Source of the DNA: Candidatus Woesearchaeota archaeon
GTDB lineage: Archaea; Nanobdellota; Nanobdellia; Woesearchaeales; UBA11576
NCBI GenBank assembly: GCA_018675335.1
Contig: JABGYH010000001.1
Span: 72,456-104,455 of the forward strand
DNA length: 32,000 bases
Direction: 5' to 3'
Positions 1-32,000 of this stretch are shown piece after piece. Within the stretch, counting starts at the first letter, position 1. The number at the start of each line of letters is the position of its first letter. The notes under the pieces are model-generated. The model had not been told where the DNA came from, did not search any database, and was given only the letters and a program-made list of their open reading frames with translations. The position numbers and the translations under genes are program-made.

Positions 1-1296
1 TTCTTCGCAGTAATTTACTTTAACTAACTTACGTGCATTAATACAACTCACAAAGGAATCCCAATCATTAGCTTCAACTTGACTCTCTGTTAAATGTTCC
101 ATTGCTTTTTTATACATAGAGTCATGAATCATATCAAGTTCTTGTGCTACAACTTCTTTTAAGTCTTTGATTTTTATAAATTGTTTTTCAGAGTTATCTC
201 GTCTAACCAAAACTACTTGTTCTTCTGCTAAATCGCGAGGTCCAATCTCAATTCTAATAGGAACTCCTTTCAATTCCCATTCATGATATTTTGCGCCAGG
301 TGTAGCTTCTTCTCGATCATCAAGAACAGGTCTAAATTCTTTTAGTTGCGAATAGATTTCTTCTGCTTTTTGAATAACTTGATCTCGAGTTTTTTCAAAT
401 ATTATTGGAATTATAACAACTTGATTTCTTGCAATTCTTGGAGGTAGTACAAGTCCTTTGTCATCTCCATGCATCATAACTGCAGTTCCGATAAGTCTTG
501 TTGAAATTCCCCAACTACTATGAAACGGAGTATGTTTTTCTCCATCCTGACCTAAAAAACTCACATCAAATGCTTTCATAAATCCTTGTCCTAGATTATG
601 CGATGTTCCTGCTTGTATTGCTTTCCCATCAGGCAAAAATGCTTCTATACTAAATGTTGCTTTAGCACCTGCAAATTTTTCTTTTTCGGTTTTTCTTCCA
701 CACATAACAGGTAACGCAAGTAAGTCTTTGCAAAGTTTATCATACTCTTCAAGCATCATTAAAACTTCTCTATCACATTCATCTTCGGTTGCATAAACAC
801 AGTGTCCTTCTTGCCATAAAAATTCACGAGATCGCAAAAATAGCTTAGTAGCTTTAGTCTCCCATCTTACAACATTGCACCATTGATTAATTCGAAGAGG
901 TAAATCTCTCCAGCTTCTAACCCATTTAGAAAATGAATCACACATAATTGCTTCTGATGTTGGTCGCAAAGCTAACCTATCACATCCTTCATCTCTATTT
1001 GCCACCCATGCAAGCTCAGGAGTAAATCCATCAAAATGGGCTGCTTCTTTTTGGAAAAATGATTCGGGAATAAACATAGGAAAATAAGTGTTATCAACGC
1101 CTAATTCCTTTATTCTTTTGTCAAATTTTTGTTGAATACATTCCCAAATAAAATAGCCTAATGGTCTAATTACATAACATCCTTTTGCAGGAGCATGTTC
1201 TGCCAGTTCACTTTTTTGTACCACTTGACTATACCATTCAGGCATATTCTCTGATTTTTTTACAGTAAGTCCAATTTCTTTTTTTTCTTCTTTCAT
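1..1296 (-). CDS. proS: Prolyl-tRNA synthetase, archaeal/eukaryotic type (partial; C-terminus lies beyond the window start)
   Basis: It is absent from the ORF track because it runs off the window edge. Reverse-strand translation from the ATG (complement of 1296-1294) gives MKEEKKEIGLTVKKSENMPEWYSQVVQKSELAEHAPAKGCYVIRPLGYFIWE...LRPTSE...FLRSREFLWQEGH...QAGTSHNLGQGF...HGDDKGLVLPP. These are class II aaRS motifs in the N-terminal layout typical of archaeal-type ProRS. The frame is open for 432 codons down to position 1. Confidence 0.9.
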   Translation of the reverse strand, partial: MKEEKKEIGLTVKKSENMPEWYSQVVQKSELAEHAPAKGCYVIRPLGYFIWECIQQKFDKRIKELGVDNTYFPMFIPESFFQKEAAHFDGFTPELAWVANRDEGCDRLALRPTSEAIMCDSFSKWVRSWRDLPLRINQWCNVVRWETKATKLFLRSREFLWQEGHCVYATEDECDREVLMMLEEYDKLCKDLLALPVMCGRKTEKEKFAGAKATFSIEAFLPDGKAIQAGTSHNLGQGFMKAFDVSFLGQDGEKHTPFHSSWGISTRLIGTAVMMHGDDKGLVLPPRIARNQVVIIPIIFEKTRDQVIQKAEEIYSQLKEFRPVLDDREEATPGAKYHEWELKGVPIRIEIGPRDLAEEQVVLVRRDNSEKQFIKIKDLKEVVAQELDMIHDSMYKKAMEHLTESQVEANDWDSFVSCINARKLVKVNYCEE

Positions 1297-1705
1297 TTTT
1301 ATGTCCGCCTTGTATTAATGTCTGCATTGTAAAATTAAGCATTTATTTTAATTGAATATAAACCGCTTTTAAGCTTATTTTACACTTATTTAACTTTACT
1401 TATAAATATTTTTGTGCTTTAGTAAAAATTTATCCTCAAATATAAATTTATAATTGAACACAATCAGTTAATTCTGGGCACAATCGAATACAAAAACAAA
1501 CGATAATAGAAATCTAAATAGTAAACAACTCCAAATTTAAAATTATAAAAACAAGTAGAACTAATTAAATCAAATCCTAAAACAAGGAATACAACCACCT
1601 ACACTCTTGGTTTTTATCATACTGCATATTACGCACCCATCATTTATAAACGTTACTAAAATCAAACTTCAGCCAAATCCCAAAAATAAACATCAAAAAT
1701 AAACA

Positions 1706-1713
1706 TTTATATA
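1706..1713 (+). promoter_or_regulatory. Candidate archaeal TATA box (TTTATATA) for the PfkB kinase gene
   Basis: TTTATATA starts 39 nt upstream of the ATG at 1745. The same box-to-ATG spacing (30-39 nt) recurs at several other genes in the window. Confidence 0.4.
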
Positions 1714-1744
1714 AACTAAAATTTGACACAAAAATGAAGTAACT

Positions 1745-2740
1745 ATGACAGAAAAAACTATTGATGTTATTGGAATTGGAAATCCATTATTAGATTTAAC
1801 AATTAACACAAACGATAATTTACTAGAAACACTAAATCTTCCAAAAGGTGGAATGCATTTAGTAGATTCTCAAAAAAGTAATTCAATTCTAAATTCAATT
1901 CAAACTCTTAATCCGGAAACATCTGCAGGAGGCAGTACTGCAAATACGCTTTCAGGAGTTTGTAATTTCGGCGGCTCAAGTATCCTTATTGGAAAAATTG
2001 GAACTGATTCAAACGGAGAAATTTATGAACAAATAACAATCAAACATAAAACAGAATCAAGATTATCAAAACACAGTTCAATACCTACAGGAACTGCAAT
2101 TACATTCATAACTCCAGATAAAGAAAGAACTTTTGCAACTCATTTAGGTGCAGCACTTAAATTAACAAAAGAAGATATTTTTGAACCTGATATTCAAAAA
2201 AGTAAAATTCTACATATTGAAGGATTTCAATTAGAAGATAGTAGTTTAAAAGAAACTTCAATTCATGCGATGGAATTTGCAAAAAAACATAATACTTTAA
2301 TTTCAATTGATTTAGCGGACGCAGGACTTATCAAAAGAAATTTAGAAGATCTAAAAAACTTAACAAAAAAATATGCAAATATTATTTTCGCTAATGAAAC
2401 CGAAGCACAAGCATTTACAAACAAATCAGATGAACAAGAATCATTAATCGCACTTTCAGAATTTTGTGATATTGCAATTGTTAAAATTGGAAAAAACGGT
2501 AGTTTAATTAAAACAAAAGAATCACCAGAAATTATCATAATTCCCCCTCATAAAACTCAAATAATCAATACTAATGGCGCAGGAGATATGTTTGCAGGAG
2601 GATTTTTATTTTCAATCGCAAAAAATATATCCCCTCAAGTTGCAGGAAATATTGCAAGTTTTGCCGCAGCTCAAGTGGTCGCATCCCCTAGTGCCAGGTT
2701 AAATAGAAATCTACAAGAAGAAATTAAACAATTCTATTAA
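1745..2740 (+). CDS. PfkB-family carbohydrate/nucleoside kinase (adenosine-kinase-like)
   Basis: N-terminal GIGNPLLDL resembles the adenosine kinase G-x-GNPLLD motif. C-terminal NTNGAGDMFAGGFL is the PfkB signature-2/GAGD anion hole. Length is 331 aa. Confidence 0.8.
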   Translation: MTEKTIDVIGIGNPLLDLTINTNDNLLETLNLPKGGMHLVDSQKSNSILNSIQTLNPETSAGGSTANTLSGVCNFGGSSILIGKIGTDSNGEIYEQITIKHKTESRLSKHSSIPTGTAITFITPDKERTFATHLGAALKLTKEDIFEPDIQKSKILHIEGFQLEDSSLKETSIHAMEFAKKHNTLISIDLADAGLIKRNLEDLKNLTKKYANIIFANETEAQAFTNKSDEQESLIALSEFCDIAIVKIGKNGSLIKTKESPEIIIIPPHKTQIINTNGAGDMFAGGFLFSIAKNISPQVAGNIASFAAAQVVASPSARLNRNLQEEIKQFY

Positions 2741-2790
2741 TTACTAATTGATTTTTATGTCTCATTCATATCTTTTTTAGAATAATGATG

Positions 2791-2798
2791 TTTATATA
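2791..2798 (+). promoter_or_regulatory. Candidate TATA box (TTTATATA) for the ABC transporter operon
   Basis: TTTATATA starts 33 nt upstream of the ATG at 2824. Confidence 0.4.
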
Positions 2799-2823
2799 GT
2801 TCTAATAATTCATATTTAAATAA

Positions 2824-3834
2824 ATGAGCAAAACCAGACGTAAAACCTCAAATAAACCTAGAAAAAAAGACATTTTAATAGATAAACTAAAATCATTATT
2901 TAATCCTAAAATAAAAAAAATTCCATTAAGTGCAAAAAAAATAGAATTTGGCTATTCAGGTAAAAAGGTTTTACAAAATCTTAATCTTGATGTTAAAACA
3001 AGTCAAATTATGGCAATTGTTGGAAAATCAGGAAGTGGCAAATCTACTTTTTTAAATTTAATTTCAGGAGCACTAACTTCTAATTATTCTGGAAAAATAA
3101 AAATTATGAATAAGACTAGACTTTTTTCTAAAGAAGATATTGGATTTGTTCCTCAAGATATTGCATTTATTCCAGACATGTCAATTAAAGAAAATATTGT
3201 ATTTTTTGGATCAATCAATGGATTAAATAAGAAAATTGCAATAGCTGCAGGGAAAAAATTAATGGAAACATTAAAACTTGATCTGGGATTAGATCGCCTT
3301 CCTTCAGAAATTTCAGGAGGTCAAAAAGTTCGATTAAATATTCTTTTATCTTTACTTCATGACCCGAATGTTATAATTCTTGATGAACCATTTGTTGGAC
3401 TTGATTATTATAATCGTAAAATGTTATGGCATTTTTTAGAAGCTCAAAAGAATTTGAGAAAAACAATCATTTTAACAACTCACATGTTAGTTGAAGCAGA
3501 ACACAATTCGGATAAAATTGTCTTACTTAAAGATGGAAAAGTTTTTGCTAAAGGAAAATTTAATGATATTCTTAAAAAATTAAAAACTAAATTTATTGTT
3601 GAAGTAAAAATAGAACAAATAAATAAGAAAAATTTTGAACTACTTAACAAATATTGTTATAATCATACAATTTCAATTCTTGATCATTACAAAAACTATT
3701 TTATGTTTTCTGTAAAAAATGCAGGACAAAGAAATTATTTATTCAAGTTTCTAGAAAAAATAAATACTGGATATGAAGAACTTTCTTTTAGAGAACCCAA
3801 TTTAGATGAACTATTTCTTAAGGTGGGAAAATGA
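2824..3834 (+). CDS. ABC transporter ATP-binding protein (ABC-2 / drug-exporter type)
   Basis: Walker A GKSGSGKST, ABC signature SGGQK, Walker B IIILDEP and the H-loop TTH are all present. There is a C-terminal extension as in ABC-2 ATPases. Confidence 0.9.
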   Translation: MSKTRRKTSNKPRKKDILIDKLKSLFNPKIKKIPLSAKKIEFGYSGKKVLQNLNLDVKTSQIMAIVGKSGSGKSTFLNLISGALTSNYSGKIKIMNKTRLFSKEDIGFVPQDIAFIPDMSIKENIVFFGSINGLNKKIAIAAGKKLMETLKLDLGLDRLPSEISGGQKVRLNILLSLLHDPNVIILDEPFVGLDYYNRKMLWHFLEAQKNLRKTIILTTHMLVEAEHNSDKIVLLKDGKVFAKGKFNDILKKLKTKFIVEVKIEQINKKNFELLNKYCYNHTISILDHYKNYFMFSVKNAGQRNYLFKFLEKINTGYEELSFREPNLDELFLKVGK

Positions 3835-5105
3835 GTTTAGAAACAATTAAACAAATTACAAAAAAATTGTGGATCATTCCCTTAAGCATTTATGGGTTTT
3901 TACAAAAAGAATTTATTTTAATAACTAGAAAGAAGAAATATTTGTATTTATCTTTATTATTCCCTCTATTACTAGGATTAATATATGTTTTTTCTCTCAC
4001 TGCATCAACTCAAGGAGTAAATGTTTTTGTTTGTGATTTTGACAATACAACCACTACTCAAGAAGCGTTTTCAAACATTGACGGATTCAACATTAATTAT
4101 CATACTCAAAAAGATTGTGAAACTACAATGATTGAATCAGTAAGATCAAGAGATAATCTCTTTGGCCTAATAATTAATCAAGGATTTACAAATAATATTG
4201 AAACTCTAAAACAAGGAAATATTATTATTTATTATGATAATTCAGATCCCGCAATATCAAGTATCGCATCTTGGAAAGTTGACGTTGCACTTAATCCATT
4301 CAAAAAACAAATTTCAACAAAATTTTCTACAAATCTTAAATCAGAAGCAAAACTTGCTAAAGATAATGTTGATTTAGTTATTGAATATTTTGACTTCATC
4401 ACTCCAAAAACTCAAGTACATGATAAAATTTATTCAGTTCAAGATAGTTTATATAAAATTAGCAATTTAGATTCTGAATTTGTATCAAGCCCAATTATTA
4501 CAACACCTAAAGGAATTTATAATAAACTAAACATAATTGATATTGGTTTAGCACCATTGTTTGCAGTACTTTGTATGTTTTTAATCTTAATGTTATGTTC
4601 AACAGGAGTCATGTATGATAGAAAGTCTTTATTGTTTTCTCGAATTAGAGTAAGTAACAGCATAATGATTAGTTATGTAATATCTAAACTTATTTTCTTT
4701 TTAGCAATCACAATCATTCAATTTTTAATTTTATACTTTGTTTTTTTACTATTTGGAGCAAATTTTACAATATCGTCAGGATTATTACTCAAAGCATTAT
4801 TGTTCATTGCACTTACTAATACTTTGATGGGATTTATCATCGGACTAATCAGCGATAGTGAAGGAGTTGCAGTATTAATTTCTTTAATAATTTCCTTACC
4901 TTTAATGTTTTTATCCGGCATGTTTTTCCCTTTTGAACTTATGCCTAAATTTATTCAGTTATTTGCGAAAATAATGCCTCTTAATTTAGAAATATTATTT
5001 ATGAAAAAAGCATTACTGTTTGGAGGAATAATTAACATAAATTATTTTGCAATACCTTTAATTCTCTTCATCGTATGTCTTTTCCTAATTGAAAAAAAGA
5101 AATAA
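3831..5105 (+). CDS. ABC-2 type transporter permease
   Basis: Its start overlaps the upstream stop (ATGA at 3831-3834), with AAGGTGGG just upstream. It has an N-terminal TM helix, a large ~190-aa extracytoplasmic loop and then five or more TM helices, which is the ABC-2 permease topology. Confidence 0.8.
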   Translation: MSLETIKQITKKLWIIPLSIYGFLQKEFILITRKKKYLYLSLLFPLLLGLIYVFSLTASTQGVNVFVCDFDNTTTTQEAFSNIDGFNINYHTQKDCETTMIESVRSRDNLFGLIINQGFTNNIETLKQGNIIIYYDNSDPAISSIASWKVDVALNPFKKQISTKFSTNLKSEAKLAKDNVDLVIEYFDFITPKTQVHDKIYSVQDSLYKISNLDSEFVSSPIITTPKGIYNKLNIIDIGLAPLFAVLCMFLILMLCSTGVMYDRKSLLFSRIRVSNSIMISYVISKLIFFLAITIIQFLILYFVFLLFGANFTISSGLLLKALLFIALTNTLMGFIIGLISDSEGVAVLISLIISLPLMFLSGMFFPFELMPKFIQLFAKIMPLNLEILFMKKALLFGGIININYFAIPLILFIVCLFLIEKKK

Positions 5106-5287
5106 TACATTAACATAAATACCTTCAAATCACAAAAATTTAAATATATTTAATAATATGAAGCAGATATGCAATCCAATAATCCATTAAGTTCAAAAAA
5201 TCAAGAACCTAATTCTAGTCAGTCAAAAAAAGAAAATGAAGAAAGAGTTAATATTAAGATATAATTTATTTTTATGAGGAAAATAAA

Positions 5288-5626
5288 ATGGAAAACAAAT
5301 GGAAAGATGTAAAAGAAATGATTGATTATTCTAAAGGAGGAATAATAAGTAAAGTAGTTGAAAAAAATGATATTGGAGATGTTACTCTTTTTAATATGTC
5401 AAAAGAAACTGAAATTGGAGAACATACATCTACAAAAGCAGGTTATGTCTATGTTGTTGAAGGAGCCGGAATATTCACTCTTGAAGGTGAAGAAATTCAT
5501 ATGAAACCAGGAGTATTAATATTTATGAAAGCAAATGCTAAACATTCGTTAAGCGCAAAAGAAAATACTACTTTTATTTTAATATTAAATAACGTTGTAG
5601 ATTTAGGTAAAAGCACATTAATTTAA
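5288..5626 (+). CDS. Cupin domain protein
   Basis: 112 aa. It carries a cupin-like two-motif core: GEHTSTKAGYVYVVEGAG, then MKPGVLIFMKANAKHSLSA. A GAGGA Shine-Dalgarno-like element lies upstream. Confidence 0.7.
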   Translation: MENKWKDVKEMIDYSKGGIISKVVEKNDIGDVTLFNMSKETEIGEHTSTKAGYVYVVEGAGIFTLEGEEIHMKPGVLIFMKANAKHSLSAKENTTFILILNNVVDLGKSTLI

Positions 5627-5713
5627 CTCGTGACAAAGGTTAAAATAAAAATAATAGCCACAATAACCCAACAATAATTGCCCCAGTAAATTAATGAAAT
5701 GAGAGTATAAAGA

Positions 5714-6688
5714 ATGAAAATCCAAATTGAAGAAATAAAATCATTGTGCATACAAGTATTGAATAAACTTGGATATAACCAAGAAGATGCTGAAACTATA
5801 ATTGCAGAATATATGTATGGTGAATTATCGGGGAAAAAGTCTCACGGACTTAGTGCATTTCCAGGAATTGTGAAAAAAACTAATAAAAATATTCTTAAAT
5901 GGGAAATTGAAAAAGAAGACGCAAGTTATGCACTAATAAATGGAAATGGAAATATAGGACAATTAGTTGGTAAATTTGCAATGGAACTTGCAATAAAAAA
6001 AGCATCAAAAACAGGTATCGCAATTATCGGCATACACCATATGCAATCATATTTGATGCCTGGATATTATTCTAAACTTGCTTCTGATAATAACATGATT
6101 GGAATTGTAGTAGACAATGCAAAATCAAGAGTTGCACCCCACGGAGGAATCGAACCAAAATTAGGAACTAATCCCCTAGGGCTTGGTATCCCCACAGGAA
6201 ATATAAACTATAATCTTGATATGGCAACCTCTGTTAGAGCTATGGGCGAAGTAAGACTTGCAAAAAAACTTGGCAAAGAAGTTCCTAAAGGAATGGCAAT
6301 GGATAAAAATGGAAATCCCACAAGAAATCCTGATGAAGTTAATTCTTTAAACTCATTTGGAACTTACAAAGGATATGCATTAAACCTTGCAATTGAAATG
6401 TTAGCAGGTTCACTCGTACGAGCAAAAATGGGAAGTAAAATTCAAAACAGTCTCGATAGAGGTTTTCTATTCATAGTCATCAATCCACAAATATTTGTCG
6501 GATTAAACACATTTAAGAAAGAAACAGGAGAATTATTGAATGAAATAAAACATTCAAAAACCCAAAAAAATGTTGAGGAAATATTTATCCCAAACGAACA
6601 TGCAGAATCAAATATAACTGCACACACCCAAAGCGGCGAAATAGAAATTGAAAAAAAGATTTTTGAAGACATTAAAAAATTATTATAA
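5714..6688 (+). CDS. Ldh_2 family oxidoreductase (type-2 malate/L-lactate/L-sulfolactate dehydrogenase family)
   Basis: 324 aa. Family-typical blocks are KKSHGLS, GIHHMQSY, LGTNPLGLGIP and AMGEVRLA. The substrate cannot be assigned from sequence alone. Confidence 0.75.
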   Translation: MKIQIEEIKSLCIQVLNKLGYNQEDAETIIAEYMYGELSGKKSHGLSAFPGIVKKTNKNILKWEIEKEDASYALINGNGNIGQLVGKFAMELAIKKASKTGIAIIGIHHMQSYLMPGYYSKLASDNNMIGIVVDNAKSRVAPHGGIEPKLGTNPLGLGIPTGNINYNLDMATSVRAMGEVRLAKKLGKEVPKGMAMDKNGNPTRNPDEVNSLNSFGTYKGYALNLAIEMLAGSLVRAKMGSKIQNSLDRGFLFIVINPQIFVGLNTFKKETGELLNEIKHSKTQKNVEEIFIPNEHAESNITAHTQSGEIEIEKKIFEDIKKLL

Positions 6689-6793
6689 ATATTTAATACC
6701 CATTAAACCCCAATAGAAAAACTTTCAACAAAACTGAAAAATTTCCAAATTATCACTGCCAAAAATAATAAACCAATAAAATAAACAAAACAT

Positions 6794-8002
6794 ATGTTCA
6801 TCCAGATTTTCATCGCAATTTTTATTGGAGTTTTTCTTGGAATAATAACAGGCTTAATCCCTGGAATTCATGTTAATCTCATCAGCATTTTATTAATAAC
6901 TTTATCTCCAATTTTGTTATCTTATACAAATCCAATTGTGCTCTCAATCCTAATCATAGCGCTTTCAACAACTCATTCTTTTCTCGACGCAATTCCAAGT
7001 ATTTTTCTTGGAGCACCTGATGCAGATCAAGCATTAAATGTTTTACCTGGACACAAATTATTTCTCCAAGGAAAAGGAGTAGAAGCAGTTAAATTAACTG
7101 TTATTGGAAGTTTACTTTGCCTCATAACTTCAATTCTTTTAGTACCAATTTTTATCCCAATAGTAACTTATCTTCACCCTCTAATAAAAAATTACATTGG
7201 ATACTTACTTGCAATACTTATTTTATTTATGATTTTAAAAGATAAAACCCTTAAAAAAATTCTAAAAAATATTTTTATATTCACTCTCTCAGGAACTCTT
7301 GGATTAATTATTTTAACTAGTAATTTCAAAGATCCTCTTTTTCCCATGCTATCAGGATTATTTGGAACATCAACATTAATTATTAGTTTGACTGAAACAA
7401 ATAATATCCCAATTCAATCATTTAAAGAAACATTAGAAATAAAATATAAATCAATCATTCAAGCAATTTCTGGAGGAACGGTTGCAGGGTTTCTTACAAG
7501 TTTTTTTCCAGGAATGGGTCCTGCTCAAGGAGCAGTGCTAGCTTCTCAATTTACAAAAAATATTGGAGATTATGGTTTTATGATTTTAGTTGGAGGAATA
7601 AATACAGTAAATTTTGTTCTTTCTTTAATTACTTTTTTAATTCTTAACAAAGCAAGAAATGGAGCAGTAATTGCAGTATCTAATTTTTTACCAAAACTAA
7701 CAATTCAAATTTTAATACTCTTTTTAGCTTCAACTTTACTAATTGGAGGAATTGCAACAATTCTAACTCTTAAAATTTCAAAAATATTTGCAAAAATTAT
7801 TTCAAAAGTAAATTATCAAGATTTAGTAATTATAGTCATTACATTAATTACTTGTTTAGTCTTTGCACTAACTAGTTTTTCAGGATTAATTATTCTTATA
7901 ATTTCAACTTTTATTGGGATTCTCCCACCAAAACTAAATACGCCACGACATCATTCAATGGGGTGTCTTTTACTTCCGATAACGTTATTTCTGATATTAT
8001 AA
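6794..8002 (+). CDS. Polytopic membrane protein, TctA/DUF112-like permease
   Basis: 402 aa and almost entirely TM helices. Two internally similar halves carry Gly/Pro motifs (GLIPGIHVN near the N-terminus, FFPGMGPAQGAV mid-protein), as in TctA-type permeases. The family assignment is tentative. Confidence 0.5.
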   Translation: MFIQIFIAIFIGVFLGIITGLIPGIHVNLISILLITLSPILLSYTNPIVLSILIIALSTTHSFLDAIPSIFLGAPDADQALNVLPGHKLFLQGKGVEAVKLTVIGSLLCLITSILLVPIFIPIVTYLHPLIKNYIGYLLAILILFMILKDKTLKKILKNIFIFTLSGTLGLIILTSNFKDPLFPMLSGLFGTSTLIISLTETNNIPIQSFKETLEIKYKSIIQAISGGTVAGFLTSFFPGMGPAQGAVLASQFTKNIGDYGFMILVGGINTVNFVLSLITFLILNKARNGAVIAVSNFLPKLTIQILILFLASTLLIGGIATILTLKISKIFAKIISKVNYQDLVIIVITLITCLVFALTSFSGLIILIISTFIGILPPKLNTPRHHSMGCLLLPITLFLIL

Positions 8003-8078
8003 CACATCAACTTATTAAGTAAAGAATAATTTGATAAAATAGAATCTTAAATTCACAATACTCACGAGGTAAAAAAAA

Positions 8079-8240
8079 ATGGCAGCAACTCCAAAAAAAG
8101 CACAAAAAGTTAAACTTGATTATAATATTGACAAAAAAATTTATGATGACTTTGTAAGAAATAGCAGTAAAAAAGGTTATGCACCTAATGTTCTTGTGGA
8201 AAGACTCATTAAAAAATTTAACGAAACTGGACAATTATGA
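8079..8240 (+). CDS. Small basic protein, possible ribbon-helix-helix (CopG/Arc-like) DNA-binding protein
   Basis: It is below the size cutoff of the ORF track. Hand translation gives MAATPKKAQKVKLDYNIDKKIYDDFVRNSSKKGYAPNVLVERLIKKFNETGQL (53 aa). A GAGGT lies 9 nt upstream of the ATG. The strand/helix/helix pattern resembles RHH proteins. The 75-aa antisense ORF at 8007..8234 is low-complexity F/I/C-rich junk. Confidence 0.5.
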   Translation: MAATPKKAQKVKLDYNIDKKIYDDFVRNSSKKGYAPNVLVERLIKKFNETGQL

Positions 8241-8367
8241 ATAATAAACAGATATCCAACTCAAATGAGGACCTTTTTAAATCAAAATAAAAATATTCCC
8301 ATAATACACCATAAACAAGAGTAAAATGACTCAACACACCACAAATCAGCTTAAACCATTCGTAAGC

Positions 8368-8375
8368 TTTATAAA
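8368..8375 (+). promoter_or_regulatory. Candidate TATA box (TTTATAAA) for rpl35ae
   Basis: TTTATAAA starts 37 nt upstream of the ATG at 8405. Confidence 0.45.
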
Positions 8376-8404
8376 CTACCTCCAAATTCTAAGAACTGAT
8401 TAAT

Positions 8405-8662
8405 ATGGAAGGCACAATAAGCAATTTTAAAGGAAGTCACAAGACACAAGTTCATAATCAGATGATTATAGTAGTTCCTGAAGTGGATTCTAGAGACGAA
8501 GCAGCAAAACTTGTTGGAAAGTCAGTAGTATGGACCTCAGTTGCAGGAAAAGAACTTAAAGGCGAAGTAAGATCTGCTCACGGAAATAGTGGTGCAATAA
8601 GAGTTCTTTTTGAAACAGGAATGCCTGGACAATCAATTGGTCAAAAAGTTAAAATCAACTAA
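8405..8662 (+). CDS. rpl35ae: Ribosomal protein eL33 (L35Ae)
   Basis: 85 aa. The sequence ...HKTQVHNQMIIVVPEVDSRDEAAKLVGKSVVWTSVAGKELKGEVRSAHGNSGAIRVLFETGMPGQSIGQKVKI matches the archaeal L35Ae pattern (N-x-x-I-I, SREEA-x-KLIG, G-x-I-x-x-x-HG-x-x-G-x-VRA-x-F-x-x-G-LPGQA-x-G). Confidence 0.9.
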   Translation: MEGTISNFKGSHKTQVHNQMIIVVPEVDSRDEAAKLVGKSVVWTSVAGKELKGEVRSAHGNSGAIRVLFETGMPGQSIGQKVKIN

Positions 8663-8794
8663 ATTTTTAATTTTATTCTAAAATTTATTAACACACAACT
8701 TATATCAAATAAAAACTAAATTTATTTCTAAAAATAATTAAACTAAAAAAAATATCTTAAATTTTACAAATAAAATCTCCATTTCACAGAAACC

Positions 8795-8802
8795 TTTATA
8801 AA
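8795..8802 (+). promoter_or_regulatory. Candidate TATA box (TTTATAAA)
   Basis: TTTATAAA starts 31 nt upstream of the ATG at 8826. Confidence 0.45.
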
Positions 8803-8825
8803 TAAAAATTTGTTTAAACAATTGT

Positions 8826-9347
8826 ATGGGGCACATAATCAAAGAAGCAGAAGGTAGAATTTCAGTTATTCAATATGACGGAGTTTTTGATTATGATGGT
8901 TTAATTACTTTTCTTCATGGATGGTTTACAAAACGTAAATGGTTTTTTCATGAAAAGGTTGTTAAATACAAAAAAAGTGGCCTAGGCCATGAAATGGAAA
9001 GAGAATGGAATAATTGGCGCAAAGTTTCTGAATATTATAAATACCATGCAGGATTACAACTGCATTTATGGGATGCATTTCCAGTTGAAGTTGTTAAAAA
9101 TGGAAAAAAAAGAAAATTCTGGAGAGCTCGAATTGAATTAAGTTTAAGTTTTAAAGTTGAAGCAGATTATCAAGATAAATTTGGAACAAGCGAATTCATG
9201 AAAAAATTAAGAACGTTCATGCATGAATATATTATGAAAAAAGAAATTTTATCAGCTCATGCAGATCCACTTTACTATACTATGCTCGGATTACACAACG
9301 ATGTTAAACAATTTTTAGAAATGAGCGATACTCAAACAGTTTATTAA
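8826..9347 (+). CDS. Hypothetical protein (first of two tandem ~170-aa paralogs)
   Basis: 173-aa ORF with its own TATA-like box. It shares layout and motifs with the next gene (see findings). I recognise no family. Confidence 0.65.
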   Translation: MGHIIKEAEGRISVIQYDGVFDYDGLITFLHGWFTKRKWFFHEKVVKYKKSGLGHEMEREWNNWRKVSEYYKYHAGLQLHLWDAFPVEVVKNGKKRKFWRARIELSLSFKVEADYQDKFGTSEFMKKLRTFMHEYIMKKEILSAHADPLYYTMLGLHNDVKQFLEMSDTQTVY

Positions 9348-9432
9348 AAAAAATAAACAAAATAATAATCATTCAATGCAAAAAATCAAAAACACTAACA
9401 ACAAACACATAAATTAAACAAACTTAAAAAAA

Positions 9433-9440
9433 TTTATAAA
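9433..9440 (+). promoter_or_regulatory. Candidate TATA box (TTTATAAA)
   Basis: TTTATAAA starts 33 nt upstream of the ATG at 9466. Confidence 0.45.
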
Positions 9441-9465
9441 CAAACAAAACACATAAGAGGGTATC

Positions 9466-9978
9466 ATGTCTGAAAAAAAGATTATTGTTGATGAAGCAAC
9501 TATCGATTACGAAGGGTTATTTGACTTCGTTGAATTGTATGGCCTTATTGATAGATTTCTTAAAGACAAAGATTATGATAAGTTTGAAAAAAAAAGTGGA
9601 GAGCAAGTTAGTGAAGAAGGAAAACATATCCATTTAATTCTCGTTCCAGCAAAATGGCACAGCGATTATGTTAAAAAACATTTAAAGATAGAAATTATAG
9701 CTCGTAACGTAAAAGAAGTAGAAACGGAAATTGATGATTTGAAAGTAAAATTAAATAAAGGAACATTAAAAATTATGTTATCAGGAATTCTCGAAACTGA
9801 TTGGGAAGGAAGATGGGAAACCAGACCAATTTATTATTTCTTAAAAAAAGTTTATGATAAATATATTTACAGATCAGATACAGATAATTTTTCTGCAGAA
9901 ATTAAAGAAGATGTTAACTTAATTAAAGATCAGCTAGAAGGATTTTTAAATCTTCAAAAATTTAAACAAAGACTTTAA
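9466..9978 (+). CDS. Hypothetical protein (second of two tandem ~170-aa paralogs)
   Basis: 170-aa ORF. It is colinear in pattern with the 8826..9347 product: DY-[DE]-GL near the N-terminus, a central basic beta-rich stretch and a C-terminal amphipathic helix ending in FL. Confidence 0.65.
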   Translation: MSEKKIIVDEATIDYEGLFDFVELYGLIDRFLKDKDYDKFEKKSGEQVSEEGKHIHLILVPAKWHSDYVKKHLKIEIIARNVKEVETEIDDLKVKLNKGTLKIMLSGILETDWEGRWETRPIYYFLKKVYDKYIYRSDTDNFSAEIKEDVNLIKDQLEGFLNLQKFKQRL

Positions 9979-10035
9979 AAAAAAAGAAAACATAATTCAA
10001 ATAAGATAAAAAAAACAAATAAAACAATCTTTTTC

Positions 10036-10407
10036 TTATGACTTAAGAACTTTATCTACTGCATTTAATAATTCATCAGGTTCAAAAGGTTTTGTTAAAT
10101 AATGATCAGTTCCAACCAATACTCCTTTTTCTGCATCAATTTGTTGATTAAGTGCAGTAACCATTAAAATTTTTGTATCTTTAATTTCTTCAATTTGTCT
10201 TATGCTAAAACAAACTTCATAGCCACCTCGATTAGGCAACATAAGATCAAGTACAATTATATCAGGTTTAATTTGTTTGGCAATTTGCAAACCAGTCTCA
10301 CCATCAAATGCTTGATGAACTTCAAATCTATCTTGAAGAATTATTTTTTCTGCTTCTGCAATATGTTTTTCATCTTCTATTATTAGTGCTATTTTTTTCT
10401 TTGCCAT
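10036..10407 (-). CDS. Single-domain response regulator (CheY-like receiver)
   Basis: 123 aa. Acidic pocket IIEDE, phospho-acceptor context IIVLDLMLP, MVTAL (conserved Thr) and LTKPF (conserved Lys) are present. There is no output domain. Confidence 0.9.
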   Translation of the reverse strand: MAKKKIALIIEDEKHIAEAEKIILQDRFEVHQAFDGETGLQIAKQIKPDIIVLDLMLPNRGGYEVCFSIRQIEEIKDTKILMVTALNQQIDAEKGVLVGTDHYLTKPFEPDELLNAVDKVLKS

Positions 10408-10647
10408 TAACTTACACCCTTAAATTTAAATCAACTTATAATCAGATTAATTAAATTCTGTTCAATTATTATTGTGTTATATATTCTAAGCTAAATAAAA
10501 ATATTTAAAATTATCTAAAATTAAGTAAAATAAAGTAAACTTTATAAATACCCTGTTTATTTCTCAGAATGCTCATATATCAAACATATAAGCAAAATAA
10601 GATACAGAATATACGCATATTAAACGAAAAATCTGTACTCCAAATAT

Positions 10648-10838
10648 GTGGGGGTAGCAAAGTCTGGTCAAATGCGCAGGACTTAAGTGCCCAAGGACAC
10701 CTTAGTATCGAACTAGGGCTTTGAAATCCTGTCCCTTAGTGGGTTCGTGGGTTCGAAATTAAACATCAAAAACATAAATCTCCAAAGTTTACGGATGATC
10801 TAAAAATATGATGTTTAACGATTGTCCCATCCCCCACA
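10648..10838 (+). tRNA. tRNA-Leu(UAA) interrupted by two introns (one canonical at 37/38, one in the T-loop at about 59/60)
   Basis: Acceptor GTGGGGG (10648-54) pairs with CCCCCAC (10831-37), with A73 at 10838. There is a 3-bp class-II D stem, GCA/TGC. Anticodon stem CAGGA (10677-81) pairs with TCCTG (10727-31), with UAA at 10684-86. A 15-nt variable arm lies at 10732-46. T stem GTGGG (10747-51) pairs with CCCAT (10826-30). The cloverleaf closes only if ~38 nt (10688-10725) and ~67 nt (10758-10824) are removed. That restores a TTCGAAT T-loop and gives an 86-nt mature tRNA. CCA is not encoded. Confidence 0.75.
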
Positions 10839-10841
10839 TCA

Positions 10842-10848
10842 TTTTTTT
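10842..10848 (+). terminator. Oligo-T tract (T7) after tRNA-Leu
   Basis: TTTTTTT begins 4 nt after the discriminator base. Archaeal RNA polymerase terminates at oligo-T runs. Confidence 0.5.
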
Positions 10849-10900
10849 CTCAACAAATCCAATTAAGCATACATAATTTAATTTAATTACATAAACCGAG

Positions 10901-10940
10901 ATCTTCATTGTTTATTAAACATTAATCTTCATTATTTATT
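10901..10940 (+). repeat. Two 16-nt direct repeats (ATCTTCATTGTTTATT / ATCTTCATTATTTATT) with 24-nt period
   Basis: The copies at 10901-10916 and 10925-10940 are identical at 15 of 16 positions. They sit 70-110 nt upstream of the histidine kinase start. Confidence 0.6.
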
Positions 10941-11010
10941 CTAGAACATTCATATTTTACTTAAGCATATTTTTTTAAACTTCAAACTACCCAATAAAAC
11001 TAGAAAAAAA

Positions 11011-12546
11011 ATGCATGGTGAATTATTATTAGAATTTTTAAGTAATTTTGTTTTAGCAGTTAGACATTTTTTCGGTTTTTTAAGTTCTGTTGAAGGATTA
11101 TGGTTTAAAAATGGAATTGGCCTGGTAATTATTGGCCTGTTTAGTTATATGGTTTTTTTTGAATATAACAAAAATCGAAAAACTGAACTTAAACATTTAC
11201 TCATAGCATTTAGTTTATTTGCATTCCAACATTTAATCACATTCCTATTTTTATTTCTTTATATTTTTGGACATTTCGAAATTGATTTTGTACTATTTCC
11301 TTTATTTAATAGATTGTTAGGATTAATTGCATTTTTTTTAACAGGAATTGCATTCATTTATCCAATCATTAAAGAACTAAAAGAAAAAACAAACAAATTC
11401 ATAAAAAACAAAGTTATTTTGGTAAGTAGCATTTCAATCATTTTTATTTTATTTACGGCATCCTCATTAGATTTACTAGGGGTCGGGTTTACCAATTTTT
11501 TTACTAGAACTATTTTTGTTTGTGTGGACATAGTAATATTAGGTTATTTTGCATATTTCACACTAATTTATTCTTCTAAACATACATTTAACAGAAATAG
11601 CATATCTCTCGCATTTATTTGTTTTCTTATAGCTCCTTTATTTGAATACATACAAATTATTTTTTTTAATGGATATAATCCTAAACTTCTCGTGGCAACA
11701 ACTCCCTTCCCCTTTGTCGGAATTGTTCTTTTATCTTTAGCAGTTTATACTAAACTTGTTAACAAAGCATATTTGATTAACAAAATTAAATTATCAAATC
11801 AAAAACTAGAGTACGAAAAAAAAGTAAGTAAAATGAAAGATGAATTTGTATCAGTAGTATCTCACGAACTTCGAACTCCCCTAACATCCATGAAATTGTA
11901 TTCCTCCCTCATGGAAAGTGGAAAATTTGGTAGAATGAATAAAAAACAAAAAGATGCAATTGGAATTATTAAAAATGAAAATGATCGCTTAGCCAAATTG
12001 ATTAATGATATTCTAGATTTATCAAAAATGGAAGCTAATCAATCAAAACTGGATATTTCTAAGTTTGATTTGTTTGACATAGTGGATGATGGACTTTATA
12101 CAACTCTTGTTAAAAAGAAAAAAATTAAATTTGAAAATAATGTTCCTAAAAACTTTTTTGTAAATGCTGACCAAGATAAAATCAAACAAGTGTTCATAAA
12201 TTTATTTAGCAATTCAATTAAATTTACTCCAAAATATGGGAGCATAATAATTGATGCTAGAAAATTACAAAATAACAAACAATGGCAATTTATCATTTCA
12301 GATAATGGTGCTGGAATGAATAAAGAAAAATTAAATAAAATTTTTGATAAATTTTCTCAATTAAATAATCACATGACTCGAAAAGCAGGAGGATTTGGTT
12401 TAGGCCTTGCAATTGTGAAACAAATAGTGGATCTTCATCAAGGCACAATCCAAGTTGAATCAGATATTGATAAAGGAAGTTGTTTCATATTATCATTTCC
12501 CACAAAAATAAAAAGAAAAAAAGAAAAAATAAAAAGGAAAAAATAA
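11011..12546 (+). CDS. Sensor histidine kinase with polytopic membrane N-terminal domain
   Basis: About 260 aa of TM helices are followed by H-box VSHELRTPL (HisKA), N-box NLFSNSIKF, G1 DNGAGM and G2 GGFGLGLAIV (HATPase_c). The tail is Lys-rich. Confidence 0.9.
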   Translation: MHGELLLEFLSNFVLAVRHFFGFLSSVEGLWFKNGIGLVIIGLFSYMVFFEYNKNRKTELKHLLIAFSLFAFQHLITFLFLFLYIFGHFEIDFVLFPLFNRLLGLIAFFLTGIAFIYPIIKELKEKTNKFIKNKVILVSSISIIFILFTASSLDLLGVGFTNFFTRTIFVCVDIVILGYFAYFTLIYSSKHTFNRNSISLAFICFLIAPLFEYIQIIFFNGYNPKLLVATTPFPFVGIVLLSLAVYTKLVNKAYLINKIKLSNQKLEYEKKVSKMKDEFVSVVSHELRTPLTSMKLYSSLMESGKFGRMNKKQKDAIGIIKNENDRLAKLINDILDLSKMEANQSKLDISKFDLFDIVDDGLYTTLVKKKKIKFENNVPKNFFVNADQDKIKQVFINLFSNSIKFTPKYGSIIIDARKLQNNKQWQFIISDNGAGMNKEKLNKIFDKFSQLNNHMTRKAGGFGLGLAIVKQIVDLHQGTIQVESDIDKGSCFILSFPTKIKRKKEKIKRKK

Positions 12547-12558
12547 AAAAAATAAAAC

Positions 12559-13278
12559 TCAAATTCTTTTCTGAATTCCATATTTCTTTGAAGGGATACA
12601 ATCCATTATCCAAATTACCAAATACATAAATGGCGTATCCAATATTGCTACAACCACTTTTGCCAACCAACCACCTAAAATTATGAAAGAAAGTTGATTA
12701 TTTGGAAAAACACCATAAAACGCTAACATAGTAAACAACGCAGTATCAATTGCTTGACTAACCACAGTTGATGCATTATTTCTAACCCACATGTGTTTAC
12801 CTTTAGTTAGTTTTTTCCAAAAATGAAATGCCCACACATCATGTGACTGACTTATTGTATATGCAATCATACTTGCAATGGCAATTCTCGGAGTTAATCC
12901 TAACACTGAATTAAACATATTTCCCAACTCCATTGCAAAAGGTGCTGAATCCCACGAGATTGCAATAAATATAGACACCACAAATAATACATTTGCAAAT
13001 AGTCCACACCAAACTGCTTTTCGTGCTTCTTTTTTACCCCATTTTTCGGAAATAATATCTGTGACTAAAAAAGTAACAGAAAAAGCTATGATTCCTCCCG
13101 CTACAGTGAATGGACCAAATTGAACTATTTTTGCAGCCAAAACATTTGCAATAACTGCCATTGCAGCCATGGTTCCTATTAAGAACTCCACACCAAACTT
13201 CTTGCTCAATATTCCTGCAAAAGATGTAAGAACCAATGTTGCTAACATCCATATTATTATCAAAATTATGCTTGTCAT
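12559..13278 (-). CDS. Queuosine-precursor transporter family protein (YhhQ/DUF165, VUT family)
   Basis: Polytopic membrane protein with FLVTDIISEKWGKKEARK and ASMIAYTISQSHDVWAFHFWKK...NNASTVVSQAIDTALF, blocks I recognise from YhhQ-type proteins. The track ORF extends to 13323. I prefer the Met at 13278 (MTSIIL...) because a TATA-like element then lies 30 nt upstream and the divergent gene keeps its own promoter space. Confidence 0.75.
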   Translation of the reverse strand: MTSIILIIIWMLATLVLTSFAGILSKKFGVEFLIGTMAAMAVIANVLAAKIVQFGPFTVAGGIIAFSVTFLVTDIISEKWGKKEARKAVWCGLFANVLFVVSIFIAISWDSAPFAMELGNMFNSVLGLTPRIAIASMIAYTISQSHDVWAFHFWKKLTKGKHMWVRNNASTVVSQAIDTALFTMLAFYGVFPNNQLSFIILGGWLAKVVVAILDTPFMYLVIWIMDCIPSKKYGIQKRI

Positions 13279-13300
13279 AACTACCCAATAGTCACCACAA

Positions 13301-13310
13301 AATATAAATA
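13301..13310. promoter_or_regulatory. Shared AT element (AATATAAATA), a candidate bidirectional TATA box
   Basis: It lies 33 nt upstream of the + strand ATG at 13335 and 30 nt upstream of the - strand ATG at 13278. It reads as a TATA-like box on both strands. Confidence 0.4.
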
Positions 13311-13334
13311 TGAGTCCTCCCAAATAGGAATACT

Positions 13335-14075
13335 ATGAAAGACTTTAAAGAAAAATTAAAATTTCTTGGACTCACAAGCAACGAAACAGATGTATACATA
13401 GCACTACTCAAAAATTCAAAAGCAACCGGAGCATTAATCAAAAGATCAACCAACATCTCAAACTCAAGAGTATATTCATCAATAGACACACTAATAGGAA
13501 AAGGATTAGTAACCTATGAAAAAGTCTCAACAGGAAGATTATTCAGCGCAGTAAATCCCGAAATGTTAAATCAATTAGTTGAAGATAGAAAAAAAGAAAT
13601 TGAAACACTAGTCCCCCAACTTAAAGAACTACAAAATCAAAAACACTCAACCACAAAAACAGAAGTATATGAAGGATTAAATGGATTCAACACTGCACTA
13701 ACCAAATTTCTAGAATGCAAAAATAAAAGTCAAATCGACATCATCGCTTTCCCAAATATTGCATACAAAGGACAAGATTTAATAGATATTCTTCGCAGAA
13801 TAAATAACAAATTAATTCTAAAAAAAATGAAAATAAGAGTTCTTGCAGATCACGATAGCCCAATAAAAAACATGAAACATTACCAAAAAAATACAACCAC
13901 CAAATACATGCCCCCCGGTTATGTTAGCCCTTGCGCAATAGACATTTGCGAAGACAAAATATGCATCTTCATTTGGGGGGACAAACCTTATGCATTTTTT
14001 ATCCAAAACCAAGAAGTTGCAGATGGTTTTAAAAGCTACTTCAATTTCCTATGGAGCATAGCCCAATCCCCATAA
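13335..14075 (+). CDS. TrmB-family transcriptional regulator
   Basis: The N-terminal winged-HTH LGLTSNETDVYIALLKNSKATGALIKRSTNISNSRVYSSIDTLIGKGLVTYEK is followed by a coiled linker and a C-terminal effector-like domain, as in TrmB regulators. Confidence 0.8.
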   Translation: MKDFKEKLKFLGLTSNETDVYIALLKNSKATGALIKRSTNISNSRVYSSIDTLIGKGLVTYEKVSTGRLFSAVNPEMLNQLVEDRKKEIETLVPQLKELQNQKHSTTKTEVYEGLNGFNTALTKFLECKNKSQIDIIAFPNIAYKGQDLIDILRRINNKLILKKMKIRVLADHDSPIKNMKHYQKNTTTKYMPPGYVSPCAIDICEDKICIFIWGDKPYAFFIQNQEVADGFKSYFNFLWSIAQSP

Positions 14076-14178
14076 TTCAAACAAAAAAAAGATTAAAACA
14101 TCCATCAAACCCAAATATTTAAATATGAAATCTGAAAAATTTGGTTGATATTAACCACAATAATTCATTAAAAACATT

Positions 14179-14250
14179 GCCTTGGTGGCTTAGTCGTATA
14201 GCGCGCGCTTGGTAAGCGCGAGGTCGTGGGTTCAACTCCCACCCGAGGCT
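14179..14250 (+). tRNA. tRNA-Thr(GGU)
   Basis: 72 nt. Acceptor GCCTTGG/CCGAGGC, anticodon stem CGCGC/GCGCG, loop TTGGTAA, T arm GTGGG-TTCAACT-CCCAC, U73. A T6 tract follows. Confidence 0.85.
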
Positions 14251-14481
14251 TTCATTTTTTATTTATATTAGTTTAAGACAACCATAACTCAAAAAAATTT
14301 ATAACAAAAAAAGTTTATAAAATTTAATCTTAAAATAAAAAATACAAACCTAAAATCAATCCACAATTAACCAACAATAAACAGTTTTTAAATTAAATCT
14401 AAAAACCAATTAATAAATATTTAGTCAATAACTAGCACAATACACGCATTTATTAATACCCTTAAAATTCACATATTAACT

Positions 14482-14554
14482 GCCTCCGTGGCTTAGTGGC
14501 TATAGCGGCTGCCTAGTAAGCAGCAGGTCCCGAGTTCAAGTCTCGGCGGAGGCT
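14482..14554 (+). tRNA. tRNA-Thr with anticodon AGU (A at wobble position 34)
   Basis: 73 nt. Acceptor GCCTCCG/CGGAGGC, D stem GCTT/TAGC, a perfect 5-bp anticodon stem GCTGC/GCAGC, loop CTAGTAA (AGT at 14515-17), T arm CCGAG-TTCAAGT-CTCGG, U73. I found no alternative register that gives a paired anticodon stem. Confidence 0.8.
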
Positions 14555-14789
14555 TTTATTATTAACCATTACAAATTTCTCTTTTTTATTAATATAAATC
14601 TAAAATCAAATTAAACCAAAACTCATTCTAAATAAAACACAAACACCAAATTTAAATCAAAAAACTCACTTGACCGCATATTTAATCCAAATTCACCACA
14701 ACCCTGTAACCACTTTATCATACTCACAATATCGAAATGTTTAAATATTTGTTATTTCTCCAAACACCATAACAAAATTTATTTTTATA

Positions 14790-14808
14790 AATTGAATATA
14801 ATTCAATT
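14790..14808. promoter_or_regulatory. 19-bp palindrome AATTGAAT-ATA-ATTCAATT between a TATA-like box and the first gene of the surface cluster (candidate operator)
   Basis: It has perfect 8-bp inverted arms with a 3-nt spacer. It sits directly after TTTTTATAA (14782-14790) and 20 nt before the ATG at 14828. An AGGGGGA Shine-Dalgarno-like element follows at 14814-14820. Confidence 0.35.
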
Positions 14809-14827
14809 ATTCTTAGGGGGATAAAAT

Positions 14828-16549
14828 ATGGCTGAAACATTAGAAAAAAAATTACTTTTTGTTGGAGGAAGATTTGTAGATCAAGCTCCAGAAAATTTAC
14901 CAATTCCTGCAGATGCAGTTCCAGAAGAGTTAGCTTCGCAATTTGCATGGTTCAAAGAAACCTATGGCAATCAAGCAGAAATTCACTATTTTAATGATAG
15001 CACAACACTTGCAACAGCAATGGGAAACCTTCCAAAAAAATCCGAATTACTAGGAATAGTTACAGAAGCAAATTTTGAAGGAGTAAAAACCCCCCTATTA
15101 TTAGATCCAGATAAAAAATATGAATGGGGAAATGACGCAAAAGAAGGAATAGTTTTAATGAAAAGACTAACCCAAGTAGCAACTTTTAAAGCAGTAGTTT
15201 CAGCATATAATCATAGCGATGAATTAGTAGCAGATCTAAATACCCCTGCAAAAAAAGATGCAGCAGAAGTTACTGATCCAAATCTTAGAACATCACATCT
15301 AGATATCAAAACTACTGAATCTAATAAAATTGCAACTGCATTCGGAAATTATCATGGACTTGAAATCAAATTTCCAGAAGTAAAAGAACCAAAAGTAGAT
15401 CCAGTAAAAGAACCAAAAGTAGAGCCTGCAAAAGAAGCAGAACCAATAGATTTAGAAATACAAGAACCCGCTCCAGTTGCAGTTCTAATACCAGAACCAA
15501 TTCGCTCAGATGTTCCACAACACAAAGGATCAACATTAAAAACAGTTTTATGGACTGCAGGAGTTATTACTGCTCTAGGCTTAACAGGCGCAGGATTTGG
15601 ACTGCATTATTTAAGTTCTGGAAATGTTTCTGAGTATCAAAGAAATTTAAGTGCAGAAATAGGAAAAGCAACAAAAAAAGGATTAATATCCCCTTACCAA
15701 GCAGAATTAATCGCAACAACACATATGACTCCTGACTTTTTTGAAAGATTTAGCAATTCAAGTTTAACTCAAAGATTAACAACTGCAAGAGCACTTATTA
15801 GCGATTATGATGTAGCAAATAATTCTTTTGAAGATTTATTAACAAGTAAAGGTCTGAAAGGCTCACCAGATAACTTCAATTTATCACTCCTTCAGTCAAC
15901 AGAATTAGCTTCATACATCAATGCAAGAGGAGTTTGTCAAATGCTAGGAATTGAAACTGGAGAATGTGATGCAGATCTTGAATCACTTGCAAAACGTCAA
16001 CCAATCCAACTTGCACAAGCAAAAGAACGAGTTTATCAAGATATTGCTCGAGGTCTTGCAGATATGGATCCATCCAAAATAGCAAATGTGGATTTAGTAT
16101 TATCTCAATTAATTACAACATTGCAAGCTGCAGATTCACAATATGCACCATTTAAAGATGGTTTAGTTCCTGGAGCAAACAGAAATGAAAATATAAGAAA
16201 TATTGTTGATGCCTACACTCAACACATGTTAGGCGCACAACAATGGGACCAACATCAAAAAACTCCCACTCCAGAATCAGTTGATTGGAAAACAAAATAT
16301 GATACACTAACTGCAACAAACGGACAACTTCAATTAGATTATGAAGGTGCTCAAGCAACTATTAAAACACAAGCGACAACAATCGCAGGAAAAGATGCAA
16401 CCATAGCTGGATTACAACAACCTACAAGCAGACATAGACGATCTAAACCAACTACAACAACAAAAAAAGTCACGCCAAAAAAAATCGTGACCGAACCACC
16501 AGTTATGAACGTTCCAAGTAGATTCGGTACAGACTCATATACATACTAA
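14828..16549 (+). CDS. Bitopic membrane protein: N-terminal soluble domain, Pro/Glu/Lys-rich spacer, single TM helix, ~310-aa C-terminal domain
   Basis: 573 aa with no N-terminal signal peptide. The spacer EVKEPKVDPVKEPKVEPAKEAEPIDLEIQEPAPVAVLIPEP maps to nt ~15371-15505. The TM helix VLWTAGVITALGLTGAGFGLHYL maps to nt ~15545-15613. The C-terminal part is Q/A/T-rich with a coiled-coil-like end and a basic tail. I recognise no family. Confidence 0.8.
   Translation: MAETLEKKLLFVGGRFVDQAPENLPIPADAVPEELASQFAWFKETYGNQAEIHYFNDSTTLATAMGNLPKKSELLGIVTEANFEGVKTPLLLDPDKKYEWGNDAKEGIVLMKRLTQVATFKAVVSAYNHSDELVADLNTPAKKDAAEVTDPNLRTSHLDIKTTESNKIATAFGNYHGLEIKFPEVKEPKVDPVKEPKVEPAKEAEPIDLEIQEPAPVAVLIPEPIRSDVPQHKGSTLKTVLWTAGVITALGLTGAGFGLHYLSSGNVSEYQRNLSAEIGKATKKGLISPYQAELIATTHMTPDFFERFSNSSLTQRLTTARALISDYDVANNSFEDLLTSKGLKGSPDNFNLSLLQSTELASYINARGVCQMLGIETGECDADLESLAKRQPIQLAQAKERVYQDIARGLADMDPSKIANVDLVLSQLITTLQAADSQYAPFKDGLVPGANRNENIRNIVDAYTQHMLGAQQWDQHQKTPTPESVDWKTKYDTLTATNGQLQLDYEGAQATIKTQATTIAGKDATIAGLQQPTSRHRRSKPTTTTKKVTPKKIVTEPPVMNVPSRFGTDSYTY
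15380..15423 (+). repeat. Perfect 20-nt tandem duplication with 24-nt period (encodes VKEPKVDP / VKEPKVEP)
   Basis: GTAAAAGAACCAAAAGTAGA occurs at 15380-15399 and again at 15404-15423. Confidence 0.9.
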
Positions 16550-16557
16550 GAGTTAAA

Positions 16558-16570
16558 TTTTTTATTTTTT
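16558..16570 (+). terminator. Oligo-T tracts (T6-A-T6) after the 573-aa gene
   Basis: TTTTTTATTTTTT starts 9 nt after the stop codon at 16547-16549. Confidence 0.4.
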
Positions 16571-16890
16571 CTTAAATTTTTATTCATCAATTTTCTAAAC
16601 ATCAATCCCACACATAATTCATACATAATTATCCAACACAGGATAATAACAATTTTATAACAAATATAATCAAATTCTAACTTAACCACCAAATCAACCC
16701 ACAAAAGCCAATTAAAATTTACTACGAACCAATACTAAAAAGCAGAATCTTTATATATTAGTACACCCAAAGAGTAGTTAAGAGTTTTAGGGGGTTTTGA
16801 AAACTCAAATATTGATTTTAAACTAAAAAAGAGCTGAATCTTCGTTATTTTAACGTAAATATCTATTATAATAGTTTAAAGAGTATAAAA

Positions 16891-19221
16891 ATGGCAAAAA
16901 ATCTAGATCTATCCAATAATACTGCTCAAAGTCGATCTTCATCCGCAGGAGCTGCGGCTATAGGAAGTATCGCAACATTAGCAACATTAGCTATTATGTC
17001 TGGAACACCTAGTTCTGCAAATGCACAAGAAATAGATTATGATGTTAAAGCACAAACAATAGCAGCTCAATCAGACTGTAAAATAACCAACGCAGGCCAA
17101 GATTTAACACCAACTGAAGTTGGTACAATTTCAACAATTCTAAGTGAAAACAATGATGTTCCTGATTTTGATATTTCAACACTTTGCTCAATTGCACAAA
17201 TAAAACCAGTAAGTCTAGAATGCAATGATGGATACTCAATAAATGAAGGAATTGATCATCTTTTCACAAGCCATCCCGTATTCAAATCAGCAGATAAAAG
17301 CCAAACAGGCACTGCAAAAAAAATTCTATACGATTATTTGACCACGCAAGGACACAGATCTTTTGATCAAAAACTCTTAACAAAAACAAAATTAAAAATT
17401 CCAGATGAAGTTGTAATTGATATGTACAGAGCAGCAATTGGACTTCCTTCATTAGATTCCAAAAAACAAACTGAATTAGAACAAAAACAATTAGAATTAA
17501 AACAACAACAAGTTGAAAAAAGATATTCTTCATTGGAATTAAAACTGGGCACTCTTGACACTCAAGCAGGAAAATTAATGCAAACCTGGACAGAACCATC
17601 AAATATTGCACAATACATTCAAACTGAATTAGAAGGAATTCATTCAGAAGAATTTGGTGGAAAAGAAAAACCTAAAGAAGAACAATTAATTAGTGCTAAA
17701 CAACAAGCGCTAACAACAAAACTCACTACTTATTCTCAAACATATGATGATCATCAAGCCAAACTACCTCGAGGAATTGCAAGACTTGGTGGCACTATAT
17801 CAACTCCATTAGAAGGAGATGGCCCAAATGCGTATGGTGGAAGTTTAGGTTTAAAATTAGGTAATGAATCATTTGATCTAAGCGCATATGGATTTATGTT
17901 AAAACCGTTCCCAACTCAAGTAACAACTGATTTTATTGGAGGTGGACTTCTTGAATTAAAATTATCTGATCGACATAGAATTTTATTAATGTTATCTGGA
18001 AATCAAAGTGGCTTATCAACATCAAGAACAACATCTCTTGATACTCAACCATTAATTATTAATGGTGAAACTTCACAAACAACAGGACATGAAAGTTTAG
18101 AAGATTCACTTAATTTATCTGAATTTTATATGACCTTAGGAGGAGAATTTACTGCTTGGAATCATTTAATTGCAGGAATTTATTTTGGTTTCGGAAATTT
18201 AGAAACAAGTCAAGATAATGATACTTCAATCGCTCAAACAGATACAACTCAATCTGAAATTAGTGAAGCAAACGGAACTGTTTTAGTATCAACTGATATT
18301 GGAACTCAAACAGATCTTACAACTACAACAAGAACTGATGTTGACACTCAACTATATTTTTTAGAAGGCCTCCTAGGTTATACTGGAAAGGGTCAAATTT
18401 ATAGTTTATTTGGAAATTTTGCGCTAGCCGAAACTACTGTTTCTTCATTAACGCAAATTGCAGGACTTAGTCAAACACAAGGGGTTGTTAGAACACAAAT
18501 TAATGACGAATTAATTGATACTCAAGACATTACTTCAAGCAGTCCATTAGATGATGCTGGAACTCCAGTAAGAATTTCTGATTCTCAAACAAGTTTTGCT
18601 ATTGGTGCAAGAATTTTAGTTCCATATGATGATGGATTATTTAGTCTTAAATTAAGTTATGATAACGGGACAAAAGGACTTCCATTAAGCGGTTATGCAT
18701 TATGGGCTCAGAATTTCAGCGGAATAACTCCTTTGTTAAGTGTTAATAAAACAGGAAATACTTATTCAGGACAATTCATGCTTTTTACAGGCATCGATGA
18801 TTCTAGATTTGAAAAAATTTCTCAAACTTATGACGGATTATTAGGTTTAGAACAAATTGCATTAGATCCAACTCTAGTCAGACAATATAGTCAAGACTCA
18901 TTAAAATTATTGACAACACAACTTAATGGATTATTTTTAGGCGGAAGATTTACTGCAGCAACAACTCCTAATGACCGCGCATTACTTACAGGTTCTGATG
19001 ACACAGATACAGAATTTGGAGGTTTTGGTTGGGCAGGATTTAATCATCCAGAATATGCAGGAGGCGCATTAATGTATGATCATACAGGCCAAAGACTTGG
19101 ACTACTACTAAACATAAATGCAATTCCGCACGTTCCATTACAATTAGAAGTTGGAACTGGAAATTTATCCGAGAAAAAAAAATCATTTGATGCAAGTCTA
19201 AACTTGGGTTACACATTTTAA
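16891..19221 (+). CDS. Secreted protein: signal peptide, Cys-containing N-domain, coiled coil, and a ~480-aa C-terminal beta-barrel-like domain ending in an OMP-type beta-signal
   Basis: 776 aa. The signal peptide has h-region AAAIGSIATLATLAIMSG with ANA|QE (predicted cleavage after residue 45). The coiled coil KKQTELEQKQLELKQQQVEKRYSSLELKLG maps to nt ~17461-17585. From residue ~294 there are many amphipathic Gly/aromatic-rich beta-hairpin-like segments. The C-terminus is FDASLNLGYTF-stop. Confidence 0.85.
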   Translation: MAKNLDLSNNTAQSRSSSAGAAAIGSIATLATLAIMSGTPSSANAQEIDYDVKAQTIAAQSDCKITNAGQDLTPTEVGTISTILSENNDVPDFDISTLCSIAQIKPVSLECNDGYSINEGIDHLFTSHPVFKSADKSQTGTAKKILYDYLTTQGHRSFDQKLLTKTKLKIPDEVVIDMYRAAIGLPSLDSKKQTELEQKQLELKQQQVEKRYSSLELKLGTLDTQAGKLMQTWTEPSNIAQYIQTELEGIHSEEFGGKEKPKEEQLISAKQQALTTKLTTYSQTYDDHQAKLPRGIARLGGTISTPLEGDGPNAYGGSLGLKLGNESFDLSAYGFMLKPFPTQVTTDFIGGGLLELKLSDRHRILLMLSGNQSGLSTSRTTSLDTQPLIINGETSQTTGHESLEDSLNLSEFYMTLGGEFTAWNHLIAGIYFGFGNLETSQDNDTSIAQTDTTQSEISEANGTVLVSTDIGTQTDLTTTTRTDVDTQLYFLEGLLGYTGKGQIYSLFGNFALAETTVSSLTQIAGLSQTQGVVRTQINDELIDTQDITSSSPLDDAGTPVRISDSQTSFAIGARILVPYDDGLFSLKLSYDNGTKGLPLSGYALWAQNFSGITPLLSVNKTGNTYSGQFMLFTGIDDSRFEKISQTYDGLLGLEQIALDPTLVRQYSQDSLKLLTTQLNGLFLGGRFTAATTPNDRALLTGSDDTDTEFGGFGWAGFNHPEYAGGALMYDHTGQRLGLLLNINAIPHVPLQLEVGTGNLSEKKKSFDASLNLGYTF

Positions 19222-19296
19222 ATTTAAATTTTTTATTTAATCTTTTAAAAAAAAATTAATCTCAAACTTAAAAATCATAAATTCAAAGGTTATAAA

Positions 19297-22200
19297 ATGA
19301 ATTCAAATAAAAAATCTCAAAAACTCCACTTTGTGGCAACGCATCTCATCATCTTACTTTTTGTAGTAAGTATGATTCCAGCTAATGTTTCTGGATTGCA
19401 AGATCTTCCACCTATTTGCAACATAATGCCAAATAGTAACGAAGTTATAACAACTGCAGTAATCACAATTACTGCAACAGATGTTTTAGCAAATGCAGGA
19501 ATTAATACTATGCGAATTTATGAAGATGGAAATTTATTAAATACTAAATCTTGCTATGGCGTATCAACTTGTGTTTTTACAAAAACAATTGTGCACACTA
19601 GTTCAAGTAATCATGCTTATTATGGAGTTGCGATTGATAACTCAGGTCAAAGCACAACTTCTGAAACTATCCAAATCAGTTTTGAAGGAATTAATAATCC
19701 ACCAATAATTACTAGTTATTCACCAGAAAATGTAATAGTAGAATTACCCGAACAAGAATCACAAAAATTTACAATAACTGCATCAGATCAAGAAAATGAT
19801 CCTATAACTTTTGAATGGTATAAAGGCCCATCAAAAATTAATGGTGCAAATACAAATTCATACACAATTTCTGAAAATGTTGACGATAATGAATCATTTA
19901 TTTTAGTTGCAAGAGCATTAGATAATAATGGAGGAGTTACAGTTAAAGGTTGGGTAGTTACAATAATTGATAGCGCACCAACAATTAACTTAAACACATA
20001 TCCTGTAATTGATGAAGGATTTACTGCAATTTTAGAGGCTAATGCCAATGCTTATGATGGAATTAGTTCGGTTTTTTGGGATTATGGAGATCAAACTTCC
20101 GAATTTGGAAATACTCAATCACATCACAGTTATGATGATCAAGGAGTTTATACAATTTCTGCAACTGTTGCTGATTTAGATGGTGATGAAATTACTGATA
20201 CTTTTGATCTAACTGTATTAGATGTTCAACCAACAATCATCTCATTAACTTGTCCTATTTCAATTACTGAAGGAGAAACTGCTGAATTTAGTGTTCAAGC
20301 AATTTCAGGATCAGATAAAGATTTAATTTCAAATTATGTTTGGGACTTTGGAGATAATACTCAAACTCAAGAAGGTCAAAATTTAAATGAAGCAACTCAC
20401 GAATTTACGAGCAGCAGTGCAACTACTGTCTCAGTATTAGTTCATGATGAAGATGGTTTTGTTGAAGATAATTGTTTTGTTGTTATTGGAGATACAGATC
20501 CTCAAGCAAGTTTTTCTTATCAACCAAATAACCCATTAGAACATGCAACCGTTGAATTTACTGATATGTCAATTGAAGGTTATGATCCAATTACTAATTG
20601 GGATTGGAATTTTGGTGATGGAGATATTTCTCAAGAACAAAATCCTACTCACGAATTTACTGATGGAACTTGGACTATTAGTTTAACTGTTACTGATAGC
20701 GATAATAGTCAAGATACAATTCAACAATTAATTACTGTTTCAAATAATCCTCCAACAGTTGCATTTAATTCTGATGTGACTGAAGGTGTTGAAGAATTAA
20801 CAGTTGAATTTGAATGCGAAATTACTGACGGAAATATCCCTTATGATTATGTTATATCATATGGTGATGGAAATTCAGATAATGGTCAAACAGATGAACA
20901 AACAATTCAAACAATTCACACTTATGAAGAAGATGGAGATTATCAAGCTACATGTACTACAACAGATATGGATGACGATACTGATTCAGATATAGTTGAC
21001 ATTACTGTTATTACCAATTCACCAATTGTTTCTCTTAATGCAAATCCTAATGAAGGAGAAGAAGAATTAGTTGTAGACTTTACTTGTGATATTAGCGAAG
21101 GTAACGCACCTTTTAGTTATGTCATGACCTATGGGGATACTACAGAAGAAGTTGGTCAAACAGAGGAATCAGTTATTGAATTTACTCACAATTATTTTGG
21201 TGGCGAATACACAGCTACTTGTACTATTACAGATAAAGATGGAGATACCAATTCAGATTTAGCAGATATTAGTGTACAAAATAATGCTCCAGAAGTTTCT
21301 CTTAATGTAACTCCTAATCAAGGTATTGAACCTTTAACAGTTGAATATACTTGTGACGGAATTGGCGGAAATGGAGAATTATCTTATTTAATTTTATTCG
21401 ACGATAATCTTGCTCAATCAGTTGAAAATATTGGAAGTTATACTTATAATCAAGAAGGAATTTATGCGCTAACTTGCGCAGTAACTGATATTGATGGAGA
21501 CACAACACAAAAAAATTTTGATGTTGATGTAACTGATAGTGTTCCAACAAATGTAGATATTAATTATGATCTTGAATTCATTGAAGAAATGGATTCAGTT
21601 TTATTTTCAGGAACTGCTGATGCATACGATCTTCCATTATCTTGGAGTTGGGATTTTAATGAGGATGGCATAGAAGACAGCGCAGAACAAAATCCAGAAT
21701 ATGTTTTTACTCAAAGTGGAATTTTTATAGTTAATTTGACAGTTACTGATTTTGATGGTAGCAAGACTTCAACAATTGAAATAATTGAAGTTTTAGATAA
21801 TGTTCCAACAATAGCGTTAAGTGTTGAACCAACAACTGGACTTGAACCAATAACAACTCAAATCAGTTGTGAAACTGAAGTTGGTGCAGGAAATACACCA
21901 TACACTTATAATATAAAATTTGGAACAACTGAAGACCCTCAAGAAATAGTTACAGATGAAATACAAGTTAATTTAGAACACACATATGATAATGGAAGTT
22001 TTAATTTAAGTTGTACAATAACTGATGTTGACGGAGATTTTGTTACAACTTCAACTCAAGTTAATATTACTGATTCAACTCCAACCGATCTTTCAATAAA
22101 TTTTAATCCAGAAAATCCTGTTGAAGGAGAAGAAGTTAATTTTATTGGAAATGCTAATGCTTATGATCTACCACTAATTTGGAGTTGGGATTTTAATGAA

Positions 22201-25200
22201 GATGGTGTAGAAGATAGCACTGAACAAAATCCCGAATTTACAGTTACACATAATGATTCTTACAATGTTTCGTTAACTGTTTTTGATAATGATGGAAGTA
22301 AAGAAGTAATTTATACTCAAATTGAAATTTCAAATAATATTCCTGGAGCAAATCTTATTTCAGATGTTGTAGAAGGAATTGAACCTTTAACTGTTGAATT
22401 TACTTGTGAACCTACTCAAGATACAACCTCCCCATCACTAAATTATAATTTAAATTTTGGAGATGGAAATTTTGAACAAATTAATAGCGAGTTAGATTCA
22501 GAAATATTCACGCATGTTTACAATACAACTAATGATCTCGCAGGATCAGATTTCCAAGAGTTTAATGCCTTTTGTAACATTACGGATTTTGATGGAGACA
22601 CTAGTACTTCAGAAAATATTTCAATTAATGTTTCAGATGTAGATCCTATTGCCGATTTTAGTTTTAATCCGGAAATTCCTGCAGAACTTGTTTTAGTACA
22701 ATTTACTGATGAATCAATTACTGTTGATCAAATCACCTCATGGAATTGGAATATTAATAATACCAATAATAACAATACAAGTTTAGATTTTAATTCAACA
22801 CAAAATGCGAGTTACCAATTTACCGAGGGAACTTATGAAATAACTTTAACAATCACTGAACCTGATGGAGATCAAGATGATATCACAAAAACTATTGAAG
22901 TTACAGATGATGCCCCAATAGTAACATTAATTGCAGATCCAAACTCAGGTATCGAACCAGTAAATGTTTCTTTTATTTGCAATAGTATTGGAGGAAATGA
23001 TCCAATTAACTATTTATTAAATTTCGGACTCAATGAATTTAATTCAACTTCAAATACTTTTTTAAGTATTGGATCACCAATTGAAACCAATCAAATTTAC
23101 GAAGAAGGAACATACGAAATTAATTGTTCTGCAACTGATTTTGATGGAGATAAAGCAACCGATATAGTAAGTATCGAAGTGCAAGATTCAATTCCAATAA
23201 TTAATTTTACTTTTGAACCTGAAGTTATTAATTCATATCAAGAAGTAATTTTCACACCAACAGTAGAAGGTTATGATTCTCCATTTACTTATGAATGGAG
23301 TTTTGAAAACTACCCTGCACTAACAATTACTGACGAAATTATGAAATTTGTTTTTAATCATGGAGATATTTATCCACTAACACTTACTGTTACTGATAGT
23401 GATGGAAGTGAAAAAACAATAAAAAAAGATATAATTGTTCCAATTGATGAAACTGCACCTGAAATTACTAATATAACAATAACAGAACTTACTAATCAAA
23501 GTGTTATCATTTCTTGGACTACTGATGAAATTGCAGCAAATGTAATTAATTATGGAATTTTAAATATTGATGAAAATACTATTGATGTAGAACTTAGTCC
23601 TGAATTAAACAATTCTGTTAAATTAATTAATTTAACTGCAGAAACAAATTATAATTTTACAATTGAAGCGTGTAACAGCGATAATATTTGTTCAGAATCA
23701 GATCAACTTAATTTTACAACCCTAGATACTCTGCCAGTTTTAATGAGTTTAGAAGTAACTCCTCTCGAAGGTTATGAACCCTTAACAGTAAACGTTAATT
23801 GCACAATCAAAAATGCAATCGGGCCAATAACATATGATATTGAATATGGTGATAACTCCGATTTGTTTAATACAACTAACACTCAAGGATTAATTGAAGA
23901 ATTTAGCATAATAAAAACTCATGAATATAATTTATCTGAAGATTTAAACAGCGAAGTATTCGATTTAACTTGTTCCATTTCAGATGCGAATGATTATAGC
24001 AATTCAAAAGAGGCAAATATAATTGTTAATGATTCAATCCCAACTAATCTTAATTTTAATTGGTCGGTTTATGCTATGGATTTACTAAATGAACCAGTAC
24101 CTCAAAATGCTTACGTGTATTTTAGTTCAGAATTTAACTCATATGATTCTCCCTCAACAGTTATGTGGGATTTTAACAATGATGGGATCATAGATGATTT
24201 TGGATTAGAGGAAGTTTATGTGTTTGATGCTCCAGGAACATACACAGTTAACATGACTGTTTCAGATGCAGACTTAGATGAAACATCAATCACTAAAGAA
24301 ATTGAAGTTTATGAAACAAATCTAACTCCTCCAAACGTTAACTCAGTTAATGCATTACCTTCAAATTTAATTTATGGCAGTGATATAAACACACTTATCA
24401 TATCAAATGTTAATGATGATAATTATGCAATTGATAATGTACGATATGAAATTACTAATTTAAATTTAGGCAATCAAATGAATACTCTTTTTGCAAGTCC
24501 AATTCAAGAAGAGACTTGCACATTCACAGTAGAAAATATTAGCCAAGAATTTACATTAAACGAAGATGAAATCATCCAATTTGAATTCGAGGGCCAAACA
24601 TATGATTTAGAAGTTGAATCTATTTGGAATAACTTTTGTTACATTGAAATCGGATATTATGATAATAATAATGATTGGATTTGGGATGATCAAGACGTAA
24701 AAAAAGACGAATCAGAACTAATTAACGGAATCAATATTAGTGTATCTGAAGTATATGATCCTTGGGGCCCAAGAGGATTTTGTTTATTTGAATCAGAATA
24801 TCAAGGGGAAACCAAAACTGGTTGGATTGATAGTTATGGTCAAGGTTTAGAAATTAACGGATTTGACTTTGATGTTGATTGGGTTGATGACGTTGAAAAA
24901 ACATGTGATTTTGAAATAGATCAAGGAAATGCAGAAGCTTATTTTGAAGAAATGGAAATTGGAGAATTAATCAATTTTAATGGCATAAAAATGACTTTAC
25001 TTGATGTTAAAGGTGCAAGCGAAAATAGATGGGCTGCACTTTATCAACCGATTACAAGCGGAATTTATGATGTTCAAGTTATTGCAAATAATGTAGTTAA
25101 CTCAGTTAATGATTCCGAACATACTGAATTCATAGTTGAAGGAATAGGTGATGAAATTTGCACCATAGTAAGTCAAAATGAGGGAGCTCAACTTATTAAC

Positions 25201-27369
25201 TTAGATGGAATAGATTATGAAATTAATTTATTGTATGTTAATGAACAAAAAGTTAAATTTCAAATCAATGGAGAAATTACTCCACTCTTAAACACAAATC
25301 AATATTTCACTTTAAACGATGGAAATGAAATTTATGCAACAACCACTAATTATCAACCAACTGTCTTTGGAGATCATGAAGCAATTGTTTGTTTAACAGA
25401 TATTTCTCACAGTAACGAAGGAGAAGGATTTCCAGTTTGTAATGGTGAAATAAATAACCTAATAGCAGAAGGTGAAGAAAAAAACTATTTAATGAATGGA
25501 GAAATCATCTCAGTTACTCTTGATGAAGTTACAGAATTTCAAGCAAACTTTAATGTAAATGGAGAACAAACAGAATTATTAACTACTCAAGAAACATTTA
25601 CTTTATCAAATAATGGAGAAATAACTCCGTTAGAAATTTTATACCAACCATTTATTGGTGGAATTAAATCTTCTGAATTTTGTTTAGATTATAATATTGA
25701 ACCAAGCAATCAACAGTTAATGAACTTGCTTGAAACTTCTTTAGAGGATAGTAGTTTAGGACAAGCAATTAACAACAATTCATATTTATGTTTTGAAGTT
25801 TTTAGTGAAGAATCAGGACTGCACTCTTATAACGCAGAATTAGAAAATGAAAATAATAATTGGAATATTAACTTAGATCAAGAATTTTGTGATGGTAATG
25901 AATCTGAAGATTATAATTTCCGTTACCAAAGTATTGATGAATTTCAAGAATCTATGAATAATTTTACTTGTAATTTCTTAAAACAAGATTTCAATAATGC
26001 ATATTATTTATTGCCCTCAAAATATGCAGAAAATGGCAACTTCATATTTGAAGAAGAACAATGTTCAGTTTATGGAATGGTTTGGAATGCTTGTTTCACA
26101 AATTTTGAAAAAATAATTTATGACATTCCTAAATGTGAAGGATTAGGTCCAGAAGAAATTCCACCGCCAGTAGCAACTCTTACAACTGACATAGTATTTG
26201 GCGAAGCACCACTTGATGTTACGTTTAATTGTAGTGTTGAAAATGGCACTGCGCCGTTTAATTATACATTAAATTTTGGGGATGGAAATTTTACTGAATT
26301 AAATAATTCAGTAGAAACATATTTTGAAGCAACACATAATTTTAATGAATCTGGAAATTACACAGGAGTTTGCACAATTACTGACGCAAATGAAGATAAT
26401 AGTGAATCATCTACTGAAGTTAAAGTTTTTGCAATTGGAGAACTTCCTGAAACATTAGAATTTGATTTAATAGCATTACCAAATTCAGGTTTAAATCCAT
26501 TACAAGTTAACTTTTTTGCAAATGTAACTAATGGTACCGCCCCTTATTCGTTTAAATGGGATTTCAGTTATGATAATCAAGATATCTCTGTTGAGTCAAC
26601 AAATCAACAACAATTACATATTTACAATCTACCAGGAACTTATACTGCATTCCTAAGTGTTACTGATGATTCAGGTCAAACAAGTAACCTAACAAAAGAG
26701 ATTATAGTATCATCTTTAGAAAGAGATGTAGGGGTTATTAATTTGAATTATCCTAAATTTGATTCAACAACCTATCTTAATGATACAGTTGAAATTGACG
26801 CGACAATAATTAATAATGGCAATTCTGAAGAAGAAATAGAAATTGAATTTTTAATCAACAATGTGGTTGAAGAATCAACATTAATAATCCTTGCAGGAAA
26901 TGGCGCAACTAAACAAATTTTATTTAACTTTAGTGCAGGAGAATTAGGTTATCAAAATCTTAAGGTAAGAGTAAAAACTCTTCCAGGTGAAACTAATTTT
27001 GCTAATCAACAATTATCTTACAATGCATTAGTTTGGAGTGTTGATGACATTATTAGTCAAGCAACAAGAGAATTATTTTTTAATGAAACTTCAATTAATA
27101 ATGGAGAATCATTTACAGTTCATCTGCCACTTCAAAATGATTGGAATGCAGAGGATTATGCATTTAAAGATTTAATGGCTGAGTTAGTTTTTGATAATGA
27201 AAGTTTCACGTCAAATCCCGATGCAATCCAATTAGTTGACTTTAATGAAGGAGAATTTAAAGTTCTTACTTGGAATTTAGAATCAAATACGACAGGCACA
27301 TTTGATATTGGCGCAAATTTAGGTAATAATGAAATCATTATTGCTTCCAAGCAAGTGGAGGTGATCTAA
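19297..27369 (+). CDS. Giant secreted surface protein (2690 aa): about 17 PKD-like domains, one Fn3, a Cys-rich non-PKD central insert and a C-terminal CARDB-like domain; no membrane anchor
   Basis: The signal peptide is HLIILLFVVSMIPANVSG|LQ. PKD hallmarks (W-D-F-G-D-G type motifs: WDYGD, WDFGDN, WNFGDG, WSWDFNEDG, NFGDGN) recur every ~90 aa. An Fn3-like domain lies at nt 23455-23727 (ITNITITELTNQSVIISWTTDE...YNFTIEACN). A CARDB-like domain lies at nt ~26717-27040 (DVGVINLNYPKF...VEIDATIINNGNSEEEIEIEF). Many N-x-S/T sequons are present. Confidence 0.9.
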   Translation: MNSNKKSQKLHFVATHLIILLFVVSMIPANVSGLQDLPPICNIMPNSNEVITTAVITITATDVLANAGINTMRIYEDGNLLNTKSCYGVSTCVFTKTIVHTSSSNHAYYGVAIDNSGQSTTSETIQISFEGINNPPIITSYSPENVIVELPEQESQKFTITASDQENDPITFEWYKGPSKINGANTNSYTISENVDDNESFILVARALDNNGGVTVKGWVVTIIDSAPTINLNTYPVIDEGFTAILEANANAYDGISSVFWDYGDQTSEFGNTQSHHSYDDQGVYTISATVADLDGDEITDTFDLTVLDVQPTIISLTCPISITEGETAEFSVQAISGSDKDLISNYVWDFGDNTQTQEGQNLNEATHEFTSSSATTVSVLVHDEDGFVEDNCFVVIGDTDPQASFSYQPNNPLEHATVEFTDMSIEGYDPITNWDWNFGDGDISQEQNPTHEFTDGTWTISLTVTDSDNSQDTIQQLITVSNNPPTVAFNSDVTEGVEELTVEFECEITDGNIPYDYVISYGDGNSDNGQTDEQTIQTIHTYEEDGDYQATCTTTDMDDDTDSDIVDITVITNSPIVSLNANPNEGEEELVVDFTCDISEGNAPFSYVMTYGDTTEEVGQTEESVIEFTHNYFGGEYTATCTITDKDGDTNSDLADISVQNNAPEVSLNVTPNQGIEPLTVEYTCDGIGGNGELSYLILFDDNLAQSVENIGSYTYNQEGIYALTCAVTDIDGDTTQKNFDVDVTDSVPTNVDINYDLEFIEEMDSVLFSGTADAYDLPLSWSWDFNEDGIEDSAEQNPEYVFTQSGIFIVNLTVTDFDGSKTSTIEIIEVLDNVPTIALSVEPTTGLEPITTQISCETEVGAGNTPYTYNIKFGTTEDPQEIVTDEIQVNLEHTYDNGSFNLSCTITDVDGDFVTTSTQVNITDSTPTDLSINFNPENPVEGEEVNFIGNANAYDLPLIWSWDFNEDGVEDSTEQNPEFTVTHNDSYNVSLTVFDNDGSKEVIYTQIEISNNIPGANLISDVVEGIEPLTVEFTCEPTQDTTSPSLNYNLNFGDGNFEQINSELDSEIFTHVYNTTNDLAGSDFQEFNAFCNITDFDGDTSTSENISINVSDVDPIADFSFNPEIPAELVLVQFTDESITVDQITSWNWNINNTNNNNTSLDFNSTQNASYQFTEGTYEITLTITEPDGDQDDITKTIEVTDDAPIVTLIADPNSGIEPVNVSFICNSIGGNDPINYLLNFGLNEFNSTSNTFLSIGSPIETNQIYEEGTYEINCSATDFDGDKATDIVSIEVQDSIPIINFTFEPEVINSYQEVIFTPTVEGYDSPFTYEWSFENYPALTITDEIMKFVFNHGDIYPLTLTVTDSDGSEKTIKKDIIVPIDETAPEITNITITELTNQSVIISWTTDEIAANVINYGILNIDENTIDVELSPELNNSVKLINLTAETNYNFTIEACNSDNICSESDQLNFTTLDTLPVLMSLEVTPLEGYEPLTVNVNCTIKNAIGPITYDIEYGDNSDLFNTTNTQGLIEEFSIIKTHEYNLSEDLNSEVFDLTCSISDANDYSNSKEANIIVNDSIPTNLNFNWSVYAMDLLNEPVPQNAYVYFSSEFNSYDSPSTVMWDFNNDGIIDDFGLEEVYVFDAPGTYTVNMTVSDADLDETSITKEIEVYETNLTPPNVNSVNALPSNLIYGSDINTLIISNVNDDNYAIDNVRYEITNLNLGNQMNTLFASPIQEETCTFTVENISQEFTLNEDEIIQFEFEGQTYDLEVESIWNNFCYIEIGYYDNNNDWIWDDQDVKKDESELINGINISVSEVYDPWGPRGFCLFESEYQGETKTGWIDSYGQGLEINGFDFDVDWVDDVEKTCDFEIDQGNAEAYFEEMEIGELINFNGIKMTLLDVKGASENRWAALYQPITSGIYDVQVIANNVVNSVNDSEHTEFIVEGIGDEICTIVSQNEGAQLINLDGIDYEINLLYVNEQKVKFQINGEITPLLNTNQYFTLNDGNEIYATTTNYQPTVFGDHEAIVCLTDISHSNEGEGFPVCNGEINNLIAEGEEKNYLMNGEIISVTLDEVTEFQANFNVNGEQTELLTTQETFTLSNNGEITPLEILYQPFIGGIKSSEFCLDYNIEPSNQQLMNLLETSLEDSSLGQAINNNSYLCFEVFSEESGLHSYNAELENENNNWNINLDQEFCDGNESEDYNFRYQSIDEFQESMNNFTCNFLKQDFNNAYYLLPSKYAENGNFIFEEEQCSVYGMVWNACFTNFEKIIYDIPKCEGLGPEEIPPPVATLTTDIVFGEAPLDVTFNCSVENGTAPFNYTLNFGDGNFTELNNSVETYFEATHNFNESGNYTGVCTITDANEDNSESSTEVKVFAIGELPETLEFDLIALPNSGLNPLQVNFFANVTNGTAPYSFKWDFSYDNQDISVESTNQQQLHIYNLPGTYTAFLSVTDDSGQTSNLTKEIIVSSLERDVGVINLNYPKFDSTTYLNDTVEIDATIINNGNSEEEIEIEFLINNVVEESTLIILAGNGATKQILFNFSAGELGYQNLKVRVKTLPGETNFANQQLSYNALVWSVDDIISQATRELFFNETSINNGESFTVHLPLQNDWNAEDYAFKDLMAELVFDNESFTSNPDAIQLVDFNEGEFKVLTWNLESNTTGTFDIGANLGNNEIIIASKQVEVI
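19699..24312 (+). repeat. Coding tandem array of ~270-nt PKD/Ig-like domain repeats (interrupted by one Fn3 unit)
   Basis: Each unit ends in a short linker of the form V-x-[DN]-x-x-P. Two alternating subtypes are visible: a Cys-pair type (E-P-L-T-V-E-F-T-C ... C-x-I-T-D-x-D-G-D) and a W-x-W-D-F type. A second short array lies at 26158-26716. Confidence 0.85.
27357..27366 (+). promoter_or_regulatory. Perfect 10-nt Shine-Dalgarno GGAGGTGATC inside the last codons of the giant gene
   Basis: It is the exact complement of the conserved 16S rRNA 3' end GAUCACCUCC. It is followed by TAA (27367-69) and then directly by the ATG at 27370. Confidence 0.75.
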
Positions 27370-29139
27370 ATGAATACAATTAAAAATCACAAAATGGATG
27401 ATATTAAAAATCACAAAATAAAATCAAGTATTGGAAAAAAAATAAATAAAGCATTCATGTTTTGCATGTTATTTTGTATCATACTTATTTCAGCCTCAGG
27501 AATTGCATTTGGTGCTGAATGTAGTGGAACTTTAAGTGCACCTACTAAGTCATTATATGTGGGCGAACAATTCGATATTAATTTCTTCAATGCAGAAGCA
27601 ACAAGTAATGGAATGGATGTTAATTTAACTCTTTCACCAAATTTAGCAACACTTGATACAAATCCTCAAGCAGGAATTCCTTTTACAACTAATTCATGGA
27701 CTGTTAATAGTTCAGCAACTGGAAATTTACTTAGTAATGTAAAAATAATTGGTTTATGTGAAAAAAATTTTACTATTAAAATTATTAATCAAGTAGAAGA
27801 TCCAAATATTGAAATTAATTTAAGCGAAATTCCAGAGTTAACTCTTGGAACCAGTCATGAATTTAATGTAACTCTTAATAATACTGGACTTGGCAATGCT
27901 ACTGAAATTAGTGGTATTTTATCAACTGCTACAAACAGCGCAATTATCCCTGATTCATTTAGTAATTTTAATTTAGAACCTAATACTTCAAAAACAGATT
28001 CGTATATGATAACTCCAACTCAATGTGGAACTGATACATTAACTATTTTAGTTAATAACTACAAAAATGAAAATAGCGAATTAATGGTCCCAGTTTTAAA
28101 AGAAGCAACATACTCAGTTACCGGATCAGATATTGCATTTACAACAATCAGTGCAGAAAACAATTTCAAAGAAGGTGAAAATTTTGAAGTAAATTTCACC
28201 ATTGAAAATTTAAAAAATATTAATGCATCAGACATAATTGTTAATTTTTACAAAAATGAATCATTACTAGGTTCAAAATCAATTAATTTGTTAGTTGCAA
28301 ATAATCAATCAGAACACACAATTAGTTTATCAGGAGATAGTTTTCATGCAGGAAATCACACATTAAAAGCAAGCATAGAATCATTAAATGAGTGTAGTTC
28401 AAAGAATAATGAAATTGAATTTGAAGTTACAAACATTGTTGGTGGAACTTGTTCAGATAAAATTAAAAACGGTGATGAAACCGGAACTGACTGTGGCGGT
28501 AGTTGTAGTAGTTCATGTACGCCTGATGAACCAACTATCCCTTCTGGAAATGGTGGTAGTCCAAGTGGTTCAGGGAATACAATTAAAATTGAATTATCAG
28601 AAGATCTTCCCAGTGTAACAGTTATTGTTTACAAAAGCGATACTGTAAAACTTATTTTTGAAGACAAACCATATTATCTTAATTTTGATAAATTATATGC
28701 TAACAAAGGAAGAATTACACTTAGACTTCCAGGACCAGATACAGTAAAAATGTTGGATGAAGATCAAACTTTAAATGTAGATATTAATAAAAATGGAACT
28801 GAAGATATTGGAATAACCATGGAAGAAATTAATACAGGTAAAGCAAATATTAAATTCGAATTATTATCTGCAAAAAAAATAACTCCGAACATAATTCCTA
28901 TGACTTCAAAAAAAGTTGATTCAGAAGTAAATACTACAGAGTCAGATAAACCTGACGAATCACAATTAAAGGAAGCGAAAACAGATGTTAAAGAATCTTT
29001 TTCCGAAGGAATTTTGAGTTTTATTGAAACTTTTTCAGTTAGATCAAAAGCACCTGTTTTTGGAGGAATTGCTTTATCATTAGCAATTATTGTGTTAGGA
29101 CTAGGAATTTATTTTGTTATTAGTAGAAAAAAAGAATAA
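27370..29139 (+). CDS. Surface protein with signal peptide, CARDB-like repeats, a 4-Cys module and a C-terminal TM anchor
   Basis: 589 aa. The signal peptide is FMFCMLFCIILISASGIAFGA|EC. CARDB-like segments include NLSEIPELTLGTSHEFNVTLNNTGLGNA and TISAENNFKEGENFEVNFTIENL. The 4-Cys module C-SDKIKNGDETGTD-C-GGS-C-SSS-C maps to nt 28450-28518. The C-terminal helix PVFGGIALSLAIIVLGLGIYFVI plus RKKE maps to nt ~29054-29136. I counted about 15 N-x-S/T sequons by eye. Confidence 0.85.
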   Translation: MNTIKNHKMDDIKNHKIKSSIGKKINKAFMFCMLFCIILISASGIAFGAECSGTLSAPTKSLYVGEQFDINFFNAEATSNGMDVNLTLSPNLATLDTNPQAGIPFTTNSWTVNSSATGNLLSNVKIIGLCEKNFTIKIINQVEDPNIEINLSEIPELTLGTSHEFNVTLNNTGLGNATEISGILSTATNSAIIPDSFSNFNLEPNTSKTDSYMITPTQCGTDTLTILVNNYKNENSELMVPVLKEATYSVTGSDIAFTTISAENNFKEGENFEVNFTIENLKNINASDIIVNFYKNESLLGSKSINLLVANNQSEHTISLSGDSFHAGNHTLKASIESLNECSSKNNEIEFEVTNIVGGTCSDKIKNGDETGTDCGGSCSSSCTPDEPTIPSGNGGSPSGSGNTIKIELSEDLPSVTVIVYKSDTVKLIFEDKPYYLNFDKLYANKGRITLRLPGPDTVKMLDEDQTLNVDINKNGTEDIGITMEEINTGKANIKFELLSAKKITPNIIPMTSKKVDSEVNTTESDKPDESQLKEAKTDVKESFSEGILSFIETFSVRSKAPVFGGIALSLAIIVLGLGIYFVISRKKE

Positions 29140-29151
29140 AGTAAATAATTA

Positions 29152-29229
29152 TTTTTTGATTTAATTTATTATTTAATTTATTTCATTATTTAATTTATTT
29201 TATTATTATTTATTTTATTATTTATTTTT
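29152..29229 (+). terminator. T-rich low-complexity tract with imperfect ATTTAATTTATT-type tandem repeats (likely terminator of the surface cluster)
   Basis: A T6 starts 13 nt after the stop. It is followed by repeated (T)ATTTA/TTATT units and a T5 at 29225-29229. Confidence 0.4.
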
Positions 29230-29476
29230 CTCCCATTTAGCATTAAAACCAATATCAACTTCACATATCAAAAATACGCAAATTCTTTTTAAATTTAAAC
29301 ATGTCATTTATTTAATATAAAACTCACATTCTCTAAAAATAATTATCATCTTCTAAAAATAATTATAATAATACACTATAATAATATATTAGAATAAAAA
29401 TTAAGAGATATTTCACCCAAACATTTATAAAAAAGAATACTAAAATAAACATAATATAGATTATAACTCAATATTT

Positions 29477-29549
29477 GGGCCCGTTGTCTAGTGGCTATGA
29501 TATCGCCTCGACAAGGCGGGGGTCCCCGGTTCGAGTCCGGGCGGGCCCA
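29477..29549 (+). tRNA. tRNA-Val(GAC)-like, with atypical anticodon loop UCGACAA (C at position 33)
   Basis: 73 nt. Acceptor GGGCCCG/CGGGCCC, A73, T arm CCCGG-TTCGAGT-CCGGG, anticodon stem TCGCC/GGCGG, loop TCGACAA. The antisense ORF 29376..29600 (...ARPDSNRGPPP...) is an artefact of translating the tRNA. Confidence 0.7.
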
Positions 29550-29585
29550 TAAAAATAATTTTAAAAAAGAGGTGTTAAATTTTTT

Positions 29586-30236
29586 ATGGAACTTCCACAA
29601 TATACGCTTAAACCAAATACATTTAGAATGGTTACTCCTTGGATCATTAAACTTCTAGTTTTATCAACTCTTTTTTATACAGGAATCATACTAGCAATGA
29701 AACTTTCATTAAAAATGGAAATTCCCAGTTTCATTCATCCAATAATTGGATTAGTTCTATTGGCATTAGTCATTATTCAAACAATTTTATACAAAGTTAA
29801 ATTTGGAAAATTCAAATATGTTTTTTTCACAAATAGAATTGAATTTGAAGGTGAAAAACCACTAACATTTTTATTTACAGATTTTAAAAGCATAAATATC
29901 AAACAAGATTTCTTAGATAAACTATTTGGAACAGGAAATATACTTTTAGAACCTAATTTTAAAATAGATCATATTTCTAACATTAAACAAATTGAAGGTT
30001 ATTTGAATCAATTAATTACTTATTTTCAAAAAAGTCGTTCATCATATCAAGGATTCAAACCATTTCATGACAATAAACAACCACTCAATAAGCAGTCTCA
30101 ACAACCAAATTATAAGAATACACAACAAACTGCGACCCAATCAAATCCACAAACTAACACTCAAGCAAAACAACCCTCAACTCAAACACCTGCACCCTTT
30201 CCAAGTAACACTCCAATTCCAACAAATAATCAATAA
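29586..30236 (+). CDS. Membrane protein with bacterial PH-like (bPH_2/YdbS-type, DUF304) domain and Q/P/T/N-rich tail
   Basis: Two N-terminal TM helices are followed by YVFFTNRIEFEGEKPLTFLFTDFKSINIKQDFLDKLFGTGNILLE, which is typical of membrane-flanked bPH domains. The C-terminal 60 aa are low complexity. Confidence 0.7.
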   Translation: MELPQYTLKPNTFRMVTPWIIKLLVLSTLFYTGIILAMKLSLKMEIPSFIHPIIGLVLLALVIIQTILYKVKFGKFKYVFFTNRIEFEGEKPLTFLFTDFKSINIKQDFLDKLFGTGNILLEPNFKIDHISNIKQIEGYLNQLITYFQKSRSSYQGFKPFHDNKQPLNKQSQQPNYKNTQQTATQSNPQTNTQAKQPSTQTPAPFPSNTPIPTNNQ

Positions 30237-30324
30237 AAAAAAAAAAAAATCATAATTAAACAAAAGCTTAACCAACTAAAACAAAGTTAAACAAATAAAA
30301 TTATTGTTAATCGAGGTGAATAAA

Positions 30325-31824
30325 TTGAAACTCAAAGCTAAAAATATGAATATCTCTTCAGGAAAAAAATTAATCGCAATTCTTAACAAAATAGATGCAA
30401 AAAATCTAGATTTACATATTGGAGATCGTATTCACTTAAGCAATGGTAAAAAAAGTGCTACTGCAATTTTAGACATTACAGATTCCTCAAAAATCGTTCC
30501 AACAGGAAAAATCGGATTATTTGATGAAGTATTAGCGGAAATTAGAGCAAAAACCGGTACTGAAATAAAAATTAAACTTGAAAAACTTCCAGAGTCATTA
30601 AGATTTATTCGAGCAAAACTCGAAGGTAAAATTTTAAATGAAAAAGAAATTTTTGCAATCACTCAAGATATTGTTGATAATAGATTAAGCCATATTGAAC
30701 TAACTTATTTTATTTCAGGTTGTTTTACTCAAGGACTAAATCTTAAAGAAACCACCTATTTAACAAAAGCACTTATTGAAACTGGAGATAAATTAGAAAT
30801 TAAAACAACTCCAGTCCTGGACAAACATTGTATTGGAGGAATTCCAGGCAATAGAACTACGAGCGTTGTTGTTCCAATTCTTTTAGCAGCAGGTTATACA
30901 ATGCCAAAAACTTCTTCTAGATCAATTACATCTCCGGCAGGAACTGCAGACACAATGGAAGTTTTAACAAATGTTTCACTTAATTTATCACAAATTAAAA
31001 AAGTAGTACACAAAACAGGAGGGTGCATGGTTTGGGGTGGCGCAGTTAATTTGGCTCCCGCAGATGATAAAATTATCACAGTAGAACATCCACTATCAAT
31101 TGATGCAGAAGGAAATTTGTTATCCTCAATTCTTGCTAAAAAAGGCAGTGTTTCCGCATCTCACGTTTTAATTGATATTCCAATTGGAAAAACTGCAAAA
31201 TTAAAAAGTGCAAAACATGCACAGCATTTGAAAAAAGCATTCATCAAATTAGGTTCAAAGTTAGGTATGAAAATTCTAGTAACAATTACTGATGGTAGTC
31301 AACCTATAGGCAATGGCGTAGGTCCTTCACTTGAAGCAAGAGATATTTTATATGTATTACAAAATGATGATCGTGCACCTCAAGATCTTCGAAGTAAAGC
31401 ACTACATTTAGCTGCAGAAATGATGTATTTTGTAGAAAAAGGTAAAAAAAGCAGAAAAGTTTATTTTGAAAAAGCAAAAGAAATACTTGATACGGGAATG
31501 GCTTGGCATAAAATGCTGGATGTCATTAATGCTCAAGGTAAAAAAATTATTAATCCAGATAAAATTGCATTTGCTAAACTTAAATTTAATGTAAAAGCAA
31601 CAAAATCAGGAATTATTAAAGAAATTGATAACAAAGCAATTGCTAAAATTGCACGAGTTGCAGGAGCCCCAAATGATAATGCAGCGGGAATGCTGTTACA
31701 TAAGCATGTTGGAGATCATGTATTAACAGGCGATAATTTGTACACGATTTATGCTGAAAGTAAAACTAAAATGGATTATGCTAAACATTTTAACAAAAAT
31801 CTTACTAGTTTTATTATACATTAA
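30325..31824 (+). CDS. AMP phosphorylase (archaeal thymidine-phosphorylase-family enzyme)
   Basis: Strong colinear resemblance to archaeal AMP phosphorylase: an N-terminal extra domain, HCIGGIPGNRTT, PKTSSRSITSPAGTADTME, GGAVNLAPADD and QPIGNGVGPSLEA. The track starts at TTG 30304. I prefer the in-frame TTG at 30325 (giving MKLKAKNMNISSG) because GAGGTGA (30313-30319) lies 5 nt upstream and the N-terminus then matches family members. ATG 30346 is another option. Confidence 0.9.
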   Translation: MKLKAKNMNISSGKKLIAILNKIDAKNLDLHIGDRIHLSNGKKSATAILDITDSSKIVPTGKIGLFDEVLAEIRAKTGTEIKIKLEKLPESLRFIRAKLEGKILNEKEIFAITQDIVDNRLSHIELTYFISGCFTQGLNLKETTYLTKALIETGDKLEIKTTPVLDKHCIGGIPGNRTTSVVVPILLAAGYTMPKTSSRSITSPAGTADTMEVLTNVSLNLSQIKKVVHKTGGCMVWGGAVNLAPADDKIITVEHPLSIDAEGNLLSSILAKKGSVSASHVLIDIPIGKTAKLKSAKHAQHLKKAFIKLGSKLGMKILVTITDGSQPIGNGVGPSLEARDILYVLQNDDRAPQDLRSKALHLAAEMMYFVEKGKKSRKVYFEKAKEILDTGMAWHKMLDVINAQGKKIINPDKIAFAKLKFNVKATKSGIIKEIDNKAIAKIARVAGAPNDNAAGMLLHKHVGDHVLTGDNLYTIYAESKTKMDYAKHFNKNLTSFIIH

Positions 31825-31898
31825 TTAAAACAAATTTAAAAAATAAAATAAAGAATGAATAAAAATATAATTCAAAAATAAATCTAAAAAAAAATAAA

Positions 31899-32000
31899 TT
31901 ATAACTTTAAATCTCCAAAATCACTTCCACCCGAGTCTCCAAAGTCTGATTTTGATGAATCAGAACTAGATGAACTTGAACTACCTAAATCTCCAAAATC
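31899..32000 (-). CDS. Possible 3' end of an unidentified gene (partial, 33 codons)
   Basis: The reverse strand reads ...DFGDLGSSSSSSSDSSKSDFGDSGGSDFGDLKL-stop (stop is the complement of 31899-31901). It is an acidic/Ser-rich tail with three DFGD repeats. It is too short to identify and may not be coding. Confidence 0.3.
   Translation of the reverse strand, partial: DFGDLGSSSSSSSDSSKSDFGDSGGSDFGDLKL

What the first reader, a model, noticed from the sequence alone, without database searches (positions are those of the whole stretch)
14790..29139. Four-gene envelope/adhesion cluster with no recognisable enzymes: candidate undescribed surface or host-contact system
Four consecutive + strand genes (573, 776, 2690 and 589 aa) fill about 45% of the window, and every product carries envelope signatures. 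(i) The first has an internal TM helix plus a rigid-looking Pro/Glu/Lys spacer. (ii) The second has a signal peptide, a coiled coil and a C-terminal beta-barrel-like domain. (iii) The third is an anchorless giant with a signal peptide, about 17 PKD-like domains, Fn3 and CARDB. (iv) The fourth has a signal peptide, CARDB-like repeats, a 4-Cys module and a C-terminal TM anchor. Genes iii and iv abut with 0 nt between stop and start, behind a perfect 10-nt Shine-Dalgarno. Genes ii and iii are 75 nt apart. A palindrome sits at the promoter of gene i, and a TrmB regulator is encoded 750 nt upstream. The block is bracketed by tRNA genes (two Thr upstream, Val downstream). My inference is that iv anchors iii at the cell surface, ii forms a pore or outer-layer component, and i links to the cytoplasmic membrane. 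That would be a dedicated attachment apparatus of the kind an episymbiotic small-genome archaeon would need. I know of no described system with this composition.
Basis: partly seen in the sequence, partly recalled or inferred. Interest (0 to 1): 0.8.

Follow-up and report, generated by a model that had tools for sequence, protein, structure and literature searches.

The report
Fast-evolving surface-protein cluster in a Woesearchaeote
Four neighbouring genes of a tiny marine archaeon (Woesearchaeota) encode fast-evolving cell-surface proteins, including a giant sticky fibre that probably hangs on a separate membrane anchor; this is a real but narrowly distributed variant of a known kind of surface protein, and there is no evidence yet that all four form one machine.

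Summary
The four + strand genes exist exactly as described, and most anatomical details hold. The window comes from a Candidatus Woesearchaeota MAG.

The same order (TrmB, i, ii, iii, iv) recurs in one other Woesearchaeota population. There the flanking housekeeping genes are 58-85% identical but the four cluster proteins only 27-38%. The cluster is therefore vertically inherited, chromosomal and evolving unusually fast. It is not an island.

A third, more distant lineage keeps the iii-iv pair. The stop and start are 0, 1 or -4 nt apart in the three lineages, in three different relative frames, and the best-conserved parts are the C-terminal ~300 aa of iii and the N-terminal domain of iv.

Genes i and ii are near-orphans with no fold assignment, and each has its own conserved TATA-like box. 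So three transcription units are likely, not one operon. The beta-barrel reading of ii is unverified, and the palindrome is neither significant nor conserved.

Verdict: a new variant of the known DPANN giant-adhesin / two-component surface-layer theme. A four-part apparatus is possible but unsupported.

The parts
14734..14748 (+). Conserved BRE/TATA-like block GAAATGTTTAAATAT (TTTAAATA at 14740-14747), about 85 nt upstream of the gene i ATG. Likely the gene i promoter.
   Evidence: The block is conserved between the window and L003 in the upstream alignment. The sequence was read. Its function as a promoter is inferred.
14790..14808 (.). Palindrome AATTGAAT-ATA-ATTCAATT, lying between the TATA-like box and the start of gene i.
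   Evidence: It is present but not significant (P about 0.17 per spacer) and not conserved in L003.
14828..16549 (+). Gene i (573 aa), a bitopic membrane protein. It has an N-terminal alpha/beta-type domain (aa 1-180), a Pro/Glu/Lys linker (aa 181-235, with a 24-nt tandem repeat at 15379-15436), a TM helix (aa ~236-262), an all-helical C-domain with a conserved Cys370/Cys380 pair, and a basic tail (aa 531-573).
   Evidence: ORF. No family hit. One homolog of 713 aa in lineage B at 27-28% identity with the same layout and a much longer linker. TM hydrophobicity. Secondary structure comes only from a low-confidence AF2 model. Tandem repeat.
16750..16764 (+). Conserved TATA-like box TTTATATAT followed by AGTAC, about 140 nt upstream of the gene ii ATG. 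Likely gene ii's own promoter, with a leader of roughly 110 nt containing conserved blocks (for example AAAAAAGAGCTGA at 16825-16837).
   Evidence: Alignment of the i-ii spacers from the window, L003 and L004. The leader is not unusually structured (z = 0.34 and -0.52). No Rfam family matched.
16891..19221 (+). Gene ii (776 aa), a secreted protein. It has a signal-like N-terminus ending ANA|QE, a helical region (aa ~105-292), and a Cys-free, Gly/Thr/Leu-rich C-domain (aa 293-776) ending in Y-T-F.
   Evidence: ORF. No family hit. An exhaustive HMMER search of 1.84 billion representatives found only itself and one fragment. The full-length homolog P0009 is 34% identical and ends Y-E-F. AF2 gave pLDDT 37.8.
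19223..19229 (+). TTTAAAT motif directly after the stop codon of ii, about 70 nt upstream of the gene iii ATG. Possible promoter of the iii-iv unit.
   Evidence: TTTAAAT is present in the ii-iii spacers of the window, L003 and L004. This is weak evidence in AT-rich DNA.
19297..27369 (+). Gene iii (2690 aa), a giant secreted acidic (pI 4.05) fibre with no anchor. In order: signal-like N-terminus; Ig-like N-region; 15 PKD-like domains (aa 238-1663) with one fn3 (aa 1390-1472); a variable Cys-containing central region (aa 1664-2294) with a duplicated 80-aa module (aa 1952-2032 and 2048-2129); 2 PKD domains (aa 2295-2462); and a conserved CARDB-like C-terminal module (aa 2463-2690, DNA 26683-27366).
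   Evidence: Pfam. Local HMM. Lineage B homolog: 35% identity over aa 1-1284, 44% over aa 2387-2689, and the middle not alignable. Lineage C: 34% to the very C-terminus. Duplicated module. pI and C-termini. No PDB relatives for the centre or the C-terminus.
27357..27369 (+). GGAGGTGATC Shine-Dalgarno followed by the TAA stop of iii, directly abutting the ATG of iv (translational coupling).
   Evidence: Sequence. The junction is 1 nt in L003 and a 4-nt overlap in L002. The relative frames are 0, +1 and +2.
27370..29139 (+). Gene iv (589 aa), a C-terminally TM-anchored surface protein. In order: signal-like N-terminus; conserved N-domain (aa 50-145, with ECSGTLS and CEKNF motifs); two CARDB-like domains (aa 146-350); a lineage-specific 4-Cys insert (aa 361-383, DNA 28450-28518); a beta-rich C-domain (aa 403-500); a stalk; and a TM segment with a basic tail (aa 559-589).
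   Evidence: Pfam. TM segment. Homologs in lineage B (38-41%) and lineage C (28-30%) over the full length. Per-domain conservation. No PDB relatives.
13335..14075 (+). TrmB-family regulator. It is a conserved neighbour (83% identity in lineage B). A link to the cluster is not shown.
14179..14554 (+). Two tRNA-Thr genes (GGT at 14179-14250, AGT at 14482-14554) upstream of gene i. They are context, not a conserved boundary.
   Evidence: Lineage B has a single, inverted, intron-containing tRNA in this spacer.
29476..29550 (+). tRNA-Val(GAC) downstream of iv. It is conserved in lineage C and absent from lineage B.

Best explanation
This is a chromosomal, vertically inherited, rapidly diverging cell-envelope neighbourhood of a marine Woesearchaeote. 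It most likely consists of three transcription units: i, ii, and iii-iv.

The functional core is the translationally coupled pair iii-iv. Protein iii is exported through Sec as a very acidic fibre of about 2,650 aa, with 17 PKD-like domains, one fn3 and a variable central region, and it has no membrane anchor of its own. Protein iv is made in step with it and sits in the cytoplasmic membrane by its C-terminal TM helix, with its CARDB-like domains and conserved N-terminal domain projecting outward. The conserved C-terminal ~300 aa of iii dock non-covalently onto the membrane-distal part of iv. The PKD array and the variable centre therefore project away from the cell as an adhesin or outer coat for contact with a host or a particle.

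Genes i (bitopic membrane protein, probably N-in/C-out) and ii (secreted, with a helical part and a beta-rich part) are further lineage-specific envelope proteins with their own promoters. Whether they act together with iii-iv is open.

Shown: the gene structures, the domains, the conservation pattern, and the coupling geometry. Inferred: docking of iii on iv, the topology of i, the promoter assignments, and the adhesive role.
For: Anatomy.

Protein iii has no C-terminal TM segment in any of three lineages, while iv always has a C-terminal TM segment with a basic tail.

The iii-iv junction is 0, 1 or -4 nt in three lineages, in three different relative frames. Coupling is therefore selected for, and a fusion is excluded.

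Conservation peaks at the C-terminal module of iii (44% in lineage B and 34% in lineage C, against about 35% for the N-terminal half and no alignable middle) and at the N-domain of iv (50% and 36%).

The flanks are 58-85% identical while the cluster proteins are 27-38% identical. That is the pattern reported for surface proteins of DPANN symbionts (PMC6142677).

Separate conserved TATA-like boxes lie upstream of i and ii, and oligo-T runs follow i, ii and iv.

Giant Ig/PKD surface proteins are already viewed as host-contact proteins in DPANN (PMC10266531). Pairs of a large anchorless Ig-rich protein and a smaller C-terminally TM-anchored protein are the SlaA/SlaB logic, also proposed for Nanobdella (10.1101/2023.10.27.564410).
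Against: No interaction was tested. No multimer prediction was possible, and there is no detectable shared module between iii and iv.

Only three lineages are known, two of them close relatives, so conservation of adjacency is partly just shared ancestry.

The N-terminal hydrophobic segment of iii could be an uncleaved signal anchor, which would make a separate anchor unnecessary.

The perfect Shine-Dalgarno is not conserved in the other lineages.

There are no expression data. Promoter calls in 70% AT DNA are weak.

The symbiotic lifestyle and the host of this organism are unknown.
Confidence: 0.5

Rival explanations
1. One reading: all four proteins build one envelope-spanning attachment apparatus. 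Protein iv anchors iii, ii forms a beta-barrel-like pore or outer layer, and i ties it to the cytoplasmic membrane.
For: The order of the four genes is conserved in lineage B. All four are envelope proteins that diverge at similar, high rates. Protein ii and its homolog both end in Y-x-F, and the last ~200 aa are the best-conserved part of ii (40-49%). Both i and ii carry long helical segments that could pair.
Against: The synteny comes from a close relative whose flanks are collinear too. Genes i and ii have separate conserved promoter-like boxes, and the spacers between them are 264-341 nt. Beta-amphipathic segments in the C-domain of ii are no more frequent than in shuffled sequence. AF2 does not fold it. 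There are no OMP family or PDB hits. From general knowledge, archaea have no BAM machinery, and no outer membrane is known for Woesearchaeota. The Pro/Glu/Lys spacer of i lies on the N-terminal, presumably cytoplasmic, side of its TM helix.
Confidence: 0.12
2. iii-iv, or alternatively ii, is the organism's S-layer proper: a lattice-forming coat with its anchor, like SlaA/SlaB. It would not be a dedicated adhesin, and the cluster would simply be the cell-wall locus.
For: The geometry of a large anchorless Ig-rich protein followed by a smaller C-terminally anchored one matches SlaA/SlaB and the pair proposed for Nanobdella. The proteins have acidic pI values. S-layer proteins typically diverge fast and look like orphans (10.1101/2023.10.27.564410). 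Gene ii has a consensus TATA-like box and a long conserved leader.
Against: A string of 17 tandem PKD domains looks more like a fibre than a lattice unit. N-glycosylation sequons are not significantly enriched. There is no sequence relation to any solved S-layer protein. There are no expression or lattice data.
Confidence: 0.15
3. The four are independent surface proteins that are merely neighbours. Protein iv does not hold iii, and the tight junction only secures co-expression.
For: Only a narrow clade carries the genes. There is no detectable complementarity or shared module. The genome region as a whole is collinear.
Against: Coupling is kept in three lineages despite frame changes. The anchor-less and anchored features are complementary in all three lineages. 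The conservation maxima fall at the C-terminus of iii and the N-domain of iv.
Confidence: 0.2
4. iii and iv are one gene interrupted by an in-frame stop. This would be an assembly error, a pseudogene or programmed read-through, giving a 3,280-aa C-terminally anchored protein.
For: In the window iv is in the same frame as iii, separated by a single TAA.
Against: An independent Logan assembly of the same organism has the identical sequence. In lineages B and C, iv is in the +1 and +2 frames. In all three lineages iv has its own start codon and signal-like N-terminus, and the window has a perfect Shine-Dalgarno.
Confidence: 0.02

Closest known systems
Two-component S-layer SlaA/SlaB of Sulfolobales, and the SlaA-like/SlaB-like pair proposed for the DPANN archaeon Nanobdella aerobiophila (MJ1_0160 / MJ1_0707; 10.1101/2023.10.27.564410)
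   Same: A large secreted Ig-like-rich protein without an anchor is paired with a smaller Ig-like protein that has a C-terminal TM helix. The proteins diverge fast and look like orphans. In Sulfolobales the two genes are adjacent (general knowledge).
   Different: There is no sequence similarity. Protein iii is a 17-PKD tandem array more than twice the size of SlaA. Nothing shows that it forms a lattice. Protein iv has CARDB-like domains rather than the SlaB beta-sandwich plus coiled-coil stalk.
Giant surface proteins of DPANN archaea (the 'SPEARE' proteins and SVXNc_0300 / BNXNv_0298 of Nanohaloarchaeota; PMC10266531)
   Same: A very large, very acidic, Sec-exported protein made largely of tandem Ig-like, fibronectin-like or PKD domains. 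It occurs in a small-genome DPANN archaeon and is presumed to contact the host. Such genes stand out against otherwise collinear genomes.
   Different: Those proteins are 5,000-9,400 aa, membrane-bound themselves, and carry or neighbour VirB4/TraG-like ATPases. Here no ATPase or any other enzyme domain is present in or next to the cluster, and the anchor is a separate gene.
Giant repeat adhesins of bacteria (RTX/T1SS adhesins such as LapA, SiiE and FrhA; NCBIfam T1SS-143 repeat)
   Same: A long array of Ig-like repeats acts as an extender, with a variable region presumed to bind ligand. The protein is held at the surface by a separate protein rather than by its own anchor. There is a weak repeat-level hit to the T1SS-143 repeat (56 bits, below the 66-bit cut-off).
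   Different: Export here is through a Sec-type N-terminal signal, not a C-terminal T1SS signal. There are no ABC, MFP or OMP genes in the cluster. The organism is an archaeon. The hit is below the family threshold.
Bacterial outer-membrane beta-barrel proteins (considered for gene ii only)
   Same: Signal peptide. A Cys-free, Gly- and aromatic-rich C-terminal region. A C-terminal Y-x-F in both known members.
   Different: There is no OMP family hit. Beta-amphipathic periodicity is not significantly enriched. Predicted helices lie inside the region at aa 637-681. From general knowledge, the host lineage has no known outer membrane or BAM.

Membership tests
PKD-domain repeat surface proteins (Pfam PF18911 / PF00801) | Multiple PKD domains scoring above Pfam's gathering threshold | tested here: met
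   PKD_4 scored 323.6 bits (cut-off 27) in 13 stretches, and PKD scored 184.7 bits. The local HMM finds 17 domains.
PKD-domain repeat surface proteins (Pfam PF18911 / PF00801) | Export signal and extracellular location | tested here: inconclusive
   An N-terminal hydrophobic segment with a small-residue cleavage motif is conserved in lineage B. No dedicated signal-peptide predictor and no experiment was available.
CARDB-domain cell-surface proteins (Pfam PF07705) | A CARDB domain above the gathering threshold | tested here: met
   Protein iv, aa 259-346, scored 36.9 bits against a cut-off of 22.7. The second copy in iv (20.3 bits) and the copy in iii (19.3 bits) are below the cut-off.
SlaA/SlaB two-component S-layer | Sequence or profile homology to SlaA or SlaB | tested here: not met
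   No PDB sequence hits for the iv profile, the centre of iii or the C-terminus of iii. No Pfam or NCBIfam S-layer family matched.
SlaA/SlaB two-component S-layer | A large anchorless subunit encoded next to a smaller C-terminally TM-anchored subunit | tested here: met
   The arrangement is conserved in three lineages.
SlaA/SlaB two-component S-layer | Formation of a 2D lattice, with very high expression | not testable with these tools
   This needs cryo-ET, proteomics or transcriptomics.
Nanohaloarchaeal giant 'SPEARE' / T4SS-like surface proteins | A VirB4/TraG-like ATPase domain in the giant protein or in the adjacent gene | tested here: not met
   No ATPase domain in iii, in iv or in the neighbouring genes of the cluster.
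Bacterial-type outer-membrane beta-barrel (gene ii) | A C-terminal aromatic residue (beta-signal-like Y-x-F) | tested here: met
   ...LNLGYTF in the window and ...NATYEF in P0009. This rests on only two sequences.
Bacterial-type outer-membrane beta-barrel (gene ii) | A series of amphipathic transmembrane beta-strands, or a barrel fold | tested here: inconclusive
   The density of beta-amphipathic windows is 0.040 against 0.033 +/- 0.016 in shuffles. AF2 gave pLDDT below 40 across aa 288-776. No fold search was run because the model is unusable.
Bacterial-type outer-membrane beta-barrel (gene ii) | Homology to a known OMP family | tested here: not met
   Pfam, NCBIfam, and PDB sequence and profile searches were all negative.
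Diversity-generating retroelement target | A reverse transcriptase together with a template/variable repeat pair | tested here: not met
   No RT gene in the window (and the ORF list). No long near-identical direct repeats; the PKD repeats are only 60-72% identical at the DNA level.
tRNA-flanked genomic island or mobile element | Presence or absence relative to conserved flanks, tRNA boundaries, and mobility or viral genes | tested here: not met
   The cluster sits between the same flanking genes in lineage B and, on the downstream side, in lineage C. The tRNA boundaries are not conserved. No viral relatives. No PHROGs hits.
Receiver (CheY-like) domain (N-domain of gene i) | Profile similarity to response-regulator receiver domains | tested here: not met
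   hhalign probability was 0.1% against the neighbouring response regulator's profile. No Pfam hit at E below 1.

The most novel reading that the evidence does not exclude
Gene ii is an archaeal beta-barrel-type outer-layer or pore protein. The hints are a conserved C-terminal Y-x-F and a Gly- and aromatic-rich, Cys-free C-domain. In this reading it works with the bitopic membrane protein i and the split adhesin iii-iv as a single envelope-spanning host-contact machine in a Woesearchaeote. That would imply an outer compartment, or a pore inserted into the host, in a DPANN lineage where none is known.
Probability: 0.06. Interest if true: 0.85.

Novelty: new variant of a known kind. Interest (0 to 1): 0.4.

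Why it matters
How DPANN archaea hold on to their hosts is largely unknown, and no Woesearchaeote has been cultivated. A conserved pair made of a giant anchorless PKD fibre and a dedicated membrane anchor would give a concrete, testable handle on the surface architecture of this abundant marine lineage. Possible uses include antibodies or tags against iv, and docking assays with the C-terminal module of iii.

The 27-38% identity inside the cluster, against 58-85% outside it, marks the cluster as a hotspot of surface evolution. That is the expected signature of host or phage interaction. Families i and ii add two envelope protein families with no known fold.

If the cluster were shown to be one machine, or ii a true barrel, the importance would rise sharply. 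On present evidence it is an interesting but not surprising DPANN surface locus.

Tried and rejected
1. Word-indexed protein searches for i, ii and iv returned almost only the query itself. They missed the 27-41% identical lineage B homologs that turned up later, so those negatives are weak.

2. Single-sequence AF2 of ii and i gave mean pLDDT 37.8 and 40.1. I ran no fold searches because matches to such models are meaningless.

3. The beta-amphipathicity scan of ii was not different from shuffled sequence.

4. A receiver-like fold for the N-domain of i was rejected (hhalign probability 0.1%).

5. A module shared between the centre of iii and the C-domain of iv was rejected. The 80-aa module is duplicated only within iii. 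The C-terminus of iii against iv shows no similarity.

6. The palindrome as an operator: not significant and not conserved.

7. A structured RNA leader upstream of ii: z-scores of 0.34 and -0.52, and no Rfam hit.

8. A DGR, a mobile island or a viral origin: rejected.

9. A defence system: no PADLOC hits.

10. A single gene read through a stop codon: rejected by the frame comparison.

11. The first scans of genome and metagenome contigs with a two-sequence iv profile found nothing. The repeat scans recovered only lineage B again.

12. N-glycosylation sequon enrichment was only 1-2 SD above shuffles.

13. The NCBIfam hit of iii to CPR pilus protein PamR (87 bits against a 300-bit cut-off) is generic Ig/Fn3-like repeat similarity, not membership.
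Full report
ORIGIN AND CONTEXT

The window is archaeal. It has about 30% GC and encodes a TrmB regulator, a histidine kinase and response regulator pair, Vut_1, TctA, Ldh_2, PfkB, an ABC-2 transporter and a long-form AMP-phosphorylase-like protein. Proteins i, ii and iv are identical to HN587_00470, HN587_00475 and HN587_00485 of a Candidatus Woesearchaeota MAG, on a 609 kb contig. An independent Logan assembly, L001, is 100% identical over 14.7 kb.

THE OBSERVATION

All four ORFs, the gap sizes, the abutting TAA/ATG with GGAGGTGATC in front, the three tRNAs and the TrmB gene are exactly as described.

Protein iii has 17 PKD-like domains, one fn3 and a weak Ig_3 hit. Its C-terminal CARDB match is below threshold. 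Protein iv has one solid and one sub-threshold CARDB, a C-terminal TM helix and a 4-Cys motif.

Proteins i and ii match nothing in Pfam, NCBIfam, PHROGs, PADLOC or PDB sequences, whether as single sequences or as profiles. The statement that there are no recognisable enzymes holds.

Three details do not hold up:
- The palindrome at 14790-14808 is expected by chance in about 17% of such spacers and is not conserved.
- The beta-barrel-like description of ii could not be substantiated.
- The tRNA bracket is not a conserved boundary.

RELATED LOCI

The word-indexed searches returned essentially only the queries themselves. An exhaustive HMMER scan of 1.84 billion representatives with ii found one 97-aa fragment. 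That fragment's cluster contains a full-length 759-aa protein from another Woesearchaeota MAG, 34% identical to ii end to end.

Its contigs (L003-L009) carry response regulator, HisKA kinase, Vut_1, TrmB, a 713-aa protein, the 759-aa protein, a 2590-aa PKD protein and a 552-aa CARDB protein, followed by the AMP-phosphorylase-like gene. This is the same order as in the window. All of these loci are 100% identical to one another, so they count as one lineage, B.

Between the window and lineage B the flanking proteins are 58-85% identical, but i, ii, iii and iv are only 27, 34, 35 and 38% identical.

A third, more distant lineage, C (L002; GC 42%; AMP-phosphorylase-like protein 54% identical), has a full-length iv homolog at 28% identity. 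It is preceded by the C-terminal 604 aa of a iii homolog, which is 34% identical and collinear to the last residue, and it is followed by tRNA-Val(GAC). That contig ends inside iii, so i and ii cannot be assessed there.

No relatives were found in viral contigs or elsewhere in the GTDB representative genomes and JGI metagenomes.

WHAT THE COMPARISON SAYS

First, the cluster is a stable chromosomal locus, not an island. It is evolving several-fold faster than its surroundings. This is typical of exposed surface proteins in DPANN symbionts (PMC6142677).

Second, the conserved four-gene order is only weak evidence for joint function. The one lineage that shows it is a close relative in which everything around the cluster is collinear too.

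Third, the iii-iv pair has independent support:
- The junction is 0 nt in the window, 1 nt in lineage B and a 4-nt overlap in lineage C, in relative frames 0, +1 and +2. The frame differences also exclude a single gene with read-through.
- Protein iii lacks any C-terminal anchor in all three lineages, and iv always ends in a TM helix with a basic tail.
- Within iii, the last ~300 aa are the most conserved part (44% in lineage B, 34% in lineage C). The N-terminal 1,284 aa are about 35% identical, and the middle ~1,000 aa are not alignable.
- Within iv, the membrane-distal N-domain (ECSGTLS...CEKNF) is the most conserved ectodomain segment, at 50% and 36%.

A conserved tail on the giant protein, a conserved tip on the anchor and conserved co-translation are what a docking pair predicts. 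The interaction itself is inferred, not shown. I found no shared module or homology between the two proteins.

GENES I AND II

Gene i and its 713-aa homolog share the following layout:
- an N-terminal ~180-aa domain;
- an acidic/Pro-rich linker of very different length (55 aa against about 200 aa);
- a Gly-rich TM helix;
- a ~270-aa C-domain with two invariant Cys;
- a strongly basic tail.

With no signal peptide and a 235-390-aa N-terminal part, an N-in/C-out topology is the likely one. That puts the rigid-looking Pro/Glu/Lys spacer in the cytoplasm rather than in the envelope. AF2 gives only low-confidence secondary structure: an alpha/beta N-domain and an all-helical C-domain. A receiver-like fold was tested and rejected.

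Gene ii and its homolog share a signal-like N-terminus (ANA|QE and ALA|ED), a helical region and a Cys-free, Gly/Thr/Leu-rich C-domain whose last ~200 aa are best conserved. Both end in Y-x-F.

By eye, the C-domain of ii reads as strand-turn-strand units with long Thr/Asp/Gln loops. However, the density of beta-amphipathic windows is not above shuffled controls. AF2 predicts helices at aa 637-681 and is otherwise unconfident. No OMP family matches. I therefore treat the barrel as an open, low-probability possibility.

TRANSCRIPTION UNITS

Alignment of the spacers shows conserved archaeal TATA-like boxes:
- GAAAT[G/C]TTTAAATAT about 85 nt upstream of i;
- TTTATATAT[T/G]AGTAC about 140 nt upstream of ii, followed by further conserved blocks such as AAAAAAGAGCTGA;
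- a TTTAAAT motif right after the stop codon of ii.

Oligo-T runs follow i, ii and iv but not iii. The likeliest arrangement is three units: i, ii, and iii-iv. The leader of ii is conserved in sequence but is not unusually structured. The bacterial promoter scanner was not used because it does not cover archaeal promoters.

MECHANISM PROPOSED

Protein iii is Sec-exported and held at the surface by iv. The PKD array acts as an extender, and the variable Cys-containing centre (with a duplicated 80-aa module) or the N-terminal region provides binding specificity. Proteins i and ii are additional envelope proteins, possibly a coat protein and its membrane partner. Confidence is about 0.5 for the iii-iv part.

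Rivals:
- an S-layer proper (0.15);
- unrelated neighbours (0.2);
- a split single gene (0.02).

COMPARISON WITH KNOWN SYSTEMS

The logic of iii-iv resembles SlaA/SlaB and the pair proposed for Nanobdella, but without sequence homology.

Protein iii belongs to the recognised class of giant Ig/PKD surface proteins of DPANN. It is smaller than those, it lacks the VirB4-like ATPase, and its anchor is a separate gene.

Repeat-level similarity to bacterial T1SS adhesin repeats and to the CPR pilus protein PamR is below threshold and generic.

I therefore rate the locus as a new variant of a known kind, containing two orphan envelope families. Interest is moderate at 0.4. The locus is real, conserved and testable, but a specialist would expect such loci in DPANN genomes.

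LIMITS

- Only two complete clusters and one partial cluster are known.
- The exhaustive search was run for ii only.
- No usable structure models, no multimer prediction and no expression data were available.
- Signal-peptide and topology calls were made by inspection.

Noticed in passing
window 14482-14554 (and 14179-14250): The second tRNA-Thr has anticodon AGT (A34), with anticodon loop CTAGTAA. It sits 230 nt from a tRNA-Thr(GGT) that already reads the same codons. From memory, A34 tRNAs are not expected in Archaea. The four cluster proteins are 9-11% Thr against 5.8% in the flanking genes, and ACT is the commonest Thr codon in iii (138 of 268).
   Followed up: partly
L003 4951-5059 (- strand): Lineage B has a single 109-nt, intron-containing tRNA between TrmB and gene i. 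It is homologous to the window's tRNA-Thr(GGT) but on the opposite strand. ARAGORN missed it and Rfam found it at 50 bits. This implies an inversion plus intron gain or loss between close relatives.
   Followed up: partly
window 16750-16837 (i-ii spacer): Non-coding blocks (TTTATATAT.AGTAC, AATATTGATT, AAAAAAGAGCTGA) are conserved between lineages whose adjacent proteins are only about 30% identical. The region is not a known RNA family and is not unusually stable. It may be a promoter together with protein-binding sites in a leader of roughly 110 nt.
   Followed up: partly
window 28450-28518 (iv aa 361-383): The 4-Cys motif CSDKIKNGDETGTDCGGSCSSSC is an insertion specific to the window lineage. 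Lineages B and C have a Gly/Ser linker at that position. It matches a C-x-D-x(3)-NG-x-E-[TS]-x-x-DCGG module repeated many times in unrelated large secreted proteins P0006-P0008. This looks like a small mobile Cys-knot-like module.
   Followed up: partly
window 29149-29228: An AT-rich tandem repeat (17-nt unit TTATTATTTAATTTATT, 4.8 copies) lies directly downstream of iv, in the 336-nt spacer before tRNA-Val.
   Followed up: no
window 25150-25683 (iii aa 1952-2129): A Cys-bounded module of about 80 aa is duplicated in tandem inside the variable centre of iii. Only a partial copy is present in lineage B (aa 1686-1720 of its iii), and the module has no Pfam or PDB match.
   Followed up: partly
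L002 3465-3785: In lineage C a 106-aa ORF overlaps the stop codon of the iv homolog by 4 nt, so it may be a third coupled gene. It has no counterpart after iv in the window.
   Followed up: no
window 15379-15436 (gene i linker): The Pro/Glu/Lys spacer of gene i is encoded by a 24-nt tandem repeat (2.4 copies, 91% matches). The homologous linker in lineage B is about 150 aa longer. The linker length therefore appears to evolve by repeat expansion.
   Followed up: no

Follow-up and report, generated by a model that had tools for sequence, protein, structure and literature searches.

A native gene of the Woesearchaeota encodes an exported protein with a predicted all-β domain and an outer-membrane-protein-like terminal strand

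The locus, its conservation and its origin

The window analyzed here, a stretch of 32,000 nucleotides on a 609-kb contig of Candidatus Woesearchaeota archaeon, carries a complete open reading frame (16891..19221, +) coding for a protein of 776 residues, annotated at NCBI as HN587_00475, hypothetical protein. The translation ends in FDASLNLGYTF followed by the stop codon and contains all of the segments quoted in a preliminary description of this DNA. The gene belongs to a module of four. Upstream lies the gene of a 573-residue protein (14828..16549, +) that consists of a conserved N-terminal domain, a Pro/Lys-rich linker, a weak transmembrane segment and a helical ectodomain, and that has no match in Pfam. 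Downstream follows the gene of a giant, very acidic surface protein of 2,690 residues (19297..27369, +) with a signal peptide and PKD repeats; the gap between this gene and HN587_00475 measures 75 nt, so that both probably belong to the same operon. The fourth gene (27370..29139, +) starts at the base directly after the stop codon of the giant gene and codes for a protein of 589 residues with a signal peptide, a CARDB domain and a C-terminal transmembrane anchor. A scan for sigma-70 promoters and terminators in the regions flanking HN587_00475 yielded no more than the shuffled controls.

An ortholog of 759 residues is encoded in a second Woesearchaeota MAG (L003, positions 4316-6595; tblastn identity of 33.7% over 763 residues, E-value 1e-127), and the order Vut, TrmB, membrane protein, HN587_00475, giant PKD adhesin, CARDB protein is common to both MAGs. 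The counterparts of the three partner genes encode 713 residues (L003 1910-4051, with a clear transmembrane segment at residues 360-378), 2,597 residues (also in L003) and 552 residues (37% identity to the CARDB protein), respectively. Identity between the two MAGs amounts to 26-44% within the module, as against 83% for the neighboring TrmB.

The family is very small. A word-indexed search of 5.8 billion clusters returned HN587_00475 itself as the sole match, and an exhaustive phmmer search of 1.84 billion representatives (standing for about 15 billion proteins) gave a single match, P0002, a 97-residue fragment of the Woesearchaeota ortholog; the 759-residue ortholog is itself missing from the protein database. 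No relative was found among viral contigs, plasmids and phages. P0002 was also considered as what is left of a truncated gene beside that of the adhesin. This was rejected: positions 418-2936 of its source sequence (L002, 2,969 nt) are 99.9% identical to L003, the 5' end of L002 is unrelated to L003, and it is L003 that carries the full ortholog.

The surroundings of the gene are archaeal, as stated in the preliminary description: the window contains an AMP phosphorylase (TIGR03327, 546 bits for a cutoff of 535) and TrmB. The same description had considered that the contig might be a chimera with bacterial sequence; the locus is, however, reproduced in an independent Logan assembly, and its synteny is retained in the second Woesearchaeota MAG. 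Its proposal of acquisition from a bacterium is contradicted by the absence of any bacterial relative among the 1.84 billion representatives, by a GC3 of 0.126 that matches the neighboring genes, and by the conserved position of the gene. HN587_00475 is a native archaeal gene.

Architecture of the protein

The first 45 residues (16891..17025, +) comprise a long polar n-region, an h-region of about 20 residues (approximately 18-38) and the sequence ANA|QE. Residues 16-41 form the sole hydrophobic stretch of the protein in which a 19-mer exceeds a KD value of 1.2, and neither a transmembrane helix nor another anchor follows downstream of it. The ortholog presents a matching h-region followed by ALA|ED. 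The N-terminus is thus, by sequence inspection, a putative signal of the Sec type, a feature of the OMP (outer-membrane protein) class, and the 45-residue signal peptide originally proposed is retained on this basis.

Residues 46-190 (17026..17460, +) form an α/β head domain, delimited from the ortholog alignment and from AlphaFold (AF2) models; in the single-sequence model helices and strands are mixed, with pLDDT values of 31-77 (means over blocks of 10 residues). The three cysteines of the protein, at positions 63, 99 and 111, all fall in this domain, confirming its earlier designation as Cys-containing; C63 and C99 are kept in the ortholog, C111 is not. The head is connected to the C-terminal domain by a helical linker (residues 191-293; 17461..17769, +) that carries the conserved junction motifs FGGxxKPxEEQLIS and KxPRGxxRLGG and for which AF2 models three helices (about 190-231, 236-255 and 261-290; pLDDT 56-68). 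This linker had been described as a coiled coil. A heptad pattern is present in a single window of 28 residues (199-226) and nowhere in the ortholog, which is 14 residues shorter in the linker, a length corresponding to two heptads; the segment is therefore a short helical linker at best. Over residues 46-293 no Pfam family, SLH and POTRA included, was matched at E ≤ 10.

The remaining residues, 294-776 (17770..19218, +), constitute a C-terminal all-β domain that is 36% identical between the two orthologs. It is devoid of cysteines and of transmembrane helices and contains 12% Gly, 11.8% Thr and 14% Leu. About 20 amphipathic strands may be assigned by hand. No internal repeat was detected, the best of 28 comparisons between hairpins giving a non-significant z of 2.7, which argues against a solenoid or a propeller.

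Five hairpins with tight turns are clear. The first two (residues 314-337 and 347-370; 17830..18000, +), with turns NE and DRH, display next to these turns hydrophobic faces of 8-11 residues that correspond in the two orthologs (YGLLL/YLVLI, FLAGM/FLGGF and FGGLLL/NGGIFV). They are followed by a Thr/Ser-rich polar loop or arm (residues 371-408; 18001..18114, +) with an indel of 16 residues relative to the ortholog, and by a hairpin with turn GG and the hydrophobic face FANLAIFF (residues 409-435; 18115..18195, +). A second polar arm, rich in Thr, Gln and Asp (residues 436-486; 18196..18348, +; 24.5% identity to the ortholog), precedes the hairpin 487-513 (18349..18429, +), where Y489 and Y497 flank the hydrophobic face and TGKG forms the turn; a third arm (residues 514-565; 18430..18585, +) is 19.6% identical. 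The best-conserved β block, with 48.5% identity, combines the hairpin 566-591 (turn PYDDG) with strands in residues 599-633 (18586..18789, +); here the corresponding faces read TFIAIVY/LWVLLIY and GFLLY/GFALY. Next comes a helical insert (residues 634-679; 18790..18927, +; 35% identity), for which AF2 places helices at about 637-646 and 668-681 with low confidence. The final 100 residues or so (18928..19218, +) are 41% identical, include the invariant motif LNINAIPHV, and are the sole part of the protein that finds a match, P0002, in protein databases.

The hydrophobic faces of the five hairpins are kept in both orthologs, and aromatic residues are placed at their ends. The long loops, where the 16-residue indel falls, show 20-25% identity, as compared with 33-48% for the hairpin blocks. 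Since short and long connections alternate, the long loops would all emerge on one side of the sheet.

Comparison with outer-membrane proteins

The protein ends with the strand SFDASLNLGYTF (19183..19218, +), in which the preliminary description had recognized a C-terminal β-signal of the kind found in bacterial and organellar outer-membrane barrels. Counting from the C-terminus, positions 1, 3, 5, 7, 9 and 11 are occupied by F, Y, L, L, A and F, and none of the five residues in between (T, G, N, S, D) is hydrophobic. The ortholog, despite an overall identity of only 34%, ends in VHIGANATYEF, with F, Y, A, A, I and V at the same positions, so that both proteins present six out of six alternate hydrophobic residues ending in F, and a fully polar opposite face. 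From the amino-acid composition of the window such a pattern is expected at a frequency of 4e-5 to 6e-4 per protein; in an E. coli K-12 control, a terminal aromatic residue combined with at least five of six alternate hydrophobic positions was found in 7 of 14 OMPs and in 1 of 177 other ORFs. Loss of the C-terminal aromatic residue in homologs, which would have spoken against the assignment, is not seen, the terminal F being invariant in the sole ortholog. One element deviates from the canonical β-signal, which reads polar-x-G-x-x-aromatic/hydrophobic-x-aromatic/hydrophobic and usually ends in Phe or Trp: both orthologs have F at position 0 and Y at -2, but Asn in place of Gly at -5. The OMP-like terminal signature is thus real, rare by chance and conserved in the only other member of the family, although it is not canonical at every position.

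The strands themselves had been characterized as amphipathic and rich in Gly and aromatic residues, and this description holds in part. Discriminators were calibrated on E. coli K-12 proteins (14 OMPs, 18 periplasmic or β-sandwich proteins and 159 other ORFs). The density of dyad strands was rejected as evidence for a barrel: its AUC ranged over eight parameter settings from 0.60 to 0.81 overall but from 0.29 to 0.67, i.e. around 0.5, against β-sandwiches, and the amphipathic-strand density of HN587_00475 equals that of the E. coli fimbrial β-sandwich proteins. The Gly content of the dyad strands favors the OMP reading (AUC 0.72), with 0.16 in HN587_00475 and 0.14 in the ortholog, compared with an E. 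coli OMP median of 0.094, a 90th percentile of 0.111 for non-OMPs, and 0.01-0.06 in the co-encoded PKD and CARDB β-sandwich proteins. On the other hand, the total aromatic content, which of all single measures separated OMPs best in E. coli (AUC 0.90-0.95), is 0.089 and lies just under the OMP range of 0.090-0.151. The amphipathic segments and their OMP-like glycine therefore stand; their density is not diagnostic, and the aromatic content is not OMP-like.

Structure prediction, suggested earlier as a check for a closed barrel, returned neither a barrel nor a confident alternative fold: AF2 reached a pLDDT of 28.4 for residues 294-776, where P0002 was supplied as a second row of the alignment, and of 38.4 for the mature protein (residues 46-776), with the C-terminal domain below 50. 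A Foldseek comparison of the latter model, itself unreliable at this pLDDT, gave no match in the PDB at E < 0.001. Comparison with OMP families was equally negative. With hhalign, the C-terminal domain aligned to the 14 E. coli OMPs with a probability of at most 0.9%, using a two-sequence query profile of low sensitivity, and the best probability across the E. coli proteins (2.8%) went to a non-OMP; a PDB profile search gave zero matches at E ≤ 10 for the domain, and HN587_00475 matched no family, of OMPs or otherwise, in Pfam at E ≤ 10 or in NCBIfam. Covariation is not usable because the family consists of two members.

Several known systems resemble the protein in layout. The SlpA/OmpM proteins, connectors between the outer membrane and the cell wall in Deinococcus-Thermus, Negativicutes and Cyanobacteria, have an established order of signal peptide, head, helical stalk and C-terminal outer-membrane barrel, and this last domain carries insertions in SlpA (PMC9388160). 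The layout of HN587_00475 matches, its barrel being only inferred, and the likeness is not one of homology: neither sequences nor profiles show any similarity, no SLH domain is matched (Pfam, E ≤ 10), the helical part spans about 100 residues in three helices with heptads in one 28-residue window, and the archaeal host has no peptidoglycan. With BAM-dependent OMPs such as porins, FadL and OmpT the protein shares the predicted Sec signal, amphipathic hairpins rich in Gly, an arrangement in which tight turns lie on one side and long variable loops on the other, and a terminal Y-x-F strand comparable to ...GLKYTF of OmpT and ...GIVYQF of OmpF; it differs from them by Asn instead of Gly at -5, by an aromatic content just under the E. 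coli range and by the lack of any family match. An N-terminal non-barrel part preceding a C-terminal β domain, next to a very large adhesin gene, also recalls TpsB and autotransporter β-domains. However, no POTRA, ShlB or Autotransporter family is matched, the adhesin possesses its own signal peptide, and nothing points to a second membrane that would have to be crossed.

Interpretation and alternatives

Taken together, these features lead us to favor, tentatively, a barrel of OMP-like, up-and-down topology whose hairpins extend into long polar arms, and which would form the outer platform within a surface module that evolves fast. The product would be a Sec-exported, lineage-specific envelope protein of Woesearchaeota in three parts, namely a small disulfide-containing α/β head (46-190), a helical linker of about 100 residues and a non-repetitive all-β domain of 483 residues. 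The latter would fold as a single large up-and-down sheet, in the simplest case closed into a barrel of some 16-20 strands built from Gly-rich hairpins. The hydrophobic faces of about 8-11 residues adjoining the tight turns have a length that fits a belt of membrane thickness; at their opposite ends the strands would lead into the long, fast-evolving arms rich in Thr, Ser, Gln and Asp, which would face outward, and the last element of the chain would be the OMP-type strand with Phe at its C-terminus. Beyond the cytoplasmic membrane, the barrel would be embedded in a layer of lipids or lipid-like material, either an outer layer of the cell itself or a zone of contact with a host, and linker and head may extend back to those proteins of the module that carry a membrane anchor, the 2,690-residue PKD adhesin gene being one of its four genes.

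Nearly as likely is a second reading, in which the protein is a β-rich component of a surface layer or sheath located outside any membrane. The hydrophobic faces of the hairpins would then be buried in a soluble sandwich or in protein-protein contacts of a lattice, the stretches rich in Thr and Ser would serve as glycan-bearing linkers or as exposed strands, and the terminal Phe would end a buried last strand; the signal peptide, whose h-region, at about 20 residues, has the length that an anchor requires, might remain uncleaved, making head, linker and β domain a stalk with a canopy. This agrees with the strand density of fimbrial β-sandwiches and the aromatic content under the OMP range, with the ten N-x-S/T sequons, the high Thr/Ser content and a fast evolution as in surface proteins. 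Moreover, most archaea, imaged DPANN included, have a single membrane and an S-layer, and no structure of a DPANN S-layer protein is known (PMC11329633). Other observations are less easily accommodated: isolated hairpins of 27-28 residues between polar stretches of 40-50 residues are unlike tandem Ig-like domains, the strands contain three times as much Gly as those of the co-encoded PKD/CARDB sandwiches, and outside OMPs a terminal aromatic signature is seldom found (1/177). The nearest archaeal models, the stalked S-layer proteins Sulfolobales SlaB and tetrabrachion, are anchored by a C-terminal transmembrane helix and made of Ig-like sandwich domains. HN587_00475 resembles them in being predicted as exported, with a helical stalk and β-rich parts, and could likewise span a pseudo-periplasm; it has, however, isolated Gly-rich hairpins instead of such domains, its C-terminus is an amphipathic strand without PGF-CTERM or any other anchor, and no S-layer, PGF-CTERM or Ig-type family was matched in Pfam or NCBIfam. 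Should the domain prove soluble, it would be a first candidate for a constituent of the DPANN S-layers, for which no resolved structure exists, and a β-signal pattern alone would not be diagnostic outside bacteria.

A protein released or presented by the adhesin module at a contact site, whose amphipathic hairpins enter the bilayer of a host and form a conduit for the uptake of metabolites or lipids by the symbiont, is an improbable alternative. The position of the gene directly upstream of the giant PKD adhesin, probably within one operon, and the quick evolution of the module, as expected at a host interface, would suit such a role, and cultivated DPANN are contact-dependent ectosymbionts (PMC11329633, PMC11291902). 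Against this, no aerolysin, leukocidin or MACPF-type family was matched in Pfam at E ≤ 10. In known β-pore-forming toxins, moreover, each protomer has a soluble fold that supplies one or two amphipathic hairpins, as against about ten here. Least probable by far, and already contradicted by the missing bacterial, plasmid and phage relatives, the neighbor-like GC3, the independent assembly, the ortholog at the same Vut_1-TrmB-...-CARDB position and the archaeal flanking genes, is a horizontally transferred bacterial OMP gene, or else bacterial sequence that entered the archaeal contig through an error of binning or assembly; nothing but the terminal strand and the hairpin style, both resembling bacterial OMPs, would speak for it.

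Returning to the barrel, its strongest form, a lipid-embedded OMP-style β-barrel of archaeal origin, independent of the bacterial OMP superfamily and of BAM, appears somewhat doubtful. Transmembrane β-barrels count as a hallmark of the outer membranes of bacteria and organelles, and nearly all OMPs are reportedly related (HHomp). No such barrel has been established in archaea; Omp85/BamA is not known from any archaeon, nor an outer membrane or Omp85/BAM machinery from Woesearchaeota. No Omp85/BamA was found among the Pfam-scanned ORFs of the 32-kb window, the 2,690-residue ORF having been compared with NCBIfam only. Diderm archaea have nevertheless been reported, the DPANN-affiliated ARMAN and Altiarchaeum among them (PMC8871954). 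If this form of the reading is correct, these Woesearchaeota would possess either an unrecognized outer membrane, with the protein as tether or porin, or a monomeric barrel inserted into the host membrane at the site of adhesin contact. A native OMP-like design of no bacterial ancestry would be a candidate for testing the repeated evolution of β-barrel membrane proteins, it would show how barrels can be assembled without BAM, and it could reveal the makeup of the outermost envelope layer or of the host-contact apparatus in these uncultivated archaea.

Domain organization and ortholog alignment

The 776-residue protein is encoded on the forward strand at positions 16891–19221 and ends in FDASLNLGYTF followed by the stop codon; this ending and all other segments quoted in the preliminary description are present exactly in the open reading frame. 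The only hydrophobic stretch of helix length (residues 16–41) is followed by ANA|QE, and together these form a predicted Sec-type signal. Cysteines occur at positions 63, 99 and 111. The C-terminal domain (residues 294–776) is composed of 12% Gly, 11.8% Thr and 14% Leu and contains neither cysteine nor transmembrane helix. Counting from the C-terminus, positions 1, 3, 5, 7, 9 and 11 are F, Y, L, L, A and F, and the five intervening residues (T, G, N, S and D) are all non-hydrophobic.

Alignment with a 759-residue ortholog reveals conservation of the signal peptide, of C63 and C99, of the junction motifs FGGxxKPxEEQLIS and KxPRGxxRLGG, and of many aromatic and glycine positions in the C-terminal domain. 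The helical linkers of the two proteins differ in length by 14 residues. The coiled coil proposed for this region is weaker than claimed: AlphaFold2 (AF2) places three helices at approximately 190–290 (pLDDT 56–68) and heptads are found at residues 199–226, but nowhere else and not in the ortholog.

Five clear hairpins can be delineated in the C-terminal domain, with tight turns NE, DRH, GG, TGKG and PYDDG. One face of the hairpins is hydrophobic in both orthologs over approximately 8–11 residues adjoining the turn (for example YGLLL/YLVLI, TFIAIVY/LWVLLIY and GFLLY/GFALY), often with aromatic residues at its ends. The distal strand ends lead into polar stretches of 39–52 residues in which Thr, Ser, Gln and Asp are abundant. 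These stretches are the least conserved parts (20–25% identity vs. 33–48% for the hairpin blocks), one of them accommodating a 16-residue indel. Long connections alternate with short ones, which places all of the long loops on the same side of the sheet. In the ortholog, the last strand retains the alternate pattern with F, Y, A, A, I and V.

Relatives, gene order and origin

A word-indexed protein search recovered the target only, whereas an exhaustive phmmer search of 1.84 billion representatives yielded one match, a 97-residue protein (P0002) covering target residues 682–769 and located on a 2969-nt contig (L002, ENA scaffold HAWL17-1...scaffold_11235), where it directly precedes a homolog of the giant neighbour. 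Scanning genome and metagenome contigs for sequence patterns led to contig L003 of the Ca. Woesearchaeota MAG SI073_bin58 and to an identical metagenome contig (L004). L003 encodes the full-length ortholog (33.7% identity over 763 residues, E 1e-127), which is absent from the 15-billion-protein collection. L002 matches L003 (6230–8747) with 99.9% identity over bases 418–2936; its first 417 nt are unrelated, so that the contig is either rearranged here or chimeric at this end. P0002 thus represents a fragment produced by assembly or gene calling and not a gene remnant. The family is an orphan of two members, both from Woesearchaeota.

Synteny between the two genomes is complete: Vut_1 (−), TrmB (+), a 573/713-residue membrane protein, the 776/759-residue protein, a 2690/2597-residue PKD giant and a 589/552-residue CARDB protein with a C-terminal transmembrane anchor. 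TrmB shows 83% identity across the two MAGs and the four adjoining envelope genes 26–44% (window 13335–29139 vs. L003 806–16131), a sharp contrast between neighbours that points to rapid evolution of the entire, vertically inherited surface module.

The target is deposited at NCBI as hypothetical protein HN587_00475 of Candidatus Woesearchaeota archaeon on a 609-kb contig. The four-gene block was recovered again in an independent Logan assembly (SRR3724309). Several genes of the window are archaeal-type or typical, including an AMP phosphorylase above the NCBIfam equivalog cutoff (TIGR03327, 546 vs. 535 bits) and a TrmB-family regulator, next to ordinary transport and metabolic genes. As the GC3 of the target gene (0.126) also falls within the range of its neighbours (0.12–0.15), an origin from a chimeric assembly or foreign DNA is rejected.

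Further observations concern the surrounding genes. The N-terminal domain (LLFVGGRF...) of the 573-residue upstream protein (14828–16549, +) is conserved; the protein also has a repeat rich in Pro and Lys (KEPKVDPVKEPKVEPAKEAEP), a weak transmembrane segment and a basic Thr/Lys-rich tail, and it matches no family. Its ortholog is 140 residues longer with a clear transmembrane segment. The 2690-residue protein (19297–27369, +) contains PKD repeats, 37 Cys and 471 Asp+Glu vs. 59 Lys+Arg. In NCBIfam it resembles, below threshold, the CPR pilus protein PamR (RbmA-like) and the T1SS-143 repeat. Its strongest ortholog alignments involve the last ~300 residues (44.3%) and the N-terminal part (34.5% over the first ~1300 residues for L003, 44.4% over the first 666 for L002). 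Two tRNA-Thr genes (14179–14250 and 14482–14554, +), 230 nt apart and with anticodons GGT and AGT, are distinct (53 of 73 aligned columns identical); no tRNA is found in the syntenic L003 interval. A34 in tRNA-Thr is unusual for archaea. This small-genome archaeon also encodes a response-regulator receiver (10036–10407, −) and, ~600 nt away on the other strand, a HisKA/HATPase histidine kinase (11011–12546, +). Immediately upstream of them are two uncharacterised reading frames of 170–173 residues (8826–9978) without family matches.

Calibration and homology tests

Eight E. coli K-12 regions encoding 14 outer membrane proteins (OMPs), 18 periplasmic or β-sandwich proteins and 159 other reading frames were used for calibration. 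The density of dyad-patterned strands fails to separate OMPs (AUC 0.60–0.81 overall, 0.29–0.67 against sandwiches) and the target value of 2.1–2.3 per 100 residues, which varies with the filter, is within the range of every class; thus the short amphipathic segments, the main argument of the preliminary description for a barrel, are not evidence in themselves. The terminal signature is specific, occurring in 7 of 14 OMPs and 1 of 177 other proteins, with a composition-only expectation of 4e-5 to 6e-4 per protein, and it is kept in the ortholog with its terminal Phe, though position −5 is Asn in both proteins instead of the canonical Gly. Glycine content in strands is 0.16, above the OMP maximum of 0.156, and 0.14 in the ortholog, near the top of the OMP range. 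Aromatic content, the best single discriminator (AUC 0.90–0.95), is slightly under the OMP range at 0.089.

No match to the target was found in Pfam or NCBIfam, even at E<=10 for the protein halves, and searches of all PDB sequences with phmmer and a two-sequence profile returned nothing relevant. Aligned with hhalign against 177 E. coli proteins, the 14 OMPs among them, the profile of the C-terminal domain reached a best probability of 2.8%, for a non-OMP. The mean pLDDT of AF2 models is 28.4 for residues 294–776 and 38.4 for residues 46–776, the C-terminal domain remaining below 50 throughout the latter, and Foldseek comparison of the model with the PDB gave no match.

Putative fold and role at the cell surface

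Taken together, the export signal, the lack of an anchor past the signal peptide, the Gly-rich strands, the conserved aromatic C-terminus and the hairpin layout lead us to favour, tentatively, an OMP-like up-and-down barrel as the most economical explanation of the C-terminal domain. Hydrophobic belts of membrane thickness would adjoin the tight turns and the variable polar arms would all project on the opposite side of the sheet. That such a barrel evolved independently in archaea, as a categorically new kind, is rather doubtful. Reports of diderm archaea include ARMAN and Altiarchaeum (PMC8871954).

A domain of a surface layer outside any membrane is a serious, if less probable, alternative. 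None of the DPANN S-layer proteins is structurally resolved (PMC11329633). The co-encoded PKD and CARDB proteins have strand glycine contents of 0.01–0.06, well under those of the target and its ortholog, and the absence of internal repeats in the C-terminal domain argues against solenoids and propellers. A pore directed at a host membrane is improbable. The target gene ends 75 nt upstream of the giant PKD adhesin, which is directly followed by the membrane-anchored CARDB protein, and this conserved position suggests that the three proteins work together at the cell surface. With its N-terminal head and helical linker, the overall layout is like that of the bacterial SlpA/OmpM connectors (PMC9388160), but the target has no SLH domain and no homology to them. 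The design resembles both OMPs and SlpA/OmpM but fails the homology tests for both, and a bacterial origin is very improbable, the collections searched containing no bacterial, plasmid, phage or viral-contig relatives. The 776-residue protein, with its putative membrane-barrel fold, is a clearly defined lead on an unsettled question, and one that can be tested.
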